This document shows, piece by piece, positions 1 through 44,936 of a DNA stretch of 44,936 nucleotides. The stretch is from a virus. Position 1 is the first letter of the stretch. Each line of letters opens with the position of its first letter. The notes beneath the pieces were generated by a model that saw only the letters and a program-made list of their open reading frames with translations, was not told where the DNA came from and made no database searches. The stretch is taken from positions 1 through 44,936 of the IMG/VR virus record IMGVR_UViG_3300045988_042992; one strand, given 5' to 3'. Position numbers and translations under genes: made by a program.

Positions 1-141
1 CAAGCAATCGTTCCCGAGTGCTTTTGCGCCGCCATATTGCCCTGTCACGGTCGCCGTGCCCCACGCTCCAGATGCGGCGGCGTTGCCCCTCATTCCAGAT
101 GCGGCGGCGTTGCCACTCTCCCCAGATGCGGCGGCGTTGCC
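1..141. repeat. Terminal overlap copy 1 (identical to 44796-44936)
   Basis: Read directly: caagcaatcgttcccgagtg...gatgcggcggcgttgcc occurs at both ends. This looks like a circular-contig overlap rather than a biological repeat. Confidence 0.9.
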
Positions 142-672
142 CCTCATTCCAGATGCGGCGGCGTTGCCACTCTCCCCAGATGCGGCGGCGTTGCCACTCT
201 CCCCAGATGCGGCGGCGTTGCCCCTCCATCCAGATGCGGCGGCGTTGCCCCTCCTTCCAGATGCGGCGGCGTTGCCACTCGCCCCAGATGCGGTGGCGTT
301 GCCCCTCTCCCCAGATGCGGCGGCGTTGCCACTCGCCCCAGGTGCATGATCTTCAGCGGATCCCTTGCACATTTCAAAGATGAACTGCGCCCCGGCCTTG
401 ATTACGCCATCCAGCCCGATTTCCGCGCCGATCTTGATTTTCTTGCCGCACACCTTGGAGTCATCGCTATTACGCTGCCCGTTGTCATCGATCTCTACCT
501 CGCAATAGCGGGAATCCGTTGGCGGATAGTATCGAAACGTGTCCAGCGGGTTTTCACATGCGTGGAATCCTTTCCAGCACAACAACGCTTCCGTCTCCTG
601 GTATTGCCGGCCGAGTTCATACTGGAATCCCCGGCATTTCAGGTCCTTGTCGAACCCCTTATATGTTTTCAT
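1..672 (-). CDS. Repeat protein, 5' part. N-terminal MKTYKGFDKDLKCRGFQYELGRQY...FHACENPLDTFRYYPP domain (resembles the family I recall as DUF7666), followed by GNAAASGxx nonapeptide repeats. The gene continues across the circular junction into 44619-44795.
   Basis: Hand translation of the minus strand from ATG at 672 is open to nt 1. The frame is continuous with ORF 44619..44888 after removing the 141-nt overlap, giving 849 nt / 282 aa in total. The start overlaps the upstream stop (ATGA). Confidence 0.8.
   Translation of the reverse strand, partial: MKTYKGFDKDLKCRGFQYELGRQYQETEALLCWKGFHACENPLDTFRYYPPTDSRYCEVEIDDNGQRNSDDSKVCGKKIKIGAEIGLDGVIKAGAQFIFEMCKGSAEDHAPGASGNAAASGERGNATASGASGNAAASGRRGNAAASGWRGNAAASGESGNAAASGESGNAAASGMRGNAAASGESGNAAASGMRGNAAASGAWGTATVTGQYGGAKALGNDCL
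69..338. repeat. Ten tandem 27-bp units (cagatgcggcggcgttgcc + 8 variable nt), in-frame inside the repeat-protein gene
   Basis: Units start at 69, 96, 123, 150, 177, 204, 231, 258, 285 and 312. The 27-bp period equals 9 codons (GNAAASGxx on the minus strand). Confidence 0.9.
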
Positions 673-872
673 CAGATTTCCGCCCTTTCCTCAAGCCACT
701 TGTCCACCAGTCGCTTGAAAATCATAAACACCCGGCTGCGGCCGGTCTCGACGCACACGCCGAACGGCAGTTTTTCAGCCTGAATCCCGTCGGAAAGCGT
801 CTCCTTGGAGATTTTGACGCCGTTTTCCCGCAGATACTTTGCGGCCTCGTCGATTGTCATAGTTTTTACCAT
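672..872 (-). CDS. Small HTH protein, excisionase/MerR-like DNA-binding domain (66 aa)
   Basis: Internal start MVKTMTIDEAAKYLRENGVKIS... is preceded by AAGGAGGAAAGT. The pattern matches short phage Xis-type HTH proteins. Confidence 0.65.
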   Translation of the reverse strand: MVKTMTIDEAAKYLRENGVKISKETLSDGIQAEKLPFGVCVETGRSRVFMIFKRLVDKWLEERAEI

Positions 873-882
873 ACTTTCCTCC

Positions 883-911
883 TTGCCATTGCTTCGCGGG
901 TGTGGTATAAT
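883..911 (+). promoter_or_regulatory. Sigma-A type promoter TTGCCA-17-TATAAT with extended -10 (TGg)
   Basis: TTGCCA at 883-888, 17-nt spacer, TATAAT at 906-911, TG at 902-903... upstream of the -10. Confidence 0.55.
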
Positions 912-917
912 ACCCGT

Positions 918-980
918 GAAGAATCCTTGCCAATGCTTCTTCGCCGCCCCGTCAGGTTGCCGCCTGGCGGGGCATTTTTT
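918..980 (+). ncRNA. Candidate ~60-nt antisense small RNA (promoter + terminator unit with no ORF)
   Basis: It lies between the consensus-like plus-strand promoter (883-911) and a strong plus-strand intrinsic terminator (946-980). It is antisense to the minus-strand early operon between the genes ending at 982 and starting at 872. Confidence 0.45.
946..980 (+). terminator. Rho-independent terminator (plus strand)
   Basis: GCCCCGtCAGG-ttgccg-CCTGgCGGGGC followed by ATTTTTTGTT. Confidence 0.7.
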
Positions 981-981
981 G

Positions 982-1176
982 TTATTGCGCACTTCCCGCC
1001 TCATTCCCAGGAAGAGACCCATCCGCAGTGAACTTGTCAATATCATCCTGGTCAATCCGGAACGTTGCGTGGGTTTTGCCGTAGTGCGCTTTCTGGGCGT
1101 TTTCGTCGCGCACAGCGTCCTCCAGCATCCTGCCAATCTTGACCTTTCCATCGTTCATCTGGCGGATAAACTCCAA
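982..1176 (-). CDS. Hypothetical early protein (64 aa, TTG start as in the ORF track)
   Basis: ORF track. It is co-oriented with and tightly packed into the early operon. The N-terminus is uncertain because the frame stays open upstream. Confidence 0.5.
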   Translation of the reverse strand: MEFIRQMNDGKVKIGRMLEDAVRDENAQKAHYGKTHATFRIDQDDIDKFTADGSLPGNEAGSAQ

Positions 1177-1229
1177 GATTTCCTTGGGCCTGCCGTTAAG
1201 GTGAATCTTCGTAGCGTTTCCTCCCTTCC

Positions 1230-1436
1230 TTACTTCTCGGACTTATCCCCACTTAGAAGCTCGTCCACGGACACATTAAAGTAGTCCGCCAACCGCTTCA
1301 CATTCCGGGGATGGGGCATTGTGCCGTTCTTCCAGTTGACGATAGACGTCTGATTCACGTCAATCTCCTTGGCAATCCGGTAGTTGGTCACTCCTAGCTC
1401 TGCCTGAATGCGAGCGAGGTTTTCCGCAAAACTCAA
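1230..1436 (-). CDS. XRE-family HTH regulator (Cro-like), first gene of the leftward early operon
   Basis: ...ARIQAELGVTNYRIAKEIDVNQTSIVNWKNG... is an HTH_3-type motif. A likely TTG start at 1436 is preceded by GGAAGGAGGG; the ORF-track ATG at 1478 has no SD. Confidence 0.75.
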   Translation of the reverse strand: MSFAENLARIQAELGVTNYRIAKEIDVNQTSIVNWKNGTMPHPRNVKRLADYFNVSVDELLSGDKSEK

Positions 1437-1462
1437 AATTTCCCTCCTTCCTATCCATTCTG

Positions 1463-1491
1463 TTGCTCTAATATCCATGGTGTGATAAAAT
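1463..1491 (+). promoter_or_regulatory. Promoter for the DUF4145-like moron (TTGCTC-17-TAAAAT, extended -10 TGa)
   Basis: Read directly from the sequence, 19 nt upstream of the ATG at 1510. Confidence 0.45.
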
Positions 1492-1509
1492 ACTTACGGG
1501 GGTGGTTTC

Positions 1510-2208
1510 ATGCCAACACGAAAAATCAATGCATTCAACGCGGATAACACCCAGGAGAGTACCGCCTGTGCTTACCGCGACGTTACAGAATGCCCGCTAT
1601 GTCACTACGCGCTGGAGCCGAAGACTCTCGGCGCATACTACGTTGCCGCAGAACGCAGCCACGTACACTCGGCTCTGTCCGTTTTGGAGTTTTGCCCTCG
1701 ATGCCGGTCGGTTTTTGTCGCGTGCTATCGTTCGGATGATAGCATGCGTACATCATCGACCGCAGATTTTGGGGAACCCATACTCTGCGCCCCGGCTCGT
1801 GCCGCCATTGAAAAAATCCCAGATGGGGTCCGTGGCATTTCACCGGACTTTGCTGAAACCTACACGCAGGCGCATGTCGCTGAGGCAACCGGACTTTCCT
1901 CAATCTGCGGCGTTGGGTACAGGAAAGCTCTTGAGTTTCTCGTGAAAGACTACCTTTGCAGCAAGGCCCCACAAGATGCCGAGCAGATAAAGAAAGAGTT
2001 CCTTGGAGCAAGTATCAAGCGAATACAGGACCACAGGCTCAAAGTGCTCGCGGAACGCGGTACATGGATTGGGAATGACGAAGCTCATTACGTCAAAAAG
2101 CACACCGATTTGGACCTTGAGCAGATGAAGCGTTTCATTAGGGCGATGCTAAACTACATTGAATCGGAACTCGCGTTTTCTGCGGCGGAAGAAATACTGC
2201 CCCGGTAA
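1510..2208 (+). CDS. Zinc-ribbon (CPLC...CPRC) protein with a C-terminal DUF4145-like domain; candidate prophage-encoded defence/exclusion moron
   Basis: The C-terminal half (GYRKALEFLVKDYL...LAERGTWIGNDEAHYVKK...MLNYIE) matches my memory of DUF4145 (R..GN..AH motif). It is oppositely oriented to the early operon and has its own promoter. Confidence 0.6.
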   Translation: MPTRKINAFNADNTQESTACAYRDVTECPLCHYALEPKTLGAYYVAAERSHVHSALSVLEFCPRCRSVFVACYRSDDSMRTSSTADFGEPILCAPARAAIEKIPDGVRGISPDFAETYTQAHVAEATGLSSICGVGYRKALEFLVKDYLCSKAPQDAEQIKKEFLGASIKRIQDHRLKVLAERGTWIGNDEAHYVKKHTDLDLEQMKRFIRAMLNYIESELAFSAAEEILPR

Positions 2209-2372
2209 GGGTCGCTTTGTGCAAGCAGTTTCCCGTCGAGGGACCAGTATTTTGCGACTTCCCTAACGGGGTCCCCCTCCACACCGCTGCCGACTGGCCC
2301 GATTGTTACAACCACCTGAATGACCTTTGCGGAAGTACAGCCGATCTGGCGGTCATGCGATTCTGCACTCAA
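2154..2372 (-). CDS. Hypothetical small protein (72 aa, TTG start)
   Basis: GGAGGTGAAAGT-TTG start. It sits downstream of the 65-aa HTH gene and overlaps the 3' end of the convergent 1510-2208 gene by 55 nt. Confidence 0.45.
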   Translation of the reverse strand: MSAESHDRQIGCTSAKVIQVVVTIGPVGSGVEGDPVREVAKYWSLDGKLLAQSDPYRGSISSAAENASSDSM

Positions 2373-2388
2373 ACTTTCACCTCCAATT

Positions 2389-2586
2389 TCATACTTTCCT
2401 CTTTTCCAGGACTGCGGCAAAAGCGTTCTCCATCCGCTCCTGAATGTTGGGCGGATTCCGGTGCCCATTAAGAATGAGGCTTACGTAAGCTTTCGTCACG
2501 CCCAGTTCCTCTGCCAGTTCGTCATAGGTGACGCGATTGCAATGCATCTTCCCGACCAACCGGCCAGTCCATTTCTCCGGCAACAT
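2389..2586 (-). CDS. Small HTH regulator (65 aa; Cro/Apl-like position)
   Basis: AGGAGGTGAT-ATG start at 2586. ...VTYDELAEELGVTKAYVSLILNG... is an HTH motif. Confidence 0.7.
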   Translation of the reverse strand: MLPEKWTGRLVGKMHCNRVTYDELAEELGVTKAYVSLILNGHRNPPNIQERMENAFAAVLEKRKV

Positions 2587-2606
2587 ATCACCTCCTAAAA
2601 ATGCAG

Positions 2607-2635
2607 TTGCAAATGTTAACACACTGTGCTATTAT
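2607..2635 (+). promoter_or_regulatory. Rightward promoter TTGCAA-17-TATTAT with extended -10 (TGc)
   Basis: TTGCAA at 2607-2612, exactly 17 nt, TATTAT at 2630-2635. It points at the 2810 repressor-like gene. Confidence 0.7.
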
Positions 2636-2721
2636 GTATTTGCGAGATAAATAATAGTTTGATGCACGGGCGGAATCCGCCGGGGCTTGGTCTTGTGTTA
2701 CTTTTTGCAACCTGTGTTCTA

Positions 2722-2750
2722 ATTATAGCGTTAACAAACGGAACTGTCAA
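2722..2750 (-). promoter_or_regulatory. Leftward perfect-consensus promoter TTGACA-17-TATAAT
   Basis: Minus-strand TTGACA (plus coordinates 2745-2750), 17-nt spacer, TATAAT (2722-2727). It points at the 2586 HTH gene. Confidence 0.75.
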
Positions 2751-2774
2751 GCCTAAAGTGATAACAAACGTAAC
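2732..2774. promoter_or_regulatory. Two direct 13-bp operator-like repeats TAACAAACG(G/T)AAC
   Basis: Copies at 2732-2744 and 2762-2774 match at 12/13 positions, are 30 bp apart centre to centre, and flank the -35 of the leftward promoter. Confidence 0.5.
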
Positions 2775-2809
2775 TTTTACAAAGTGCACAAAAACGGAGG
2801 ATATGTATT

Positions 2810-3172
2810 GTGGCATTTTACGAAAACTACGTGAAACTGTGCAATTTGGCGGGGAAATCTCCGTCGGCAGTTGCGGTTGAGCTAAAACTTGGTAAACCCT
2901 CTGTTACACGGTGGAAGCACGGGGCAGTTCCCAGGGACACCACCATTTTGAAGATAGCGGGCTACTTTGGTGTTTCAGTGGAAGAACTGACTCAAGACAC
3001 AAAAAAAGCGCCCACCCCAACAACGGAGAGTGAGCGCAGTAGGCAGATTGCCGCGCGTATCAGTGAGATTGTTTGTCAGCTGTATCCGGAGACACAGGAG
3101 AGCTGTTTGCAGTACTTTGAGAGCTTGCTTGCACTGCAAAACGCAGCGCAAGGTCGAGATATTCAGGCTTGA
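2810..3172 (+). CDS. XRE-family HTH regulator (120 aa), CI-like repressor candidate
   Basis: GTG start after GGAGG. ...LCNLAGKSPSAVAVELKLGKPSVTRWKHG... is an HTH_3 motif. It is the first gene of the rightward operon that ends with the integrase. Confidence 0.75.
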   Translation: MAFYENYVKLCNLAGKSPSAVAVELKLGKPSVTRWKHGAVPRDTTILKIAGYFGVSVEELTQDTKKAPTPTTESERSRQIAARISEIVCQLYPETQESCLQYFESLLALQNAAQGRDIQA

Positions 3173-3402
3173 GTTGGGACAGCACGTCCATTATCCTTTC
3201 CGTCAAGTAAGTTTGTTCCGACATAAGTAAATCCCCTTCCAAGTAAAAATGTTTTCACCTATTCCCCCAAATAGGACAAATATTGCATACCGCGTTGCCC
3301 TATAATAGGCAACAAAGGGATAGATCTTGGGTTATGTTGGCCCCGCCGCCCCCGCACCGGGCGGCAGGGCCGATATAGCAGATAGCCCATCAGGCTGTCA
3401 TC

Positions 3403-3411
3403 TGCTACAAT
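3403..3411 (+). promoter_or_regulatory. Possible extended -10 element TGCTACAAT
   Basis: Read directly; the -35 is weak. It lies upstream of the 3546 gene. Confidence 0.3.
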
Positions 3412-3545
3412 TTAAGCATAGCAGTGCTGCGAAACCCTGTCCACGCACAAGATGGGGAATTGCGCGGCCAATATAGGGCAAACAATCCCCGCGCATGAGA
3501 TTCTGTCCCGCCACAGGTGAAATATACTTTTGGAGGCGAATAACC

Positions 3546-4118
3546 ATGTCTGCGTTGCAGGAAATTGCGGGAAACATTGAGCAATACCCAAAAAGGATTC
3601 GCGAGGCAAAGGAAAAGAAACGGTACACCATCAACGACATTGTAGATCTGTCCGGCGTGTCAAAGTCCGCCGTGTCAAAGCTCTTGGACGGGTCACAAAT
3701 GGACCCGAAGCTCTACAACTCGGTTGCCATGTGCATGGTGCTGGATCTGTCGCTTGACGAGCTGTTCGGGTTGGACAAGCCTATAGATCACCCGGAATCT
3801 ATGCAGGCCAGGATACACCAACTGGAGCTGGAAAACGCGCATTTGTCCGGTAACGTAAAAAGGCTGGAAGAAGTAAACGCCATACAGAAGGACCAAATGC
3901 GCACTCGCAAACCGGTTATCTTCGTACTGATTGGTATGTGCGCCGTGCTGTCCATGTGCCTGGTGGCGTACTTGTTTATTGACTCGCAAATCACGGCTCA
4001 AGGGCTTATCCGCAACGGACAGCCTACCGCCGTGGCGTGGTTTGTTATTGCCGTAGCTGCCACTGCGGTGATAGCCTCATCGGTCATCATCTCTATGGCC
4101 CTGCGAAAAAAAGTATGA
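3546..4118 (+). CDS. Membrane-anchored XRE-type HTH protein (HTH + coiled coil + two predicted TM helices)
   Basis: GGAGG-8-ATG start at 3546. The HTH is YTINDIVDLSGVSKSAVSKLLDG. The C-terminal hydrophobic stretches are PVIFVLIGMCAVLSMCLVAYLFI and AVAWFVIAVAATAVIASSVIISMAL. Confidence 0.7.
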   Translation: MSALQEIAGNIEQYPKRIREAKEKKRYTINDIVDLSGVSKSAVSKLLDGSQMDPKLYNSVAMCMVLDLSLDELFGLDKPIDHPESMQARIHQLELENAHLSGNVKRLEEVNAIQKDQMRTRKPVIFVLIGMCAVLSMCLVAYLFIDSQITAQGLIRNGQPTAVAWFVIAVAATAVIASSVIISMALRKKV

Positions 4119-4170
4119 AAAAAGGCCGTCCCACATGGGGCGGCCATGTCACAATATAAAGGAGGATACA

Positions 4171-5253
4171 ATGAGCTGCGTTAAGTGCGGTGGAGTTTTG
4201 CCGGACGGTGCTCTGTTTTGCCCATCTTGCGGAAAGCGGCAATCCAAACAATCCCGCAGGGCCATCAAGAGGCCCAACGGATCCGGCACGGTCTATAAAC
4301 TGCAAGGCCGAAGGAGCCGCCCGTGGGTGGCGGCAAAAAGTAGGGTGATTATAGGATATTACCCCACGCGCAAAGACGCGCTGGAGGCTCTGGAACGCTT
4401 GGCGGGGAAGGATTTGACAGAGCGGTATAACATGACTTTCAGGGAAGTATTTGAAGCCTGGAAAGAGGAACACTATAAGGAAATAGGCCCCCGTGGGGTG
4501 GAGTCATATAACCGGGCTTTTGACGTGTTCCAGCCGCTCCACGATGCAAGATTCCGCAGTTTGCGGACAGCAGACTTTCAGTCGGTCATGGACAAATATG
4601 CGGATAAATCCCACAGCACATGCAGCAAGTACAAGCAGCTTGTTACGCAGATGTCCGCATGGGCTATCCGGGAAGAAATTGCAACAACAAGCTTTGCAAA
4701 ATTTATCCATCTGCCAGAAAACGTGAAAAAAGAAAAGGAAATCTTTTCCGATTCGGACATTGAGAAGCTGGAGAAAAACGGAAGCGACACCGCGAAAATT
4801 ATCTTGATGCTGATTTACACGGGCATGAGAATCGGAGAGCTTTTTGGTCTCCCGCTGGCCGACTATCACGAAACCTATGTCATCGGGGGAGAAAAGACCG
4901 CCGCCGGGCGCAACCGGGCCATCCCCATCAGGCCGGAGGGCCGGGCATACTTCGCATACTTTGCCGCCAGGGCAAAGGGTGCGCTCTTGCTGTCCGGCTA
5001 TACTGGCCAACAGGTACCGGCAAATTTCCGTCGACGGGATTACTACCCGTTGCTGGAAAAGCTCAAGATCGAGCGGAAAACTCCGCATGCCACCCGGCAC
5101 ACCTACGCCAGCTGGGCCAGAAGATCAGGCATGGCCACGGAGATTTTGCAAAAAATATTGGGTCACGCCGACTATTCCACAACGGCAAATATTTATGTCC
5201 ACACAGACATTCCGGAACTGATTGCAGCTGTAGACACGGCTGATGAAAAATAG
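4171..5253 (+). CDS. int: Tyrosine integrase with an N-terminal zinc ribbon
   Basis: AAAGGAGG-ATG start at 4171. N-terminus CVKCGG..CPSCG. Catalytic signature RIGEL ... HATRHTYAS ... LGHADYSTTANIYVH (R, HxxR, H, Y). Confidence 0.9.
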   Translation: MSCVKCGGVLPDGALFCPSCGKRQSKQSRRAIKRPNGSGTVYKLQGRRSRPWVAAKSRVIIGYYPTRKDALEALERLAGKDLTERYNMTFREVFEAWKEEHYKEIGPRGVESYNRAFDVFQPLHDARFRSLRTADFQSVMDKYADKSHSTCSKYKQLVTQMSAWAIREEIATTSFAKFIHLPENVKKEKEIFSDSDIEKLEKNGSDTAKIILMLIYTGMRIGELFGLPLADYHETYVIGGEKTAAGRNRAIPIRPEGRAYFAYFAARAKGALLLSGYTGQQVPANFRRRDYYPLLEKLKIERKTPHATRHTYASWARRSGMATEILQKILGHADYSTTANIYVHTDIPELIAAVDTADEK

Positions 5254-5256
5254 CAT

Positions 5257-5276
5257 GTTACTAACACGTTACTAAC
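5257..5276 (+). promoter_or_regulatory. attP arm-type sites, left pair (GTTACTAAC x2, 11-bp phasing)
   Basis: GTTACTAAC at 5257-5265 and 5268-5276. The same 9-mer pair occurs right of the core. Confidence 0.55.
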
Positions 5277-5326
5277 AAGAAAAAGCATGGTATTAAATGT
5301 TGGAACTTTTTGGCGGCAAAAGCAAA

Positions 5327-5364
5327 GAAAAACTCCCGATTTCATACGGAATCGGGAGTTTTTT
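5327..5364. terminator. Bidirectional intrinsic terminator
   Basis: An 11-bp perfect stem (AACTCCCGATT / AATCGGGAGTT) is flanked by an A-run and a T-run. It follows int on the plus strand and the tRNA fragment on the minus strand. Confidence 0.8.
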
Positions 5365-5408
5365 GGTGCGCGGTACAGGACTCGAACCTGTGACCCCATG
5401 CACGTCAA
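5364..5408 (-). other. attP core: 3' portion of a tRNA gene (anticodon-loop to CCA), possibly tRNA-Val(GAC)-derived
   Basis: The minus strand reads ttGACgtgcatggggtcACAGGTTCGAGTCCTGTaccgcgcACCA: T-arm, 3' acceptor strand and CCA. No matching 5' acceptor strand is present. The isotype guess is weak. Confidence 0.7.
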
Positions 5409-5519
5409 TTATAGCCCAATAGCAAACATTCGGTATTGTGCGGCATTATGCGGGATTTAACAGTGGTATGCGGATATTTTGGCGTGGGAAATTGCAAAAT
5501 CCCGTTATATCCCGCGTCA

Positions 5520-5539
5520 GTTACTAACTGGTTACTAAC
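5520..5539 (+). promoter_or_regulatory. attP arm-type sites, right pair (GTTACTAAC x2, 11-bp phasing)
   Basis: GTTACTAAC at 5520-5528 and 5531-5539, in the same orientation as the left pair. Confidence 0.55.
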
Positions 5540-5542
5540 AAA

Positions 5543-6019
5543 TTACACCGCCGCAATTCCGTGGTAGTAGGCAGACAGCTTTTCTTTCGGGCCTTTTGCG
5601 TCCTTGTCAAACAGGAATGCCTTGGCCATATCCGCAAAAAACTCAGGCTTGTTTACGCCATACTTTGCCGCCACGGAGCAGTAGTCCGAATACATCATAT
5701 TCATGGCTACGTTCCAGTCGTCCTCGGTGATGTGCGCAAACACGACACCTGCGTTGGCCGCGAGGGGGGCGGTCTGCTGAACAGTCCAATGCCCGCCGGT
5801 GGTGCCGTCATCATTTTCCATGTCGGTATTCCATGCTTTAGCATCCTCTTTGGAAAAATCAGCTGATCTACACATACATTTACCGAGTTTATTGACCTGT
5901 TCCCAGCACTCCGCCATTCCTCGGACGGCAGCAGCAGAGCGTTCGGACACAGGCAGTTCCATGTACGCAGACAGTTCCTTTTCCAATTTTCGCTTGTATT
6001 CTTTCAGGTTGTCCTTCAT
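5543..6019 (-). CDS. Hypothetical protein (158 aa), last gene of the post-lysis moron cluster
   Basis: ORF track; the composition is protein-like; no family recognised. Confidence 0.6.
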   Translation of the reverse strand: MKDNLKEYKRKLEKELSAYMELPVSERSAAAVRGMAECWEQVNKLGKCMCRSADFSKEDAKAWNTDMENDDGTTGGHWTVQQTAPLAANAGVVFAHITEDDWNVAMNMMYSDYCSVAAKYGVNKPEFFADMAKAFLFDKDAKGPKEKLSAYYHGIAAV

Positions 6020-6029
6020 GTTGCACCCC

Positions 6030-6428
6030 TTACAGCTTCTCGACGGTAACGGCCATGTTGTTTACAACTGCCGCAACGCCGCCCAGGACCAGGGACAGAA
6101 TAGAGCCCTCACACCCGCAGGCATTGCGGACGATGGCAGAAATGCCAATATTAACAGTGCCGTTTTCGGCGGCGGTCTGGGCCCCCGTCGCTCCGATAAT
6201 CGGAACGCCGTCCTTTTGCGCGGTGATAGACACGGTGCCAGCCGCTGAGGGAGACAAGGTGCCGGAGACGTTGACGAGGTAATACCCCTGCCCGCACAGT
6301 GTAATGGCATTGCCGTCCTGCTTGATGTTGCAGCCGTACCGGCGGGTAGTATTCCCAACAGGGATGATGCCGTCAACCGGGACGGTTGCGCCGGTGGTGT
6401 TGGTGGTATAGATTGCAGATTTACTCAT
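6030..6428 (-). CDS. Protein resembling a BclA C-terminal / C1q-TNF-like jelly-roll domain (132 aa)
   Basis: Start MSKSAIYTT... The beta-rich pattern ...GYYLVNVSGTLS...VSITAQKDGVPIIGATG...MAVTVEKL resembles exosporium BclA-CTD-type proteins (from memory). Confidence 0.5.
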   Translation of the reverse strand: MSKSAIYTTNTTGATVPVDGIIPVGNTTRRYGCNIKQDGNAITLCGQGYYLVNVSGTLSPSAAGTVSITAQKDGVPIIGATGAQTAAENGTVNIGISAIVRNACGCEGSILSLVLGGVAAVVNNMAVTVEKL

Positions 6429-6543
6429 AGAATCATTCCTTTCTAATCGGGCTGATTTTTGTCCATTCAAAAATAGCGGGGCGACTAATGCCGCCCCGCA
6501 TGCCTCGCCGGATAGGGCGTCACTTTATTCCGATTGCCGGAAA

Positions 6544-7143
6544 TCAGATGTTGTTGCAGCCGCTATTGCAGCCGCAAAACGGAGAGGGGCCCGCATTGTA
6601 GGTGTATCCGTTGGGATAACGCACTACGCCGCACAGCTGGTCCCTGATAAACAGCTGATTGTTGGCCTGTTCCAGCTGGGCGATACGGCCCTCCAGCTGA
6701 GATTTCTCCAGGGCAGCAAACTTGGCGTCAATGTTGGCGTTGACGCTGTCAATAGCCCGCTGCGTGGTGCAGCAACACTCCGACATTTGAGACTGGATGT
6801 TGTTTCCGGTCTGCATAATGGCCATGTTCGTACCGTTCTGCGCCAGGGCCATTTCCTTACCAAGCTGCCCGACATTGCCCTGCATTTCGTAACCCAGACT
6901 GCAAATGCCGTTGCCCACGTTGGTCAGGCGGTCGTTCAGCTGGCCAAACTGCTGGCCGAAAAGGATTTCCTGTTGAGACGAAGCGGTGGCATACTGGCCA
7001 AATTCGCCCTGCCGGTTCATCCCCCAGCCTCCGCCCATAAAGACGAAAAGGAACAGGATGATAATCCACCACGCACCGCCGCCCCAATTGTCATTGCCGC
7101 CATCAACAGCGGCCCGAAGATCAGAGAGGGAATAGTTGTCCAT
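6544..7143 (-). CDS. Membrane protein with a Gly-rich TM segment, coiled coil and Cys-rich C-terminus
   Basis: GGGAWWIIILFLFVFMGGGWG is a TM segment similar to the tiny YjcZ-type Gly-rich TM proteins of spore-formers. The C-terminus reads FCGCNSGCNNI. Confidence 0.6.
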   Translation of the reverse strand: MDNYSLSDLRAAVDGGNDNWGGGAWWIIILFLFVFMGGGWGMNRQGEFGQYATASSQQEILFGQQFGQLNDRLTNVGNGICSLGYEMQGNVGQLGKEMALAQNGTNMAIMQTGNNIQSQMSECCCTTQRAIDSVNANIDAKFAALEKSQLEGRIAQLEQANNQLFIRDQLCGVVRYPNGYTYNAGPSPFCGCNSGCNNI

Positions 7144-7192
7144 TTCAAAACTCCTTTCTTGAAATTTTTATAATAAACCGTTGCGCACCGGC

Positions 7193-7408
7193 TTATTTCA
7201 GGAATCTCATAAACTCCTTGGCTTGCTGCTGGAGCTGCTGGAACTGTTGTGGGTTCATTTTCCCTGATTGCAGCATTTGTTCCACTTGATCTTTTGCCCG
7301 CTGTGGTGTCATACCAGCCGCGAACTTGCGGAACTCCATCAACATTGCGAGAGGGTTATTCAGGCTTTTTGCGTTTTGCTGGAGCATCTGAATCATCGGA
7401 TTTGGCAT
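7193..7408 (-). CDS. Small Gln-rich hypothetical protein (71 aa)
   Basis: GGAGGAAATGCTAA-ATG start. It overlaps the upstream gene by 53 nt. Confidence 0.5.
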   Translation of the reverse strand: MPNPMIQMLQQNAKSLNNPLAMLMEFRKFAAGMTPQRAKDQVEQMLQSGKMNPQQFQQLQQQAKEFMRFLK

Positions 7409-7718
7409 TTAGCATTTCCTCCAATCTTTTTACGCGCTCTTCCAAACTGGTAACATCTACCTTCGCGGGGTCTTGATAAGGCGCAATGCTGTACGGGGTA
7501 ACAGTACAATACCCCGCCCCGTCGCTGACCTTGAGCCACACAACCGGGTCATTCTCGTCCAGGAGCAAGATGGAACTGTTGGGTGCCATGCGGAACGCGT
7601 CTGCCCCGTTTCTGCCGTTTACTCTGGTGATTTGGCACGCTTGCTGTGATGCTTGCCCGTATTGCCCCATGTATGGGGCACCGTATCCTTGCTGATATTG
7701 GTTGTTGAATCCGTACAT
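7356..7718 (-). CDS. Hypothetical protein with a Q/Y/G-rich N-terminus (120 aa)
   Basis: AAAGGAGGGCTGGCG-ATG start at 7718 (MYGFNNQYQQGYG...). Confidence 0.55.
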   Translation of the reverse strand: MYGFNNQYQQGYGAPYMGQYGQASQQACQITRVNGRNGADAFRMAPNSSILLLDENDPVVWLKVSDGAGYCTVTPYSIAPYQDPAKVDVTSLEERVKRLEEMLNAKSDDSDAPAKRKKPE

Positions 7719-7812
7719 CGCCAGCCCTCCTTTGCTTATATGGTACAAAAAAATCGCCCATTCAGATGGCCTGTAAAAGGTCTCTGAATGGGCGATCATG
7801 TCCAAGTGAGGT

Positions 7813-8052
7813 CTATTGATTTGTCAGCGCGTCAACAATTTTCGACAATGCCCTGCGGCGGTTTCTCTTGACGCTTTCCGGCGAGACGTGAAGCGCGTTG
7901 GAAACTTGTATATAAGACTTTCGGCGGATATCGCACAAAATAATGCACGATTCCTCATCTTCCGGCAAATCGAAAGATTGGACAAATTCCAAAGCTCTCT
8001 TAGGAGCCATGCTGGAAATGTAGTACCGAACGGCTTTGCGACTATTATCCAT
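7813..8052 (-). CDS. Small sigma-70 region-4-like HTH protein
   Basis: ...SYIQVSNALHVSPESVKRNRRRALSKIVDAL resembles sigma region 4 / LuxR-type HTH. The start is uncertain because no clear SD is present. Confidence 0.45.
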   Translation of the reverse strand: MDNSRKAVRYYISSMAPKRALEFVQSFDLPEDEESCIILCDIRRKSYIQVSNALHVSPESVKRNRRRALSKIVDALTNQ

Positions 8053-8138
8053 GGCAAAATAAAAGCCGTGGGCGTGCGGGCGCAATGCGCGGGCAGGGAG
8101 CGCGGCGTTACGTCACTCCCCGCCGTCCAGAATGTTTC

Positions 8139-8825
8139 TTACTTCTTTCCCTTCACCACAAACCCGGCAAACCCTGCCGCTTTCAGCTTTTCCAGCATCC
8201 TGTCGGCGTTGGCGCGGACGGCAAAGGCCCCCACCTGGACCCGGTACAGGGTATCGCCCTGGGCAGGCTCGGCGGGCTTGGGAGTCTCCTGCTTGGCCGG
8301 GACGTATTTCACGCCCAGATACTCACACAGGCCCTTGGCGATGGCCTCACCGATGTCCGTGGTGTGCTCCACGATCCACTTGGCACCCTCGGCGGTGTCG
8401 TGAAACTCGCACTCGCAGTACACCGACGGCGCATTAGGTACACGCACCTCATACAGCCGGGGGTTGGCCTGGATGTTTTCAGACGCTCCCGGCGTCAGCG
8501 GGGCCAGCTCCGCGAACACGGCCTTGCAGGCGTCGTAGCCCTTGCCGGGGATGGCATAGCAGAACAGCCGGGTGCCCATGACCTTGCCGTTGGCGGCGTT
8601 GGTGTGGACGCAGTTGTGGATGTCCGCGCCCCAGGCATCGGACTCGGCACAGCGCTGGGCCATGGTGGTGCCGAAGGCCGCCAGCTTCACCTCCACGCCG
8701 CTGCGGCGCAGGGCGGCAGCCTCCGCCTCGGCGATCTTCTGGCACTGGACGTGCTCGTTGGTATTGCCCCAGGCATAGCGGTTTTCCGTCTGGTCGCTGG
8801 GGCTGATGTACACTCGCTTACTCAT
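8139..8825 (-). CDS. Endolysin: N-acetylmuramoyl-L-alanine amidase with a C-terminal SPOR-like domain
   Basis: The N-terminal domain is amidase_3-like (...VHTNAANG...CECEFHD...). The C-terminus LYRVQVGAFAVRANADRMLEKLKAAGFAGFVV is SPOR-like. It lies directly downstream of the holin. Confidence 0.85.
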   Translation of the reverse strand: MSKRVYISPSDQTENRYAWGNTNEHVQCQKIAEAEAAALRRSGVEVKLAAFGTTMAQRCAESDAWGADIHNCVHTNAANGKVMGTRLFCYAIPGKGYDACKAVFAELAPLTPGASENIQANPRLYEVRVPNAPSVYCECEFHDTAEGAKWIVEHTTDIGEAIAKGLCEYLGVKYVPAKQETPKPAEPAQGDTLYRVQVGAFAVRANADRMLEKLKAAGFAGFVVKGKK

Positions 8826-9291
8826 TGTTGTTGTCCTCCTCTCCCGGCAGCTTGTTCGCCGCCGTGTCCTCGGTGTGTACTTTCAACTTTTTCAGCAGCG
8901 CCTGGAGGAAACCAGGCACCGGTGCACCAATGGCAGACACATTTTCCAGGATGGACAGCAGCTCGTTGATCACCAGCCAGATAATGACGATGCTGGCAAA
9001 CAGGAACTCCACCGGCCAGTCCCAGCCCAGGGTGTCGGCTCCGTAGCGCAGCAGCCAGTCTACCACAGCGGCCACGGCGACGATGACCAGGTATCCAACC
9101 TTCTTCAGGATGCCCCGCAGGCCCACCCGGGAGGACAGCTCCCCGGCGTTCCATGCCTTGGTCATGCCCGTGGCGTAGTCCAGCAGCATCACCACCACCA
9201 GAACCAGCACCGGTACCAGCAGCTGCACCCCGTAGGCACACAGCGCCCCCAGGGCGGCCGCCATAGCGGCCTTGATCGCGTTTTCTTTCAT
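8818..9291 (-). CDS. Holin (phage_holin_4/TcdE-like, about 157 aa)
   Basis: GGAG-ATG start at 9291. It has multiple TM segments and the ...VINELLSILENVSAIGAPVPGFL motif typical of this holin family. Confidence 0.8.
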   Translation of the reverse strand: MKENAIKAAMAAALGALCAYGVQLLVPVLVLVVVMLLDYATGMTKAWNAGELSSRVGLRGILKKVGYLVIVAVAAVVDWLLRYGADTLGWDWPVEFLFASIVIIWLVINELLSILENVSAIGAPVPGFLQALLKKLKVHTEDTAANKLPGEEDNNNE

Positions 9292-9356
9292 GTAAAATCT
9301 CCTTTCAATTTGTGATTTTGCTTTATTTTTTGTGTAATATTTGGCTATTTCGCCAA

Positions 9357-9385
9357 TTGACTTGTACGCACAATAGGCGTACAAT
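9357..9385 (+). promoter_or_regulatory. Near-consensus promoter TTGACT-17-TACAAT for the reverse-oriented cassette
   Basis: TTGACT at 9357-9362, 17-nt spacer, TACAAT at 9380-9385. Confidence 0.7.
9363..9383. promoter_or_regulatory. Operator-like perfect palindrome TGTACGC-N7-GCGTACA inside the promoter spacer and -10
   Basis: Read directly. The arms are 9363-9369 and 9377-9383. Confidence 0.55.
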
Positions 9386-9437
9386 ATAACCAAGTTAAAG
9401 GTAACGGACAGGCCGCAAGGCCGGAAAGGACAACATT

Positions 9438-9830
9438 ATGGATATCATCGAGAGAATGGGCCAACTCCACAGCGGCAGTGCCAGACTGCTTGTATACAAC
9501 CTCGGCGGGGACCCGATGCAGATCATCAACGACTGGCAGTCCCGGATCGGCGACAGCGTACCCCTTGCGGATTGGTTTGGCGGCGCGAACACCTTAACGT
9601 TGGACGACGCAGCCAACGGCGCGTACTGGGACATTGTCAAGTACGCCAAGTCCCTCTACTTTGCCCCCATGACCAGGGAGACCGCCGTAACTGTCGCAAA
9701 CGCCATCACCTCCGTCGGCAAGCTCCGTCTCGCTGACGACATCGAGTTTACGGACATCGCATTCGCGGATGCGTGGAGCAAGGCCCACCCCGACCAGCCC
9801 CGCATTAGCCGCAACGTTGACATTGGATAA
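9438..9830 (+). CDS. Hypothetical protein (130 aa), cassette gene 1
   Basis: ORF track; SD GAAAGGA; no family recognised. Confidence 0.6.
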   Translation: MDIIERMGQLHSGSARLLVYNLGGDPMQIINDWQSRIGDSVPLADWFGGANTLTLDDAANGAYWDIVKYAKSLYFAPMTRETAVTVANAITSVGKLRLADDIEFTDIAFADAWSKAHPDQPRISRNVDIG

Positions 9831-9844
9831 GGAGGATTACGACC

Positions 9845-10156
9845 ATGGCAAAGACTACACAGCTGACCAACGAGCAGGTCAAGGCGCTTGCCGTCATCTA
9901 CGCCGCCTGCTATCGCGCCACAGACAGCGACAATCTCACGGACACACTTAACGCGCAGCGGTTCCCGCTGAAAATGGCCTCGCGCTACGTCCACAAACTG
10001 CACGACATGCGTGCAAGCACCCCCGATATCGAGCGGCTTATAGCCGAGCAATACGCCAAGATCGACGACGACACGGCCCAGGCTCGCTTTGACACCTGCC
10101 TGTCGATGGAGCAGCAGGGTGTCTGGTCGCTGGCATACAGCCGCGCAATGGATTGA
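9845..10156 (+). CDS. Hypothetical protein (103 aa), cassette gene 2
   Basis: ORF track; SD AGGAGG; no family recognised. Confidence 0.6.
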   Translation: MAKTTQLTNEQVKALAVIYAACYRATDSDNLTDTLNAQRFPLKMASRYVHKLHDMRASTPDIERLIAEQYAKIDDDTAQARFDTCLSMEQQGVWSLAYSRAMD

Positions 10157-10167
10157 TGGAGGACAGG

Positions 10168-10308
10168 ATGGCCAAGACAGAGCGCCTATACATCCGGCTC
10201 ACGCCGGAGTTAAAAGAGAAGATCCAGGCCGCCGCCGAGGCGGAGGGCCGTAGCATCTCAAACTACGTCGAGCGCCTGATAACGCAGGCGCTCAAGCGGG
10301 AGGGCTAA
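10168..10308 (+). CDS. Ribbon-helix-helix (CopG/Arc-type) protein, 46 aa; below the ORF-track cutoff
   Basis: Hand translation gives MAKTERLYIRLTPELKEKIQAAAEAEGRSISNYVERLITQALKREG, a classic RHH pattern. SD GGAGG. Confidence 0.7.
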   Translation: MAKTERLYIRLTPELKEKIQAAAEAEGRSISNYVERLITQALKREG

Positions 10309-10324
10309 TCGCCCTCCTTTTTTT
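10299..10324 (+). terminator. Rho-independent terminator of the cassette
   Basis: GGAGGGC-taatc-GCCCTCC followed by seven T. Confidence 0.8.
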
Positions 10325-10379
10325 GCGCCTTGGATGGCAAACCTTTCGGTGCCCAAATCGGGCACAAGCCAGCATCCAA

Positions 10380-10541
10380 TTACACGTCCGTCTCGATCCC
10401 GTACCGCTCAAACATTGCGCGGATGGCGGGATTGCGCAGCAGCTTTTTGCGCTGGCCCTGATTCAGCTCGGCAAGCACCGTCTGCAGCGCGGCCTTGATC
10501 TCGGCGTTGTACGCGATAACGCGATCTCGCAGCTCACTCAT
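10380..10541 (-). CDS. Small hypothetical protein (53 aa); below the ORF-track cutoff
   Basis: Hand translation gives MSELRDRVIAYNAEIKAALQTVLAELNQGQRKKLLRNPAIRAMFERYGIETDV. ATGA overlap with the upstream gene. Confidence 0.5.
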   Translation of the reverse strand: MSELRDRVIAYNAEIKAALQTVLAELNQGQRKKLLRNPAIRAMFERYGIETDV

Positions 10542-10723
10542 GCCGTCACCCCCGACAGTAGCGCCTCCATTGCCTCGCGCAGTTCGGCGTTGTCCTGCTC
10601 CAGCGCGGCAATGCGTTCTTCTGCTGATGGTTCGGGCGCGGGTGCTTCCGCCGCCAACTTTTCCAGCTCCGCGACTTCCTCGGCGGTCATGTCGCGGTAA
10701 ATGCCGTTCTCGCAGATTCTCAT
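10538..10723 (-). CDS. Small coiled-coil protein downstream of the fibre genes (61 aa)
   Basis: Start MRICENGIYRDMTAEEVAELEKL...; the position is typical of small fibre-associated proteins. Confidence 0.5.
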   Translation of the reverse strand: MRICENGIYRDMTAEEVAELEKLAAEAPAPEPSAEERIAALEQDNAELREAMEALLSGVTA

Positions 10724-10793
10724 GACTTTACACCCCAAATCTCAATTTTTGTTCCGGCTTTAAGCAGCTCCGCTGTCTGGCACCCAAGCTCAG

Positions 10794-11351
10794 TTACGCC
10801 ATTGGGAGCGATGTTTTCCAACGCTGTGGTCTGGAGCCACCGATAAATCCATATGCAATAACGTTACTATTGGTACCAAGGCTTGCCTGTACATATGGCG
10901 GGTATACACTGTCAACTGCAAAGTATATTCCTTTGATGGAATTGACGTTGTAATTGAACAACGGGTACGAAACATTGTTGATGGAAATCCGTGTCCATCC
11001 AGAGTAAGCCTCACCACTAGCAATCGTGGGTGCGATAAGCACTTTGACCTTTTTGCAATTGTCAAAAGTATAAGTTACCGAATCGACCGACTCCGCGAGA
11101 GATGCGTCAACGAGCTTTTCCCACGTTTCGCCGCCTCCGCCTGACGCCATATCCACCGGCTCCCACGCGGTGGGCACGCCGGATGCGTCCACCGCAGCAA
11201 CCTTGGCAATCTGGCCGACCGTTGCGCCGGTGATGCCCATTCCCACGCCGTCCTTGCTTTCTAAGGCGAGGACGGCATCTTGTATATCATTTAAGTTTTT
11301 CGCAGTTATAATTGTTTGTCCACTTACATAATTTACCTTTTCAAGCGCCAT
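10794..11351 (-). CDS. Tail fibre / receptor-binding protein (185 aa)
   Basis: AAAGGAGG start. The N-terminal ...TAKNLNDIQDAVLALE and ...GATVGQIAKVAAVDASGVPTAWEPV motifs are common in Firmicute phage fibre proteins. Confidence 0.6.
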   Translation of the reverse strand: MALEKVNYVSGQTIITAKNLNDIQDAVLALESKDGVGMGITGATVGQIAKVAAVDASGVPTAWEPVDMASGGGGETWEKLVDASLAESVDSVTYTFDNCKKVKVLIAPTIASGEAYSGWTRISINNVSYPLFNYNVNSIKGIYFAVDSVYPPYVQASLGTNSNVIAYGFIGGSRPQRWKTSLPMA

Positions 11352-11364
11352 CTTTAATCCTCCT

Positions 11365-11817
11365 TTATCCGGCAATTGCCTTAATTGGGTGTGCGGCCAG
11401 ATAATCAGCAACCGCCTTGGCGATGTCATCCGGGTCTACGCCACCCATCCCCTTGATAAGCTCCATCAGCTGGTCGTACACGTCTGGCGTGGGGTTGGCG
11501 GGAGCGCCGCTGGCAGACCGCACGGATGACAGCGCCCGCAAGAGCGCCATGCGGCTGGTGTGGATGTCCCCGGCGTAGAGTCCGATCTGCACACACCCGG
11601 GCACAGGCACCGGAGGCAGAGCCACGCTGTCACCGGTAAACACGGTGTCGGTGTAGGTGCCGTCCATGTAGATCACGCGCATGGTCTTGGTGTCGTATGC
11701 GCTCCATTCCTCGTCCAGGCCCCAGTGTACGATATAATCGCTGTTGTCGCACACAACGGTCGTCCCGGCGGTGCATACCGGGCGCTTATCGGTGACGGTA
11801 ATGTTGATATCAGGCAT
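11365..11817 (-). CDS. Tail-associated hypothetical protein (150 aa)
   Basis: AAAGGAG start at 11817 (MPDINITVTDK...). It lies between two fibre-type genes. Confidence 0.55.
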   Translation of the reverse strand: MPDINITVTDKRPVCTAGTTVVCDNSDYIVHWGLDEEWSAYDTKTMRVIYMDGTYTDTVFTGDSVALPPVPVPGCVQIGLYAGDIHTSRMALLRALSSVRSASGAPANPTPDVYDQLMELIKGMGGVDPDDIAKAVADYLAAHPIKAIAG

Positions 11818-11830
11818 GTAATACACTCCT

Positions 11831-13558
11831 TTATGCCGTCCTGCGCCATGTGTACACGGCCAGGTACGGCGGCATATTGTTGTGGGGCTGGTCCCCGCAA
11901 TCGGACGTAGCCTTGCCCGTGTAAGCGTTGTACTGGGTACTCGCAGCTTCATATAGGCGGATGGCGTTGACGCCCTCCGTAATGCTCTGGCCCGTGTAAT
12001 CGTAGCCGTGGGTGTGGTTTGCCATCTCCGCCGCCGTCAGGACGTGCTCCTCCTCGCCGCCGGTAGAGCCAGCGGCATGGGAGTCACCCGCCGCCAGCAG
12101 GAATACGTCCTTGACCTGCTCCCACATCCCGCCGAACAGTTCCGACGGGGAGGTGGAATCTGTGGACTGGTAGATGCTGCCGACGGGGTGGAGGTAGTCC
12201 AATAGAGATTTCCCCAAATACAGGATGGGCCATTTAAACTCCACCACCTTTTCGTGTTCCGCCACGCCGCCGAAGCATACCCCGGGCAGGGAAAAACTCA
12301 TGTTCATGGGGACCGAAACGGTGGGGATGGTGATCTCCCGCGTTACCGTGGTACCCAGGGAATCCGCAGCTTTGACCTGTACAACGCTGGTCGTGTCCGT
12401 ACCAAAGGCAACCAGATACACAATCTTCGCGCCACTGGTCTGGTCGGTCAGCGTGGGCGCGCCGGTAATTTCCACAGATGCCTTGTTCCCGGTCAGCTGG
12501 AGGGACAGGGTGAACGTCAGCTTGATGTCCGCGCCCATGGCGTTATCCGTCCACACGCTGTTCGCGTAAGAGCCGCGCACAAAGGTCAAATCCTGGACCA
12601 CTGGGCCGCTGTACGCGTTCACGGTGATGTTCTGGGTAACAGATGCCGTGCGCCCTCTGCTATCCGTGACGGTGGCTACAACGGCCATTGTGCCGCTTCC
12701 TGTAAGTACGTTGGCCCCGTCCGGGCTGGCGGCTTTTCCGCCGATGGTCAGAGACTTGACCTTGATGGTACTGCCATAAGACCCAGCGGCAGCAAACGTA
12801 GCTTTCAAAGTGCTCTTGCCCTGTACCCAGCCGTATGTGGGCAGATATCCGGAGGTGTCGGACAGACTCACGGACAGGGTGGGTCTTACCGATGCAGGGA
12901 TGGATGCCGTCAGCGTGGTCGTATTGGTGCCCACCACGGTGTCCCCGTTGTAGGTGGTGATCTCCGCCGCGATGTTTACGGAGATTCCGGACGTATTCTG
13001 CGCGGCCCAATCCAAGGGCGGCGTGTACGGAATGGATATGGCGCTGGATTTTGTCACCACAGTTACCTGTGCCGCAGAGCCACACTTGAGTTTGATGGTG
13101 TGCGTAAAAGTGCTCACGGCCCGGGTCACTGTAAGTGAACCGGCAGAACCCAGCACAAGCCCGGTCGCTGAAACGGAAGATGCCCGGGGGATATCCGGGA
13201 GATTGACCGTGCCTGAAACCGTCAGGCTGGACGGTGTGTAGGATGATGTAAACCCACTGTGCCAGTCCGCAGAAAGAACCACAGACCCCTTGCCCATATT
13301 GTTATGGGCCACGGTGATGGACTTGCTGCCCAGCTTGTACCAGCCCCTGGAATTGTACCGGTACGGGTTATAAACCTTGGTGCCTTGCAGAGTGTAATAG
13401 CAACTATTGGCGTCCAGGTTGTAGCTCTCGCCGGTGCCGTCATAGATGTACAGCGTAAGGGCCAGCGTGGACTTGTTGTCCGCGATGCTCTGGGATACGC
13501 TGTAATCCAGCCGCAATTGCCAGCCGGTGGCTGATACCGGCCCATAAATGCTTGCCAT
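11831..13558 (-). CDS. Large tail fibre / baseplate protein with a C-terminal tail-collar-like domain
   Basis: The C-terminus HPVGSIYQSTDSTSPSELFGGMWEQV...HVLTAAEMANHTHG...QPHNNMPPYLAVYTWRRTA matches the phage tail-collar fibre motif. The N-terminal part resembles the siphovirus DUF859-type. Confidence 0.75.
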   Translation of the reverse strand: MASIYGPVSATGWQLRLDYSVSQSIADNKSTLALTLYIYDGTGESYNLDANSCYYTLQGTKVYNPYRYNSRGWYKLGSKSITVAHNNMGKGSVVLSADWHSGFTSSYTPSSLTVSGTVNLPDIPRASSVSATGLVLGSAGSLTVTRAVSTFTHTIKLKCGSAAQVTVVTKSSAISIPYTPPLDWAAQNTSGISVNIAAEITTYNGDTVVGTNTTTLTASIPASVRPTLSVSLSDTSGYLPTYGWVQGKSTLKATFAAAGSYGSTIKVKSLTIGGKAASPDGANVLTGSGTMAVVATVTDSRGRTASVTQNITVNAYSGPVVQDLTFVRGSYANSVWTDNAMGADIKLTFTLSLQLTGNKASVEITGAPTLTDQTSGAKIVYLVAFGTDTTSVVQVKAADSLGTTVTREITIPTVSVPMNMSFSLPGVCFGGVAEHEKVVEFKWPILYLGKSLLDYLHPVGSIYQSTDSTSPSELFGGMWEQVKDVFLLAAGDSHAAGSTGGEEEHVLTAAEMANHTHGYDYTGQSITEGVNAIRLYEAASTQYNAYTGKATSDCGDQPHNNMPPYLAVYTWRRTA

Positions 13559-15204
13559 CAATTCACCCCCACGAAGGACACGGAACCGTTAGGCTGCACG
13601 ACAATGCCCATGGGTCCCAGGCGGAACTTGCTCAGTTCCACCAGCTCAAAGCTGTTGTTGTTCCAGTACGCCAGTAACGTGCCGGCCGTATCGTAGAATC
13701 CGATTTTGTCGTTGTACTCTTTCAGAACGATTTCTGATGCAGATGACCCGATACGCAGCACCGGATGGCCGTCATCGTCGATACTGGCGTCGATGAAGTC
13801 AGAAAGCGTCTGGCCGTTGACGGTGACTCTTTCTGCGGACATTTGCCCGGCGGTGATGACATTTGCGTTGATCTCGCCGTCCATGGTCAAGGCAACACCG
13901 GAAATGGTAGTTCCGCCGTCCTTGGAGAATCCCAGCCCGCCTGTGGACATAATCCACATCCGTGTATTGGGCGTAATGGTGGGCGTATCTCGCAGGGTCC
14001 ACCCGACGGGGAAGCCCTGATCGTCCAGAGTCAGTTCATAATACCCGCCTTTTGCCCCGATGATCTTCTGCGTGGCGTTCTGCATGGCCTTGGTAAGGCC
14101 CTCATAAGCCCGCTTAATGCGTTGCTCTGTAGGGCTTTCCATGGCGTAATCTGCGTCCTGTGGGGCGTAACTGTGCATCGTAGAGGACAGGCCGCCGTAC
14201 AGGTGGATTTCCTGTTCCATAACGCACACATCCAGCCACTCGTCGGTATCGCCCTCCACCTGGATAACGTCTCCCACTTCAACAGACGGGTCGCAGCGCC
14301 ATTTTACATCGCAAGGCTGAAAGGATATCTCTACCTCCGGCTGAATCAGGTCCGCAACGGCCTGGTTCATGTATGGGTTTGTGGACGTAATGCCCAATCC
14401 GGTGCCGGATGTAATGGGTTCATCTTCCGTTCCGGTGGTGAGACTGGATACCGTGTACAAGCCGTCTGCCGTGCGGGTCAGGCCGGACATGTACTGCTGT
14501 TCCCGGCTGACCTGAAAAGTAGTCTTTGCGTACCACTTAAACACCAGATTGCCGTCCCGGTCGAAGTGCGCGGACTGTCCGCACAGTCCAGCCAGCCACC
14601 CCAGCTGCTGCCGGATGGTCCCCTCAAACACAGACTCGATTGTCATATCCGGGAAAATCACCGTTGGGGGAGTCAGGCCGCTTTGCGCACACAAGTCCGT
14701 CAGCATAGCATCTGGCGTGGCGGGGAACTCAATTTGCGGGGTGTACTGTTCCGTCAAGGATGCCATCTGGTCATAGCCGGTGATTTCCCAACCGTACGCC
14801 AAATTATCCACGCCGTCTGCGGGAATGTAGTATCGCCCCAGGGGGACATATTCCACCACAGACGCTGCGGTGCTTACGCCGACAATTGCCTTACCGGCCA
14901 CAGCCTGACCGGCGATGGCTGTCGTGCCTGTATCGCCGCCAGGAACGTAGATGCCGATATACGGAACAAAGTACCCACCGGACAACTGCAACGGCTCGTC
15001 CGGCTTGTAAATGCGGATTTTGCACCGCCCGGAACAGGCAGAGCCGACGGAAATACCGTCTGAAGAATCAAACGCCGGTGTTGCGGTGATCTCCTGAACG
15101 TAGTTTCCGTCAAGCTCTGTCTGCCCGTTGAAAATCACCTTGGCTTTGATCTCGCGGCCATAATCCGCAAATGCGGTGTGGAATGCGGTGGAGACATTGT
15201 ACAT
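13558..15204 (-). CDS. Tail-associated lysin-like / prophage-tail endopeptidase-family minor structural protein
   Basis: Size, position (after the Dit-like gene) and N-terminus MYNVSTAFHTAF...KAKVIFNG are typical of the phage minor structural protein N-terminal region. Confidence 0.7.
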   Translation of the reverse strand: MYNVSTAFHTAFADYGREIKAKVIFNGQTELDGNYVQEITATPAFDSSDGISVGSACSGRCKIRIYKPDEPLQLSGGYFVPYIGIYVPGGDTGTTAIAGQAVAGKAIVGVSTAASVVEYVPLGRYYIPADGVDNLAYGWEITGYDQMASLTEQYTPQIEFPATPDAMLTDLCAQSGLTPPTVIFPDMTIESVFEGTIRQQLGWLAGLCGQSAHFDRDGNLVFKWYAKTTFQVSREQQYMSGLTRTADGLYTVSSLTTGTEDEPITSGTGLGITSTNPYMNQAVADLIQPEVEISFQPCDVKWRCDPSVEVGDVIQVEGDTDEWLDVCVMEQEIHLYGGLSSTMHSYAPQDADYAMESPTEQRIKRAYEGLTKAMQNATQKIIGAKGGYYELTLDDQGFPVGWTLRDTPTITPNTRMWIMSTGGLGFSKDGGTTISGVALTMDGEINANVITAGQMSAERVTVNGQTLSDFIDASIDDDGHPVLRIGSSASEIVLKEYNDKIGFYDTAGTLLAYWNNNSFELVELSKFRLGPMGIVVQPNGSVSFVGVN

Positions 15205-15208
15205 GGCG

Positions 15209-15580
15209 TCACCTCTCCACGAAGTTCATGGACAGACTTTCCCATCTCCATTCCCCATTGATGCAAGAATACATGGGCGTAGTCCTGTCGCCCACATAGC
15301 ATGTCATGGTGCGGTTTGTACCGTCCTCCGCATCTGGCCCTGTCGCCTGGAAAAATACGTCCGTGACGGCTTTCAGGATTGTGGAGCATTGTTCAGCAGT
15401 CAGAGGGGGCCATTCCATGGTCCACTTCCGTTTCCTGGCTACCCTGTCGCGGAACGCATCACCATTCTGGTTTCTTCCGGAACCGTCTGCATCTACGTCC
15501 TGTAATCCCCAGGAAAAAGACTTGGGGTCAGGGAGCGGCACAGTGGTTGCGTCTTTCTTTTTTACCGTGATGATTGCCAT
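15209..15580 (-). CDS. Distal tail protein-like small tail component
   Basis: It lies immediately downstream of the tape measure gene. SD AAGGAGGG. Confidence 0.55.
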   Translation of the reverse strand: MAIITVKKKDATTVPLPDPKSFSWGLQDVDADGSGRNQNGDAFRDRVARKRKWTMEWPPLTAEQCSTILKAVTDVFFQATGPDAEDGTNRTMTCYVGDRTTPMYSCINGEWRWESLSMNFVER

Positions 15581-15589
15581 GTGCCCTCC

Positions 15590-18553
15590 TTACGCAAACA
15601 GGGGAGATTTGCCGGTTGCCCGGACCACCTCTTTGTTCTTCTTTACGACGTTGCGATACACCACATCGCCGTCCATATTGATAGTAATGTTAATATCCCC
15701 GGACACTCCATCCTTATTGGACATAGCGGACATTACAGCGCGGTACACGCCGTCAGACACGGCGGAAACGATTTGGTCATTGTTTGCAACGGCTGTCCGT
15801 CTGCCAATGTTGCCCACCATCTCCGCGCCAGCTTCACGGGCAACAAACAACTGGCCCTCGTTGGGAAAACCGCCCTCGGCAAACTGTTTGATCTTCGGGA
15901 TGTTTACCAATCGCTTATTGAAAGCCGGTATAATCTGAACGCCGCCGATTTTCAGACCCTTGAAGTCCAGGTGGAACATCTCATTTACCGCATCAATCAC
16001 GACATTGACGATGGAGATAATCCCGTTGGCCATCTTCTTTACAAATCGGGTAATAGGGTTGTCGTCCAGCTTCCATGCGGCGTGAGATGATGCAAGCCCG
16101 GCGGCAAGCACGGCAAGGCCGAGTCCAATTCCCGCGCCAGACAGGAGCAGCAAAACGCCGAGAACCATAAGTGCACCGCCAACAATACCCGCAATATAAG
16201 AAATCGACTTTTTCAGGAACTTTGAGACGGCGTCCCAGTTCAGCGCCGCAGCTGTCGCGAGGCTTGCCGCTCCGATTACCATCAGAGCAATGCCCAGAGG
16301 GATGTTTACCCCGGTAAACGTAAGCAACGCGCCGAGTACCAACAGCGCGGCACCAAGTATCACCATAACGGTGGTGATTGTTTTTTTCACGGAATCAGGC
16401 ATTTCGTTCCACTTTGGAACAATTGCTGTGGCCAGCACGAACGCACCAGCCACCATCAAGGCAATACCCAGCGGGATATTCGCCCCAGAGAAGGCCAAAA
16501 TAGCGCCTACCGCCAGTGCGCCCAGTGCAACGAATGTGACCAGCCCGCCGATGATTTGTCGGACATCTTCCGACAGTTTATCCCACGTCAGGGTTTGAGA
16601 CGCAATCAGCTCCGTTGCACCAAATGCCATAAGGCCGATGCCGATGGGAATATTTGCCCCGGAAAAAGCAAGGATTGCGCCGATAACCAGCGCCGCAGTT
16701 CCGCTTACAAGGTCAATGTTTGCGATGGCATTTTCCAAAACATTCTTTACGGCGTCCGGGTTATCTTCGTTGCCGGAAATCATCAGCGCAAGGCCGCTTG
16801 CCATCATGGCGATTCCGGCGGGCACGTTAATCCCGGTAAAAGCGAGAATCGCGCCAATAACAAAATCGGCCGCGCCTAATGTGGCTTTGATTTCTGCAAT
16901 GTTGTCTTCGATTGTCTGTTTGATCTCAGAAACCTTGCTTTGAACCTCCCCAGCCAGGAAACCGTACTCGGGCAAATTAATTCCAAGTCCACCAGAGCCG
17001 GTAATGCCAGCATCCGTTTTGCCGGAAGAACCCGCGTTGGACGGCAGGATGTTCAATTCGTCAAAGCCCATGGTGTAGCGCTTGAACTCCTTGGCAGCAT
17101 CTACCGCTGCATCCATGTTGTCCGAAAGCTCCCCGGCGGCAACAGCTCCACGATTCACGCCATCCCAGTCAACGTCCGTAAGCTCAAACCCGAACAGTTT
17201 AGCCAGCGAGTTCGCTAACTCGCGGACAATTTGCAGAAACGCAATGACATAAGGCAGAACCTTAGTCAGAATCGGGATAAACAGATTGCCGATTGCACGG
17301 GACACCTGAGTGATTTCCGCTCTAAGCACACGCAGCTGGTTCGCGGGAGCTTCCAGGGTTCGGGCCATGTCGCCCTGTGCGGTAGTCACCTGTGTCATAA
17401 TAGCGTAGTACCGCAGTTCTGCTTTTTCCGCCTGATTCATGGCGGAAACGCTCTTGGTAATACCAAGATTCAGCGCTTCCTGCTGCAATCGCGCAACAGA
17501 CAGGTCATAGCCCAATCTTCGCAAGGGCTCCAGTTCGCCTGCAATGCCGGATTGCAGCTTCTGCATGGAGTCCTCAATAGAGATATTGAAGAAAGAGGAC
17601 AGGTCATAGCCTAACTTTGTCAGGTTTTTGCTCATAGTGTATGCCCGGTCCTCTGTATCGCCGAATCCGGTCAAAAGTGTCTGGAACACGCCCTGGTTCC
17701 GCATCCACTGCGCCGGGTCGATGCCCATCACAGAAGATACTTTTTCTGCGTAGTTCTGCGCTTCCTTTGCGTATTTACCCAGTGCGACGTTGAACAGGTT
17801 CAGGTCCTCCTGGTACGTGTTGGATTCCGTGATAGCCGTTCCGATAAGGCCCGCCACGCGCCGCAGCCCAGCATACAAAATTCCGAACCGAATCATGCCC
17901 GTAGCTCTGCTGAACATGCTCGTTCTGCGCGTCCCGCGCTGCACGGCGGTGCTGTACTGGTTTACCATCGTAATGGCCCGCTGGAGTCTGGCGGGTAGCG
18001 CAGCAAATCCCGTTCCGAGCCGCTGCATCTCATCAGACAACGGGCGAATCGCCGCCGCAAGCTCCTTCATTTGGCGGTTAAACTTATCCAAGTCCGCCGC
18101 ATCAAGCTCACGCATAACCTCCGGGAGTTTGCCGAGTTGGCTAATAAACGATGTGAGATGGGATCGTCCCAGTTCGGAGAGTGGGCGCATACCGTCTGCA
18201 AGGGCAATCAGCTTATCGCCGTCCGTTGTCTTGATTTGGCTCAGCGCCGTAGATAGTGCGGCGATCTGGTTCGGCACGGAACTGGAGATTCTGACGGCGC
18301 TGACCTCACTCAGGCTTTTCAGTCCGCTGGTCAAGGACCGGATCCTCTGGAGTTTATCTGCGCTGGTGTTCTCCAGGGCCTTGTTCAGGGAGTCCAACTG
18401 CCTGGCAGTAGTGCGCAAAGCCGACACGCCCCCGGACGTGGCCGTTTTCAGACGAACCAGGGTATTTTGCAGCTTTTCCAGGGACGCTACGGTGCTGTCG
18501 CTGTTTTCCTTAATTTGAAACTCAATACCCTGGATTTCCACATTATCCGCCAT
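15590..18553 (-). CDS. Tail tape measure protein (about 987 aa) with five internal hydrophobic repeats
   Basis: Length, position and a coiled-coil N-terminal half support the call. Repeats of the type GAILAFSGANIPLGIALMV occur about 5 times. GGGAGGTGG start at 18553. Confidence 0.9.
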   Translation of the reverse strand: MADNVEIQGIEFQIKENSDSTVASLEKLQNTLVRLKTATSGGVSALRTTARQLDSLNKALENTSADKLQRIRSLTSGLKSLSEVSAVRISSSVPNQIAALSTALSQIKTTDGDKLIALADGMRPLSELGRSHLTSFISQLGKLPEVMRELDAADLDKFNRQMKELAAAIRPLSDEMQRLGTGFAALPARLQRAITMVNQYSTAVQRGTRRTSMFSRATGMIRFGILYAGLRRVAGLIGTAITESNTYQEDLNLFNVALGKYAKEAQNYAEKVSSVMGIDPAQWMRNQGVFQTLLTGFGDTEDRAYTMSKNLTKLGYDLSSFFNISIEDSMQKLQSGIAGELEPLRRLGYDLSVARLQQEALNLGITKSVSAMNQAEKAELRYYAIMTQVTTAQGDMARTLEAPANQLRVLRAEITQVSRAIGNLFIPILTKVLPYVIAFLQIVRELANSLAKLFGFELTDVDWDGVNRGAVAAGELSDNMDAAVDAAKEFKRYTMGFDELNILPSNAGSSGKTDAGITGSGGLGINLPEYGFLAGEVQSKVSEIKQTIEDNIAEIKATLGAADFVIGAILAFTGINVPAGIAMMASGLALMISGNEDNPDAVKNVLENAIANIDLVSGTAALVIGAILAFSGANIPIGIGLMAFGATELIASQTLTWDKLSEDVRQIIGGLVTFVALGALAVGAILAFSGANIPLGIALMVAGAFVLATAIVPKWNEMPDSVKKTITTVMVILGAALLVLGALLTFTGVNIPLGIALMVIGAASLATAAALNWDAVSKFLKKSISYIAGIVGGALMVLGVLLLLSGAGIGLGLAVLAAGLASSHAAWKLDDNPITRFVKKMANGIISIVNVVIDAVNEMFHLDFKGLKIGGVQIIPAFNKRLVNIPKIKQFAEGGFPNEGQLFVAREAGAEMVGNIGRRTAVANNDQIVSAVSDGVYRAVMSAMSNKDGVSGDINITINMDGDVVYRNVVKKNKEVVRATGKSPLFA

Positions 18554-18995
18554 TCTTACCACCTCCCTGTTCAAATCGTTTGTTGTTCGCGATCATAAAC
18601 ATCTCCATGGCGGACCGCGCTTTCTTGTCGCCTTGCTCCTGTTTTTTAGGCTTTTCGCTCTTTACATACAGGTCGTATGGGGAATCGCGGTACGGCTTTG
18701 GCCTGGTACCTTTCTTGCCGCCCATGCGGAGAATGGGTGCCAGGTCCGCCACGGCTTCATAAATGTATGCACCGTGCAGCCATGCGGTTTGATTTGTCAA
18801 ATCGCGTTTGATCTTCGCTGCTTCCCTGTAATATTTGACCAGTTCGCAGTCCTCGTCCCAGTACTGGCTATAGGTCATACCAATGGCCAGATAATATGGA
18901 AACAGCTCATAGAATTTATCGGAATAGCGGGGGATTGGCTCCCCCTCTTTATTCGACGGCGACTCGTTTACCAGTTCGCCGTCCAGGTAGGGTTT
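18543..18995 (-). CDS. Tail assembly chaperone extension (T-like), reached by -1 frameshift from the G-like ORF
   Basis: The slippery heptamer A_AAC_CCT (minus strand, 18995-18989) lies 21 nt before the G stop. The -1 frame is open from there to the stop at 18543 and contains ORF 18543..18878. Confidence 0.65.
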   Translation of the reverse strand, partial: KPYLDGELVNESPSNKEGEPIPRYSDKFYELFPYYLAIGMTYSQYWDEDCELVKYYREAAKIKRDLTNQTAWLHGAYIYEAVADLAPILRMGGKKGTRPKPYRDSPYDLYVKSEKPKKQEQGDKKARSAMEMFMIANNKRFEQGGGKNGG

Positions 18996-19303
18996 TCCTC
19001 GCTTTCCGCAGGCTCGTCCAGCAGGGCGATGATGGGGTCGTTGTACATATCAACCAGCTTGCCGATCAGTTCGTCCTTCTTGGACATACCCGCGTAAATC
19101 TTGTCGATCACATCGCGCTTAACAAACCGATGATGAGCCTTAAAAGCTCCAGCAAACAGCGCGGGAAGACTGGTCATAGGCTTGTTTTCGACTTCGGTCG
19201 CAACAAACCCTTCTTTCTCCATCAGCTCCACGGTCTTCCGGGTATATTCCAGGGTGTACGCAATGCCAGTCACGGGGTCCTTAACAGTAAGCGTCTTTGC
19301 CAT
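18968..19303 (-). CDS. Tail assembly chaperone (G-like, 111 aa)
   Basis: It lies between the major tail and tape measure genes. SD AAGGAGG. Confidence 0.8.
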   Translation of the reverse strand: MAKTLTVKDPVTGIAYTLEYTRKTVELMEKEGFVATEVENKPMTSLPALFAGAFKAHHRFVKRDVIDKIYAGMSKKDELIGKLVDMYNDPIIALLDEPAESEENPTWTANW

Positions 19304-19317
19304 GTTCTGTTTCCTCC

Positions 19318-19719
19318 TTATTCGTTCTCCAGGTTGATTACGGTCGAGGGAGCGATGGTGATAGCCATGCCCACAACTTCGTTGACACCGCCTCCAGTGG
19401 GGTACACGGACAACTCACCCTTAAAGCTGAACTTGCCGTCGGAACCGGAAGGAGTCAGCGTTCCAGCGCTTTCGGTGCCGCCGAACCATACGGCGTAATC
19501 CTCCTGCTTGCCCTCCAGCGCCTTGAGCGCCTTATAATCGGGCAAGGCGTAGTTGGCGGTGAAGGACAGGCCGTCCATGGACTGGATGCCCGCGATGAAC
19601 GTCTGCATCTTGTCGGAAAGCGTGGTGGTTTCCAGCATGTCGGGGTCGCCGCCCAGGTCGGGAAACTCTTTGATGTCGATCAGCTTCGACCACGACGCGG
19701 CGCTGGTATCCTTGTGCAT
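19318..19719 (-). CDS. Major tail (tube) protein
   Basis: Its position supports the call, as does ...LIDIKEFPDLGGDPDMLETTTLSDKMQTFIAGIQ... typical of Firmicute phage tail tube proteins. The N-terminus may extend upstream via a non-ATG start. Confidence 0.75.
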   Translation of the reverse strand: MHKDTSAASWSKLIDIKEFPDLGGDPDMLETTTLSDKMQTFIAGIQSMDGLSFTANYALPDYKALKALEGKQEDYAVWFGGTESAGTLTPSGSDGKFSFKGELSVYPTGGGVNEVVGMAITIAPSTVINLENE

Positions 19720-19768
19720 CAGGAAAACCTTGTAAGTAGAGATAGGGATAGGTCATCATTCCTTTCTG

Positions 19769-20170
19769 TTATCGTCTGAAAATAGTGGCCCCGTCTGTTT
19801 CCGCCCTGTATCTGGCAACAAGACGGTAGATAGAGGCGTTTTCCATGTTCGGGACCGGTGACATGGAAATCCTTGTGAAGTTGCGCGCATACATCATTCT
19901 GTCGATGTCTGCCATGATGGAACGGCATTCACTCTTTTTCCCGCCAGTTTTGTTGGAGTAAACGTTTACCTCGTACATCAGTACGGAATATCTCTCGCTT
20001 TCGGATGAATCTAATCGATTTGCGGCGGTGTAATTGTCCTGCTCCACAATGCTGGCATGTGGGAATTTAGGGGGTGCATTGATGTACTCCCCGGCCACGT
20101 CAATGCCCGGGTATTTTTCGCGGAGCTGTTCCGCGATGGGCGTATACACCTTGCTTTCGATGTCGATCAT
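19769..20170 (-). CDS. Tail terminator / tail completion protein
   Basis: Based on its position and size in the head-tail joining block. Confidence 0.6.
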   Translation of the reverse strand: MIDIESKVYTPIAEQLREKYPGIDVAGEYINAPPKFPHASIVEQDNYTAANRLDSSESERYSVLMYEVNVYSNKTGGKKSECRSIMADIDRMMYARNFTRISMSPVPNMENASIYRLVARYRAETDGATIFRR

Positions 20171-20694
20171 CGGAACACCTCCTTGACCAGGGCTGGGAGC
20201 CTGTCTGAAAGCTCCTTTACCGTGTCGTACATAGACATATTGGCCGGGTTGCCGTGAGTAAGAACCACCGTATTGCCGGTTTTGGGGTTCGTTTTCTCAA
20301 CTCCGTTTGTTCCGGGGTCCCCGTAGTAGCCCCACGTCCTTTGCTTGCCGTGACCCTTTCCGTAAGCGCCGCGAACCATGCCGTTTCGCGCGGCTTCCGG
20401 GTGGTTGTCCGGGTACATAACGCCAGTGCCGAATTCAATAAACAGGACGGACGCACCGACAGCTACTACCGCCGCCGTGCGTCCGTCCCGTTCTTCGATT
20501 TTTACATTCGCGTCGTTTGTCCCGTCGTATACAGCAGACTCAAATTTCGCAGATGCGATATCATACCCCATGGAAGAAAGCTCTCGGAGAAGCACATTCG
20601 CCCGGTCCTCCAGCCATGTCCGGTAATCCTCGACTACGTCAATCATTCGTTGAATGCCCGCAGCGGACAGCGCCGTCTTTACAGTCCTTTTCAC
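20167..20694 (-). CDS. HK97 gp10-family head-tail joining protein
   Basis: ...LFIEFGTGVMYPDNHPEA... motif and its position. Confidence 0.7.
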   Translation of the reverse strand: MKRTVKTALSAAGIQRMIDVVEDYRTWLEDRANVLLRELSSMGYDIASAKFESAVYDGTNDANVKIEERDGRTAAVVAVGASVLFIEFGTGVMYPDNHPEAARNGMVRGAYGKGHGKQRTWGYYGDPGTNGVEKTNPKTGNTVVLTHGNPANMSMYDTVKELSDRLPALVKEVFR

Positions 20695-21062
20695 GACACA
20701 TTCACCTTGCTGACGGCGATGGAAACCAAATTCAGAGACTTGGCAATTTGCTTTACAACGTAGTCATAAAGTGGCCTTCCGTCTTTATATTCCGGCTTTT
20801 TGTCGATAAAAAGTACTGCGTTTTCGTCAATTGGGCAGGTCATATCATCTGTGATAATTACCTTGTCATAGGAGATGAACTGCCCAAACTGCTGAATCTG
20901 AGCATACCCAGCAGCCGGGGAGATATTGGCTTCCATTTTCACTGGGTCCGCATATTTCACGCTTTTTTCTCCGGTTTCGTAGCCATTAGCGTCCTTCTCC
21001 AGTTCTGTCCCTCGGTACAAAAGATACCAGCACGGCCTTTTGTTTCGGTTCATGATTTTCAT
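20691..21062 (-). CDS. Head closure / head-tail adaptor protein
   Basis: Based on position; ATGA-type gene coupling. Confidence 0.6.
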   Translation of the reverse strand: MKIMNRNKRPCWYLLYRGTELEKDANGYETGEKSVKYADPVKMEANISPAAGYAQIQQFGQFISYDKVIITDDMTCPIDENAVLFIDKKPEYKDGRPLYDYVVKQIAKSLNLVSIAVSKVNVS

Positions 21063-21071
21063 CCTTGCACC

Positions 21072-21383
21072 TCACATGGTGGCCGCAAACGGCACGATTT
21101 CCCGCATAAGAGAAGGCGGCACATCGCCGCCCTCATAAGACCTGGAAACGCCATTTTCGCTATGCGCTGTTTCCCCCTCTGCTCCGCGCTTGTTGATGAG
21201 ATATGCGGCGATCTCAATTTGGTTGATCTCGTAGCATGCGGGGACAGCAGTGGCATCTGTCCCGAACGGAAACGCTCTGCGGAGAATCTTGCTGGCCGCA
21301 ATATTCAGATACGCAGAGAGAATCGATTCGCTTGTCTCTCCGGTCATGTCTCCCAGCATGGCCAGTTTTTCTTCGTCGCGCAT
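21072..21383 (-). CDS. gp6-like head-tail connector protein
   Basis: DEEKLAMLGDMTGETSESILSAYLNIAASKILRRAFP is typical of the gp6-like connector family. Confidence 0.7.
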   Translation of the reverse strand: MRDEEKLAMLGDMTGETSESILSAYLNIAASKILRRAFPFGTDATAVPACYEINQIEIAAYLINKRGAEGETAHSENGVSRSYEGGDVPPSLMREIVPFAATM

Positions 21384-21397
21384 CTCATACCTCCAGA

Positions 21398-22423
21398 TCA
21401 GCCGGTGACAGCTTTGGTGTTAACTGGATTGCTGGCGTCGTTGGCGATGAACACGCTGCGGCTGTAGGTGGGCTTGGTAAAGGTGGTGGCAATGCCGGTA
21501 AACTTGCCGTGATACCACTCAGGGCCATGGTCAAGGCCGATCTGGCCGAACAGCTGATACTTCTCGCCCGCGCCGGTCTTTGCCAGTTGTTCCAGGAAGA
21601 AGTTACCCTTGCCGGGCACGGGCTGGAACACGGGGGAAATAACGTCCAGGTTCAGCAGCAGAGCGGTGCCAGCGGGCAGGCACTCGCCAAGGTACAGATA
21701 CACCACGCCCAGGGGAGTAACCACGCTGGAAAGGGAAATGCCGTTGATTTCACGCGAAACGGGAACCACGGTCAGGCCGTTCTGAACAGCGTCGGCGTTG
21801 ACCTGGAACATGGTCACAGCGTCACACCACAGGCAAAGACCATCGGTGGGGGCGTTCTGCCCATAGATCTTCTTCACCATGTCGGCAATTTCCCACAGGC
21901 CCAGAGGCTTGCTGCCCATGGCCGTGACGTTGGTGGTAACTGCGGTGACAAGCCCACGGGTCTTGTTGATCTTGGTGTCATCGGTGGCCTTGTTATACAC
22001 GCCGTTGATAAACGTGTATTCAATGTCGCGGTTTATCTTCTGCATTTTAGCGGCCACCTGGAAGTCCAGTTCATTAATGGGGTTTGCCTGTTGACCAGCC
22101 ACGTTCAGGCCAGACAGGGTGCCCATATTGGACTGTTTGGCATAGGAAATGCCGACAGCCTCATGGAAAATCTGGGTAACGTTCGTTTTCTGCTCCCGGG
22201 TCACAATGGAAGCATCGGGGGCGGTCAAAGACGCAGACTCGGAGATGGCGGGCTGTTCTCCGCCGCCGGTGGTGTACTCCTGGCCGGTAACAAATTCTAC
22301 GTGGTTCGTCACCTTAGCCCGGGAACCGATAATGGAACTCAGGGGGGTCTTGGTATTGCCCTTGTTAAAGAGCATGCCGGAATAGTTCAGCGTTGCAAAA
22401 CTGGTAGCAAAAGTATCTGCCAT
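21398..22423 (-). CDS. Major capsid protein (HK97-fold type)
   Basis: 341 aa, directly after the scaffold gene. The ...GQIGLDHGPEWYHGKFTG... C-terminal motif is seen in this capsid family. Confidence 0.85.
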   Translation of the reverse strand: MADTFATSFATLNYSGMLFNKGNTKTPLSSIIGSRAKVTNHVEFVTGQEYTTGGGEQPAISESASLTAPDASIVTREQKTNVTQIFHEAVGISYAKQSNMGTLSGLNVAGQQANPINELDFQVAAKMQKINRDIEYTFINGVYNKATDDTKINKTRGLVTAVTTNVTAMGSKPLGLWEIADMVKKIYGQNAPTDGLCLWCDAVTMFQVNADAVQNGLTVVPVSREINGISLSSVVTPLGVVYLYLGECLPAGTALLLNLDVISPVFQPVPGKGNFFLEQLAKTGAGEKYQLFGQIGLDHGPEWYHGKFTGIATTFTKPTYSRSVFIANDASNPVNTKAVTG

Positions 22424-22436
22424 GTCTTAACTCCTT

Positions 22437-23012
22437 TTATTTGTTATTTGCGGATTCTTCTTGTGCCTTCAGGCGCGTGTAATAAGCGATTTCCGCATAG
22501 TTCTTGCTTGCACGCGCCTCCTCGATCTTCTTGCCGTAATCAACTCCAACGGGACCGGCACCGCCGTGCGGCGCGGGAGTGCCCTTGAGGATGTCGGACT
22601 TTACCTTCTTGGCATACTCGTCCAAGAACTTCTGCTGGTTCGCAAAGACCTTTGCGGAATCACCAGCCGCCAGAGCTTTGGCAGTGTCACTTGCCAGGTC
22701 CTCTGCATAGCCCTGCGCCACGAACTTGGCCTTGTACTCAGAGACGGTCTTTGCCGTTCTCAGCTCGTCAAGCTCTTTCTGCATGGCGGCAATGCTATCG
22801 GCTTGCTCCTGCTTTTTGCGCTCGTCCTCGGAAAGCATGTCGTTGTACTTTTTTTTCCACTGGGCGGCGTCGGAGTTTGCCTTGGAAATAGCGTTTTTCT
22901 GCCGAGAAAGCTCTGCGGCGTTGTCCTCATACTCAAAGCCCTCCAAGGCTTTGAGCTTGTCCTCGGTGGACATATCTGCGTAACCTTCGATTCTGCTGGT
23001 GTCGATTTTCAT
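22437..23012 (-). CDS. Scaffolding protein (GP20-like)
   Basis: It is a coiled-coil, acidic protein. The N-terminus MKIDTSRIEGYADMSTEDKLKALEGFEYEDN is typical of GP20 minor structural/scaffold proteins. Confidence 0.8.
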   Translation of the reverse strand: MKIDTSRIEGYADMSTEDKLKALEGFEYEDNAAELSRQKNAISKANSDAAQWKKKYNDMLSEDERKKQEQADSIAAMQKELDELRTAKTVSEYKAKFVAQGYAEDLASDTAKALAAGDSAKVFANQQKFLDEYAKKVKSDILKGTPAPHGGAGPVGVDYGKKIEEARASKNYAEIAYYTRLKAQEESANNK

Positions 23013-24454
23013 GTTGATACCTCCTGCGTTTTTTCGGCGGTTCCCTCCGCACCGTTTTCCGTTTTTTCCGAGGTTGTCTCCCCGTTGCGTTTTAACGACT
23101 TCCCTGTCGATAGTTCCTTTTCTTCTTGCTTTTCGGCATATTCCGCGCTGATTTTGTACGCAAGCTGAGGATCGGAGAACATGCCGCAGTGTGTAAATGC
23201 CAGTTGTGGGGCAATTTTCCCGTTGTTCAGCATGGCTACCAAAACACTGGCCTTTTCGCTGATATTTTCGTAATTCCGTCGCGTAAACCGGATTTCCAGG
23301 GCGGACATTTTCAAAGAAAGTGCCCGCAGATTATTGCAGATTTTGATGGCAATTTTCAGAAACTGCTTTTCGGACCGTTTGAACATCTGTTCGGAATCCT
23401 TTGCCCGCGCCTCTGCCGACGACCATCCGTCGCGCATAATGACCGCAGATCCGGTGTCACTGGTTGAGGACCCTCCATTCCGGTTCGGCATTCCGCAAAT
23501 TGTCAGAACGGTGTCGTACATGTCATCCGTCAAAGTCTGGGTCTGCGTCTGGTTCAGCTCCGCCGTCAGGTACCCAACGTCAGCCTTGAGCGTCGCGTCA
23601 ATGTCCTTGAACTTAATAGCACCTTCTGCCCTCAGATTCTTGTAATCTTCGGACGAAATGTCCACGTTGTGGAACAGCATCAGCGCCTGGACAAACTGTT
23701 CAACGCCGTCCATGCGGTTGGATTGGACGTTGTTGATAGCGTCCAGAAGGGGGAGCACGATTTCAAAAGCGCCCAACCGGGCTTCATTGGCGGGGTACTC
23801 GATAATGGGGATTCCCAAAATCTGCGGCTCCGCTTTCACGTCCCAGGTTTCCGTCACCTCGAAATACGTATCCTCGGAATAGCAGCAGAAAACAACGGTA
23901 TTGTCCTCTTTCTGCACATACGTCACGCCCAGAATGGGACGGTGACCTAATCCGCTGGAGTACACCACAAAGGTGTTGCGAGGGTCCAGTGTAAAAATCT
24001 CAAACGGAGATTCATCTTCCTCCACGTCCGCCATTCTGTCCGGCAGAATCATGCGGTAAGACGTGCCGCAAATATGGAACCAGTCCGCCAGCTCCTTGTC
24101 CTTTGCGGCCTTGTCTTCCGAAAGCGCATAATCGTTGAGCTTGGACACGCCTTCAGCGACAGATTCATCGTTCCCCCTGCTGACGTACTGCACAGGCTCA
24201 CCCAGAAGATACCCGACCTTGAACGAAACAATCTCGTTCGCCCGGTTCACAACAATCTTGTTGTTGATTTCCGGCCTGACGTCCTTTACCCTGCCCAAAA
24301 TGGGCTGGTCTCCCTTGTAATACCTGTAAAGATACTCAATATCCGCCCGGTTCATTTGGTGGATGGGCATAGCCCTTTGCAAAACATCCACCACATTTCC
24401 CCGGGTGACGTGCTCAACGTCCGTGTAGATAACCTTCCGACCAAAAAGATTCAT
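23009..24454 (-). CDS. Portal protein (SPP1 gp6-like)
   Basis: About 480 aa, downstream of terL. SD AAGGGGG is 7 nt before the ATG at 24454; the ORF-track GTG at 24460 is less likely. Confidence 0.85.
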   Translation of the reverse strand: MNLFGRKVIYTDVEHVTRGNVVDVLQRAMPIHQMNRADIEYLYRYYKGDQPILGRVKDVRPEINNKIVVNRANEIVSFKVGYLLGEPVQYVSRGNDESVAEGVSKLNDYALSEDKAAKDKELADWFHICGTSYRMILPDRMADVEEDESPFEIFTLDPRNTFVVYSSGLGHRPILGVTYVQKEDNTVVFCCYSEDTYFEVTETWDVKAEPQILGIPIIEYPANEARLGAFEIVLPLLDAINNVQSNRMDGVEQFVQALMLFHNVDISSEDYKNLRAEGAIKFKDIDATLKADVGYLTAELNQTQTQTLTDDMYDTVLTICGMPNRNGGSSTSDTGSAVIMRDGWSSAEARAKDSEQMFKRSEKQFLKIAIKICNNLRALSLKMSALEIRFTRRNYENISEKASVLVAMLNNGKIAPQLAFTHCGMFSDPQLAYKISAEYAEKQEEKELSTGKSLKRNGETTSEKTENGAEGTAEKTQEVST

Positions 24455-24466
24455 TGGCACACCCCC

Positions 24467-26122
24467 TTAAAATGGCCGCTTGAACACTTCCACTTTGCCG
24501 CCCACTCGCATCCGGATTTCGTTCTCAAGCAGGGACAGGGCATCCGGTGCGTCATCGTGCGGCACTTTGCCGCTCCGGGTGTAAGTGGTGACTTCCTTCA
24601 TGAAATTGAAGTACTGGCTGCCCCGCTTATAGGTGGACGGATGCTTGAACCAGAAGTGTTTCTTGATGTTGTCGGACGCAAATTCAATTCGCGTCTGTTT
24701 GTTGGAAATGGTCCTTTTTGTACGTATTCCAACGCTATATCCACGCTGCCGGACGATTTCCGCAACGTCTCTGGCGTAATACATGCCCGCGTTGTTGCTT
24801 TCAAACAGCGCGTCCGCAACGCGGTTGTCGATCAGGCACCTGGCGCATTCTGGCTTTGTGACGTCCGGTGGAGAATCATCAAACACCACGTCCACGATAT
24901 ACACTTCATCCCCGTACAGCGCCGCAACGGGAAGGGCGGTGCTGTCGCTTCCGCTTTCTGCGGTGTCGCACACGGCAATAACGGCGTCCGGATCACGGCC
25001 TGTGGGGAGTTCAAAGAAATAATTCAGCTCATCCTTGTTAAAAAGCAGCCCCTTTGCTTCAAAGGGCTGCTGCTGGAATTCACTCTCAAATTGCTCCGCG
25101 CTCAAAAGCTCCCTCTGTTCGCGGAAATACGCTGTAGTAAACACCTTTTTCCCGTCCCGTTCGTATTCGTAGTTACTCTCGTCCGTAACGGGGTCAAGTG
25201 CTGGTATTTCAATGGCTTTCCACGCCCAGCCGCCTTTTTGTGCTTCCTCTTGGAGGTGGCCGATGGGGTCATACAGGGAATATCGGGTCCCCGTGGCGAC
25301 AATGGGGGTTCCCTCAATGGCTCGGCCCAGGATATCGCCGGATATGATCTCCCACTTATCGTCCAGTCTCTGGCGGTTTTTTGCTTCCTCGCGTCCCTCT
25401 ACGCAGTCATCCAGATATAGGACGTTCGTAGCCTCCGACAAGCCCACTTGTCTTGCGTCAATGGATCGGCACATGACTGTGGGGAAGCGGGATTTTGACC
25501 GCAGATTCAGTATCTTTGTGTCCGCATTGGTCTGCACCAGCGGAGAATTGGGAAAAACGTCATAGAATAAATATTCATTTGGCGTTTGCAGATACTCCAG
25601 GCACCCGGAATAAAAGCTTTTCACCAGATCGTCCCCCGTCCCTTCCATTAGGGACGACTTGTCCGGTTCCCGCCCAGACAGAAAATTGACGAAATTGATG
25701 CCCAACTGGGATTTCCCGGCGCGTTTTGGCATCGACAGCGTCAACAGCCGCAGTTTTCCGTCCAAAACCTCCTGATACGCCGCCACAATAGGCCGCAGAT
25801 AATGCCGCCTAGGTGCGTAGAACTTCTTCTCCGGCTTGCGGTTCATCTCGATATACAGCAGAAACGTGTCGAAATCGTGCGGTGCGTCAAAGCACATGGC
25901 CTTTTTGTACACGTCAAACAGAGAATCCGCCGCCTTTGCGTTGCATGTGTGCAGGGCCGCAGAACTCATTTTTCGCAAATCCTTGCTCAGCTCATGGGCC
26001 AGGGTGAAATCATCCGGTTCCAGTTGTCGGCATACGGACAGAAGGTCCATGTACGGCACGTGGTCGAACGGATTCCGCGCAATATGCTGTTTTATGCGTT
26101 CTGATAGTTTTGCGTAGTCCAT
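24467..26122 (-). CDS. terL: Terminase large subunit
   Basis: Walker A-like MPKRAGKS, Walker B VLYLDD, and nuclease motifs CDTAESG and HDDAPDALS. Confidence 0.9.
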   Translation of the reverse strand: MDYAKLSERIKQHIARNPFDHVPYMDLLSVCRQLEPDDFTLAHELSKDLRKMSSAALHTCNAKAADSLFDVYKKAMCFDAPHDFDTFLLYIEMNRKPEKKFYAPRRHYLRPIVAAYQEVLDGKLRLLTLSMPKRAGKSQLGINFVNFLSGREPDKSSLMEGTGDDLVKSFYSGCLEYLQTPNEYLFYDVFPNSPLVQTNADTKILNLRSKSRFPTVMCRSIDARQVGLSEATNVLYLDDCVEGREEAKNRQRLDDKWEIISGDILGRAIEGTPIVATGTRYSLYDPIGHLQEEAQKGGWAWKAIEIPALDPVTDESNYEYERDGKKVFTTAYFREQRELLSAEQFESEFQQQPFEAKGLLFNKDELNYFFELPTGRDPDAVIAVCDTAESGSDSTALPVAALYGDEVYIVDVVFDDSPPDVTKPECARCLIDNRVADALFESNNAGMYYARDVAEIVRQRGYSVGIRTKRTISNKQTRIEFASDNIKKHFWFKHPSTYKRGSQYFNFMKEVTTYTRSGKVPHDDAPDALSLLENEIRMRVGGKVEVFKRPF

Positions 26123-26138
26123 GCGGCCTCCATTTTTG

Positions 26139-26176
26139 CATAAAAAGAGACGGGTTCCCGAAAGAACTCGTCTCTT
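26139..26176 (-). terminator. Intrinsic terminator after the lipoprotein gene, immediately upstream of terL
   Basis: The minus strand reads AAGAGACGaGTTCtttcggGAACcCGTCTCTT followed by TTTAT. Confidence 0.7.
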
Positions 26177-26194
26177 CTATTTTGCTTGTATAGG

Positions 26195-26659
26195 TTACTC
26201 GCCCACGTTGATTGTGATCGTGTCAGAGGTCTCGTTGAAATCAGCGGTCAGTTTGAACTCAAGCGTTTTGACCTCGGAAATGTCGGACAGGCCAGCCTTT
26301 TCAAGGTAGAAAAACATGGAATAATTGATGTTTTTCCCGCCCTGCATTGTTGCGGGGACTCCGCCCAGATATTGGACCATCGTATCATTCACAGAGCTGT
26401 CCTGCGGATATACCGTAATTTCCTGGTCCGTCTTGTTCTCGAATTTCATCTGGATGTAGCAAACACCCGGCACGGAATCCAGTTCCGTGATGCCCAGGTA
26501 CGTTGCCTTGAACGTCTGGCCGTCATACACGACCTTCTCAACGGTCTGACCTCCGGTCTCGCCGTCATCCGGTTGGTCCACGGTGCCTCCGCACCCGACC
26601 ATAGCAATTGCCGCCACCATGATGGCAAGCAGCACTGCCCACACTCTCTTTGCTCTCAT
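26195..26659 (-). CDS. Lipoprotein (signal peptide + lipobox MVGC)
   Basis: MRAKRVWAVLLAIMVAAIAMVGC-GG. GGAGG lies 9 nt upstream of the ATG at 26659. The mature domain is beta-rich. Confidence 0.8.
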   Translation of the reverse strand: MRAKRVWAVLLAIMVAAIAMVGCGGTVDQPDDGETGGQTVEKVVYDGQTFKATYLGITELDSVPGVCYIQMKFENKTDQEITVYPQDSSVNDTMVQYLGGVPATMQGGKNINYSMFFYLEKAGLSDISEVKTLEFKLTADFNETSDTITINVGE

Positions 26660-26704
26660 TTTCCTTTTCCTCCACATTTATTTTCTCCCGGGTGGCCGGG
26701 GGAA

Positions 26705-27277
26705 TTACTTCATCTCGCCGGATTCGTATTCCTTAACACGCCGGTAGAATGTGTTCGGCTTCAGTCCCAAATGACCCATAGCCGCTTTGGCGGTGATATG
26801 GCCCGATTTCCAAAGGTCGTATTCCTGTTCAAACTTCTTCCTGTCCACCGGGATAGCCTGACGGCCTACATACTCGCCGCGCTCCTTTTTCGCATCGATG
26901 CCCTCTTTCTGCCGGGATTTGATATAATCACGCTCCAGCTGGCTCACTGCCGCAAATACCGTCAGCATAAATTTGCCCGCCGGGGTGGTGGTATCTATCT
27001 TTTCCTTCTGTGATTCAAATTGTACACCCTTCTCTGTCAGTTGGTCAACAAGGTTTAGCAAATCGCGCGTATTTCTTGCAAACCGGCTGATCTCGCTCAC
27101 AACCACGGTATCGCCCTCGCGCACAAACGCCAACAGCTTCTTCAGTTCTGGCCGGTCAGTATTTTTGCCGCTACACTTGTCTACAAACAGCTTCTCCGCG
27201 CCGAGCGCTTCCATCGTGATTTCCTGCCTTGCTGTGTTTTGCTCTTTCGTTGACACACGGACGTATCCTACTTTCAT
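26705..27277 (-). CDS. Small serine recombinase (resolvase/invertase family)
   Basis: MKVGYVRVSTKEQ (catalytic Ser motif), ...VVSEISRFARNTRDLL..., and a C-terminal HTH ...HLGLKPNTFYRRVKEYE. SD AAAGGAGGG. Confidence 0.9.
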   Translation of the reverse strand: MKVGYVRVSTKEQNTARQEITMEALGAEKLFVDKCSGKNTDRPELKKLLAFVREGDTVVVSEISRFARNTRDLLNLVDQLTEKGVQFESQKEKIDTTTPAGKFMLTVFAAVSQLERDYIKSRQKEGIDAKKERGEYVGRQAIPVDRKKFEQEYDLWKSGHITAKAAMGHLGLKPNTFYRRVKEYESGEMK

Positions 27278-27299
27278 TTTTCGTCCCTCCTTTGCCGTG

Positions 27300-27328
27300 A
27301 TTATATCACGTCTGCAAGGGTGTGTCAA
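27300..27328 (-). promoter_or_regulatory. Perfect consensus promoter TTGACA-17-TATAAT with extended -10 and an A-rich UP-like tract, for recombinase+lipoprotein
   Basis: Minus-strand TTGACA (27323-27328) and TATAAT (27300-27305), with TG at -15/-14. A second overlapping TTGACA lies 8 bp upstream. Confidence 0.75.
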
Positions 27329-27458
27329 TATGTCAATTTCAGTTTATGCAATGCGCAGGTATTTTTTTCTCTTTTGTTTTTTGCGGGCATTTTGAGGCTT
27401 ACCCGGCCCCGCTCCCGCCCACGATATCCCCCACCCCCGCCCGGCCACGCCTCCCGCG

Positions 27459-27507
27459 CATGGCAAAAGGTATACCCATGCGCAACACCGGCGGCGCGTT
27501 GCGCATG
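27459..27507. promoter_or_regulatory. Overlapping palindromes built on GCGCATG half-sites
   Basis: GCGCATGG-N12-CCATGCGC (27459-27486) and CATGCGCAAC-N11-GTTGCGCATG (27477-27507). These are candidate protein-binding (res-like or operator) sites. Confidence 0.45.
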
Positions 27508-27554
27508 CCTTGCAAATAATCCATTGCAATATTGCAAAATTGCTAATTAAGGTA

Positions 27555-27583
27555 TTGACATACTGCCCCCATCGTGATATTAT
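27555..27583 (+). promoter_or_regulatory. Consensus promoter TTGACA-17-TATTAT with extended -10 for the four-gene cassette
   Basis: TTGACA at 27555-27560, TATTAT at 27578-27583, TG at 27575-27576. It is followed by a roughly 140-nt GC-rich leader. Confidence 0.75.
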
Positions 27584-27731
27584 ATCAGCGTAGAGAGAGG
27601 GCCGCGCCGGTTACAGCCTACCAAGCCCCGGAGCAGCCCCCACACCAGACCAGAGGCCCAGCGCGTACAGTGTACCACGCCCGGGCTACCTGGTCAAGAG
27701 ATAGGGCCAGCAAAAGGCCGGGAGGTATATT

Positions 27732-28127
27732 ATGATGGATATCAATTATAGCGCGGTGCGTGAGCAGATCAAGGCCACGCCAGCCCGCAGCGCATGGCGG
27801 CGCGGTGTCTCCGCTTACGCGCTGGAGCTGCTGGACAGCGTAGCCGGTCGCGCGGCTTATGAGGGTCACGGCCCCGAGGATGTCGCCCAGCTCCGCAAGT
27901 GGATGTTGGACGGGGCCAGGGACTGGAGCGAGTACAGTTACGGCGGTTGCTCCCTGGTGTATGACGGAGACATTGCCGAGCGGCTATGCACACCCTCCGA
28001 GCTGCGCAAGACTCGCGGCGGCGAGCGCAACCCGAATTGTCGGGAGTCCTGGCTGGATGTCCAGGCCCGCGCCCTGTATTGCGCGGCCTGCGCTGTCGTC
28101 ACCGCTTGCAAGGAGGTGCGGCAATGA
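27732..28127 (+). CDS. Hypothetical protein (131 aa), cassette gene 1
   Basis: ORF track; SD GGGAGG. ...SAWRRGVSAYALELLD...GGCSLVYDGDIAERLCTPSEL... is weakly remembered from conjugative-element cargo. Confidence 0.65.
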   Translation: MMDINYSAVREQIKATPARSAWRRGVSAYALELLDSVAGRAAYEGHGPEDVAQLRKWMLDGARDWSEYSYGGCSLVYDGDIAERLCTPSELRKTRGGERNPNCRESWLDVQARALYCAACAVVTACKEVRQ

Positions 28128-28399
28128 GCGCTAACGAGATTGCCGCCAAGGTGCAAGAGCTTAGGGAGCTGCGCCGCATGGCTGACGAGCTGTCCGCAGA
28201 GATTGACAGCTTGCAAGACTCCATCAAGCAGCACATGGACGCCGCCGGGGTTGATACCCTGGCGGGCCTGGATTACAAGATCACCTACAAGGCCGTTACA
28301 TCGGCCCGGCTGGACTCTAAGGCCCTCAAGGCCGATCAGCCAGATCTGTACGCCAAGTACACCAAGCAGACCACGGCGCGCCGGTTTTGCCTCGTCTGA
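28124..28399 (+). CDS. Hypothetical coiled-coil protein (91 aa), cassette gene 2
   Basis: AAGGAGG start at 28124, with ATGA overlap with gene 1. Confidence 0.6.
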   Translation: MSANEIAAKVQELRELRRMADELSAEIDSLQDSIKQHMDAAGVDTLAGLDYKITYKAVTSARLDSKALKADQPDLYAKYTKQTTARRFCLV

Positions 28400-28411
28400 G
28401 GGGGTGCCGGA

Positions 28412-28486
28412 TTGCTATCTATCTTGTTACTGATCATCTGGTTTCCGCTGGCCGTCCTGGCCGACGTGGTCCGCAAGTCCAAGTAA
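28412..28486 (+). CDS. Possible 24-aa hydrophobic peptide (TTG start)
   Basis: Hand translation gives (M)LSILLLIIWFPLAVLADVVRKSK after GAGGGGG. Confidence 0.3.
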   Translation: MLSILLLIIWFPLAVLADVVRKSK

Positions 28487-28530
28487 TCAACCATCTGACA
28501 GGGGCAGAGCCCCGGAAAGGATATGTCACC

Positions 28531-28728
28531 ATGACATATGTAGACGCTATCAAGGCCGGATATAAGACGGCAGACACCAAGTACCAGCGCGGATATGTTA
28601 GCCGCCTGGCAGACCCCGACGCGCAGCCGGTACACGCTGCCGGGGGCAATCGCAAGGGCCAGCTGTATGTGCTGCTCCCCTGCTATTGCAGCACTCAATA
28701 CTGCATCCGGCAGTATCTCTATAGATGA
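28531..28728 (+). CDS. Hypothetical protein (65 aa), cassette gene 4
   Basis: MTYVDAIKAGYKTADTKYQRGYVSRL...; followed by a terminator. Confidence 0.55.
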   Translation: MTYVDAIKAGYKTADTKYQRGYVSRLADPDAQPVHAAGGNRKGQLYVLLPCYCSTQYCIRQYLYR

Positions 28729-28744
28729 CCTTCCAGGCAACAGG

Positions 28745-28779
28745 CCGCCCCGGAGCTATTCCGGGGCGGTTATTTTTTT
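28745..28779 (+). terminator. Rho-independent terminator of the four-gene cassette
   Basis: CCGCCCCGGA-gctat-TCCGGGGCGG followed by TTATTTTTTT. A second hairpin, CCCGCAAA-ggcg-TTTTGCGGG, follows at about 28785-28806. Confidence 0.85.
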
Positions 28780-29144
28780 GCCCTGCCCGCAAAGGCGTTT
28801 TGCGGGCTTTTGGCGTTGGGTGGTATTGTGGGATACCGCCGCCAATGCAACATGCTGTGCGCGGCGTTTTAGCGTGGTTTGCGGGGGTGTTGTGGTATAG
28901 TGTGTTTGCGCGGTGTGTGGCTGCCCCGTTTTTCCCGCCTTGATCGTGGCGGCGTGGGCGCGTCCGGGCCCGTTGGATATGGCACCGCCGCAAATCGTAT
29001 TGACAGGCCCCGCGATGCTGCGGTGCTGGGGCATAATCCCGGGCGAGACAGTGCGCGCCGTCCGGCTCAGGGCGCGGCTGGCAGAAAAGGCGGGGAGTTG
29101 GTCAAGCGGCTGTGCGCATGCGCTCAATCTGGCGGATTCGCGCC

Positions 29145-29282
29145 GAAAGTCGCTGCGAAAGTCGCCCGGTTTTGCGTGAAAGTCGCTGATAGTCGCTAAA
29201 CCGTGTATAAACCCGGGAAAAACGTTGCCCCTACTCCGAAAGTTGCTGAATAGTCGCTAAGAAAATCAGGTTTCATAGTCGC
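29145..29282. repeat. Cluster of seven (G)AAAGTCGC / ATAGTCGC direct repeats at the 3' end of terS; pac-site or TerS-binding candidate
   Basis: GAAAGTCGC at 29145, 29157 and 29178; GAAAGTTGC at 29238; ATAGTCGC at 29189, 29250 and 29275. Two composite units, CGAAAGTyGCTGA(A)TAGTCGCTAA, lie about 60 bp apart. Confidence 0.5.
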
Positions 29283-29916
29283 AAGACGCCGCTTCGATGT
29301 ACTTCTTCTGAAGTTCTTCGGGCGGCGTTTCTGTTCCAAGGGGATTGTTGGGCGTGAGAACGACCTCTTGTTTGTCGGTCATGCCGAAAAAGTTCTTCGC
29401 GCGGAAAATGTACGTAATCTGCGGAATTTTCCCCTGTGAGACCAGTTTTGCGTCGATTCCGGCCAGAATTTGTTTGGCTTTTTTTATCATGCCAGCCCTC
29501 ACGGGGCCCAACGATCCCTTTTGCCAGTCCAAAACCGTTTGAGTTACGGCCCCGAGAGCGAGGCACATATCCTCCACCGTGGGGATTTGTCCTTCCTCTA
29601 CACACTGTTGGAAATAGTCGTTAAGCTTATCGGCGCATTCCTCATCAGTTTTTACGCACGACCTCTTAAAGTATTGGAATGATTCCCTAACGATTTGTGA
29701 AATCTCTTCATTTGTTGCAGTACACCTGGCCGTAACAGATGCTGATGCCGCTCCCCTGGTGTGTGAGATGGCATTCTCTCCGCGCTCTTGTACGATGATC
29801 TTGCGGATAGTCGGCTCGGACAGCCCGTTTTGTTTTGCCACAGTCGCTATATGCTTACATGCGTCATAGTCGGCAAGGACTTGCTCTCTCATAGCTTGCG
29901 TGATTTTACTTGCCAT
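29266..29916 (-). CDS. terS: Terminase small subunit
   Basis: N-terminal HTH (...ATVAKQNGLSEPTIRKII). The central ...IPTVEDMCLALGAVTQTVLDWQKG... and ...YIFRAKNFFGMTDKQE are typical of Terminase_2-type small subunits. Confidence 0.8.
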   Translation of the reverse strand: MASKITQAMREQVLADYDACKHIATVAKQNGLSEPTIRKIIVQERGENAISHTRGAASASVTARCTATNEEISQIVRESFQYFKRSCVKTDEECADKLNDYFQQCVEEGQIPTVEDMCLALGAVTQTVLDWQKGSLGPVRAGMIKKAKQILAGIDAKLVSQGKIPQITYIFRAKNFFGMTDKQEVVLTPNNPLGTETPPEELQKKYIEAASCDYET

Positions 29917-30154
29917 CTATGTCACCTTCTTCCCGTCTTAACATATTTGGGGTGATTTCAAAAAATCCGTCACACTCCGGGCACCTGACATACGCATCTG
30001 CCGGTCGGACAATCATTCTACCGGTCATGTAGCCGCGCTCAACATTTTGAACGTATTGAACTTCGCTTCTCGGATTGAACTCAAATATGCACCCGCACGT
30101 TGGGCATTCTGCCCGGGCAAATTTATCTTGTTTCCCGTGCTTAATGATTTTCAT
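29906..30154 (-). CDS. Zinc-ribbon protein (82 aa)
   Basis: CPTCGC ... CPEC; SD AGGAGGAG. It overlaps the terS start by 11 nt. Confidence 0.65.
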   Translation of the reverse strand: MKIIKHGKQDKFARAECPTCGCIFEFNPRSEVQYVQNVERGYMTGRMIVRPADAYVRCPECDGFFEITPNMLRREEGDIDGK

Positions 30155-30335
30155 GACTCCTCCTGTTTATGTGCCGCGCTCCCACCTCTGCGCTATGTAT
30201 GGCACAAGTTCACCCGCCCAATTGGGCACTCCTATGTGTTGCCGTATGCCCGCAGAGGGGCTGTGTTATGCAGAAACTCGGGGGGGCTCCCGCTTCATCA
30301 CACCGTTTTTTCGTCCGGTCGGGGGCCCCCGTTGT

Positions 30336-30409
30336 TGGCAAAGGCGAGTGGAATCGAACCACTATCTTCGGTTTTGGAGACCGCCGCGTTACCATTACAC
30401 CACGCCCTT
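30336..30409 (-). tRNA. tRNA-Trp (anticodon CCA)
   Basis: Hand fold: AAGGGCG-TG-GTGT-AATGGTA-ACGC-G-GCGGT-CTCCAAA-ACCGA-AGAT-AGTGG-TTCGATT-CCACT-CGCCTTT-G-CCA. It closely parallels bacterial tRNA-Trp. Confidence 0.85.
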
Positions 30410-30502
30410 TGGAACGGGCGGCTGGAGTCGAACCAGCGACCAAGGGTATTCAATCGCATATCCCTTCACGCGATAAAGCTCTGCCGACTGAGCTACGCCC
30501 GC
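30410..30502 (-). ncRNA. Aberrant 93-nt tRNA-like element (normal acceptor, D and T arms; anticodon arm replaced by a possible pseudoknot)
   Basis: GCGGGCG-TA-GCTCAGTCGGCAGAGC ... GCTGG-TTCGACT-CCAGC-CGCCCGT-T-CCA. The internal 40 nt can form ATCGC/GCGAT interleaved with AAGGG/CCCTT. Confidence 0.5.
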
Positions 30503-30969
30503 ATTTGCTCGGCTTGCCGCTTAGATTGTCACTCCTCATGCGCGCTTGAAGCCCCGCAAGCATTTCAAGCGGCCACACATTGGCTATCGCAAGGGGGACG
30601 CATCCCCACGGCAGTTTTCAGCGGCCATTGTCATTTGCATGTGAGCCATGCCGGACGGTCTCACATTGTCCGGGCGCTACCCGGCCTCTGGTACCACACC
30701 GCGCTGCGCCTTTTCATCAGCCACGCACTGTTTTTGCGGATTAACTGTCCGCCGCTATCCGGATAGCTTGTGCGTACTTAACTTCTCGCGCTTCCTCGCC
30801 CGCTTGTGTGGTTGGTGCGGCATTGCAGTCCTGCCCTGCTTTAGCGCTTCAGGGGAAGCCCCCGTCACTCGCTGTGGTCTCCCACTACGGGGTACCTATG
30901 CCGCATATATGTCCGGTTTCCACGGTTACCCCACTTGTTTATACTCCGTTGGTGACTCCGTTTAGAGTT
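30503..30969 (-). ncRNA. Candidate large structured non-coding RNA between phage tRNAs (ROOL/GOLLD-class hypothesis)
   Basis: This 467 nt has no credible ORF and is flanked by co-oriented tRNAs. It is dense in GC-rich hairpins (e.g. GGGG-gctt-CCCC, GCGGA-cagttaa-TCCGC, CCGGG-tagcg-CCCGG, GGGGA-tgcg-TCCCC, GCTTGAA...TTCAAGC). Confidence 0.45.
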
Positions 30970-31044
30970 TGGCGCAGGCGGCTGGAGTCGAACCAGCACA
31001 TACGGGAGTCAAAGTCCCGTGCCTTACCTTTTGGCTACACCCGC
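30970..31044 (-). tRNA. tRNA-Gln (anticodon TTG)
   Basis: Hand fold: GCGGGTG-TA-GCC-AAAAGGTAA-GGC-A-CGGGA-CTTTGAC-TCCCG-TATGT-GCTGG-TTCGACT-CCAGC-CGCCTGC-G-CCA. The D-arm is Gln-like. Confidence 0.88.
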
Positions 31045-31082
31045 ATAAAAACAGACACCCGCGAGATATCCCGTGAGTGTCT
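31045..31082 (-). terminator. Intrinsic terminator directly upstream of tRNA-Gln
   Basis: The minus strand reads CAGACAC...GTGTCTG (an extended imperfect stem) followed by TTTTTAT. Confidence 0.6.
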
Positions 31083-31087
31083 GCATG

Positions 31088-31135
31088 CCGGTAACACCCT
31101 TGCGGGGCCGCTTGCGCGGAGGCACCCATTACCGG
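31088..31135 (-). ncRNA. Structured leader element: 7-bp closing stem enclosing two hairpins, each capped by a GCAA tetraloop
   Basis: CCGGTAA-...CCGC-gcaa-GCGG...CCC(C)-gcaa-GGG(T)...-TTACCGG on the minus strand. Confidence 0.45.
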
Positions 31136-31221
31136 CCGTGCCTTAACCTATGGAGGAAAGAAAGAGGAGAAAAATGAAATTTCGGGTTGTGGGCTGACTG
31201 GTTCCACTCTCCGATGATACT

Positions 31222-31230
31222 ATTTTAGCA
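31222..31230 (-). promoter_or_regulatory. Extended -10 promoter element TGCTAAAAT with a poor -35 (activator-dependent late-promoter candidate)
   Basis: Read on the minus strand about 30 nt after the stop of the RinA/ArpU-like gene. Confidence 0.4.
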
Positions 31231-31258
31231 CGTTTTTATGTGCCTAATGGGCCAACTT

Positions 31259-31702
31259 TTAGGAAACCAGGCCCAAATAATCCGCTACGTGCCACAAAAA
31301 TGCAGCTTTGCGGCGCTTCATGGTTCTCTCGCTGAATCCGCATCCGTCCATGATTCTAAGCGGGTATCTGTCCCGGTTCTCGCAATTCCGCATGATCACC
31401 CACACCAGCTTGCGCCGCACGTTCTCATTGGCAATATCCCGGCCCACGTTGTCCATGGCGTATTCCACGGCCCGCATTTTCTTTGTCTCCGGCCAGTTCT
31501 CTATGGTTGCCAGCCGTTCCGCCTTGCGCTCGGCTATCCTGCTGTTACCGGGGCTATGCGGCATACCGGACATGGCATAAGCCGACGACTCCAACACTTC
31601 TTCCCGGGCCGCGTTGTACGCGCGGACCCGGCGGGGATAGCCCCTGACGTAGGCGATACATTCCATGCGGATATCGTAGGGGAGAGAATATTTGTTGCTC
31701 AT
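31259..31702 (-). CDS. Late-gene transcriptional regulator candidate (RinA/ArpU-like)
   Basis: 147 aa; the last early gene before the packaging region. C-terminal HTH-like ...GFSERTMKRRKAAFLWHVADYLG. The layout is analogous to RinA-family activators. Confidence 0.5.
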   Translation of the reverse strand: MSNKYSLPYDIRMECIAYVRGYPRRVRAYNAAREEVLESSAYAMSGMPHSPGNSRIAERKAERLATIENWPETKKMRAVEYAMDNVGRDIANENVRRKLVWVIMRNCENRDRYPLRIMDGCGFSERTMKRRKAAFLWHVADYLGLVS

Positions 31703-31710
31703 CGTACCTC

Positions 31711-32067
31711 CTATTCCAGCGCCGTCTCAACGCCGTACTCTTTGAGCATCTGCCGGATATCTGCCCATGTAACGTACCCTTCCGCCACGCACTGAGCGGC
31801 GTGGTTTAGCTCCCCGGCAAGCTGCTGCACATCGTCCATCGGCGCGTCGTGCTTGTCGATCAGGACATACAGCATCAGGTCTATGCCCCGGCTCAGGCCC
31901 TCCACAATGCCGTTGCTGTAGGCTTTGTCTACGTCGGCCTGTGTGCTCTCCGAGAACACATCTTTGGTGTAAACAACACCATGATAGCGCCTTGTGTTCT
32001 CGATTGCTCTCGCACCGGCGTTCATGGCAAGCATGAGTTCTTCCGTGCGCTCGATGTATTCAGCCAT
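31711..32067 (-). CDS. Hypothetical protein (118 aa)
   Basis: The ATG at 32067 overlaps the upstream stop (ATGGCTGA). Confidence 0.55.
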   Translation of the reverse strand: MAEYIERTEELMLAMNAGARAIENTRRYHGVVYTKDVFSESTQADVDKAYSNGIVEGLSRGIDLMLYVLIDKHDAPMDDVQQLAGELNHAAQCVAEGYVTWADIRQMLKEYGVETALE

Positions 32068-32248
32068 TGTCAGCACCATCCCATTCTAACGGTTTGCCGC
32101 ACATCGGGCATTTTTCAGCCCTCTGCTCTTCTACCATCAGCCCCAACTTCCGCTTGCAATGCGGGCAGTACGGTATATGCCACCAGCCGTAACTTCCGCC
32201 AAGTTTCCATTTCTTGTCGCGGTAAAAAGGCTTTTTAGGTTCAGCCAT
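32060..32248 (-). CDS. Zinc-ribbon protein (62 aa)
   Basis: CPHC ... CPMC; SD AGGAGGTG. Confidence 0.55.
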   Translation of the reverse strand: MAEPKKPFYRDKKWKLGGSYGWWHIPYCPHCKRKLGLMVEEQRAEKCPMCGKPLEWDGADNG

Positions 32249-32423
32249 TTCCGCACCTCCTGTTCCATGCTCTGATGATATCATCGTCAGATGCCGCGCA
32301 ATCGTCCAAAGTAAACACCATGTCGCATCCGTCGCAGTAGATCATATTGTCTCTGAAATAGCTGTATTCCTTGTCGAAGCGAACGTCCCCACCACAGAAC
32401 GGGCACGGATTTAGCTTATCCAT
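32241..32423 (-). CDS. Lar-family restriction-alleviation-like protein (60 aa)
   Basis: MDKLNPCPFCGG...IYCDGCDM...DDIIRAWNRR matches the CPFCG...C..C...WN.R pattern of Lar-like proteins (from memory). Confidence 0.5.
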   Translation of the reverse strand: MDKLNPCPFCGGDVRFDKEYSYFRDNMIYCDGCDMVFTLDDCAASDDDIIRAWNRRCGNG

Positions 32424-32670
32424 CGTCATTCTCCTCAAGCATCTCCTTGATTTTCCCGATGTTCTCCCGGATGATATCCATGGTCACATCGCTCTGGATA
32501 TTGTGCGCAAACACGGCCTTATCCGTTGCATCGGCGTTGTAATATCCGGTAAAAACGGTCCCATCCGGCTTTGTTGCTGCAATACACAGGCATACCGGTT
32601 CAATGTCCACTACCGTTCTCAGGGAGTTTTCCAGCCATTCGGCCCAGGGCTGGCGTGTGATATCGTTCAT
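32416..32670 (-). CDS. Hypothetical protein (84 aa)
   Basis: ORF track; translationally coupled neighbours. Confidence 0.55.
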   Translation of the reverse strand: MNDITRQPWAEWLENSLRTVVDIEPVCLCIAATKPDGTVFTGYYNADATDKAVFAHNIQSDVTMDIIRENIGKIKEMLEENDDG

Positions 32671-33030
32671 TCACTCCACCTCCTGCATCCAAAACTCACG
32701 GCGGCAGGTGACACACTGCACTCCGCCACACCCATCTTTCCGCCATCCGTTCGGCCCCATAACAGATCTGGGGCAAATCTGCAATACTCCAAATTCCACT
32801 TGCGCGTTGGGCCACTGCTCCAAGAGCTCATCCTGCCGCGTCTTGCGGGGATGTTCCTTGCTCCACGTCTCAACAAGTTCCACCATCTTCTGCATTTGGG
32901 TCGTTTTCCCGAATTCGCTCGGGAACTCCGGCGTAAAGCCACAAAATTCGTTTGCGGCGCATGTATTGCAGGGTTCCGTATGCTGGTCACACATCCGCTT
33001 GGCTTCGCTCAAAAACTCCAGCGCGTCCAT
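32671..33030 (-). CDS. Cys-rich hypothetical protein (119 aa)
   Basis: ORF track. Confidence 0.55.
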   Translation of the reverse strand: MDALEFLSEAKRMCDQHTEPCNTCAANEFCGFTPEFPSEFGKTTQMQKMVELVETWSKEHPRKTRQDELLEQWPNAQVEFGVLQICPRSVMGPNGWRKDGCGGVQCVTCRREFWMQEVE

Positions 33031-33031
33031 A

Positions 33032-33211
33032 TCATTCTCCTTTCTCCAGCATATCAGCCGCCGCTCTCAAATCATCCGGCAGCATAATAGGTACTTCGTA
33101 GATATTTGCATCAGCCCATTCTGCATATTCTCGCAGGGTTTCGGCAATTTCTTTATGTGATGGCTTCACGGGGCCTCCTTTCACACCGCCACACGTCTCG
33201 TTGATGTTCAT
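33032..33211 (-). CDS. Small hypothetical protein (59 aa from ATG, or 45 aa from an internal GTG with a strong SD)
   Basis: Hand translation gives MNINETCGGVKGGPVKPSHKEIAETLREYAEWADANIYEVPIMLPDDLRAAADMLEKGE. ATGA overlap with the upstream ORF. Confidence 0.45.
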   Translation of the reverse strand: MNINETCGGVKGGPVKPSHKEIAETLREYAEWADANIYEVPIMLPDDLRAAADMLEKGE

Positions 33212-34587
33212 GTAATCGCTCCTCCAAACCTTAATTTGGTCACGGCAATCGGAAACTCCTCAATCTCGCTTGCCCAGATTGCCGTACCGGCACCGTGTAT
33301 ATTCTCCCAGCACAGTGGGAAGCCGCCGATGCCGTCGAACAGACTGCCGAGCGTTGCGCCCTCCGGCAGATAGGCCGCCATACGGCCCAACATCCAGCGC
33401 CAGAACGGCAGCGCGATGCTGTTGCCGAGTGCCTTGTACCGTGCGCTGTCGGAGGTCTTGCGCTTCTTGCCGGTGCTGTCGGTGTAGTCGCCGATGTCCG
33501 TCCAGCCGTCCGGAAATCCCTGCAGCCGTTCGCATTCCAGCGGCGTCAATCTACGCACCACCATGTTCTGCCCCGGGTATGTCTCCGCGTCCTCCCGGTA
33601 CGCACAGCCAGCATTTGCCCGCAGTGCGTGGCTCACGTCCTCACAAACGACTGCGTGGCTCACTTTACTTTCTCCTGCGCGTAATGCGTTCTTCGTTTCG
33701 CTTTCTGCCCAGTTTTCTTCCATCGCACTTTTGGGCTGGTATAAAATTGCTTGAGCATCGCGCATGGTGTTCAACGTTTGGCTGACTTCCTCCGCCATAA
33801 CACTGGCTTCGTTGGCTTGTCCGTTGCCGATACCGTATGCCACCAGCGGCACTTGATTGCCACCTGTTCCCATACGGGCTTGCAACGACGGGACCAGCTC
33901 TCCGCATTCGCGGATGACATCACAGGCGTGTGTCATGTCCAGCACCACCACTGACGGAGTTTGGTTCGTCCCGCTGGTTACCGCCGCCCGCGTGGGCGTA
34001 AAAATCGTCTGATCGTTCCCCTTGCCCAGCGTTCCGCTTTTCTCCGTCTGCACTAACGCGCCTTTTCCTCCCCCGTCACAGCTCCCCCTGATGCGGACTG
34101 CATACGATGTTGGGGCCTCTGTCGGCGCAGGGGCTTCCGTCCGCTCTTGCGGTGAGGCTCCTTGCGACTGCCGGATTAAAGCCGCTTTCAGCCGCTTCGG
34201 CAAATCCTTCCCCCGCCGCTCCGCTCTCCGCAATATCCCCTGACACGCTTTTGCGGTCAAAGAGTATTTCGGATGCGGTGTCTCCTCCAAAATCTGCGAC
34301 AACCGAGATACGACGACGGCGTTGGGGCACTCCCCAGTATTGCGCGTCGTGTGTTCGCCACGCCACGCTCCATCGTCCTCCCACTTCATCGTGGTATCCC
34401 CCCCAGGTAGGCCAGCCCTTTTCAGGCACTTCAATACCGGGGGCTTCCGGCTCGACGATTTTGATGATCTCTTCGAGCACGGCTGCGAAGTCTTTTCCTT
34501 TGTTGCTGCTAAAGGCTCCGGCCACGTTTTCCCACGCCATGTATCTCGGGCGAATAAGCTCTCCTGCCCTGCCAAGTCGTTTGTCAT
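33208..34587 (-). CDS. C5 DNA methyltransferase, frame B: TRD-like region, motifs IX and X, then motifs I-II at the C-terminus (true N-terminus uncertain)
   Basis: TLQARMGTGGNQVPLV; RRLTPLECERLQGFPDGWT; YKALGNSIALP; then LGSLFDGIGGFPL...WASEIEEFPIAV at the extreme C-terminus. Confidence 0.7.
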   Translation of the reverse strand: MTNDLAGQESLFARDTWRGKTWPEPLAATKEKTSQPCSKRSSKSSSRKPPVLKCLKRAGLPGGDTTMKWEDDGAWRGEHTTRNTGECPNAVVVSRLSQILEETPHPKYSLTAKACQGILRRAERRGKDLPKRLKAALIRQSQGASPQERTEAPAPTEAPTSYAVRIRGSCDGGGKGALVQTEKSGTLGKGNDQTIFTPTRAAVTSGTNQTPSVVVLDMTHACDVIRECGELVPSLQARMGTGGNQVPLVAYGIGNGQANEASVMAEEVSQTLNTMRDAQAILYQPKSAMEENWAESETKNALRAGESKVSHAVVCEDVSHALRANAGCAYREDAETYPGQNMVVRRLTPLECERLQGFPDGWTDIGDYTDSTGKKRKTSDSARYKALGNSIALPFWRWMLGRMAAYLPEGATLGSLFDGIGGFPLCWENIHGAGTAIWASEIEEFPIAVTKLRFGGAIT

Positions 34588-34768
34588 GCTCCCGCATCTC
34601 CTTTATCACTCTGATCTGCTCCATAAACAGACCGCTTCGCGCACCTGCGAGACCGGCACGCTTTCCCGCGATGCTCAGGTCCTGACACGGGCTTCCGCCC
34701 GTCACGCACCACACCGGCTCGATGGTGGCTCCGTCGAGCTTTGTAATATCACCGAGGTGTTGCATCAT
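34076..34768 (-). CDS. C5 DNA methyltransferase, frame A: motifs IV, VI and VIII only (no motif I)
   Basis: GGAGGTGGTGA-ATG start. GGSPCQDLSIAG; MAWENVAGAF; YWGVPQRRRRISVVADFGG. It overlaps frame B by 512 nt. Confidence 0.7.
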   Translation of the reverse strand: MMQHLGDITKLDGATIEPVWCVTGGSPCQDLSIAGKRAGLAGARSGLFMEQIRVIKEMREHDKRLGRAGELIRPRYMAWENVAGAFSSNKGKDFAAVLEEIIKIVEPEAPGIEVPEKGWPTWGGYHDEVGGRWSVAWRTHDAQYWGVPQRRRRISVVADFGGDTASEILFDRKSVSGDIAESGAAGEGFAEAAESGFNPAVARSLTARADGSPCADRGPNIVCSPHQGEL

Positions 34769-34821
34769 TCACCACCTCCATACTCCGATGATCTCGTCAA
34801 TGAGGGATTCTTGGGCGTAGA

Positions 34822-37323
34822 TCATTTTGTTTCCTCCATCAGGTCGAAAAGGGAAATGTTCATGTCTTCCTGCTCGTACTCCTTGAGATAGCCCACAGCA
34901 TCGCGGAAATACCCGTTGTTCAACTCGATGGTATACCCGCGCCGCCCGGCCTTCATCGCCTCCAGGGCGACAGTGCCAAGTCCGCCGAAGGGGTCCAGCA
35001 CCAATTCCCCGGGATTGCTGTAGCGATTGATAAGTCTGTCTACAATATCCAACTGGAGCGGGCAAACGTGCATTTGCTGGCGGCGCTGGCTCTGCGTGGT
35101 GTTAAGGGTGCGCATCCGGTTGATATCGTCCCACACCTGGTCTGTCCAACTCCCAGGCGCTGCCACCATGAACGTGGCGGGCAGTTTGTCGTCTGCGTCC
35201 AGTTCCTTCGCCATGCGGACATGTTCCGCGTAATCGTACACGGTCCCTCGGCTGTACTTCCGGTATGCCGCCTGAATCTTCCCGGTGTCCATGGCCATGA
35301 TCTCTTCTTTGGTCATGAGCCGGTCGCCAGATGAGCGCCAGAAACCGTGCGCGTCGATCTGCCATTGTGCCCGGGTGTATTCGTCCTTGCTCTTTACCAC
35401 CCTTTCATCTGCGTAAGCCTTGCTGCGGTCCGTAGGCAGCTTGCGGAACAGAAGAATGTATTCTGGGCAGCCCACCCCCATCTTTGAACCGTCCTTGCAC
35501 TGCTCTGTCCAGCCCAGCCGGTATGTCTGGTTGTTCTCTCGCACCACGTCCGTCACAACGGTAATCATGCCGAAATACGCAAACCCATGCTGCATGTAAT
35601 GCCGGATGCACATCGCGTGGAACGGCTCCATAGTGGGCATGCCCATGCCCGTGGCGTTGCCGAACAGAACCCGGTCCTTTACGTGGCAGCAGAACACACG
35701 CCCCGGCTTCAGTACGCGCAAGAGGTTTGGAGTCAGGTAGTCCATCTGCTCAAAGAATCTCCGTGTGTCCTCATTGTGGCCGAAATCGTTGTAACTGGGC
35801 GTGTACTCATAGTGGTTGGAAAACGGGATACTGGTCACAATAAGGTCCACGCTGTTTTCCGCCATCTTCGCCGTTTCCTCTACGCAGTCGTTATTCACGG
35901 CGATGAAATTCTTTCCCTTGATTTCCACTCTTTCAACTCCTATGCTCCGGCTCATTTTCTCCGTCTGGGCCTCGCCGGAAAGCCCATATTTCTGGACGAT
36001 CTCCCGCATTCGTGCCTGCATGTCGTTGTGTTGCTTCCACTTCTGCATCAGGACACGGTAGATGGGGTCCTCCGCTTCTGTGTAGATGATGTCGATAATC
36101 ACCTGTTCCGTCTGCAGGAACCTGTAAATTCGGTGGATTGCCTGAATGAAATCGTTGAACTCATAATCAATACCGATGAAGATAGCCCGGTGGCAATGTC
36201 TCTGGAAATTGCACCCGGAGCCAGATAGGCTCTTTTTCGTTGCAAACAAGCGTGTTCGGCCTTCCGAAAAATCAATTACCCGGCGCTCCCGCTCGTCGTA
36301 ATCCATGCTGCCGTAGATGTCCACGGTTTCCGGCAGGGATTTCTTTATTTCGTGGCGTTCCGCTTCCAGATCGTGCCACAAGATGAAATGTGCATCCTGG
36401 TCGCTGTCTACGATTCCTTTGGCTACGGCAACGCGCCGCTGAATGCTGTCACGCTTTTCCCGCGCGGCCTCCGCCAGAGATGTTGCCGCGTCGTTCATCA
36501 TTTTGTATTGCCCGTCCCGGTCCGTTTCCGTGCCGTAGTCGTCCGGAACGATATGCACCCGGACGTCCAACGGGGGAAGGTCATACCCGGTATCGTCATA
36601 TCCTAAATCGGAGGGCTTCCCCACGAACAGCGCCCACGAAGATACCCAGAGCCAGAATTCATCTTCTTTGTGCGGGTACAGGGTAAGGTTGTTTGCCTTG
36701 GTGCTGTCGCGCTGGAAAAAACGTGTCAGGGCCTGCCCCGTGTCCATGATCTCCAGATATCCAGCATAGTGGATAAGCTCCTTGTACCGATTGGGCGACG
36801 GTGTGGCCGTGCAGACCAGTTTATACTTCACGCCCCGGAACTTGGGCAGGAAGGTTTGATATGTCTTGCTCCCGAAACTGCGCAGCACGGACGCTTCATC
36901 CAGCGCTACAGCTGTGAACTGCGTTGGGTCGATGTCTCCGTCACGGACGCGCTCATAGTTTGTCATGGCGATCTCAGCGTCTGTTCCGGCCAAGTCCTGC
37001 ATCTTGGTGATGTATACCGGGGCCGGGTATCCCAAGATAGTTTCCGCGTCCCTGGCAAACTCTTGGCGGACACCCAACGGAAGGACGATCAACGCCCGTC
37101 CGCCGTCGTGCTTTACGGCCTGGTGACAGAACTCTATTTCTTGCACCGTCTTTCCGAGGCCGAAGGATTGGAATAAGGCCCGGTGCCCGCCGCGAAGCGC
37201 CCAAATCACAGAGTCCCGCTGGTGCGGTTTCAAGTTCGGGTTGATCTCCCTCGGGTCAACGCAAAACCCGCTCTCTTTGGCCAATACGATCTTGGATTTC
37301 AGAAATTCCAGATATGTTTCCAT
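34822..37323 (-). CDS. SNF2-family helicase fused to a beta-class N6A/N4C DNA methyltransferase (833 aa)
   Basis: Helicase motifs GLGKT, ALDEAS and QAIHRIYR. Methylase motif IV-like TSIPF precedes motif I DPFGGLGT. Confidence 0.85.
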   Translation of the reverse strand: METYLEFLKSKIVLAKESGFCVDPREINPNLKPHQRDSVIWALRGGHRALFQSFGLGKTVQEIEFCHQAVKHDGGRALIVLPLGVRQEFARDAETILGYPAPVYITKMQDLAGTDAEIAMTNYERVRDGDIDPTQFTAVALDEASVLRSFGSKTYQTFLPKFRGVKYKLVCTATPSPNRYKELIHYAGYLEIMDTGQALTRFFQRDSTKANNLTLYPHKEDEFWLWVSSWALFVGKPSDLGYDDTGYDLPPLDVRVHIVPDDYGTETDRDGQYKMMNDAATSLAEAAREKRDSIQRRVAVAKGIVDSDQDAHFILWHDLEAERHEIKKSLPETVDIYGSMDYDERERRVIDFSEGRTRLFATKKSLSGSGCNFQRHCHRAIFIGIDYEFNDFIQAIHRIYRFLQTEQVIIDIIYTEAEDPIYRVLMQKWKQHNDMQARMREIVQKYGLSGEAQTEKMSRSIGVERVEIKGKNFIAVNNDCVEETAKMAENSVDLIVTSIPFSNHYEYTPSYNDFGHNEDTRRFFEQMDYLTPNLLRVLKPGRVFCCHVKDRVLFGNATGMGMPTMEPFHAMCIRHYMQHGFAYFGMITVVTDVVRENNQTYRLGWTEQCKDGSKMGVGCPEYILLFRKLPTDRSKAYADERVVKSKDEYTRAQWQIDAHGFWRSSGDRLMTKEEIMAMDTGKIQAAYRKYSRGTVYDYAEHVRMAKELDADDKLPATFMVAAPGSWTDQVWDDINRMRTLNTTQSQRRQQMHVCPLQLDIVDRLINRYSNPGELVLDPFGGLGTVALEAMKAGRRGYTIELNNGYFRDAVGYLKEYEQEDMNISLFDLMEETK

Positions 37324-37327
37324 CGTC

Positions 37328-37888
37328 TCACCACTCCACCGTCACTTTTCCGCTCTCCGGCACCGCCACCCGCAGGAATCGCACCAAATCCGAAAAATCG
37401 TTGAAAATAAACTCCATGCGGCCATGTTCCAGGATCAATCTCTTCCCGGATTCCTGAGCCGTAGGTTCTTCGACGGGAGTCTCTGCGGCAGTCTGCTGTT
37501 CGGCGCTTGCCCACTCTGCAACCTTCCGGTGCCACAGTGGCAAATTCCCATTTCCGCGTGCAAACGGTGTCCCGGCGGCTTTTGCGGCGGCTCGTACGGT
37601 CATGTCTGACGTGCCCATTTCATCCGCCAGCCATTTTGCGGTACCGCCAAAGCTCTGCATGTTGCGAAAGAACTCGCGTTTCAGGTCCTCCGGCAGTGCC
37701 TTGAACTCCGGCCACGGCATGGGCCGGGTGATGTTGTAGCTTTTCACTTCTCCATTTTTCTCCCTTCTTTGCTTCGCGGTCAGGTTGTCGCTGGGCAGCG
37801 TACACCCGCCGCGCTTTCGGCTGATATGCGCAAACGCACCTCGCGCAGTGCGCTTTTTCTGCATGCAATCGTAGTCAAAGTCATTCAT
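37328..37888 (-). CDS. Hypothetical protein (186 aa)
   Basis: The ATG at 37888 is coupled to the RusA stop. The ORF-track upstream extension overlaps rusA. Confidence 0.55.
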   Translation of the reverse strand: MNDFDYDCMQKKRTARGAFAHISRKRGGCTLPSDNLTAKQRREKNGEVKSYNITRPMPWPEFKALPEDLKREFFRNMQSFGGTAKWLADEMGTSDMTVRAAAKAAGTPFARGNGNLPLWHRKVAEWASAEQQTAAETPVEEPTAQESGKRLILEHGRMEFIFNDFSDLVRFLRVAVPESGKVTVEW

Positions 37889-38249
37889 GCCGGCTGATAT
37901 ACACCTCCGTCCTGGGGTTTTCTTTGTCGTACAGGACCCGGCTCCCGTCGTGCGACACGATGATGTTACTGTTGTCATCTTCCAGGACTCTGGTATGTAC
38001 CAGCACATCGTCGATAGCTTCCAGGAGATTGGTCAGGTCCACGCGCCGGTGAGTCGGCATGTAAAACAGACACTTTACCGTTACCGGCTCCGATATCGGT
38101 TTGTCCGCGTGGCAGTACCATGCCGCCGACTCCTGATATTCCACAAACTGTCTGGATGGAAGGATCTTCGGCGCACCGTAAGGCCCACGGATGAGCCTGG
38201 GGTGGTTCTTCTTTGTCACAGGGGGCAGGGGAATAACGATCTTTTTCAT
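37881..38249 (-). CDS. rusA: RusA-family Holliday junction resolvase
   Basis: LPPVTKKNHPR..., ...CLFYMPTHRRVDLTNLLEAIDDVL...LEDDN is typical of RusA. Confidence 0.65.
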   Translation of the reverse strand: MKKIVIPLPPVTKKNHPRLIRGPYGAPKILPSRQFVEYQESAAWYCHADKPISEPVTVKCLFYMPTHRRVDLTNLLEAIDDVLVHTRVLEDDNSNIIVSHDGSRVLYDKENPRTEVYISRHE

Positions 38250-38256
38250 GTCACCC

Positions 38257-39522
38257 TCACTTCACTATGCGGCCCGTGTTGGGGAAGTAGGCCATCCGCA
38301 CCATCCCGGTGGGGCCGCGTCGGTTTTTGTCCAGGTATAGCTCCAGCATGTCCGGGTCCCATTCTCCCCGGTCTTCCTTCTCGCACGGGCGGTGCAGCAG
38401 CGTCACGGTGTCCGCGTCCTGCTCGATTGCGCCGGATTCCCGGAGGTTGGCCATAGTGGCCCGAAACTCGCCGCCACGATCTGACGCACCGGCTCTGTTC
38501 AGCTGGCACAGGCATAGAAGCGGGATATCCATCCGCATGGCCAGCAGTTTTGCCGACCGGCTGTTCTTCGTGGTGCTCTCGTAGAGCGTGGCTTTCTTGT
38601 TTTCCTGCTCCAACAGGCCGATGTGGTCCAGCACGATCAGCCCCGGTCGTTCTTTGTAGGCCAGCGCCGTGACAGCCCGCATGTCCATGCCCGTCCGCCG
38701 GTTGAACACGATTGGCAACTCGGACAGCTTGGCGGATGCTTCCGCGTACTTGGCGTATTCCGCTTCTGTCAGTGTGCCGCCGAACATCAGCAGCCGGGAG
38801 GATATCCCCGCTATGTTGGCCGTCAGCCTACTGGTGCAGTCGTCCGGTGACATCTCCAGGGAGATATACAGCACCTTCACGCCGCGTTTTGCCGCATTGA
38901 GGGCAATTTGCATAGCCAGGGCAGATTTACCCTTTCCGGGCCGTGCGGCGACGATGTGAAAACCGCCGTTGATAAGCCCCCCGCCCAGCAACCGGTCAAA
39001 TTCCTGCAAGCCAGTTTTGACGTATGGTGGAGGCCCGCCAGCAAAACCCTTGTCGACGCGATTTTTAAGGCTCTTCACGGCCTCGGAGACTTCCAGCCCC
39101 ACGGATACCCACGTGCCGTCCTGAATCGCAGTGACGGCTTCCTGTGCTGTTCTGAGCGCATCCTGTGGGGATAGCTCCGCTGTTCGGAGTTCTTCGCCCA
39201 AATCCCTGAGCTTCCGCCCCATGGATGCATCCCGCATTCCAGACACCCACACGTCGATGTTGGCGGTGGTAACGACAACGTCCATGCAGTCCGTCATGAT
39301 CTTGCTGGTCACGTTGTCGTTGCGGCTGGATGCGTCCATCAGCACGGACGGAGCATCCGCAGGGTCCCCGGCTTCATTCCGCCGCTGAATGGCCCGGAAC
39401 AGCTCTGCGTATTCCGGCACCAGGAAGTCATCCGGGGACAGCTCTGCGGCGGCTTCGTAGCATTCTGGCTGGATGAGCAATGCGCCAATGACGTTTTGCT
39501 CCAGGTAGAGAGAGTCTAGCAT
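38257..39522 (-). CDS. dnaB: Replicative DNA helicase DnaB
   Basis: N-terminal DnaB-type domain, Walker A ARPGKGKSALAM, and ...LIVLDHIGLL... / ...SGAIEQDAD.... Confidence 0.9.
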   Translation of the reverse strand: MLDSLYLEQNVIGALLIQPECYEAAAELSPDDFLVPEYAELFRAIQRRNEAGDPADAPSVLMDASSRNDNVTSKIMTDCMDVVVTTANIDVWVSGMRDASMGRKLRDLGEELRTAELSPQDALRTAQEAVTAIQDGTWVSVGLEVSEAVKSLKNRVDKGFAGGPPPYVKTGLQEFDRLLGGGLINGGFHIVAARPGKGKSALAMQIALNAAKRGVKVLYISLEMSPDDCTSRLTANIAGISSRLLMFGGTLTEAEYAKYAEASAKLSELPIVFNRRTGMDMRAVTALAYKERPGLIVLDHIGLLEQENKKATLYESTTKNSRSAKLLAMRMDIPLLCLCQLNRAGASDRGGEFRATMANLRESGAIEQDADTVTLLHRPCEKEDRGEWDPDMLELYLDKNRRGPTGMVRMAYFPNTGRIVK

Positions 39523-39525
39523 GCG

Positions 39526-40290
39526 TCAGTCCTCCTGCGTCCAGCCGCCGGTGTCGGAGTTGTACTTCCAGCGAGGCTCTGGCTTTGCGGGCAGTTCGGT
39601 CTCTTGCACCTCGTCCTCCCATCGGCCCTGGTTCAGCCATGTGGCCGGATAGGGGATGTACTGGCCGTTATCGCGCTGCCATTGCGCACTGTGCTTCTGG
39701 GCCTCGATGGCCTTGAGTACGACGTCCAACGGCGGCTTCGCCTTGTCGAACGCCTTCCGCGCAGCCGCTTTCCCGGTTTTCCTCGGATACGCCTGCCAGA
39801 ACACGTCGAATGCGCTTGCGCAGTTCGGATTGGATTTGGATTTGGATTTGGATTCGGATTCGGATTGGATTAAGGCCGCAGATTGCCGCGACTCGCCGCA
39901 GATTGCGGCAACTTGCCGCAGATTGCCGCGACTCGCCGCAGATTGTTGCAAAACTGTGTTTTCCGGAGGCTCGGGGAACTTCGGCTTGCAATCTCTGATA
40001 CGCTGATGCTTGACCCACCCGGGGAACAAAAAGTAGGGCCTCCCGTCCACTGTGTAGAGGGACACGCAGCCTTTTGCCGCCAATTCTTGGAGCGCAGCAT
40101 CGATATCTTTGATGGATAACCTCTCCCGGAACGGGAAAACACGTCCTTTTATGATAGCGGGGCGGGCATCTCCGCGCCCCGCATCATCCGCTTGCGTAAT
40201 CAATCCAACCCAAAGCCGAAACTCAAAATCCGAAAGAGCTGCGATTTTTTCTGAGTCGCATAAGCTTTCCTTTATGATTCTATTCGGCAT
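39526..40290 (-). CDS. Replisome organizer / replication initiator with an internal origin
   Basis: The N-terminus MPNRIIKESLCDSEKIAALSDFEFRLWVGLITQADDAGRGDARP is typical of the phage replisome organizer N-terminal domain. The iterons are embedded mid-gene. Confidence 0.75.
   Translation of the reverse strand: MPNRIIKESLCDSEKIAALSDFEFRLWVGLITQADDAGRGDARPAIIKGRVFPFRERLSIKDIDAALQELAAKGCVSLYTVDGRPYFLFPGWVKHQRIRDCKPKFPEPPENTVLQQSAASRGNLRQVAAICGESRQSAALIQSESESKSKSKSNPNCASAFDVFWQAYPRKTGKAAARKAFDKAKPPLDVVLKAIEAQKHSAQWQRDNGQYIPYPATWLNQGRWEDEVQETELPAKPEPRWKYNSDTGGWTQED
39827..39871. repeat. Eight tandem GGATT(T/C) units
   Basis: Read directly. They encode the SESESKSKSKSN linker on the minus strand. 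Confidence 0.85.
39876..39955. repeat. Four iterons CCGCAGATTG(C/T) at exact 20-bp spacing (candidate ori)
   Basis: Copies start at 39876, 39896, 39916 and 39936, inside the initiator gene. Confidence 0.7.
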
Positions 40291-40302
40291 GGCAGGCCTC
40301 CG

Positions 40303-40704
40303 TCAGCACGGCAGGTCGCCATCATCTTCGATCTCGTCAAATTCCTGATCGTCGACTGTGCGGGACTCCTGGGGCTTGCTGTCCCGCTTGGAATCCGCGA
40401 AATATACGTTGTCGGCCACCACCTCCACGGACTTGCGGCGATTCCCGTCCTTGTCCTGCCAGTCGCGGACCTGAATGCGGCCCTCCACGGCGGCCATGCG
40501 GCCCTTGGCAAGGTACTTCGCGGCAAACTCACCTGTATTGCGCCAGGCCACCACGTCGATGAAATCGGTCTCCTTCTCGCCGCTCTGGGACTTGAAGTCC
40601 CGGTCCACGGCCATGGTGAAGCTGGTGACGGCGGTGCCGCCCTGGGTGCGGCGCAGTTCAGGGTCCCGGGTCAACCGGCCCATGATGATGACCTTGTTCA
40701 GCAT
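40303..40704 (-). CDS. ssb: Single-stranded DNA-binding protein
   Basis: MLNKVIIMGRLTRDPELRRTQGG...FIDVVAWRNTGEF... is an OB fold, and the tail is acidic (...EDDGDLPC). Confidence 0.9.
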   Translation of the reverse strand: MLNKVIIMGRLTRDPELRRTQGGTAVTSFTMAVDRDFKSQSGEKETDFIDVVAWRNTGEFAAKYLAKGRMAAVEGRIQVRDWQDKDGNRRKSVEVVADNVYFADSKRDSKPQESRTVDDQEFDEIEDDGDLPC

Positions 40705-40889
40705 TTTGCCACCTCCAGACGCTCCATGAACTTCTCCAGATCCTTGGCCTTGAAGTAGATACGAGGGTTCCCTCGGGCCACATGATAGCCCTGGATAACG
40801 CAGTCGTTCCGCAGGGCGTCCAGCGTGTCAACGCTTACGCTCAACAGCCTGGCCGTCTCGCTTCTTGTGTACAGCAGTTTCTTTTCCAT
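40698..40889 (-). CDS. Small HTH protein (excisionase/MerR-like)
   Basis: LLYTRSETARLLSVSVDTLDALRND.... Confidence 0.6.
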   Translation of the reverse strand: MEKKLLYTRSETARLLSVSVDTLDALRNDCVIQGYHVARGNPRIYFKAKDLEKFMERLEVAKC

Positions 40890-40898
40890 CTCTACCTC

Positions 40899-41183
40899 CT
40901 ATAAATATGACTTTCCAAACTCGCGCCGGAAATCGGATTCTGACCAGCCCTCGTTCTTCATGATCGTGAGCTGTCCGTACCGACGCAATCGGCGCATCTG
41001 GTCGCCGTTCCGGTGTACGGCGGACTTCCCGTTCCTGTGGCACCTGTCACCGCAGAGCCACACCACCGCGCCGTATTTCTCGCTTTTGCCGCGGTAAGAA
41101 CCCCCAAAAATGTGGTGACGCTCCAGCGGGTCCTGTGCGCCGTTCCTACCGCAGAGGAAGCATCTTCTTTCACTCATCGGCAT
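40899..41183 (-). CDS. Small zinc-binding HNH-like protein (94 aa)
   Basis: The internal start MPMSERRCFLCGR...LERHHIFGG...LCGDRCHRNG...VH. The ORF-track N-terminal extension is low-complexity and overlaps the upstream gene. Confidence 0.55.
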   Translation of the reverse strand: MPMSERRCFLCGRNGAQDPLERHHIFGGSYRGKSEKYGAVVWLCGDRCHRNGKSAVHRNGDQMRRLRRYGQLTIMKNEGWSESDFRREFGKSYL

Positions 41184-41187
41184 CGTA

Positions 41188-41682
41188 CTACGTCCCGTCC
41201 GATACAAACTCCGGGCATTCTGTGATTCGGTATGACGGTATTCTTCCGCACAGTAGCGTTGGCACTGCGGTCCAGCCGGGGACTGGCTCAAAACGTTTTG
41301 ACCAAGAGCACCCGCCGCATGCCTTGGCGCAGCCCCAGCACAGTTGCGGCTTTTCGACCTCCGTGAAGATTGCATCCACGGGCCACCCAGCCTTCCAGCG
41401 CTTGCGGATTAAATCCGGGCTGATTCCGGTAATTATGGCCCAGTCACATACGCTCCTCTTCTCGCCGTTCCAGGTCAGGTAGGTCGGCGTAACCCGGTGT
41501 TTGATGCACCCGCAAGATTTCTTGTGCCCTCTGCGCAAGTCCGCGCCATTAGAAATTGTCTTGTTGCCGCAGTCACACTGGCACTCCCATTTGGCGTAGC
41601 CATTCGGGCTGGTGCCATTGCGACGCACTGCGACGAGCATCCCAAACCTCTGGCCCGTCAGGTCTTTCGATTTACTGCCCAT
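41188..41682 (-). CDS. Cys-rich hypothetical phage protein (164 aa)
   Basis: DLTGQRFGMLVAV...WECQCDCGN...SCGC, a motif recurrent in phage proteins of unknown function. Confidence 0.55.
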   Translation of the reverse strand: MGSKSKDLTGQRFGMLVAVRRNGTSPNGYAKWECQCDCGNKTISNGADLRRGHKKSCGCIKHRVTPTYLTWNGEKRSVCDWAIITGISPDLIRKRWKAGWPVDAIFTEVEKPQLCWGCAKACGGCSWSKRFEPVPGWTAVPTLLCGRIPSYRITECPEFVSDGT

Positions 41683-42214
41683 CGTCTCGCCCCCATTCCT
41701 GCTTCATCGCCGCCAGCTTCTGGGGCGGCAGATGCTCGATTCCGGCGGACTCGCAGTCCGATACAATCTGGTCGATTAACCGGCTCATTTGCTCTGTATC
41801 GTAAGAACTGGAGCCGTACCATACCGTCACGTTCACGCACCCAGGGATCTTGCTGCGGCCTTGCTCGGCCATCCACCCGATACCCTGCGCCGTCCAGCGG
41901 CGGATAAAATCATCTGCGGCCCGCTCCACCATGCACAGCACGTCGCTCACGCCGCCGATGGTCTTGATCTCCTCACGGTATATCGCTTCCCGGGGGAGGT
42001 TGTAGTGCGCGGCCAGCTTGTCCAGGAGCACCCAGCAGTAGGCGTTTGCGTCGAGGCTCCGGCCCTTGCGCCTGATTTGGGCGACGTGATCTTTATCGGC
42101 CTGATACTCGTCGCAGGCGTTCATGGCCACCTGTGGGGACTGCACCCGCAGGCACAGCCACGCCCCATCGCTATCCTGCTGCCAACGGACAGCGGAAACG
42201 TCAACATGTATCAT
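41672..42214 (-). CDS. NinB-like recombination protein
   Basis: ...RKGRSLDANAYCWVLLDKLA... parallels lambda NinB ...RNRSLDQNRKLWACLGDV. ATGA-coupled start at 42214 with GGAGG. Confidence 0.5.
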   Translation of the reverse strand: MIHVDVSAVRWQQDSDGAWLCLRVQSPQVAMNACDEYQADKDHVAQIRRKGRSLDANAYCWVLLDKLAAHYNLPREAIYREEIKTIGGVSDVLCMVERAADDFIRRWTAQGIGWMAEQGRSKIPGCVNVTVWYGSSSYDTEQMSRLIDQIVSDCESAGIEHLPPQKLAAMKQEWGRDDGQ

Positions 42215-42786
42215 GGGCAATCCTCCAATTTGGGCCAGGAGCCAGAAACCAGGCATTTCGCAAGGTGTTTCAGCCGCGGGAGATACTGGGTATCAATCCA
42301 TTCGGCATCGTAATTCACCCGATGGAAAGAAAGTCGATGCACATCAACGGGGAGGTAGAAGTTGCCCAGCTCGTCCGGCGTAATCCTGTATGCTACGATA
42401 ATGCATGATTTCCGCTTCCGGAACGTGCCCTTGCTAGCAAACATTTCCACCTGGCATTGCATCCAATAGGGCCTTGTTACTCGGAACGCATCTTTCTGAT
42501 GCGTTTTCACCTCCGCAATACAGTCCCGCGTTTCGCCGTCGTAGTTTACTCGGAGGCGTAAGCCTCTGCGCCGTATCTGCCGGTCCCTGGTCTTAACGCC
42601 AACTGCGTCCAAGATTTTATGCTCATAAGCTGTCCCAGCCCGCATTGCAGGTGTCGAGAATCTATCCCTGCGGATCCCGATTTTTGACGCCCACCAGCGG
42701 CGGAACGACTCGGTGCCCCAATTGCCCATTACCATGGCCGTGTCAGACGCGCCTATCCAGCCGCTGCGATCGTGGTTGGAAATCAC
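42211..42786 (-). CDS. YqaJ-like / lambda-exonuclease-type recombination nuclease
   Basis: The N-terminus ...SGWIGASDTAMVMG... and its position next to a single-strand annealing protein. Confidence 0.55.
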   Translation of the reverse strand: MISNHDRSGWIGASDTAMVMGNWGTESFRRWWASKIGIRRDRFSTPAMRAGTAYEHKILDAVGVKTRDRQIRRRGLRLRVNYDGETRDCIAEVKTHQKDAFRVTRPYWMQCQVEMFASKGTFRKRKSCIIVAYRITPDELGNFYLPVDVHRLSFHRVNYDAEWIDTQYLPRLKHLAKCLVSGSWPKLEDCP

Positions 42787-43430
42787 AGGCGCTCCACCGC
42801 TTTCTCCAAGTTTGCCAGCCTGTCAAACCACCCAAGCATGGTTGCAAGCTGCTTGTCGTTGAGATTAAGCCCCGCCAGGACGTCGCGGTGGCTCATGCCG
42901 CCCTGCTCTTTCGCCGTCAGCAGCCGTTCCAGACGCTCCTTGATTGCGTAGATGCTGTGGCGGCTCAAATCGTCTGTGCCGTCGTCAGTATCGCCTTCCG
43001 CCCAGAGGTCAAATCCCAGGCCGGTGCGCACGGCGACGCCCTTGACAAACGCCCGTGCCAATGCATTATTGATGCGGAGCTGATTCAACGTGTCCTCGTA
43101 AACCACAAGAGAACCGTTCAGCAGGGGCATATCGTACGTGAAATTCCAGTCGTCGATGTGAATTTCCACGCGGACAAACCAGCATCCCGTGGTGCGGCCC
43201 TTGCTGTTGGTTACGGTGTGCTGGGGCCAGAGGTAGCTCTTTGTTTCGGGGCACTGGCATGGGGAGTACCATACGCTTTCCGCGCCATTGTCGTGCAGCA
43301 GTTTTGCGCACTTTGCCCAGCTGAGATAGGGGACTTTGATTGTTCTGCCGCTCTCATCTTTTGCGTCCCTGTTATCACAGTAGGGAAGCACGTCCACCTT
43401 AACCAGTTCATTAAACGGCTTAAGTGCCAT
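42783..43430 (-). CDS. Rad52-like single-strand annealing protein (Sak/DUF1071-type)
   Basis: ...VPYLSWAKCAKLLHDNGAESVWY... motif, and it is paired with the exonuclease. Confidence 0.5.
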   Translation of the reverse strand: MALKPFNELVKVDVLPYCDNRDAKDESGRTIKVPYLSWAKCAKLLHDNGAESVWYSPCQCPETKSYLWPQHTVTNSKGRTTGCWFVRVEIHIDDWNFTYDMPLLNGSLVVYEDTLNQLRINNALARAFVKGVAVRTGLGFDLWAEGDTDDGTDDLSRHSIYAIKERLERLLTAKEQGGMSHRDVLAGLNLNDKQLATMLGWFDRLANLEKAVERL

Positions 43431-43448
43431 TACGTTCCCTCCTTTTCT

Positions 43449-43787
43449 TTAGTCGACGGGGACTTCCGCCCCGACGATCATGCGATCGAGGTCGCACCCC
43501 TCAATTATGTCGGCCAGGTATTCGCGTTCAGGTCGGTTGAAATCGCTGACGAACAGCCGGAGAAGCCCTTTGACACGCAGCTTGCACTTGCGGCACACCG
43601 GGTCCTGTGCGTTCTTCGCGCCGTGGCAGGACGGGCACTCGTCAGCCGTGTATTCATACGGATTCCCAAGCTCCGTCCCGCAGCGAGGGCAATAGTACGC
43701 GATGCTGTCTCCGTATTCTTCAGAGTATTCCTGCTTGCGGATGGGTTCCTCAAACACAGCGTCGCACTCATCACAGATGTACATCAT
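43449..43787 (-). CDS. Zinc-ribbon protein (112 aa)
   Basis: MMYICDECDAVFEEP...YYCPRCG...CPSCHG...CRKC. The start is coupled to the upstream paralog's stop. Confidence 0.55.
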   Translation of the reverse strand: MMYICDECDAVFEEPIRKQEYSEEYGDSIAYYCPRCGTELGNPYEYTADECPSCHGAKNAQDPVCRKCKLRVKGLLRLFVSDFNRPEREYLADIIEGCDLDRMIVGAEVPVD

Positions 43788-43909
43788 CGGGCCTCCATTT
43801 CTGCCCCGCATCTGGGGCAATAATATGCGGTTATGTCCCCCAATTCGGCGGTGCTACATTTGCAAACGGGTTCAAAGAACACATCGTCGCACTCATCGCA
43901 GATGTACAT
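43784..43909 (-). CDS. Zinc-ribbon mini-protein (41 aa), paralog of the N-terminus of the next gene; below the ORF-track cutoff
   Basis: Hand translation gives MYICDECDDVFFEPVCKCSTAELGDITAYYCPRCGAEMEAR. Confidence 0.45.
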   Translation of the reverse strand: MYICDECDDVFFEPVCKCSTAELGDITAYYCPRCGAEMEAR

Positions 43910-44109
43910 CAGCCGTCCTCCTCGTCCGGGATATCTACAAATGTGTATCGGCTCTGCTTCACCGCTCCGGTCATCACGCGCTTGTACGCTCTGCGCACGA
44001 CAGCAGGGTCAACGCCGACAATCCCTGCAAACTCTTGTATCGTGTCAGCCTGTGCAATGGGGAGCCGGAATCTGTCTCCCGTGGTGTACTGGTACACCCT
44101 CACGTCCAT
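43909..44109 (-). CDS. Hypothetical small protein (66 aa)
   Basis: ORF track; SD GGAAAGGGG. Confidence 0.5.
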   Translation of the reverse strand: MDVRVYQYTTGDRFRLPIAQADTIQEFAGIVGVDPAVVRRAYKRVMTGAVKQSRYTFVDIPDEEDG

Positions 44110-44158
44110 ACGCCCCTTTCCTGCGACCGGCGGCGCTCTACGTTCAGCACCTTACAGC

Positions 44159-44530
44159 TCACTTTCTCACCCTCTCTTCCAAGAGAAGCCGTACACCCTG
44201 ACACAGCACATAGATCAAATCGTTCTGCCAGATGTCGCGCTCAATGGCCACTTTGGTCATGCCGGTTTCGATAGCATCTAATACCTCCAACATATCAGAG
44301 CGTTTCGCAGGGCGGGCCACCATCTCGCGGTGCGCCTCGTTAGCCTTGATGAGGGCCTGGATGTGTGTGCGCTGGTTGTCGATGGCATCAGCGGCTGCAT
44401 GCATTATCTCGCAGATACAACCAAATTCTCCAATGTCTTCTCCACATTTATACGGGCATGAGTCACATCCACCCCCGTCCGCGCACTTCCGCAGTTTGTC
44501 CGCAATTTCCTGCGGGGTAAGTCGGTTCAT
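44159..44530 (-). CDS. Hypothetical Cys-rich protein (123 aa)
   Basis: The internal start MNRLTPQEIADKLRKCADGGGCDSCPYKCGED... is ATGA-coupled to the upstream mini-ORF. Confidence 0.5.
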   Translation of the reverse strand: MNRLTPQEIADKLRKCADGGGCDSCPYKCGEDIGEFGCICEIMHAAADAIDNQRTHIQALIKANEAHREMVARPAKRSDMLEVLDAIETGMTKVAIERDIWQNDLIYVLCQGVRLLLEERVRK

Positions 44531-44619
44531 CGCTTGCCCTCCATCCAGTCCACCAACTTCAGCAAGCCGGAGACACAAGTCCCAACACCGATGAAGCAAA
44601 AGATCCATACGATAGTCAT
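44527..44619 (-). CDS. Possible 30-aa membrane peptide
   Basis: Hand translation gives MTIVWIFCFIGVGTCVSGLLKLVDWMEGKR. It is coupled to the stops and starts of both neighbours. Confidence 0.35.
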   Translation of the reverse strand: MTIVWIFCFIGVGTCVSGLLKLVDWMEGKR

Positions 44620-44936
44620 TACTCCGACTCCATAATCTTTCCGTTTCGCAGGGTATACCATGTTTCCGGCTTGATAATCTCGCCGTCAACACGGACCAGA
44701 CGCGCGTCTACGATGGCCCCGCATTTGTACTCGGACAGCACAAGCCAGTTTCCGGCCTTTCCCATAGCTTTGCTTTCAGGCCCCCAGGCGGTGGCCAAGC
44801 AATCGTTCCCGAGTGCTTTTGCGCCGCCATATTGCCCTGTCACGGTCGCCGTGCCCCACGCTCCAGATGCGGCGGCGTTGCCCCTCATTCCAGATGCGGC
44901 GGCGTTGCCACTCTCCCCAGATGCGGCGGCGTTGCC
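44619..44936 (-). CDS. Repeat protein, 3' part (same gene as 1-672; 44796-44936 duplicates 1-141)
   Basis: ORF-track protein ...GNAAASGAWGTATVTGQYGG...VDGEIIKPETWYTLRNGKIMESE. The frame stays open upstream through the repeats to the window end. Confidence 0.8.
   Translation of the reverse strand, partial: GNAAASGESGNAAASGMRGNAAASGAWGTATVTGQYGGAKALGNDCLATAWGPESKAMGKAGNWLVLSEYKCGAIVDARLVRVDGEIIKPETWYTLRNGKIMESE
44796..44936. repeat. Terminal overlap copy 2 (identical to 1-141)
   Basis: Same 141-nt string as the window start. Confidence 0.9.

Follow-up and report, generated by a model that had tools for sequence, protein, structure and literature searches.

The window analysed here, the whole 44,936-nt stretch of the phage record, contains at positions ~9357-10325 a plus-strand cassette of three genes, A, B and a ribbon-helix-helix (RHH) gene, set between one promoter and one terminator. 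The cassette and its flanks comprise the following features:

8818-9291, minus strand: holin, in the upstream flank of the cassette
Upstream flank, minus strand: Amidase_3/SPOR endolysin
9357..9385, plus strand: sigma-70-type promoter TTGACT-17-TACAAT with 10/12 consensus matches (-35 TTGACT at 9357-9362, a 17-nt spacer, -10 TACAAT at 9380-9385)
9363..9383, no strand assigned: operator predicted from sequence, the perfect palindrome TGTACGC-ACAATAG-GCGTACA
9411..9422, plus strand: small 5'-UTR hairpin GGCC-GCAA-GGCC, just 5' of the ribosome-binding site of gene A
9438..9830, plus strand: gene A, 130 aa, acidic (pI 4.6), the constant cargo of this cassette lineage
9845..10156, plus strand: gene B, 103 aa, six helices, a predicted orphan viral Cas11c homologue and candidate type I-C anti-CRISPR
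10168..10308, plus strand: RHH gene, 46-aa ribbon-helix-helix protein (Arc/CopG-like), probable autorepressor in the Aca position
10298..10325, plus strand: intrinsic terminator with an 8-bp GC-rich stem (10298-10318) followed by T7, its loop holding the RHH stop codon
Downstream flank: small ORFs (minus strand) and tail-fibre genes

Each of the three ORFs is preceded by its own Shine-Dalgarno sequence, and their GC3 values of 0.78-0.86, compared with 55% GC for the genome, indicate a clear coding signature. All features described in an earlier reading made from the letters alone (the sequence-only reading) were found where it had placed them, and so was the cassette itself, which lies between the fibre and lysis modules with the holin and endolysin on one side and the tail-fibre genes on the other. 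The claim that it is the only plus-strand unit of the late region held for the interval ~5.5-26 kb, in which there are no other plus-strand ORFs with a coding signature outside the minus-strand genes. The description as a self-contained accessory cassette (moron) of a temperate phage is likewise supported. The names of flanking proteins place the host in the family Oscillospiraceae, near Oscillibacter sp. CAG:241, and the prophage is integrated next to the rnf operon; the sole match in a scan of species genomes was a spurious one of 15 residues in Paraburkholderia, and a search of the literature gave nothing informative on type I-C in Oscillibacter. Among RNA features, the Rfam search returned tRNAs only, and a search for a solitary type I-C repeat-like RNA anti-CRISPR gave no repeat-handle match above chance.

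The cassette promoter is the top promoter-like site within positions 8000-12000, its near-consensus hexamers agreeing with the earlier assignment, and the same promoter precedes the cassette in all RHH-bearing relatives. The palindrome extends across the spacer into the -10 hexamer, as had been noted before, and takes in the first four bases of that hexamer; the 44.9-kb genome contains a single perfect copy, that at the cassette promoter; a second operator copy elsewhere in the phage genome would have implied regulation of another operon, and none was found. Among the 21 RHH-carrying related loci, 20 have unchanged palindrome arms despite variation in the -35 hexamer and in the 7-nt centre, indicating that the palindrome is more than a chance arrangement. 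Where a related locus encodes an HTH_3 protein instead of the RHH, a different palindrome occupies the same promoter position, and a cassette whose cargo differs but whose RHH is 75% similar is preceded by an operator almost identical to the one here. The 5'-UTR hairpin is predicted in both the minimum-energy and the centroid folds but does not reach significance by itself (z = -1.15); its stem is kept in relatives with varying loops, it is duplicated ahead of a 99-aa gene inserted in some of them, and analogous hairpins are present in unrelated cassettes. At the other end of the operon, the strong terminator proposed earlier was confirmed by its GC-rich stem, its T7 tail and the fold energy of the 43-nt stretch that contains it (10290-10332; -19.7 kcal/mol, z = -3.28), and the terminator is identical in relatives.

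The assignment of the 46-aa protein to the RHH class was borne out by Pfam, PHROG and PDB sequence matches, which agree: it scores above the Pfam thresholds of RHH_5 (1.8e-7), RHH_1, Arc, TacA1, NikA-like and HicB, its best PHROG match is an Arc-like repressor (5.7e-9), and its nearest PDB sequences are P22 Arc and Mnt. Its alignment with the 53-aa Arc runs over the full length and leaves no extra region for toxin neutralisation. An alternative in-frame ATG lies at 10156 (50 aa, overlapping the B stop codon), and the ORF listing takes the gene from the TTG at 10153 (51 aa); the start M-x-K-T-E-R-L-Y is conserved in relatives. The regulator and the operator co-vary across relatives, which pairs the RHH with the palindrome and supports the earlier proposal that it is the autoregulator. 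Judged from these sequence comparisons, the RHH very probably acts on the palindrome, and its binding there would repress the cassette promoter.

Around 20 related prophages of gut Oscillospiraceae keep the promoter, the palindrome arms and the RHH constant, and the cargo changes among A-RHH, A-B-RHH, 99aa-A-RHH and 99aa-A-pentapeptide repeat-RHH, the slot of B being filled in the last case by an unrelated pentapeptide-repeat protein. The last gene encodes an RHH or HTH protein in 24 of 24 related loci; in L024-26, an HTH protein with a 34-aa Cys-rich N-terminal extension replaces the RHH. Some near-identical cassettes that share promoter, operator, A and RHH have B and others lack it, indicating that the RHH is independent of B.

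Gene A has a confidently predicted fold (AF2 pLDDT 89), for which Foldseek found no match in the PDB (best E 4.3) and only three uncharacterised phage proteins in BFVD. Searches of A against Pfam, PHROG, PADLOC and NCBIfam gave no match, its alignment gave nothing meaningful in a sequence-profile search of the PDB, and tblastn against 50,697 GenBank phage records returned nothing. A profile search collected 58 related proteins, among which informative fusions or domains are absent, and hhalign of A against Cas8c gave a Prob of 0.3. The sequence-only reading had found both larger proteins unrecognisable and had suggested running Foldseek on AlphaFold models of them; the description still holds for A, with no known fold or family, and no longer for B, whose model led to chains of type I-C complexes.

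The model of B (AF2 pLDDT 92.9) has as its best eight Foldseek matches in the PDB Cas11c/Cas8c chains of type I-C Cascade, with E values of 0.07-0.6, prob of 0.23-0.95 and TM of 0.27-0.52; seven of the eight have prob >=0.72 and TM 0.44-0.52. Profile-profile comparison of 29 B-domain sequences with 13 Cas8c sequences by hhalign gave Prob 95.7 and E 9.8e-9, aligning B residues 8-102 with residues 448-549 of the 561 of Cas8c at an identity of ~22%. Reversed controls gave a Prob of 0.4, and with the close relatives of B alone the Prob dropped to 21. The two families have in common the motif L-(S/T)-(L/M)-E-x-Q-G-x-(W/F)-x-(L/I)-(A/G)-Y. A weak match to Pfam Cas_Csd1 covers the same end of the protein (profile positions 500-552 of 559; 12.1 bits, E 0.074) and lies below the family cut-off of 27 bits. 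B had nothing above threshold in Pfam, PHROG, PADLOC or NCBIfam, a PDB sequence-profile search with its alignment gave nothing meaningful, and the 38 HMMER matches of B among 1.84 billion proteins include no Cas8c. As judged by the profile-profile comparison, the fold search and the weak Pfam match, which agree, B is homologous to the C-terminal domain of Cas8c, which as Cas11c forms the small subunit in type I-C Cascade, and has diverged from it. It lies in a phage cassette, not within or beside cas8c in a cas operon, and the complete 44.9-kb phage genome has no Cas_Csd1 or Cas8c match, so that B is an orphan.

B resembles Cas11c (the PF09709 C-terminus; PDB 8g9s_H, 9jhb_B, 8dej_I), of which each type I-C complex has two copies, in being a predicted helical bundle of the same length, collinear over ~95 residues and with shared motifs. 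It differs from Cas11c in being acidic rather than basic, in being encoded alone in a phage cassette and in falling below the Pfam threshold. The net charge is negative in 23 of the 29 B domains, compared with positive C-termini in 12 of the 13 Cas8c proteins; the basic charge of Cas11c has been lost in B.

Several members of the B family are located in phage contexts. The domain occurs alone, or it carries a fused RHH at its N-terminus or its C-terminus, or an HTH at the C-terminus. Free-standing B genes are found also in cassettes with other regulators, and four cassettes that contain B begin with mutually unrelated genes, indicating that B has no fixed partner; the 122-aa gene ahead of the RHH-B fusions was considered as a relative of A and rejected as unrelated. 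In other phages, a gene with an Acb2/Tad1-hairpin lies 1.7 kb upstream of an RHH-B fusion. Behind every B-HTH fusion comes a conserved ~220-aa protein that has both zinc-ribbon and AP2-like features, a hint that the B domain of some elements is part of a regulator and not of an inhibitor.

Descent from a structural subunit of the type I-C complex makes B most likely a decoy that sabotages this complex, and by analogy with a validated inhibitor we consider an anti-CRISPR against type I-C, acting as a decoy, the most likely function of B. The analogy is with AcrIB4 of Listeria, an inhibitor derived from the Cas8b C-terminal/Cas11b region, with 38% identity to Cas8b, that blocks Cascade before DNA binding and is proposed to replace Cas11 (Katz et al., bioRxiv 10.1101/2023.06.24.545427). 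Like AcrIB4, B is a small orphan protein of a mobile element, encoded away from a CRISPR-Cas locus, and its homology is to the C-terminus of the large subunit, of which it covers the equivalent last 90-100 residues. The region represented by AcrIB4 is also produced as a protein of its own, the small subunit Cas11, and B covers the corresponding region of Cas8c. B differs in belonging to type I-C rather than I-B, in an identity of ~22% rather than 38%, detectable only by profiles and fold, and in the frequent fusion of its family to RHH or HTH domains. We infer anti-CRISPR activity of this kind for B and a type I-C system in the host.

The whole cassette can be read as an autoregulated acr-aca-type anti-defence operon of a temperate phage of gut Oscillospiraceae, a reading to which we give about an even chance. 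It has the corresponding layout, with small cargo genes followed by a DNA-binding gene of the Aca type in one operon, and an inverted repeat over the core promoter that changes with the type of regulator. The matches of A, B and the RHH in Pfam, PHROGs and NCBIfam include no named Acr or Aca family. The sequence-only reading had regarded the RHH-last order as matching no known system, which no longer holds: this is the standard acr-aca order, and an RHH family of Aca proteins has been described, Aca14, defined in Proteobacteria (Pasteurella), which binds an inverted repeat over the -10 (NAR 2026 gkag862; bioRxiv 10.64898/2026.07.27.740549). As in Aca14 operons, the cargo here precedes a small RHH gene, an inverted repeat overlies the -10 and the regulator can be swapped for an HTH protein, a likeness of layout; unlike theirs, the operator here contains GC and is of a different type. 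Structures in the 5'-UTR have also been reported for other Aca operons (NAR 2026 gkag862; bioRxiv 10.64898/2026.07.27.740549). The B family further recalls the self-regulating Acr-Aca fusions AcrIIA1, AcrIF24 and AcrIF25, in which an inhibitor is joined to a swappable DNA-binding domain, given its N-terminal RHH, C-terminal RHH and C-terminal HTH forms, and this variety of fusions resembles the RHH/HTH swap of AcrIF25; unlike in these fusions, B and the RHH are separate genes in this phage.

On this reading, the strong promoter would fire upon phage entry, and A, B and the RHH would be made. As the RHH accumulates, it would bind TGTACGC-N7-GCGTACA over the spacer and the -10 and throttle the operon to a low steady level, which would likewise be maintained in the prophage. 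B, as a diverged and more acidic copy of Cas11c, would most likely act as a faulty Cascade subunit, taking the Cas11c site on the Cas7/Cas8c scaffold or binding the C-terminal domain of Cas8c. With B in the complex, Cascade could not form or hold a productive R-loop. A, the constant cargo, is probably a second counter-defence protein.

Of the other readings, one keeps the origin of B and drops its action on CRISPR: the Cas11c-derived fold may have been reused as a regulatory or oligomerisation domain, so that the cassette would consist of an effector, A, and a two-part regulator, B with the RHH. The repeated fusion of the B domain to RHH or HTH at either end speaks for this, as does the pairing of B-HTH fusions with the conserved zinc-ribbon/AP2-like protein. 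A two-part regulator is, however, hard to reconcile with the near-identical cassettes that keep promoter, operator, A and RHH whether B is there or not, with the pentapeptide-repeat protein that can fill the B slot, or with the free-standing B genes that accompany other regulators, and we consider this reading unlikely, though less so than the two that follow.

The sequence-only reading had offered a moron for toxin-antitoxin, abortive-infection or other defence or anti-defence functions; the comparisons favour anti-defence, and not a toxin-antitoxin or abortive-infection role. A toxin-antitoxin or abortive-infection moron would have A as the toxin, in toxin-first order, and the RHH, or the Cys-rich HTH protein of distant relatives, as the autoregulating antitoxin, with B as an accessory or second antitoxin-like protein. 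This would account for the small DNA-binding protein that always follows A, for the matches of the RHH to the antitoxin families TacA1, ParD, HicB and RelB in Pfam and NCBIfam, and for autoregulation through a promoter palindrome, which is typical of type II toxin-antitoxin systems; the 34-aa Cys-rich extension of the HTH protein in L024-26 could bind a partner. The 46-aa RHH is, however, a bare DNA-binding fold without a neutralising tail, and A is acidic (pI 4.6), its confident model matching no solved fold although the PDB holds the main type II toxin folds. Neither A nor B has a PADLOC or NCBIfam match, PADLOC finding nothing on the cassette; cargo is inserted and removed around A while the cassette persists, and B is accompanied by four unrelated first genes. 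Anti-defence is favoured over a toxin-antitoxin or abortive-infection role because the RHH is tail-less, the acidic A has no toxin fold, the cargo is swapped and PADLOC is empty; we regard such a role as improbable. Matches to ordinary structural or assembly proteins, named beforehand as the outcome that would speak against a moron of any such kind, were found for neither A nor B.

In phage P22, the operator of Arc is placed inside the Pant promoter, between its -35 and -10 elements, and the late region contains immI. A module of this kind (Pant-arc-ant, mnt), in which A and perhaps B would inactivate the repressor of the phage itself or of a rival while an Arc-like RHH limits their synthesis, is the least probable of the readings considered: the Arc-sized RHH, whose nearest solved relatives over its full length are Arc and Mnt and whose best PHROG match is an Arc-like repressor, the operator inside the promoter spacer and the late-region position all recall immI, but the RHH stands at the end of the operon instead of the start, the cassette has no Mnt-like second repressor for silencing in lysogens, neither A nor B resembles Ant or an annotated antirepressor family of PHROG or Pfam, and the Cas-derived cargo, with the descent of B from a Cascade subunit and the pentapeptide-repeat protein in the same slot, would be left unexplained.

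Returning to the anti-defence reading, the B family may represent a widespread, unnamed group of Cas11c-derived phage proteins that poison type I-C Cascade, a counterpart of AcrIB4, many of them with their own RHH or HTH autorepressor, and the cassettes that host them, recognisable by a consensus promoter, its embedded palindrome and a 5'-UTR hairpin, may mark new counter-defence genes, including A, in phages of gut Clostridia; we put this broader proposal forward tentatively, at somewhat less than even odds. Type I-C is among the commonest CRISPR subtypes and is under development for large-deletion genome editing, and the known type I-C inhibitors come mostly from Pseudomonas-type elements. 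If true, a decoy derived from Cas11c in phages of gut Oscillospiraceae would mean that phages have independently, for a second time, turned the small subunit of Cascade against the complex, and the small-subunit decoy route would be general rather than a peculiarity of Listeria. Standard cas and acr profiles do not pick up the B family, which implies a class of counter-defence genes missed by current searches. The cassette follows a grammar in which a palindrome is embedded in a consensus promoter, the acidic cargo varies and a small gene for an RHH or HTH protein takes the last position; this pattern would offer a practical way to search the poorly studied phages of the gut for further genes of the kind.

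The cassette lies in a virus record that is complete at 44,936 bp, with terminal repeats present, spans 9357-10325 on the plus strand, and consists of the following elements, each of the three genes having its own ribosome-binding site:

Plus strand, promoter TTGACT-17-TACAAT, 10 of 12 consensus matches, the best such site within 8-12 kb
9363-9383, perfect palindrome TGTACGC-ACAATAG-GCGTACA, overlapping the spacer and the first four -10 bases, the sole perfect copy in the 44.9-kb window
9411-9422, 5'-UTR hairpin
9438-9830, plus strand, gene A, 130 aa
9845-10156, plus strand, gene B, 103 aa
10168-10308, plus strand, ribbon-helix-helix (RHH) gene, 46 aa
Plus strand, terminator with the RHH stop codon within its loop; the containing 43 nt (10290-10332) fold at -19.7 kcal/mol, z = -3.3

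The sequence-only reading had described this promoter, palindrome, three-gene series and terminator as the only plus-strand unit in the late region, and it was borne out. The three open reading frames have GC3 values of 0.78-0.86 in a genome of 55% GC, and between ~5.5 and 26 kb they are the only plus-strand frames with such a coding signature outside minus-strand genes. On the opposite strand, a holin and an Amidase_3/SPOR endolysin lie upstream, and small open reading frames and tail-fibre genes lie downstream. The minus-strand genes directly downstream (10380-11429) encode 53, 66 and ~186-211 aa; the same place in the related locus L005 (5567-6853) encodes 202, 45 and 183 aa instead, the 183-aa product having a weak CBM_5_12 match, indicating that the distal tail-fibre end beside the cassette is variable too.

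In Pfam the 46-aa protein scores above threshold for RHH_5, RHH_1 and Arc, and it matches PHROGs of Arc-like repressors; its nearest solved relatives, P22 Arc and Mnt, align end to end, and it is a bare DNA-binding fold with no additional region. Among 21 related loci carrying the RHH gene, both 7-bp arms of the palindrome are invariant in 20, while the -35 hexamer (TTGACT, TTGATT, TTGTAT) and the 7-nt centre vary. Three more distant loci encode A (68% identical) followed by an HTH_3 protein in place of RHH, and their promoter, TTGACA-17-TATAAT, carries a different palindrome at the same position, (TA)CGCTAAT|ATTAGCG(TA). Conversely, a cassette with an unrelated first cargo and an RHH ~75% similar has a nearly unchanged operator, TTGACT-TGTACGCACAAATGGTG-TACAAT. 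Considering that the operator is either conserved or swapped along with the regulator, the two travel together, and by this comparison the palindrome would be the operator bound by RHH. Autorepression of the cassette through it, the role first proposed for this protein, is thus very likely.

Every cassette of this type has a short GC hairpin in the 5'-UTR directly before the ribosome-binding site, at L005 4621-4640 and 4975-4990, L001 4590-4602, L108 3672-3701 and, in L024-L026, ~40 nt upstream of gene A; the hairpin sequences are unrelated. It could be an mRNA-stabilising or a regulator-binding element, in the latter case like the Aca-bound 5'-UTR motifs described for anti-CRISPR-associated (Aca) regulators (NAR 2026 gkag862 / bioRxiv 10.64898/2026.07.27.740549).

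Close relatives are prophages inserted beside an rnf operon and DJ-1 genes; the near-identical prophage L093 (1-5420; also L094-L096) adjoins rnfD-G-E-A-B and two DJ-1/PfpI genes. The names given to the exact flanking proteins trace them to Oscillospiraceae MAGs, and Oscillibacter sp. CAG:241 is a member of their 90% cluster. In its exact form, the A protein of the L093 variant occurs in 1,042 contig-index blocks, with a cluster entry of 698 contigs, so phages of this lineage are common across gut metagenomes. Across these relatives the promoter, operator, RHH and terminator are constant, and the gene content between them changes:

A-B-RHH: the window and 4 loci
99-aa double-HTH gene, A, RHH: 9 loci
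A-RHH: 4 loci
99-aa gene, A, 228-aa pentapeptide-repeat gene, RHH: 1 locus (L012)

The pentapeptide-repeat gene has its first 12 codons (L012 3408-3443) in common with B (9845-9880), and both, as well as RHH (10168-10180), start with M-A-K-T; gene starts and junctions look like the recombination points for module exchange. A frameshifted A-RHH read-through protein (P0035) comes from a cassette without B between A and RHH. The 99-aa gene (L005 4651-4950), absent from the window, precedes A as an insertion in many relatives, with the 5'-UTR and its small hairpin duplicated along with it. Its product is very basic (pI 10) and has two separate HTH-like segments resembling sigma-70 region 3/4; a role as a second regulator or as a DNA-binding effector is possible. 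As cassettes without B retain RHH, RHH works without B, and B is therefore cargo rather than a necessary part of the regulator.

B had been described as unrecognisable, and searches of Pfam, PHROGs, PADLOC and NCBIfam indeed gave no match above threshold; profile-profile comparison and a fold search overturned that description. The sole Pfam match, a weak one (E 0.074), covered the final 60 positions of Cas_Csd1 (Cas8c), whose C-terminal domain is Cas11c, the small subunit of type I-C Cascade. The AlphaFold model of B (pLDDT 92.9) has six helices, and its top eight PDB matches (9jhb_B, 9jhc_A, 8dej_I, 8g9s_K/H/L, 8gaf_H, 8g9t_K) are all type I-C Cascade chains, either Cas11c or chains containing the Cas8c C-terminus. 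Their probabilities range from 0.23 to 0.95 and TM values from 0.27 to 0.52, seven of the eight having a probability of at least 0.72 and TM of 0.44-0.52; no other match exceeded a probability of 0.1. A profile run against 1.84 billion proteins collected 38 B-family hits, all of 51-209 aa and none a Cas8c. Aligned by hhalign with 13 genuine Cas8c from proteobacterial genomes, which are not the host lineage, the family matched with probability 95.7 (E 9.8e-9), B 8-102 mapping onto Cas8c 448-549 of 561, the Cas11c region; reversing either alignment lowered the probability to 0.4. The Cas8c motif ...HL(S/T)(I/L)E(D/E)QGRFAIGYYHQR is visibly akin to ...CL(S/T)(L/M)EQQGVWSLAY of the B family, some members of which read LQGSFALGYYH there. 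The profile match, reversed controls and shared motifs together indicate that B is an orphan, strongly diverged Cas11c homologue, a conclusion we hold with high confidence; the similarity is remote and the fold match only moderate. No further Cas8c-like sequence was found in the whole 44.9-kb window. Genuine Cas8c C-termini are basic (net positive in 12 of 13), and most B domains are acidic or neutral (negative in 23 of 29; B itself has pI 5.6), which fits loss of a nucleic-acid-facing surface.

The B domain occurs in five forms:

Free-standing, ~100 aa
With N-terminal RHH, 160 aa, common in another gut-phage group
With C-terminal RHH resembling that of the window (protein P0092)
With C-terminal XRE-type HTH
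With an N-terminal extension of ~100 aa, HTH-like in our reading, with no Pfam confirmation (protein P0124)

In the RHH-B phages the fusion gene is part of a two-gene unit with terminators on both sides, a perfect TTGACA-17-TATAAT promoter containing the palindrome TATAGTGTT-T-AACACTATA, and then a 5'-UTR hairpin. An Acb2/Tad1 hairpin-domain protein (66 aa; Pfam 38.7 bits, above threshold) is encoded 1.7 kb upstream of the fusion (L002 and L003, 3109-3309). Small unassigned genes lie between the two, in the tail-to-lysis interval, possibly a counter-defence island of that phage group. In another phage, a free-standing B lies downstream of TTGACA with TACCAC-N7-GTGGTA and a 10-bp 5'-UTR hairpin, in a cassette inverted between terminase and early genes. 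The first genes of four B cassettes (130, 122, 97 and 86 aa) are mutually unrelated, and all of their products except the 97-aa protein (pI 7.7) are acidic, with pI 4.6-4.9.

These fusions to DNA-binding domains raise the alternative that B is a purely regulatory domain. Downstream of each of three B-HTH fusions is the gene for a conserved ~220-aa protein with two zinc-ribbon-like (Cys-rich) repeats and an AP2-like C-terminus (L104 862-1566, L105 850-1497, L106 4529-5191), and the B domain of such elements may be part of a regulator. Since otherwise identical cassettes either carry B or lack it, and the B slot can hold an unrelated gene, a purely regulatory B is unlikely. Still less probable is a module like P22 immI, which shares an Arc-like repressor and the operator position but differs in gene order; the cassette has no Ant homologue or second repressor, and a Cas-derived gene would be left unexplained. 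A toxin-antitoxin system is disfavoured by an RHH without a neutralising region, an acidic A without a toxin-like fold, exchangeable cargo and a B without a fixed partner.

A is the constant cargo of the lineage (pI 4.6). The fold search proposed in the sequence-only reading for both proteins matched no solved structure for A despite a confident model (pLDDT 89), and in BFVD it matched only uncharacterised phage proteins. Pfam, PHROGs, PADLOC and NCBIfam gave no family and the PDB no sequence match; a second profile search found no fusion among relatives, and hhalign against Cas8c no Cas similarity. A counter-defence role for A is tentative, at clearly less than even odds.

A search for solitary type I-C repeats in the window (repeat search and Rfam) found none. 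The cassette is laid out like an anti-CRISPR operon: its promoter is strong, a palindrome overlaps the -10, the cargo is small, acidic and variable, and the last gene encodes a small DNA-binding protein. RHH stands last as does Aca14 of acr-aca operons, a regulator family of the RHH type that has been shown to bind an inverted repeat over the -10 (NAR 2026 gkag862 / bioRxiv 10.64898/2026.07.27.740549); the same paper also deals with RNA structures in the 5'-UTRs of acr genes and with Acr proteins that include an RHH or HTH domain (NAR 2026 gkag862). The direct precedent for B is AcrIB4, which has 38% identity to the C-terminal 90 residues of Cas8b, blocks type I-B Cascade at a step before it binds DNA and is proposed to replace Cas11 (bioRxiv 10.1101/2023.06.24.545427). 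Given this layout and these precedents, we read the cassette as a putative autorepressed counter-defence operon, in which B would inhibit type I-C Cascade as a faulty subunit, an anti-CRISPR function to which we assign about even odds, and A would be a second counter-defence candidate.

Follow-up and report, generated by a model that had tools for sequence, protein, structure and literature searches.

In the 44.9-kb window analysed here (the whole stretch of 44,936 nucleotides), the small and large terminase genes, terS and terL, are separated by a gap of 3143 bp (26123-29265; Table 1), confirming the separation of about 3.1 kb given in a preliminary description of this DNA. TerL additionally gives a weak profile match to the terminase nuclease domain of the T7-like PhiV-1, and terS has an HTH at its N-terminus, with a GP3_package match (5e-5) that is below threshold. 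The gap is occupied by two divergent transcription units and, as had also been described, by approximately 490 nt of non-coding DNA. Unit 1, on the minus strand, is an operon of a serine recombinase gene followed by that of a lipoprotein candidate, and unit 2, on the plus strand, is a cassette of four small ORFs behind a leader; each unit has a consensus promoter. This phage has a separate tyrosine integrase (4135-5253, phrog_1, 3e-44), so that the serine recombinase does not fill that role; a Sak-like annealing protein and an exonuclease are encoded as well.

Table 1. Features of the terS-terL interval and its borders, in window coordinates.
Feature	Position	Strand	Description
terL (large terminase)	24467-26122	-	downstream border of the locus; phrog_38 match, 9e-48
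Operon 1 intrinsic terminator	26139-26176	-	hairpin 26145-26176, 13-bp stem, T-run; ends ~17 nt before the terL ATG
Lipoprotein candidate, 160 aa	26195-26677	-	signal peptide and lipobox AMVG/C, read from the sequence
Serine recombinase, 190 aa	26705-27277	-	Gin/resolvase family; PF00239, 8e-45; phrog_125 'DNA invertase', 1e-63
P_rec	27300-27328	-	predicted promoter, TTGACA-17-TGnTATAAT, 12/12 match
Divergent control region	27329-27554	unstranded	conserved linker, then allele-specific segment
P_cas	27555-27583	+	predicted promoter, TTGACA-17-TGnTATTAT, 11/12 match
Leader	27590-27731	+	~140 nt; putative helix P1 and hairpin P3
c131, 131 aa	27732-28127	+	all-alpha; very large unnamed family
c91, 91 aa	28124-28399	+	long N-terminal helix; phrog_434, 8e-15
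c24, 24 aa	28412-28486	+	hydrophobic peptide, TTG start; ORF conserved
c65, 65 aa	28531-28728	+	Cys-containing; in 13-14 of 30 close relatives
Cassette terminator	28743-28771	+	strong; 13 bp, 9 GC, T-run
Second cassette hairpin	28786-28813	+	weaker; read by eye, not called by the terminator scan
Spacer	28814-29142	unstranded	fast-evolving, non-coding
Repeat array GCGACT(T/A)T	29143-29290	-	at/after the terS 3' end; pac-site-like candidate
terS (small terminase)	29266-29916	-	upstream border of the locus; phrog_606, 1e-9

A search for promoter-like sites returned 10, compared with 3.2 ± 1.8 in shuffled sequences, and only P_rec and P_cas match at 11 or 12 of 12 positions; from this consensus match alone, both are predicted to be near-consensus host sigma-A promoters. 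P_rec is followed within approximately 20 nt by a Shine-Dalgarno sequence (AGGAGGG) and an ATG. The perfect promoter of the recombinase-lipoprotein operon and its terminator, 17 nt short of terL, are as previously claimed, and this terminator is a conserved junction found before terL in 30/30 close relatives (the 30 near-identical relatives used for all module counts), whatever stands upstream. The divergent four-gene cassette has its own promoter and a 140-nt leader, as had been described, but the second of its tandem terminators is the weaker one; the term self-contained, applied earlier to the whole island, needs qualifying. The spacer beyond is present in 13/30 close relatives and is 77-90% identical where terL is 97-99% identical; across 28780-29140 in 13 relatives, substitutions show no 3-periodicity (58/49/60) and indels are mostly of 1-2 nt.

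The 3' half of the cassette leader is conserved in 59 loci, independently of the gene that follows. P1 pairs 27648-27653 with 27690-27695, and P3 pairs 27705-27708 with 27716-27719, directly 5' of the Shine-Dalgarno sequence (27720-27725). P1 reads GACCAG/CTGGTC in 27 distinct sequences and GCCAAC/GTTGGC in 16, amounting to three compensatory pairs, and P3 has one compensatory variant. The fold is not exceptionally stable relative to shuffles (z = -0.44), RNAalifold did not recover it, and the leader has no match in Rfam. The conserved leader is probably structured.

The preliminary description saw in the gap an island that splits terminase genes normally adjacent to one another, and that its serine recombinase could mobilise or resolve. 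Own promoters, terminators and a recombinase gene, a G+C content of 0.60 over 27500-29000 (approximately 0.52 in the flanks) and c91 relatives in integrative elements would all suit such a mobile island. Its relatives, however, leave this explanation largely refuted. Among 67-68 terL-anchored loci that hold both terS and terL (TerL identity 67-99%), every gap measures 2770-4662 bp, and an empty or adjacent arrangement occurs in 0/67. The gap flanks have no direct or inverted repeats, and the content is exchanged part by part, with breaks at the gene boundaries inside it, instead of en bloc. Furthermore, the same arrangement recurs in distant phages, where c131 homologues of 45-60% identity again lie between a GP3_package terS and terL, beside a Resolvase gene, although TerL is only 24-37% identical and the capsid type differs. 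The supposed mobiliser is itself the best-conserved occupant of the gap, present in 62/67 terL-anchored loci and always co-directional with terL (absent from 5/67); when the recombinase serves as the anchor, 64/67 evaluable loci have terL ≤3 kb downstream.

What changes between relatives is the content. The presence or absence of modules assorts among the 30 close relatives, with short junctions kept in 26-30 of 30, and comparison with MT835537 and MT836871 places the breakpoints at gene boundaries, where alleles of the recombinase, envelope proteins and genes of the cassette are swapped. The block is thus accessory, as had been proposed, and its genes vary between relatives; uniformity among relatives, which had been named as evidence against this, is seen in architecture and position but not in content. 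A fixed accessory hotspot, rather than a mobile island, is very probably the correct description. Such an arrangement resembles lambdoid morons and the defence hotspots of P2/P4 (PMC9122126) in having autonomous promoter-gene-terminator units between essential late genes, at a fixed position, with content that varies between relatives and envelope proteins as typical cargo. It differs from them in the place of the slot, between terS and terL, in never being empty, and in holding two divergent units, with a serine recombinase almost always included. The suggestion of moron behaviour holds for the anatomy, with host-type promoters and terminators of its own, and we infer that the timing of expression may follow. 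A further parallel is found in Ca. Heliusvirales vSUBFAM7, Bacillota gut prophages with genus-specific variable genes between TerS and TerL (bioRxiv 10.64898/2026.05.11.724261); the passages of that preprint consulted describe these as metabolic genes and report no recombinase-centred architecture, and the phage lineage is a different one. The markers of Ca. Heliusvirales include DNA polymerase I (PMC11283538), and none was found among the annotated ORFs of the window.

The preliminary identification of a small serine recombinase is correct. Among solved structures, Mu Gin is the nearest (3e-31), the Ser nucleophile and Arg residues are retained, and the D67 equivalent is Ser (ISRFAR) in all alleles of ~190 aa, while an alternative allele has the composition Resolvase+Recombinase (PF00239+PF07508). 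The likeness to Mu Gin, P1 Cin and Hin (nearest in sequence, phage-borne, ~190 aa), together with the best PHROG match, 'DNA invertase', raises the idea of a switch in which a Gin-like recombinase flips the cassette or promoter region to give phase-variable expression, and across lineages the cassette does occur in both orientations (33 loci have c91 on the strand opposite to the terminase genes, and 24 have it on theirs; L055 noted). This is very unlikely: orientation is lineage-specific, uniform in 30/30 close relatives and in 27/28 of the 77-84% group, candidate inverted repeats flanking the cassette score 21 against 18.1 ± 2.6 (a value reached by 55/300 shuffles), and the palindrome described below has no second copy in the genome. 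Unlike the invertase systems, the locus has neither inverted recombination sites nor orientation polymorphism, and the gene adjoins terminase genes, not tail-fibre genes.

The control region consists of a G+C-rich linker (27360-27445), present in 28/30 close relatives, and an allele-specific segment (27455-27554). The latter contains inverted repeats, TGCGCA/TTGCAA motifs and a perfect palindrome, TTGCAATATTGCAA (27524-27537), of which the genome has one copy. Among the 30 close relatives, 27460-27640 co-occurs with this recombinase allele (16/16 with the allele, 0/14 without), and recombinase, P_rec, operator region, P_cas and 5' leader are always inherited together (16/16, 14/14), across the conserved linker; the alternative allele has palindromes of its own at both promoters. 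Plain physical proximity (~200 bp) could explain this linkage. In Tn3/gamma-delta, res lies between the divergent genes tnpA and tnpR, and TnpR bound there represses both. Similarly, a small serine recombinase gene is here divergent from a second unit, allele-specific palindromes and repeats between them overlap both promoters, and the domain order is Resolvase, then C-terminal HTH; the locus differs in the absence of a transposase, terminal repeats and a second res copy, and in the Ser at the D67 equivalent. By analogy, the recombinase probably binds the shared control region, most likely at its allele-specific palindromes and repeats in the style of resolvase and res, and such binding would regulate both units; we propose only tentatively that it acts as regulator of this region.

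The divergence of the recombinase from a promoter driving an array of small, promoterless, exchangeable ORFs, and the linkage of its allele to the promoter-proximal region, could also be taken for an integron-like platform, in which the recombinase captures or exchanges cassettes site-specifically downstream of P_cas. We consider this highly improbable, since no repeated attC-like element stands between the cassettes, the junctions are ordinary RBS/intergenic sequence, the breakpoints fit homologous exchange at conserved linkers, and the phage has its Sak-like annealing protein. Sak-like proteins are said, in work by De Paepe et al. of 2014, to drive mosaicism via relaxed homologous recombination.

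That almost every relative has a recombinase directly upstream of terL points to a role in the life cycle that the word accessory leaves unexplained; a placement between terS and terL that hardly varies calls for one. Expressed immediately from a host promoter, the recombinase might circularise the injected genome or resolve multimers in the manner of Cre/loxP, with the neighbouring cassette giving end-protection and anti-defence at the same moment. The dense, lineage-specific repeat array at the terS end is as expected for a terS recognition site: 6/11 plus-strand copies of AGTCGC in the window lie within 130 bp, the array is kept in 30/30 close relatives, it has equivalents in the 81% group and in L055, and the 67-70% group has a different repeat, GCAGAAAG, at the terS end. 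With terS weakly of the P22 gp3 type and the single recombinase-linked palindrome approximately 1.7 kb from the array, recombinase and putative site would lie just downstream of pac, and so in the terminal redundancy or near the DNA end of headful virions. A point against such a role is that small resolvases and invertases as a rule act on supercoiled DNA and depend on accessory sites; large serine recombinases, which the alternative alleles resemble in truncated form, need no supercoiling. In P1, loxP lies near pac. The precedent is circularisation by Cre on entry of the linear DNA, flanked by lox sites, of P1 heads (PMC2841073). Both loci place a non-integrase site-specific recombinase near packaging genes, expressed (here by prediction) from host promoters, but Cre is a tyrosine recombinase, and the present protein is, by its sequence, a serine recombinase. 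The weak resemblance of TerL to T7-like terminases, the relatives without a recombinase, and the Sak-like protein and exonuclease, which could circularise a redundant genome themselves, make this establishment role unlikely.

Returning to the accessory hotspot, the first protein of its cassette, c131, has 5,927 homologue clusters and no match in Pfam, PHROG or PADLOC, and no PDB or BFVD entry matches the fold of its model (pLDDT 73). Its homologues mostly adjoin terminase genes of other phages, including an unrelated TerL in Collinsella. Some family members carry a C-terminal AcrIC5 domain (PF22147, 1.7e-21; PMC7913775), a fusion seen in relatives and not in this window, and the cassette of L114 has a weak AcrIC5-like ORF. 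c91, with a structure model of low confidence, matches phrog_434, the C-terminal part of RecE-like exonucleases, as well as phrog_6244/1956 and, weakly, Gp157 and Mu-Gam. It has 483 homologue clusters, some in small integrative elements with tyrosine integrases; the earlier comparison to conjugative-element cargo holds loosely in this respect, but no conjugation genes were seen. c24 is the most conserved cassette member (27/30 close relatives), its ORF being intact in 31 relatives, in 19 distinct DNA versions with conservative changes only, and c65 has no family in Pfam, PHROG or PADLOC. The c131-AcrIC5 fusions, the near-consensus promoter and the small variable ORFs point toward anti-defence, and it is quite possible, if short of probable, that the cassette contains at least one such gene; among the window proteins, no match to a characterised anti-defence or exclusion protein was found, PADLOC giving none. 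acr-aca loci occupy fixed positions in structural modules, for example in Mu-like phages of Pseudomonas. They share with this cassette a host-type promoter, short, fast-exchanged ORFs and a constant place among morphogenesis genes, whereas the window encodes no known Acr, and the operon includes no Aca-type HTH gene; the divergent recombinase is the sole linked DNA-binding protein.

The lipoprotein candidate, also correctly recognised before, has only 11 homologue clusters and no match in Pfam, PHROG or PADLOC. In relatives, unrelated signal-anchored, lipoprotein or multi-TM proteins fill this slot instead, and 66/91 distinct ORFs between recombinase and terL have an N-terminal hydrophobic segment. 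Ltp of TP-J34 is a superinfection-exclusion lipoprotein, and a comparison with it had been drawn; both are prophage-encoded lipoproteins with a constitutive-looking promoter, but the comparison fails because the 160-aa protein lacks the defining Ltp domain and any other similarity. Its candidate functions are superinfection exclusion and surface modification.

Taken as a whole, the reading that we favour, and consider rather probable, is that a large clade of temperate gut phages shares, between terS and terL, a hypervariable accessory locus whose position is fixed. Its two divergent transcription units, which each carry a terminator and a near-consensus sigma-A promoter, would express, on one side, a Gin/resolvase-family recombinase and, behind it, an envelope-targeted protein that can be interchanged (here a lipoprotein) and, on the other, a leader followed by interchangeable small proteins from a pool of genes that phages have in common with integrative elements; these proteins are candidates for anti-defence or establishment. 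The terminators would shield terL and the late genes from both accessory promoters, so that late transcription can arrive at terL only by reading through the locus. Gene-sized modules would be traded among relatives by recombination at short conserved junctions, within a slot that is old and fixed and is found in hundreds of related phages.

The interval that separates terL from terS in this phage is best interpreted as an accessory locus of fixed position and hypervariable content, with two units under host-type promoters. One unit would serve as a slot for envelope proteins and the other as a slot for small cytoplasmic proteins, with the whole locus organised around a serine recombinase. The minus-strand unit comprises a 190-aa serine recombinase, followed by a 160-aa lipoprotein candidate and a hairpin with a T-run, 17 nt before the terL ATG. 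The plus-strand unit, the cassette, consists of a ~140-nt leader and four ORFs (c131, c91, c24 and c65, named for their lengths), followed by one strong terminator. This anatomy had been set out in a preliminary description, and all of its features are present, except that the second of its cassette terminators is a weaker hairpin that the terminator scan did not call. Within 5 kb, the divergent pair predicted to drive these units gives the two strongest promoter matches, promoters and terminators being called here by pattern. Beyond the cassette, a stretch towards terS is non-coding, as substitutions in 13 relatives follow no codon period and most indels are of 1-2 nt.

Coordinates of the interval and of the phage features discussed in the text
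Feature	Position	Strand	Remarks
Tyrosine integrase	4135-5253		phrog_1 at 3e-44
terL	24467-26122	-	
terS-terL interval	26123-29265		
Recombinase promoter	27328..27300	-	12/12, TG
G+C-rich linker	27360-27445		
Cassette promoter	27555..27583	+	11/12, TG
c131	27732-28127	+	131 aa
c91	28124-28399	+	91 aa
c24	28412-28486	+	24 aa, hydrophobic
c65	28531-28728	+	65 aa
Non-coding stretch	28780-29140		
terS	29266-29916	-	
Four-Cys zinc-ribbon protein	29906-30154	-	82 aa; phrog_2834 at 1e-5; 11-nt overlap with terS start
tRNA-Trp, tRNA-Thr, tRNA-Gln	30336-31044	-	three tRNAs, just upstream of terS; tRNA-Thr a long (93-nt) call
Two large genes with DNA methyltransferase domains	33208-37323	-	one fused to helicase-like region (833 aa, phrog_16 at 9e-124)
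Replication initiator	39526-40290		tandem repeats at 39824-39945

The window begins and ends with the same 141 nt (1-141 and 44796-44936), indicating a complete, circularly assembled phage genome of ~44.8 kb. This end overlap is itself part of a tandem repeat with a 27-nt unit (10.3 copies, 88% matches) that runs across the junction (68-345 and 44861-44936). The gene content is that of a temperate, sipho-like phage, with Xre-type regulators, a replication initiator, an HNH endonuclease, a NinB/Orf-like recombination mediator, a Sak-like annealing protein, a late activator (phrog_248) and two DNA methyltransferase-containing proteins; the latter lie outside the locus and may serve anti-restriction self-methylation. 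As the phage has its own tyrosine integrase, the serine recombinase of the interval is not its integrase. The minus strand carries terS, the interval, terL and the portal gene, and the zinc-ribbon gene, whose product is conserved among close relatives (50-93% identity), is probably translated together with terS. The tRNA region itself varies among relatives, as seen from drops in coverage. The repeats within the initiator gene (TTGGAT x7 and a 20-nt unit x3.5) look like an origin with iterons embedded in that gene.

The notion that the interval is an island inserted between two normally adjacent genes predicts related phages in which terS and terL adjoin. A TerL search of IMG/VR returned 80 loci, and in every one that holds both genes (TerL identity 67-99%) the terS-terL distance is 2770-4662 bp; the genes are adjacent in 0/67 relatives, and the insertion model fails. 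Likewise, a mobile island or integrative element should be flanked by att-type repeats, and neither the block nor the cassette proved to be bordered by att-like or inverted repeats beyond short chance-level matches, an alignment test against shuffles also being negative. Without an empty site in 67 relatives or flanking repeats, the mobile-island model is contradicted, and the suggestion that the cassette is conjugative-element cargo found no conjugation genes behind it in the flanks examined. The serine recombinase, in turn, lies within the gap in 62/67 loci (30/30, 28/28 and 4/9 by TerL identity class, using iterative profile searches), always co-directional with terL. Approached from the recombinase, with the best 80 of 548 confirmed IMG/VR stretches, terL is <3 kb downstream in 64/67 evaluable loci and terS <5 kb upstream in 38/57. 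Furthermore, c131 homologues (45-60% identity) occupy the same place, flanked by a gp3-type terS and a terL and adjoining a Resolvase gene, in distant phages with TerL just 24-37% identical and a capsid protein of another family, and in Collinsella prophages a c131 homologue adjoins an unrelated TerL/portal pair. Judged from these sequence comparisons, the arrangement is old and position-fixed, not an insertion. For annotation, this means that a recombinase-bearing terS-terL gap is no evidence of recent insertion or misassembly.

Hotspots and morons are well-known phenomena, and the moron character initially proposed is matched in anatomy, both units having predicted promoters of their own (11-12/12 consensus) and intrinsic terminators. 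A moron is also cleanly absent from some relatives; here the whole interval is absent in 0/67, though single genes come and go. Among the 30 near-identical relatives, the interval is a mosaic of gene-sized modules with short conserved junctions between them, namely the terminator before terL, the recombinase/lipoprotein junction, the G+C-rich linker, the 3' leader, the 24-aa ORF, the cassette terminator and the repeat array after terS. Breakpoints relative to two GenBank contigs (MT835537 and MT836871) coincide with gene boundaries. The G+C-rich linker was considered as a deep motif and discarded, as it is found only in the groups with 81-99% TerL identity. At least two unrelated recombinase allele classes segregate in the close group, the 190-aa Gin-like form and a form of ~250-260 aa with Resolvase and Recombinase domains; more distant relatives carry further alleles of 54-58% and ~30% identity. 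In MT835537 an additional 1.4 kb (7723-9056) separates the terminator from terL and encodes an 83-aa RHH-like and a Bro-N/antirepressor-like protein, the RHH call and the antirepressor assignment being made by reading the sequence. The same contig combines the window's recombinase allele with a 270-aa TM/OB-fold protein in place of the lipoprotein. A 240-aa FtsK/SpoIIIE-family ATPase (PF01580 at 2e-34) is encoded next to terS on the cassette strand in 9/9 relatives with TerL identity of 67-75% (ATPase loci L067-L081, L090, L091, L093 and L110, in the gap next to terS).

Several contigs end between recombinase and cassette: the end of MT835537 lies at 27379 and the start of MT836871 at 27448, and L045, L048 and L078 stop ~180-200 nt upstream of the recombinase. 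These ends probably arise where the assembly graph forks, at a conserved linker between alternative alleles, or from low coverage of G+C-rich sequence; a physical DNA end at this place is a possible alternative.

The recombinase matches PF00239 at 8e-45 and phrog_125 at 1e-63, and its closest solved structure is Mu Gin (3e-31). It has the Resolvase domain, Ser nucleophile and Arg residues typical of small serine recombinases, and its YxRVST and RxxR motifs align with those of Gin and gamma-delta resolvase; a C-terminal HTH is weakly matched by HTH_28 (3e-3). The Asp that precedes RxxR in gamma-delta (D67) is replaced by Ser (ISRFAR, residues ~62-68) in all ~48 alleles of ~190 aa at the locus and retained in the ~250-aa alleles. 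The constancy of this Ser across ~45% sequence divergence marks it as characteristic of the subfamily and not as a sign of decay. The recombinase allele, its promoter and 27460-27640, which holds operator-like repeats, the cassette promoter and the 5' leader, are co-inherited (16/16 present, 14/14 absent), and the linker between the recombinase and 27460-27640 is common to 28/30 relatives; the other modules are reassorted. Allele-specific palindromes and TGCGCA/TTGCAA repeats are located between the two promoters (27329-27554). In the window's allele the palindrome TTGCAATATTGCAA lies just upstream of the cassette promoter, with TGCGCA and TTGCAA repeats, and has no second copy in the genome; the alternative recombinase allele comes with different perfect palindromes at both its promoters.

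Recombinase and candidate control region appear to share the anatomy of the Tn3/gamma-delta resolvase at res, and by this analogy the recombinase likely binds the shared control region. Tn3-type transposons differ in having a transposase and terminal inverted repeats, neither of which belongs to this locus; no transposase was found among the interval ORFs or in the relatives' gaps examined. The perfect linkage of alleles suggests that a serine recombinase does here what Aca repressors or TnpR do in other systems; proximity alone could also account for the linkage.

Two further roles for the enzyme have to be weighed. An invertase switch of the Gin/Hin type would need inverted recombination sites flanking a segment, and the best inverted match was no better than in shuffles. 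Cassette orientation differs between lineages (33 loci vs 24); within lineages it is constant in the assemblies, with 30/30 and 27/28 loci in one orientation and no polymorphism among near-identical genomes, and this role is not supported. Integrons, which also pair a recombinase with a divergent, promoter-driven cassette array, resemble the interval in architecture only, as they use a tyrosine IntI and an attC site per cassette, whereas the enzyme here is a serine recombinase and no repeated element was found between the cassette ORFs. Mobile island, invertase switch and integron-like capture each conflict with the outcome of a particular test.

The gene after the recombinase behaves as an interchangeable envelope-protein slot. 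The 160-aa protein has a signal peptide and lipobox (MRAKRVWAVLLAIMVAAIAMVG immediately before the C), read from its sequence, in line with the comparison to Ltp-type exclusion lipoproteins made earlier. That likeness stops short of the Ltp repeat domain, since no Pfam, PHROG or PADLOC family matched at E <= 0.01 save two weak PHROGs of unknown function. In relatives the gene is swapped for others encoding unrelated proteins, among them small multi-TM proteins, lipoproteins, a 244-aa signal-anchored protein and a TM protein whose OB fold is tRNA_anti-like, and an N-terminal signal or membrane segment occurs in 66 of the 91 distinct ORFs.

The cassette slot probably includes anti-defence functions, the lead being AcrIC5 matches in relatives. 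The family of c131 numbers 5,927 clusters and has no Pfam, PHROG or PADLOC model; its moderately confident all-alpha structure model had no match in PDB or BFVD at E <= 0.001, and profiles of c131 and c91 found no matches among PDB sequences. Some c131 members carry a C-terminal AcrIC5 domain (1.7e-21; 76.5 bits vs a cut-off of 27), and in one relative (L114) a weak AcrIC5-like ORF is a separate cassette gene. The window itself has no homologue of a validated Acr, PADLOC defence-system models matched none of the proteins, and the cassette encodes no HTH protein that could be an Aca repressor, the divergent recombinase being the one with an HTH. In some distant relatives a small ORF upstream of the recombinase, with no family match, is by eye a possible HTH protein. 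Outside phage contexts, c131 homologues lie beside a caspase-domain protein (Collinsella sp. An7; L122 7911-9062) and an IS110 transposase (Angelakisella; L126 11513-12883), which shows that the family extends beyond the vicinity of terminase genes. c91, whose structure model was too poor for a fold search, is similar to the C-terminal portion of RecE-like exonuclease families and, at a weak level, to Gp157 and Gam; it is also present in small integrative elements with tyrosine integrases. The c24 reading frame is unbroken in 31 relatives.

The 3' leader is conserved in 59 loci regardless of the gene behind it. Three compensatory pairs between two sequence states, the only two that exist, support a helix by a hand-anchored count of its arms, and a separate hairpin abuts the SD. 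On a MAFFT alignment, a gap shifted by one column made RNAalifold miss the helix, and the single-sequence fold is not thermodynamically exceptional. Rfam, at gathering and E-value thresholds, gave for leader and spacer no known RNA, its matches being tRNAs outside the region and two at chance level.

Of the 11 plus-strand AGTCGC copies in the window, six cluster in a 130-bp segment at the end of terS. Relatives have similar arrays there, or in distant clades a different repeat, and the array looks like a candidate terS recognition (pac) site. The similarity of terS to the gp3 type is weak; as to packaging class, a single-sequence PDB search with TerL was empty and its profile weakly matched a T7-like nuclease domain. 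The main rival to an accessory locus is a Cre/lox-like establishment role tied to this neighbouring pac-like array. In its full form, which is considered unlikely, recombinase, recombination site, structured leader and cassette would be one "establishment module" kept beside the packaging start site. Headful redundancy would place the module at the DNA ends of early headfuls, where host RNA polymerase could transcribe it immediately. The recombinase would circularise the genome by site-specific recombination, the cassette would deliver end-protection and anti-CRISPR or anti-restriction proteins, and the recombinase would then shut down both promoters. If true, the module would unite a counterpart of P1 Cre-lox, built on a serine recombinase, with an acr-aca circuit, and it would be widespread in phages of gut Clostridia.

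Variable genes between TerS and TerL are already noted for another gut-phage lineage in a preprint (bioRxiv 10.64898/2026.05.11.724261). A limited literature search found no description of a near-obligate serine recombinase at this address, of its allele-linked control region or of a c131 family with AcrIC5 fusions. To our knowledge, very few anti-defence or exclusion genes are known from phages of gut Clostridia. The accessory locus offers a ready-made place to mine for them, with a fixed terS-terL address, a small serine recombinase upstream of terL as marker and hundreds of natural cassette combinations, among them c131, a family of ~5,900 clusters that is sometimes fused to an anti-CRISPR domain.

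Follow-up and report, generated by a model that had tools for sequence, protein, structure and literature searches.

A likely accessory, tRNA-punctuated array of tRNA-mimic RNAs in a phage late-operon leader

Introduction

RNAs derived from the spacers of tRNA operons exist, 3'ETS-leuZ of E. coli being one example. Phages and prophages carry, near their tRNAs, the non-coding and structured RNAs ROOL and GOLLD, which are probably co-transcribed with these tRNAs (PMC5737381), while the mascRNA of MALAT1 is cut by RNase P and receives a CCA end (PMC11693755). Furthermore, phage tRNAs counter tRNA-cleaving defences (PMC10264068, PMC11555353, PMC11464382), and some effectors cleave the CCA tails of tRNAs (PMC12851939).

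Here, we analyse a window of 44,936 nucleotides (IMG/VR record IMGVR_UViG_3300045988_042992, positions 1 to 44,936) and, within it, the region from 30155 to 31258. Three segments of this region, referred to as A1, A2 and B, are RNA modules that had not been classified before and are not covered by any Rfam family; these modules, as well as the neighbouring tRNA-like element TL, have conserved secondary structures with compensatory changes. The most likely interpretation, in our view, is that the late-operon leader harbours here an accessory array of tRNA-mimic RNAs punctuated by tRNAs.

Results

The region is preceded by a phage activator gene (147 aa; phrog_248, weak match) and followed by terS, with the terL and portal genes also nearby. 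No credible ORF was found between the activator gene and the zinc-ribbon and terS genes: eight ORFs of the region matched no Pfam family at E ≤ 0.01, and the longest ORFs are antisense, cross tRNA genes or lose their frame in relatives. These results bear out the earlier note on this DNA, which had described an ORF-free RNA locus between the early and late genes, and the ORF-track entries that it had dismissed as Cys/Arg/Pro-rich shadows do have that composition. On the minus strand, which carries all features described below unless stated otherwise, the array reads tRNA-Gln, spacer P0, A1, A2, B, TL and tRNA-Trp, with neighbours abutting within 0–2 nt.

Manual reading of the sequence revealed an extended -10-like element, TGCTAAAAT (31222–31230, minus strand), 29 nt downstream of the activator stop codon, which is a candidate for the leader promoter. 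The promoter-like element noted earlier amounts only to this sequence; a sigma-70 consensus scan did not call it, because there is no -35 element at the right spacing. The adjoining leader (31085–31221), in which a long imperfect hairpin is predicted, is 90–99% conserved in 75 related loci and includes an 18-nt segment (31136–31153) that resembles the D-arm region of tRNA-Gln as a direct repeat. The terminator that had been claimed to precede tRNA-Gln was recovered as an intrinsic-terminator-like structure at 31045–31084, consisting of a 34-nt hairpin (10 + 4 bp), on which the minimum free energy (MFE) and centroid folds agree, and the sequence UUUUUAU. The last base of this structure stands directly before the first base of tRNA-Gln, leaving no space for a separate promoter between the two; a simple terminator scan did not call the hairpin, probably because its stem is interrupted.

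At the other end of the array, the leader tail (30155–30335) contains a conserved motif at about 30171–30229, which immediately precedes the ribosome-binding site that serves the first late ORF. This motif is composed of GCCC-loop-GGGC, GGGUGAA and then a nested hairpin with a G-rich loop; its variants differ in their stems while the layout is constant, and of 126 evaluable loci, 92 have it no more than 1.5 kb downstream of B. A sigma-70 scan of the tail before the first late ORF called no promoter. With a confidence slightly better than even, which applies jointly to the processing picture discussed below, we take the region to be the 5' leader of the late (packaging) operon with a tRNA-gene-like array inside.

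ARAGORN and the Rfam tRNA model both detected the two tRNAs and the tRNA-like element that had been claimed, reproducing the coordinates given for them, and the minus-strand anatomy put forward earlier (leader, terminator, tRNA-Gln, tRNA-like element, tRNA-Trp) proved to be right. tRNA-Gln (UUG anticodon; 30970–31044; 64.7 bits) is present in 75 of 75 related loci and, like tRNA-Trp (CCA anticodon; 30336–30409; 60 bits), has an encoded CCA tail. The 93-nt TL (30410–30502) scores 41.3 bits against a gathering score of 29 (RF00005), the model skipping the anticodon arm. Its acceptor, D and T arms are normal, it ends in CCA, and the arms are 98–100% paired in 14 variants (99.5% of all cells across variants). 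Where a tRNA has a 17-nt anticodon arm (5 bp, 7-nt loop), however, TL has 34 nt that do not form such an arm; these can instead form an H-type pseudoknot of two interlocked 5-bp stems, AUCGC/GCGAU and AAGGG/CCCUU. The second stem shows one compensatory pair (G-C to U-A, three variants), and the first is invariant. TL is also found elsewhere, independent of this array, and there has a similar 3' end of its own. In relatives, we additionally observed tRNA-like genes with abnormal anticodon loops, for which ARAGORN gives 2- or 4-base 'anticodons' or odd lengths.

We searched the Rfam 15 covariance models at the gathering score, then at E ≤ 10 on 30100–31350 and at E ≤ 1 in five relatives whose modules are ordered differently. 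Only the tRNA family matched in the window and in these relatives; the models included ROOL, GOLLD, tmRNA, RNase P and introns, all of which the earlier note had named. The suggested ROOL or GOLLD membership thus found no covariance-model match, and what the note had offered as its fallback, an unclassified phage RNA, is borne out. Weak matches to YrlA, SAM-II and Plastid-ycf2 were discarded as chance or tRNA-likeness; the YrlA match (RF02553; 26.4 bits, gathering score 69, E = 0.004) lies across the junction of TL and tRNA-Trp and is a tRNA-likeness artefact. ARAGORN called no tmRNA. Group I and II introns, RNase P RNA, tmRNA, self-cleaving ribozymes, T-boxes and retrons were dropped since no model matched, and an HDV-like ribozyme was dropped on manual reading, the covarying P1 and P2 pairings of B being incompatible with an HDV-like fold.

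The 467 nt between TL and tRNA-Gln (30503–30969) had been described as a single hairpin-rich RNA. They do contain structured sub-segments whose helices covary among relatives, but they are not one unit: folded whole, the stretch reaches a z-score of only -1.3 (opposite strand, -0.7), so that its energy is not exceptional, and it resolves into a 65-nt spacer, P0, followed by A1 (92 nt), A2 (124 nt) and B (186 nt). The structure of P0 (30905–30969) is unconvincing (z = +1.1). The spacer was found in only five sequence variants, each located after tRNA-Gln, and its 3' end resembles the 3' tail of B. Comparison of homologous loci for covariation, as had been proposed, revealed compensatory changes in A1, A2 and B alike.

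Module A1 (30813–30904) is a 92-nt cloverleaf whose MFE and centroid folds are identical (z = -2.5 against shuffles). It has a 7-bp acceptor-like stem (GCGGCAU/AUGCCGC), three arms and an ACCA end, and its third arm (4–5 bp, 7-nt loop), which is contiguous with the 3' strand, is T-arm-like, although the loop reads GGCAGGA and not the T-loop consensus UUCRANY. Across 28 variants, 94% of cells are paired, compared with 35–45% when the partner strand is slid, and six pairs show compensatory changes, a count equalled in one of 500 shuffles. Module A2 (30689–30812), a 124-nt rod with a three-way tip (z = -2.5 against shuffles), is closed by the 7-bp stem ACCACAC/GUGUGGU and likewise ends in ACCA. 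Compensatory changes affect 14 of its 35 pairs, against 6.7 ± 1.5 in shuffles (0 of 500 reach 14), and in relatives the closing stem is swapped for UCCCGGC/GCCGGGA or UUCACAC/GUGUGA(U).

In both A1 and A2, a 7-bp terminal helix is followed by an unpaired N and CCA, as in an acceptor-end mimic. Most variants end in ACCA and some in ACAA, AUUA or GCCG; the NCCA ends are no more conserved than the rest of the modules and are missing in several variants. The tRNA model (RF00005) did not match 30689–30904, which comprises A1 and A2, at E ≤ 10; given this result and the absence of the T-loop consensus from A1, it is not certain that tRNA enzymes would recognise the two modules.

For module B (30503–30688), the predicted fold and compensatory changes point to two hairpins, P1 (CCGGGU/GCCCGG) and P2 (AUGUGAG.CCGU/AUGGCUCACAU), and a multibranch domain closed by GCCGCU/AGCGGC; the module contains three GACAAU motifs. 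In B, 97% of cells are paired, compared with 28–46% when slid, and there are 25 compensatory cells against 11 in shuffles, while the number of covarying pairs shows a modest excess (7 against 5.1). The P2 stem is swapped in a compensatory manner in two loci (L198 and L218), and the central domain, though it falls into three sequence classes, has a single architecture. Between conserved loops of different modules, complementarity was limited to 5-nt matches.

At least 120 related contigs of human-gut phages carry the modules, which can stand alone or in a different order (tRNA-B; tRNA-B-A1; tRNA-B-A1-A2; A1-B; A1-A2-B-TL). The gaps are mostly of 0–5 nt, and the modules are nearly always placed immediately behind the CCA that ends a tRNA or tRNA-like gene. 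Partial copies consist of P0 and A1 only or of B only, and one locus (L062) ends inside the array. The set is accessory: 52 of 76 relatives, selected through a neighbouring protein, have no module. Leader, terminator, tRNA-Gln and tail motif are the invariant pieces of the locus; A1, A2 and B do not belong to them. The module family is narrow, comprising human-gut phages that are 85–99% identical, one metagenome-assembled genome (MAG) from GTDB and a few metagenome variants, and for this reason many of the compensatory changes may stem from few events.

The phage GenBank collection yielded one close, unannotated relative (MT836871) and otherwise tRNA-only matches, and the terL relatives among named phages are all at most 36% identical. 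In searches of the GTDB species genomes for a host, neither the exact B pattern nor the neighbouring activator protein had any match; a looser B pattern gave one chance match and one MAG labelled Staphylococcaceae, a label that is doubtful given the GC content of the DNA. When metagenomes were scanned for B with an altered P2 stem, most matches were due to chance and lay in AT-rich coding DNA, and the real copies were only L218 plus L202 and L217 from the human gut; L198 and L199 came from the GTDB and IMG/VR scans.

The modules are enclosed by a 21-bp direct repeat, GCTGGTTCGACTCCAGCCGCC, the left copy of which (30977–30997) forms the T-arm and acceptor 3' strand of tRNA-Gln, while the right copy (30417–30437), 560 bp away, forms the T-arm and acceptor of TL. 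In L028, a near-identical phage, both flanks are identical and exactly the 560 bp between the repeat copies are missing, which points to gain or loss of the segment by recombination between tRNA-like ends. The figure of 560 nt, given earlier for the 467 nt together with the tRNA-like part, is therefore real as the length of an indel bounded by this repeat, but it is not that of an RNA. As in an integrative element, both ends bear direct repeats of the 3' portion of a tRNA, and L028 shows the empty site; however, the 560 bp contain no recombinase and no family-matching ORF.

Discussion

Two readings would give the region a product other than separate small RNAs. It is extremely improbable that a small protein is encoded on either strand: an antisense frame of 105–106 codons (30648–30965, plus strand) is unbroken in 12 near-identical copies, but it is disrupted in L001 by a 19-nt length difference and straddles modules that are found apart in other phages. 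Moreover, the region's frames have the Cys/Arg/Pro-rich composition and lack of Pfam matches (E ≤ 0.01) described above, and its substitutions track base pairing, not codons. That the 467 nt, or 560 nt with TL, constitute a single large ornate RNA of the ROOL/GOLLD type has been largely refuted and appears very improbable, even though the genomic setting of such RNAs is present (tRNA-Gln, TL and tRNA-Trp as flanks, the phage activator gene and terS on either side), the length lies within the ROOL size range and the MFE fold of the whole stretch includes long-range pairs. No ROOL, GOLLD or other large-RNA model matched (E ≤ 10 in the window, E ≤ 1 in the five relatives), the z-score of the whole is only -1.3, the first 65 nt are unstructured, and every part has a terminal helix of its own that closes it, the parts being found alone or reordered in other phages.

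The remaining alternatives concern how the segment arose and whether and how its RNAs act. The 560 bp could be a miniature, non-autonomous integrative cassette that was placed into the tRNA-Gln 3' end by a site-specific recombinase supplied in trans and that, like integrating elements, brought a substitute tRNA 3' end with it; besides the T-arm/acceptor repeats and the empty site in L028, the left tRNA end (..CCTGCGCCA) always accompanies the insert, and a serine recombinase gene lies 3 kb away. We nevertheless regard this as improbable: that gene is part of a separate conserved island between terS and terL, the segment has no recombinase of its own, TL is found on its own in other places and has a similar 3' end there, the 'insert-type' tRNA end is present in L010 although that locus has no insert, and the many other junction types at other tRNA-like boundaries fit general or illegitimate recombination between similar tRNA ends. 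We also think it unlikely that the modules are decaying remnants of old tRNA genes or spacers in a recombination hot spot, functionless and kept by recent divergence. Their absence from 52 of the 76 relatives, their narrow distribution, their truncated and mosaic variants, as expected of decaying or dispensable DNA, their identity of about 93%, similar to that of the neighbouring genes, and the tRNA-Gln-like fragment in the leader itself would fit such decay, but double substitutions keep the helices, with the A2 closing stem and also hairpins in A2 and B wholly replaced. Furthermore, 94–97% of cells are paired, against 20–45% with the partner slid, the arms that are not tRNA-like are conserved too, and B retains one architecture in three sequence classes. 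Finally, the array might be a cis-acting leader of the late operon, serving anti-termination, mRNA stability or terS translation, and not a source of trans-acting RNAs; such a role, which we hold to be quite unlikely, would suit its position between the promoter/terminator pair (the promoter being a candidate) and the first late ORF, the lack of a called promoter downstream of the array and the conserved structured motif at the ribosome-binding site. However, near-isogenic phages have the same late operon without any module, so that the modules are dispensable for late expression, and it is not A1, A2 and B that are invariant.

For the accessory, tRNA-punctuated array, which we prefer to these alternatives, the arrangement of the locus suggests the following scheme. 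By analogy with lambda PR'-tR', the array would be transcribed by read-through of the upstream terminator once late transcription is on. RNase P would cleave 5' of every acceptor-like stem and in doing so also generate the ...CCA 3' end of the preceding unit. Once freed, the CCA-tailed mimics and TL may act in trans on host factors whose recognition of tRNAs relies on the acceptor/T-arm half, and the actual cargo may be B, whose ends the flanking tRNA-like units would define. Taken as a whole, this picture of architecture and processing seems to us moderately probable. The most plausible role of the mimics and TL, which we suggest only tentatively, is that of decoys for tRNA-directed defence nucleases or tRNA-binding enzymes. 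It is a comparably speculative proposal that phages have a new kind of RNA 'cassette', of which A1, A2, B and TL would be the first members: CCA-tailed or tRNA-flanked mimics that travel in tRNA arrays, pass between phages by recombination at tRNA-like ends, are freed by host tRNA processing and serve in trans as decoys, for instance for tRNA-directed immune nucleases or tail-cleaving effectors, or as RNA-assembly blocks; if so, these cassettes would be the RNA counterpart of protein 'moron' or anti-defence loci.

If the RNAs are made and processed as proposed, the diversification of tRNAs by phages would extend to entire families of accessory cargo RNAs that are tRNA-shaped but do not decode. 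tRNA-like ends would then double as processing signals and as handles for the recombination that shuffles RNA genes, and the niche beside phage tRNAs that is known for GOLLD and ROOL would also house small modular RNAs. The modules are short (92–186 nt) and structurally defined candidates for testing against tRNA-targeting defence systems. They also correct a tempting mis-annotation, as an ORF-free kilobase beside phage tRNAs need not be ROOL or GOLLD. Like ROOL (RF03087) and GOLLD (RF01998), the RNAs described here are non-coding, highly structured, phage-associated and adjacent to tRNA genes; unlike ROOL, they comprise three autonomous, reshuffling units of 92, 124 and 186 nt, two of which (A1 and A2) bear tRNA-style acceptor ends with CCA that set them apart from both families. 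GOLLD is about 800 nt long, whereas the total non-tRNA RNA here is 467 nt.

In the MALAT1 mascRNA and MEN-beta transcripts, and in mitochondrial tRNA punctuation, cloverleaf mimics with an acceptor-like stem border another RNA, as they do here, and tRNA-end enzymes could define both products. Those systems are eukaryotic, however, whereas in this phage the CCA is genome-encoded, processing is something that we infer, and an operon leader holds several mimics in a row with genuine tRNAs. The array also resembles phage tRNA arrays that counter defences (T5-type; evasion of PARIS, retron and PrrC) in being phage-borne, accessory and tRNA-clustered, with anticodon regions off the host norm (PMC10264068, PMC11555353, PMC11464382). 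In contrast to the decoding-competent tRNAs of those arrays, TL is without an anticodon arm, and A1 and A2 are not recognisable as tRNAs by a sequence model.

An acceptor/T-arm mimic joined to a non-tRNA structure is likewise a feature of the Y-RNA-like YrlA and of the tRNA-like domain of tmRNA, but the YrlA match here lies below the gathering score and ARAGORN does not call a tmRNA. Like the RNAs derived from tRNA-operon spacers, B sits as an internal or external transcribed spacer and could be a by-product of tRNA processing; its length, its elaborate fold and the conservation of that structure set B apart from them.

A probable tRNA-punctuated array between the activator gene and the late genes

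The ORF-free region at 30155–31258 contains what is most likely a tRNA-punctuated array, encoded on the minus strand, of three unclassified structured RNA modules (A1, A2 and B) and an anticodon-less tRNA mimic (TL). As the earlier note had proposed, it lies between the gene for a 147-aa protein (31259–31702), whose match to transcriptional activators in PHROGs is weak, and terS (29266–29916); PHROGs also identified terL (24467–26122) and the portal gene (23009–24460). ARAGORN and Rfam concur with the initial reading of two tRNAs and a tRNA-like element at 30336–31044, assigning on the minus strand tRNA-Gln(UUG) to 30970–31044, the 93-nt TL to 30410–30502 and tRNA-Trp(CCA) to 30336–30409. TL exceeds the Rfam tRNA threshold (41.3 versus 29 bits) solely because the model skips 34 nt, which occupy the place of the 17-nt anticodon arm. 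The absence of a credible ORF was likewise borne out: the long ORFs within 30155–31258 are antisense or cross tRNA genes, and no Pfam family was found for any ORF there, which makes a hidden protein encoded in the region very unlikely.

Of the signals noted in the leader, the terminator was recovered by folding (31045–31084; a 34-nt hairpin followed by UUUUUAU, its last base adjoining tRNA-Gln), while the promoter-like element, an extended -10-like TGCTAAAAT read at 31222–31230, was not called by a consensus promoter scan. Upstream of the terminator, 18 nt of the leader (31136–31153) match 31017–31034 in tRNA-Gln, its D-arm/anticodon-stem region, at 83% identity, and this similarity suggests that the leader is partly descended from a tRNA gene.

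The 467 nt are a concatenation of separate modules

The earlier note had also raised the possibility that the 467 nt at 30503–30969 form one large RNA of the ROOL or GOLLD type. No covariance-model match to either family was obtained in the window or in five relatives, and at gathering scores cmscan of the whole window returned three tRNA hits only. The cmscan proposed for 30155–31258 was run on 30100–31350 at E≤10 and yielded, beyond tRNA, just two hits with E>3 and a YrlA fragment, which was rejected (26 versus 69 bits, straddling the TL/tRNA-Trp junction). Rfam scans of five relatives with another piece order gave tRNA-type hits alone. Folded whole, the 467 nt are no better than shuffled sequence (z = -1.3; antisense strand, z = -0.7), and the pieces are found singly and reordered in other contigs. 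A single ROOL-like RNA is thus excluded as far as Rfam, folding and modularity reach. The fallback suggestion of an unclassified phage RNA fits better: the modules match no Rfam family and appear to be RNA families new to Rfam, although tRNA-like and tRNA-adjacent phage RNAs are, as a kind, already known.

The region begins with P0 (30905–30969), an unstructured spacer (z = +1.1). A1 (30813–30904, 92 nt; z = -2.5) is a cloverleaf, also obtained by single-sequence folding, with a 7-bp terminal helix, two arms (in most variants the loop of one is of the GNRA type) and a T-arm-like third arm (4–5 bp, 7-nt loop) that continues into the terminal helix on its 3' strand; it ends in ACCA. Across 28 variants, 94% of cells are paired, versus 35–45% with the partner slid, and six pairs show double changes, a number matched by 1 of 500 shuffles. 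A2 (30689–30812, 124 nt) forms a rod that branches three ways at its tip; ACCACAC/GUGUGGU closes it, and ACCA follows. Compensatory changes occur in 14 of its 35 pairs (6.7±1.5 in shuffles; 0/500), and the closing helix is replaced entirely by UCCCGGC/GCCGGGA in one lineage and partially in another. B (30503–30688, 186 nt) has a pair of hairpins on its 5' side and a multibranch domain with GCCGCU/AGCGGC as its closing helix. The inner domain keeps one layout across three sequence classes; 97% of cells are paired (28–46% when slid), and the second hairpin has a compensatory swap in a MAG and a human-gut contig. In TL the acceptor, D and T arms are retained, with 99.5% of cells paired. The 34-nt insert could form two interlocked 5-bp stems, one with a G-C to U-A double change (three variants) and the other invariant, so that a pseudoknot is plausible but weakly supported.

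The units abut at ...ACCA/ACCACAC..., ...ACCA/GAGGCC..., ...AAAU/GCGGGCG... and ...UCCA/AAGGGCG... (slash, boundary); the supposed 467-nt RNA is therefore a concatenation in which units begin at the CCA end of the preceding one, in the style of compact tRNA operons.

Distribution among related phages

We retrieved 75 IMG/VR loci through the neighbouring 147-aa protein, together with one human-faecal GenBank contig. Leader, terminator and tRNA-Gln are present in all retrieved loci, while the downstream content varies. One locus, L028, equals the window on both flanks minus exactly 560 bp, namely the segment between two copies of GCTGGTTCGACTCCAGCCGCC, which make up the T-arm plus the 3' acceptor strand in tRNA-Gln (30977–30997) and in TL (30417–30437). 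In the window the array forms an accessory 560-bp segment. Among 76 loci picked for the module census without regard to the RNA, 52 have no piece at all, 14 the full set, 8 the spacer and first module, and 2 other partial sets.

A pattern from the most conserved stretch matched at least 120 further IMG/VR contigs, in which pieces occur solitary and in different orders: among the contigs listed, tRNA-B (the commonest), tRNA-B-A1, tRNA-B-A1-A2, A1-B and the window order A1-A2-B-TL, with gaps of mostly 0–5 nt and always on the strand of the tRNA. True matches were confined to viromes or metagenomes of the human gut, apart from one MAG of doubtful label. No close cultured phage was found, terL being at most 36% identical to that of any named phage.

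The main rival explanation, that the modules are junk or tRNA remnants, draws on their narrow distribution, the existence of truncated copies and the youth of the sequences. However, helices are maintained by double substitutions and whole stems are swapped, which argues for selection on structure. Recombinase-mediated insertion of a mobile cassette would also fit the flanking repeats and the empty site, but the segment itself contains no recombinase, junctions of many other types occur, and the serine recombinase found 3 kb away is part of a separate conserved island.

Proposed expression and function

Since the terminator adjoins tRNA-Gln, leaving no room for a promoter of its own, and the consensus scan called no promoter ahead of the first late ORF, the array is most simply regarded as part of the late transcript. 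It would be transcribed with the late genes by read-through of the terminator, with the 147-aa activator as the likely switch, an arrangement similar to lambda PR'/tR'. RNase P recognizes the acceptor/T-stem stack; by these established substrate rules it would cut 5' of every acceptor-like helix, which would free each unit and, by the same cut, leave the one before it with its CCA 3' end.

Near-isogenic phages do without the units, so late expression does not require them, and an accessory role in trans is accordingly a better fit than regulation in cis. Given the abnormal anticodon loops in the tRNA-like genes of relatives, and the lack of one in TL, we favour the inference that the units are tRNA mimics engaging factors that read the acceptor/T half of tRNA. 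This would be in line with phage tRNAs countering tRNA-cleaving defences (PMC10264068, PMC11555353, PMC11464382) and with effectors that cleave CCA tails (PMC12851939). Alternatively, within the same picture, B may be the payload, its ends set by tRNA-like units in a manner likened to mascRNA (PMC11693755). Short and well defined, the modules lend themselves to direct testing.

Related arrays and neighbouring sites

Arrays of related phages contain odd tRNA-like genes (e.g., L084 606–683, L139 607–683, and in L100, L082, L078 and L081), among them a 78-nt 'Thr(cgt)' with an anticodon loop of 8–10 nt and an unusual T-loop, and a 77-nt 'Trp(cca)' whose D-arm is aberrant; ARAGORN gives several of them 2- or 4-base anticodons. 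An unclassified spacer of ~175–185 nt recurs between a tRNA-like element (TL or another odd gene) and the 77-nt tRNA-Trp-like gene (L139, oriented extract 425–606; 173–184-nt gaps in L088, L090, L111, L180 and L188) and probably represents one more type of module in this system. In L010 (4657–4765), tRNA-Gln has the 3' end ..GCCGCCTGCGCCA, which otherwise always accompanies a module insert, yet modules are absent; this end may have been left behind by recombination, or it may be a variant of independent origin.

In some phages, protein-coding inserts also occupy the hot spot flanked by tRNA-Gln and the tail motif: one with an HNH/NUMOD-type homing-endonuclease-like ORF (L062, 5020–5520), and one of ~450 bp that includes a small ORF (MGIEICPMTLKEANAYVAEHHRHHKP...; L027, L038, L041, L057, L072 and L073, ~4735–5185).

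The terS–terL gap (26195–29265) is a 3.1-kb island containing a lipoprotein-like ORF (26195–26677), a serine recombinase/DNA invertase (26705–27328; phrog_125, E = 8e-65), two plus-strand ORFs (27732–28399) and an ORF-poor, GC-rich stretch of 866 nt (28400–29265). Across 46 related loci this stretch is ~88–89% identical and changes in length (terS, ~97%). Rfam gave no hit in the stretch or the island, and inverted repeats in the island are weak (28067–28097 with 29047–29077, 71% complementary).

Finally, a conserved minus-strand motif at ~30171–30229 lies just 5' of the first late ORF's ribosome-binding site. Most related loci have it at the corresponding position, and among 126 evaluable loci it occurs downstream of B in 92. 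Its parts are a GCCC-loop-GGGC hairpin, GGGU(G/A)AA and then a nested hairpin whose loop is G-rich (AGAGGUGGGA / AAGGGGCGGG). It exists in at least three sequence versions that differ in their stems and keep a constant layout, and it could act as an RNA element within the late mRNA or as a DNA site bound by a protein.

Follow-up and report, generated by a model that had tools for sequence, protein, structure and literature searches.

A phage locus encoding a candidate two-chain, circularly permuted cytosine-5 methyltransferase in overlapping reading frames

The stretch of viral DNA analysed here (IMGVR_UViG_3300045988_042992:1-44936; 44,936 nt; hereafter the window) carries on its minus strand two overlapping open reading frames, ORF A and ORF B, which we describe as the putative alpha and beta subunits of a methylase (Table 1). 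The two share 512 nt, ORF B lies in the +1 frame relative to ORF A, and the ATG of ORF B (34587) is 181 nt within alpha. Recomputation returned the same ORF coordinates, +1 relation and 512-nt overlap as an earlier first-pass annotation of the window, and its positions for a G7 run (34404-34398), an internal ATG (34389) and a GGAGG (34779-34775) are correct. The source annotation gives ORF B as 281 aa only, with a gene-caller start at GTG 34053 (P0419), and an exact look-up of the 459-aa ORF B product retrieved no record. Four 'Bacteriophage sp.' records from human faeces in the GenBank phage collection are without annotation.

Table 1. Positions of the genes and sequence features discussed in the text, numbered from the first nucleotide of the window.
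Feature	Position	Strand	Remarks
GGAGG, Shine-Dalgarno of ORF A	34775..34779	-	6 nt 5′ of ATG 34768; direct sequence reading
ORF A, putative alpha subunit, 230 aa	34076..34768	-	Motifs III-IV-V-VI-VII-VIII, then an unconstrained tail across the frame-B core; basis: PF00145 profile 46-131, HhaI 59-112 and 153-169 (the latter non-significant alone), frame-A selection at codons 29-150
Motif IV GGSPCQ, with catalytic Cys	34682..34699	-	Frame A
AAGGAG, Shine-Dalgarno-like, ORF B	34598..34603	-	10 nt 5′ of ATG 34587-34585; within alpha codons KEMRE
ORF B, putative beta subunit, 459 aa	33208..34587	-	+1 relative to ORF A; order: leader overprinted on alpha, B core, Pro/Glu/Ala/Thr linker, TRD array, IX, X, I, II
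Motif VI ENV	34523..34531	-	Frame A
Upstream G7 run	34398..34404	-	Frame A reads TGG GGG GGA (W G G); 310 nt upstream of the toggle tract
Motif VIII QRRRR	34310..34324	-	Frame A; frame B reads ..NAVVV.. there
B core SRLSQILEETPHPKYSLTAKACQGILRRAERRGKDLPKRLKAALIRQ	34168..34308	-	Frame-B residues ~94-140; selection on frame B rather than A; invariant columns
Frame-toggle tract GGGGGAG	34082..34088	-	Extra base relative to single-ORF relatives aligns at 34083
ORF A stop TGA	34076..34078	-	Two codons past the tract 34082-34088
Variable region, several TRD-like modules	33568..34086	-	Alignments A1 and A4
Motif IX RRLTPLECERLQGFP	33511..33555	-	Frame B
Motif X YKALGNSIALP	33406..33438	-	Frame B
Motifs I-II LGSLFDGIGGFPL...WASEIEEFPIAVTKLRF	33226..33351	-	ORF B C-terminus; HhaI 16-54, 0.3 bits; invariant in A1 and A4

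The C5-methylase profile PF00145, a check suggested by the first-pass annotation, matches both ORFs in permuted order, at ORF A residues 4-102 (profile 46-131, E = 2.6e-20) and ORF B residues 289-395 (profile 233-314, E = 3.6e-11); neither ORF alone reaches the TIGR00675 cut-off. Specifically, the C5-methyltransferase motifs I (FxGxGG), IV (PCQ), VI (ENV) and VIII (QxRxR) are present, divided between the two ORFs, together with motifs IX (RxxTxxE) and X (GNS/A), and all are invariant in alignments A1 and A4. The motifs do not follow the canonical order I to X in one polypeptide; the order found is III-IV-VI-VIII and then TRD-IX-X-I-II, over two ORFs.

We mapped the permutation by phmmer comparison of the closest intact homolog, P0001, with M.HhaI. 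P0001 residues 6-59 correspond to HhaI 59-112 (III-IV-V) and residues 400-422 to HhaI 268-290 (IX), while the matches of residues 141-157 to HhaI 153-169 (VIII, domain score -2.0 bits) and of residues 474-514 to HhaI 16-54 (I-II, domain score 0.3 bits) are each non-significant alone. The mapping indicates a chain whose N-terminus falls between motifs II and III and whose last motifs are I-II. Single-chain relatives have an N-terminal MMQHLGDITK..GGSPCQ (motif III on) and a C-terminal I-II, and no relic of motifs I-II lies 5′ of ORF A, where a gap of only 53 nt separates it from the preceding SNF2/N6-methylase gene. Furthermore, the closest intact homolog has matches at 293 IMG/VR loci, and among these loci motif I lies near the C-terminus, after IX-X, in every inspected complete ORF with an identifiable motif I. 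The circular permutation proposed in the first-pass annotation is thus borne out, as the property of a large family, by the motif map, the homolog alignments and the 293 loci; the comparison supports a permutation with the N-terminus between II and III throughout the family, which takes in hundreds of loci from gut phages and Clostridia. In plant DRM2, a C5-methyltransferase that is likewise permuted, X comes before I, and the DRM structure chain 4onj_A aligns with query residues 404-484, a stretch running from around motif IX in the direction of motif I; DRM2 is, however, a eukaryotic single chain without an overlapping gene, and its break falls between motifs V and VI.

The variable region includes TRD-like modules (..GGKGALVQTEKSGTLG.., ..PSLQARMGTGGNQVPL.., ..EVSQTLNTM.., ..DVSHALRAN..), and the TL-containing modules are gained and lost as whole blocks among relatives of 412-674 aa. 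This region may resemble that of the multispecific SPR and phi3T phage C5-MTases, in which each of several tandem TRDs between VIII and IX gives one specificity.

In the window alone, the openness of frame B is not unusual, as 15% of synonymous-codon shuffles are stop-free too. At the level of the family, it is far beyond chance: over the 135 codons from -85 to +50 around motif VIII, frame B is stop-free in 133 of 154 unique sequences and the third frame in none (0/154; 6.85 stops on average). Downstream of the preceding frame-B stop, 151 of the 154 have an ATG, and 131 of those 151 have GGAG or GAGG 5-18 nt upstream of it. The conserved frame-B start is ATG 34587; ATG 34389 is less widely conserved. 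In single-chain relatives, the B ORF is nested in the methylase gene and spans 130-190 aa.

The first-pass annotation had proposed aligning homologous loci and examining synonymous change in both frames, and this analysis reveals selection on frame A and then on frame B, in separate stretches. Codon-position diversity switches from pos3-highest to pos1-highest at ORF A codons ~165-190. In particular, the A-synonymous/B-nonsynonymous class makes up 84% of single-base differences at ORF A codons 29-118, while at codons 165-190 72% of the differences are A-nonsynonymous/B-synonymous and 17% the reverse. The frame-B signature is present separately in relatives whose TRD array is fused in frame A (A-fused, 71%) and in frame B (B-fused, 77%). 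These substitution patterns show purifying selection on frame B; it had been set out beforehand that the frame-B segment might prove unconserved in homologs, and the opposite was found. Part of the conservation is a by-product, in that the frame-B leader and PNAVVVSRLSQ mirror alpha motifs VI and VIII. GC3 of the stretch singled out in the first-pass annotation, estimated there at ~68% in frame B and ~51% in frame A, measures 0.706 and 0.490, and the non-overlapping parts, each in its own frame, give 0.695 for ORF A and 0.683 for ORF B. LSQILEETPHPK and ACQGILR are predicted frame-B peptides.

An AlphaFold model of the B peptide (mean pLDDT 62.6) is confident only for three short helices (residues 95-99, 112-125 and 131-142; pLDDT 76-89), and a model of the whole of ORF B from a 31-sequence alignment is uninformative (mean pLDDT 36). 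The frame-B peptide finds no Pfam match at E <= 10, a PDB profile search with the B alignment gives a chance match only (E = 1.6), and Foldseek of the B-peptide model against the PDB returns nothing below E = 4.6. The B core may resemble the canonical post-VIII 'LxDILE..KYYLS' element; identity with that element gains no support from the Pfam scan and is kept as a lead. The B-peptide profile matches 4293 protein cluster representatives, and the best 150 of the 4293 are proteins 97-605 aa long with the B domain close to the N-terminus. The architecture of ORF B recurs in many database proteins of 412-605 aa. In P0256, L249, L231 and L242, the beta chains are joined by ordinary linkers without a G tract, and in some of these lineages beta is paired with a canonical-order alpha carrying motifs I-VIII; no loci related to the distant beta protein P0256 were found in viral contigs.

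The division into two ORFs comes down to one base in a G tract at the ORF A stop, where single-ORF relatives read CAGGGGGGC and the window reads CAGGGGGAGC (34090-34081). In relatives, G6C or G7 places the TRD array in frame A, in a single chain, while G7C or G8 places it in frame B, in two chains; the window tract is of the G7C type with a G-to-A interruption (G5-A-G-C). Among unique 'Type 1' sequences, 27-28 are B-fused, 20 A-fused and only 2 third-frame, counts that do not represent independent events because the census sequences share kinship. 'Type 2' relatives have a G7 tract, yet 16 are A-fused and 1 is B-fused; the near absence of B-fused members indicates that the toggle is lineage-specific and not fully explained. 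B-fused and A-fused states are intermixed among nearly identical sequences: the B-fused L099 and the A-fused L144 share 100% identity across 653 nt upstream, and L129 and L028 are 99.85% identical upstream. An intact TRD-IX-X-I-II ORF is kept in all complete B-fused loci. About 85% of wider-clade genome loci are A-fused and single-chain, so the two-chain form is a minority outside the window's lineage.

A single polypeptide had been envisaged in the first-pass annotation by way of a +1 shift at ...NIV/YAV near 34100. Single-ORF relatives that differ by one base do exist, but the homolog alignment places the frame difference at 34083-34088, ruling out a site near 34100. Slippage at the upstream G7 run, also proposed there, is not supported: this G7/G8 run is shifted in only 2 of ~73 unique sequences, with P0386 and P0429 as rare database proteins fused from A to B at it, and its stable length in relatives makes it a built-in check on homopolymer noise. 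A shift into the B core after motif VIII is no route to one polypeptide either, the TRD of single-chain relatives being in frame A; such a shift would, in addition, not require an open frame B as far as 88 codons farther upstream.

C5-MTases made of two polypeptides occur naturally, as M.AquI and M.EcoHK31I, and separate fragments of other C5-MTases complement one another (PMC3404938, PMC2836561). In M.AquI, the break falls between motif VIII and the variable region; one subunit is catalytic, the other has (part of) the TRD and IX-X, and activity needs both (PMC3404938). The window likewise has two predicted genes, each with its own ATG and Shine-Dalgarno-like motif, divided after motif VIII, and the canonical-order relatives L231, L242 and L249 have the same I-VIII / TRD-IX-X division as M.AquI. 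Unlike in M.AquI, the circular permutation puts motifs I-II of the window at the C-terminal end of the TRD-bearing subunit; the window genes overlap by 512 nt and encode an extra conserved B core, and the G tract of relatives gives a single chain. In M.EcoHK31I, the beta polypeptide is encoded within the alpha gene in another reading frame (PMC2836561). The B ORF of single-chain relatives is similarly nested, and this +1 ORF is open in the 133 of 154 sequences and under purifying selection. M.EcoHK31I beta, however, supplies motif IX, while the nested B ORF contains none of the recognised methylase motifs and matches nothing in Pfam or the PDB; in the window, B and the entire TRD-IX-X-I-II segment form one ORF, and motif IX is in the TRD-bearing frame.

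Of the engineered permutants, those that begin between II and III are the most active, and Mpe[62-279] and Mpe[192-61] complement each other (PMC5944983). These permutants have the topology of the window family, with X joined to I, and the Mpe fragment pair, [III-VIII..] and [TRD-IX-X-I-II], has the ORF A / ORF B division; they are laboratory constructs, CG-specific and single-TRD, without overlapping frames, a B core or a G-tract switch. The natural permuted C5-MTases M.BssHII, M.Alw26I, M2.Eco31I, M.Esp3I and M2.BsaI are of Type H, the only type among the 27 natural permuted cases in a 2018 REBASE survey (PMC5944983). In Type H, X is joined to I in one chain, and the N-terminus is in the variable region, with TRD-IX-X before I-VIII (PMC5944983), whereas the N-terminus of the window family lies between II and III, which sets it apart from Type H. 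With phase-variable methyltransferases, the family shares an in-ORF G tract whose length varies among close relatives and changes the frame (G6C/G7 versus G7C/G8 among sequences 99.85-100% identical upstream). In contrast to phasevarions, the tract is short (G6/G7; G5AG in the window) and third-frame, truly off, alleles are rare. Because the alternative frame is itself conserved coding, the switch would re-wire subunit topology rather than simply truncate, and the interruption of the window tract argues against rapid switching in the window phage. In the literature, we found nothing specific on an overlap of the ORF A/ORF B type or on a phase-variable phage C5-methylase.

The locus combines this architecture with a family-wide conserved overlap and with two tract lengths that recur among relatives. 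The reading that we favor, at a probability of roughly 0.55, is that it encodes a phage two-subunit (alpha/beta) permuted C5-methyltransferase, resembling M.AquI and the engineered split M.MpeI; translation of ORF B and its assembly with alpha are what we infer from evolution. Alpha would supply motifs III-VIII, the catalytic half. Beta would start at its own ATG 34587 with a ~90-residue unconstrained leader overprinted on alpha, followed by a conserved helical B core over alpha's dispensable tail, the linker, the TRD array, IX, X, I and II. With one tract length, the TRD/IX/X/I/II module would be in the alpha frame, yielding a single chain and a short nested B protein; with the other, it would be in the beta frame, yielding two chains, as in the window. 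Both tract states would be functional, and the two-chain state should be more stable in the window phage, whose tract is interrupted. By the precedents of M.AquI and the II/III-permuted M.MpeI fragments, both polypeptides would be produced and would form, by non-covalent association, an active enzyme, which may methylate phage DNA at several targets and so allow escape from host restriction. Two subunits from overlapping genes had been among the options of the first-pass annotation and is the best supported of them, through the conserved frame-B ORF, ATG and Shine-Dalgarno-like motif, the selection on the core and the abundance of B-type proteins; the internal Met at 34389 that it had offered as the start gives way to 34587, the more widely conserved and likely start.

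The alternative that we weigh most heavily, a real but rather unlikely one, is a phase-OFF or recently inactivated allele, in which the single chain is the functional form, the +1 change truncates it and the C-terminal 290 residues of ORF B are a stranded remainder; the nested B protein may then be real and the methylase off in the window phage. The window is indeed one base from intact single-ORF relatives, with identity up to 96%, the wider clade is mostly single-chain, and homopolymer length varying among near-identical relatives is the classic slipped-strand pattern. If B-fused alleles were null, however, third-frame alleles should be about as common, and 2 are seen against 27-28. In the same genes, shifts of the longer G run upstream are very rare, stable beta chains exist without any G tract in other lineages, and G6/G7 is short for a high-rate contingency locus, with the window tract interrupted besides. 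Moreover, if translation of frame B begins at the conserved start of that frame, as selection suggests, TRD-IX-X-I-II is made within beta anyway, which argues against inactivation. A pseudogene, as entertained in the first-pass annotation, would leave the near absence of third-frame alleles and the stable upstream G run unexplained. Were frame B untranslated, its openness and conservation would be a by-product of frame A or a nucleic-acid signal, and ORF B would begin after the ORF A stop, as in the gene callers' choice of GTG 34053 and their 281-aa call. The mirrored leader and PNAVVVSRLSQ, and the 15% of shuffles that leave a single sequence stop-free by chance, fit such a view, which we nevertheless consider very improbable: the differences at codons 165-190 are codon-periodic, B-silent and A-replacing, pointing to a translated frame and not to an RNA or DNA signal, GC3 of the stretch fits coding GC3 in frame B only, the ATG and Shine-Dalgarno-like motif are conserved, and 133 of 154 divergent sequences are stop-free against 0 of 154 for the third frame.

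A full-length chain might instead be produced by recoding, through +1 tRNA-Gly slippage (GGG G) or transcriptional slippage, with the TGA two codons on as a pause. A tRNA-Gly on GGG 34088-34086 re-pairs perfectly at 34087-34085, after which AGC TGT GAC continues in the TRD frame, and the G7C allele, CAG GGG GGG CUG UGA C, joins a G-rich stretch to a UGA-C stop in what we take to be a loose likeness to the prfB site. The frame state is also frequent and maintained. Although a slip-compatible GGG-G and a near TGA are present, the site is not fixed, and many relatives are in frame in the DNA; since relatives toggle in DNA, recoding is unnecessary, and with the window tract cut to G5 slippage should fall. 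Recoding also leaves the selection on the upstream frame-B core and the conserved frame-B start unexplained, and we judge it improbable. The least credible account is an assembly or sequencing artefact, with a true G6C and one ordinary ORF. The nearest intact relative does differ by a single homopolymer base, and the exact 459-aa product has no other record, but G5-A-G-C is a substitution in a G7C-type allele, beyond a simple miscount, independent assemblies yield this frame state in 27 unique sequences, and they leave the longer run of G, 310 nt farther upstream, unaffected. Database proteins of ORF B architecture are, furthermore, numerous. The assembly error raised in the first-pass annotation is very unlikely given those 27 independent assemblies and the additional substitution in the window allele.

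The two-subunit permuted enzyme thus remains our preferred reading. A broader scheme, which we put forward tentatively and regard as doubtful, is that the Clostridia and phage C5-MTase clade, canonical and permuted, is obligately two-polypeptide, that the nested +1 gene provides a required helical B core, and that the G tract is a selected topological switch of the TRD/IX/X/I/II module, changing activity or specificity beyond on/off.

The family would add a second natural circular-permutation topology for C5-methyltransferases, the same topology that is most active when engineered. The ORF A/ORF B overlap is unusually long for a same-strand phage or bacterial enzyme gene, with a clear switch of selection between frames, and thousands of protein clusters conserve it, although standard gene callers miss it. 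A G tract that re-wires subunit connectivity would represent a novel means of varying a DNA-modification enzyme in a mobile element, and natural II/III-permuted split halves are the type of scaffold sought for targeted-methylation tools. Such methylase 'pseudogenes' in gut phage and MAG annotation may be functional.

The two open reading frames (ORFs), each with its own start signal, overlap by 512 nt, and the Pfam C5-methylase model is divided between them, with profile positions 46-131 matched in ORF A and 233-314 in ORF B. Comparison by phmmer of the closest intact homolog, P0001 (518 aa), with M.HhaI places residues 6-59 on HhaI 59-112 (motifs III-V), 141-157 on HhaI 153-169 (VIII), 400-422 on HhaI 268-290 (IX), and 474-514 on HhaI 16-54 (I-II), the matches to VIII and to I-II being non-significant when taken alone. 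The N-terminus of the chain thus falls between motifs II and III, and motifs I-II come last, confirming the circular permutation proposed in the first-pass annotation.

Features of the methylase locus and its neighbours (all on the minus strand)
Feature	Position	Strand	Description
ORF A (alpha)	34768-34076	-	230 aa
ORF B (beta)	34587-33208	-	459 aa, +1 frame relative to ORF A
SD-like motif of ORF B	34603-34598	-	AAGGAG in the window sequence
SNF2-type helicase + N6/N4 DNA methylase fusion	34822-37323	-	833 aa; PF00176, PF00271, PF01555
59-aa ORF	33032-33211	-	ATGA overlap with ORF B stop (..ATT ACA TGA / ATG AAC..)

The permutation is a property of the family. Searching with the in-silico joined product retrieves over 100 proteins of 418-674 aa, each encoded in a single ORF and with identity up to 96%, many of which cover the whole query. 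All 12 aligned single-ORF relatives have motif III/IV at the N-terminus (MMQHLGDITK.. or MVHLGDICK..) and close with LGSLFDGIGG..WASEIEEFPIAVTKLRFGGAIT, and motif I lies near the C-terminus in all complete ORFs inspected in which it is identifiable. Relatives are encoded in 293 IMG/VR loci and in several Oscillospiraceae/Clostridia MAGs. Albert et al. (2018) searched 20,677 REBASE entries and reported 27 natural permuted C5-methylases, all belonging to a single type whose N-terminus lies between VIII and the TRD, and found engineered permutants with a II/III N-terminus to be by far the most active (PMC5944983). The literature searched contains no description of a natural II/III-permuted family, and the family of the window is a natural example of this second topology.

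The overlapping frame carries its own coding signature. From codon -85 to codon +50, counted from the glutamine of motif VIII, 133 of the 154 unique sequences of the family are stop-free in frame B (mean 0.29 stops) and 0 of 154 in frame C (mean 6.85), while the +1 frame further upstream contains 8.8 stops per 135 codons. This openness is a family-level signal, since 15% of synonymous-codon shuffles of the window alone are also stop-free in frame B. Past the upstream frame-B stop, 151 of the 154 sequences have an ATG, mostly 84-89 codons before motif VIII and at the position of window 34587, with GGAG or GAGG 5-18 nt upstream in 131 of these 151. Codon-position diversity has the frame-A signature (pos3 >> pos1 > pos2) at ORF-A codons 29-150 and flips to pos1 > pos2 > pos3 at codons ~165-190, the signature of frame B because its third position is the first position of A. 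Specifically, when single-base differences are sorted by their effect in both frames, those silent in A and replacing in B make up 84% at ORF-A codons 29-118, 74% at codons 139-164 and 17% at codons 165-190, and those replacing in A and silent in B make up 6%, 24% and 72%, respectively. The flip at codons 165-190 is also present in separate sets of 75 single-chain (71%) and 26 two-chain (77%) sequences. For the stretch counted by hand in the first pass, frame B has a GC3 of 0.71 against 0.49 for frame A, in agreement with the earlier values of about 68% and 51%; the non-overlapping coding of both ORFs has ~0.69. Frame B is, on this evidence, a conserved coding frame kept by purifying selection.

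The overlap is composed of two parts, an unconstrained beta leader over the conserved core of alpha, and an unconstrained alpha tail over the conserved core of beta (B core, 34168..34308); between the two, a short stretch at about A codons 157-170 is nearly invariant in both frames. The predicted frame-B peptides include LSQILEETPHPK and ACQGILR, with the junction GSCDGGGK and an alpha C-terminus of ..SPHQGEL. Searches of Pfam, of PDB sequences and of PDB folds gave no match to the B core, and its structure is predicted with confidence for only three short helices.

Proteins with the architecture of ORF B are widespread. The frame-B peptide retrieves 768 short gene calls that correspond to the nested ORF, and its profile matches 4293 cluster representatives at E <= 1e-3; among the best 150 of these, the B domain lies at residues ~8-150 of proteins of 97-605 aa. 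In long matches the B domain is followed by the TRDs, IX, X and I-II, and in the distant P0256 the B core is joined to the TRDs by an ordinary linker. ORF B as query finds many proteins of 412-558 aa that cover 85-100% of it. The nested ORF is found in 79 genome loci, inside canonical-order and permuted methylase genes alike, in taxa including Oscillospiraceae, Lachnospiraceae, Christensenella and Flintibacter muris. Single-chain loci account for about 85% of the 79, and ~8 are alpha/beta, among them L231, L242 and L249, in which alpha comprises I-VIII and beta comprises the leader, B core, TRDs, IX and X. In one beta-type protein from the profile search, P0325 (605 aa), the GFP..WTDIG segment is interrupted, past motif IX, by the insertion of an HNH/AP2-like endonuclease segment (..HRIVWIAQHGIIPNGYVIDHKNNNKKDNRIENLQMLTPAENS..).

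Alignment of the window to the intact gene of a related locus, L001, reveals one extra base in the window as the sole indel (CAGGGGGAGCTGTGA, 34090-34076, versus CAGGGGGGCTGTGA in L001). The join is therefore ..CSPHQG|GCDGGGKG.., and the first-pass junction ..NIV|YAV was misplaced. We took a census of tract alleles among unique sequences, using a tract-independent 15-mer and protein search. Among sequences with the same upstream segment as the window (Type 1), the TRD module is fused to frame B, giving two chains, in 27 (G7C, G8, G7A, and G5AGC of the window), to frame A, giving a single chain, in 20 (G6C or G7), and to the third frame in 2. Where the upstream segment is 70 nt shorter (Type 2; 70 = 3n+1), the counts are 1, 16 and 0; here the conserved nucleotides TATGCAGTCCGCATCAGGGGGGGC are read in the other frame, as YAVRIRGG versus CSPHQGG, and the Type 2 relatives are in frame with G7C. 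The G tract thus places the TRD/IX/X/I/II module in either coding frame, almost never in the third. The two states are intermixed, with L099 (B-fused) identical to L144 (A-fused) over 653 nt upstream and L129 (B-fused) 99.85% identical to L028 (A-fused), and every complete B-fused locus retains an intact TRD-IX-X-I-II ORF. A longer G7/G8 run 310 nt upstream (window 34404-34398), used as an internal control, has a frame-shifting length in only 2 of ~73 unique sequences, which argues against the earlier suggestion of slippage there.

Directly downstream of the 70-nt difference, a ~45-nt stretch, TATGCAGTCCGCATCAGGGGGG(G)CTGTGACGGAGGAGGAAAAGG (window 34110-34190 and relatives), is kept at the nucleotide level and read in two frames among intact relatives, as CSPHQGG or YAVRIRGG. 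It may serve as the point at which recombination joins TRD cassettes to the catalytic part. A junction from frame A into frame B at the G7 run (34398-34404) is rare (P0386, P0429, L013 and L132); it reads ..WPTWGG|TTMRWEDDG.. and yields ORFs without motifs VII-VIII. The motif order of P0386 is TRD-IX-X-I-II-III-IV-VI, followed by the B domain.

These data bear on whether the locus is simply broken. A phase-OFF or recently inactivated allele is conceivable but rather unlikely, since nulls would be expected equally often as third-frame alleles and as shifted lengths of the other G run, whereas third-frame alleles are rare and that run is stable; moreover, beta chains without any G tract exist. 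Recoding by +1 slippage on GGG-G, with a trans-frame product reading ..SPHQGSCDGGGK, is mechanically possible, but it is unnecessary and leaves the upstream frame-B signal unaccounted for, and we regard it as improbable. That frame B is untranslated is more doubtful still, given the codon-periodic substitution pattern. An assembly artefact is the least credible reading: the census spans independent assemblies and, together with the interleaving of states, the intact B-fused ORFs and the stable upstream run, makes such an error very unlikely. The finding stands, and the locus holds more interest than a broken gene would.

We propose that both chains, alpha with III-VIII and beta with the B core, TRDs, IX, X and I-II, are produced and would assemble into an active enzyme, and that the interrupted tract of the window (G5AG) should lend stability to the two-chain state. 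Precedents for such an assembly exist: in M.AquI a natural split falls between VIII and the variable region, the beta chain of M.EcoHK31I is encoded inside alpha in another frame, and detached fragments of several C5-methylases complement one another (PMC3404938; PMC2836561), as does the fragment pair Mpe[62-279] and Mpe[192-61], derived from a II/III permutant (PMC5944983).

The window encodes a tailed phage, with terminase, portal, major head protein, tape measure, DnaB helicase and replication initiator, and the methylase lies in the replication module, 53 nt downstream of the SNF2/N6-methylase fusion gene. This fusion gene precedes the C5-methylase in all five loci with gene tables examined (L001-L004, complete, and L005, cut at the contig end). 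The ATGA overlap suggests translational coupling of ORF B to the 59-aa ORF, which has no Pfam match; L001 has a 59-residue gene at the same position.

A 4-nt insertion, TAGA (TAGC in L028), absent from the window, is present at about positions 3075-3090 in 17 IMG/VR relatives (L019, L024, L028, L031, L033, L034, L049, L063, L064, L066, L072, L073, L075, L077, L082, L090 and L093). It immediately follows the codon for the catalytic Cys of motif IV (GGT GGT TCA CCT TGT [TAGA] CAG GAT), so that the first ORF ends ..GGSPC*, and an upstream ATG opens the +1 frame in which the remaining gene continues (MGQRLNPFGVLQVVHLVRQDLSIAG..). In 17 of 17 this downstream frame is uninterrupted as far as the gene's end, with variable TRD content. 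These loci could represent an inactive enzyme, one made of three pieces, or a site of recoding.

The source's own annotation of ORF B (P0419, 281 aa, JGI) starts at GTG 34053, just past the ORF A stop, and thereby loses the B core. Our statements on function, including translation of frame B and enzyme activity, are drawn from sequence and comparative data. The variable region contains several TL-type modules, gained or lost as blocks among relatives, for which the multispecific Bacillus phage methylases may be a suitable comparison, and the likely role of the enzyme is self-protection of phage DNA at several targets. Taken together, the locus belongs to a natural family of II/III-permuted C5-methylases in which an overlapping +1 coding frame is conserved, and in this phage the one-base state of the tract would give the two-subunit form.
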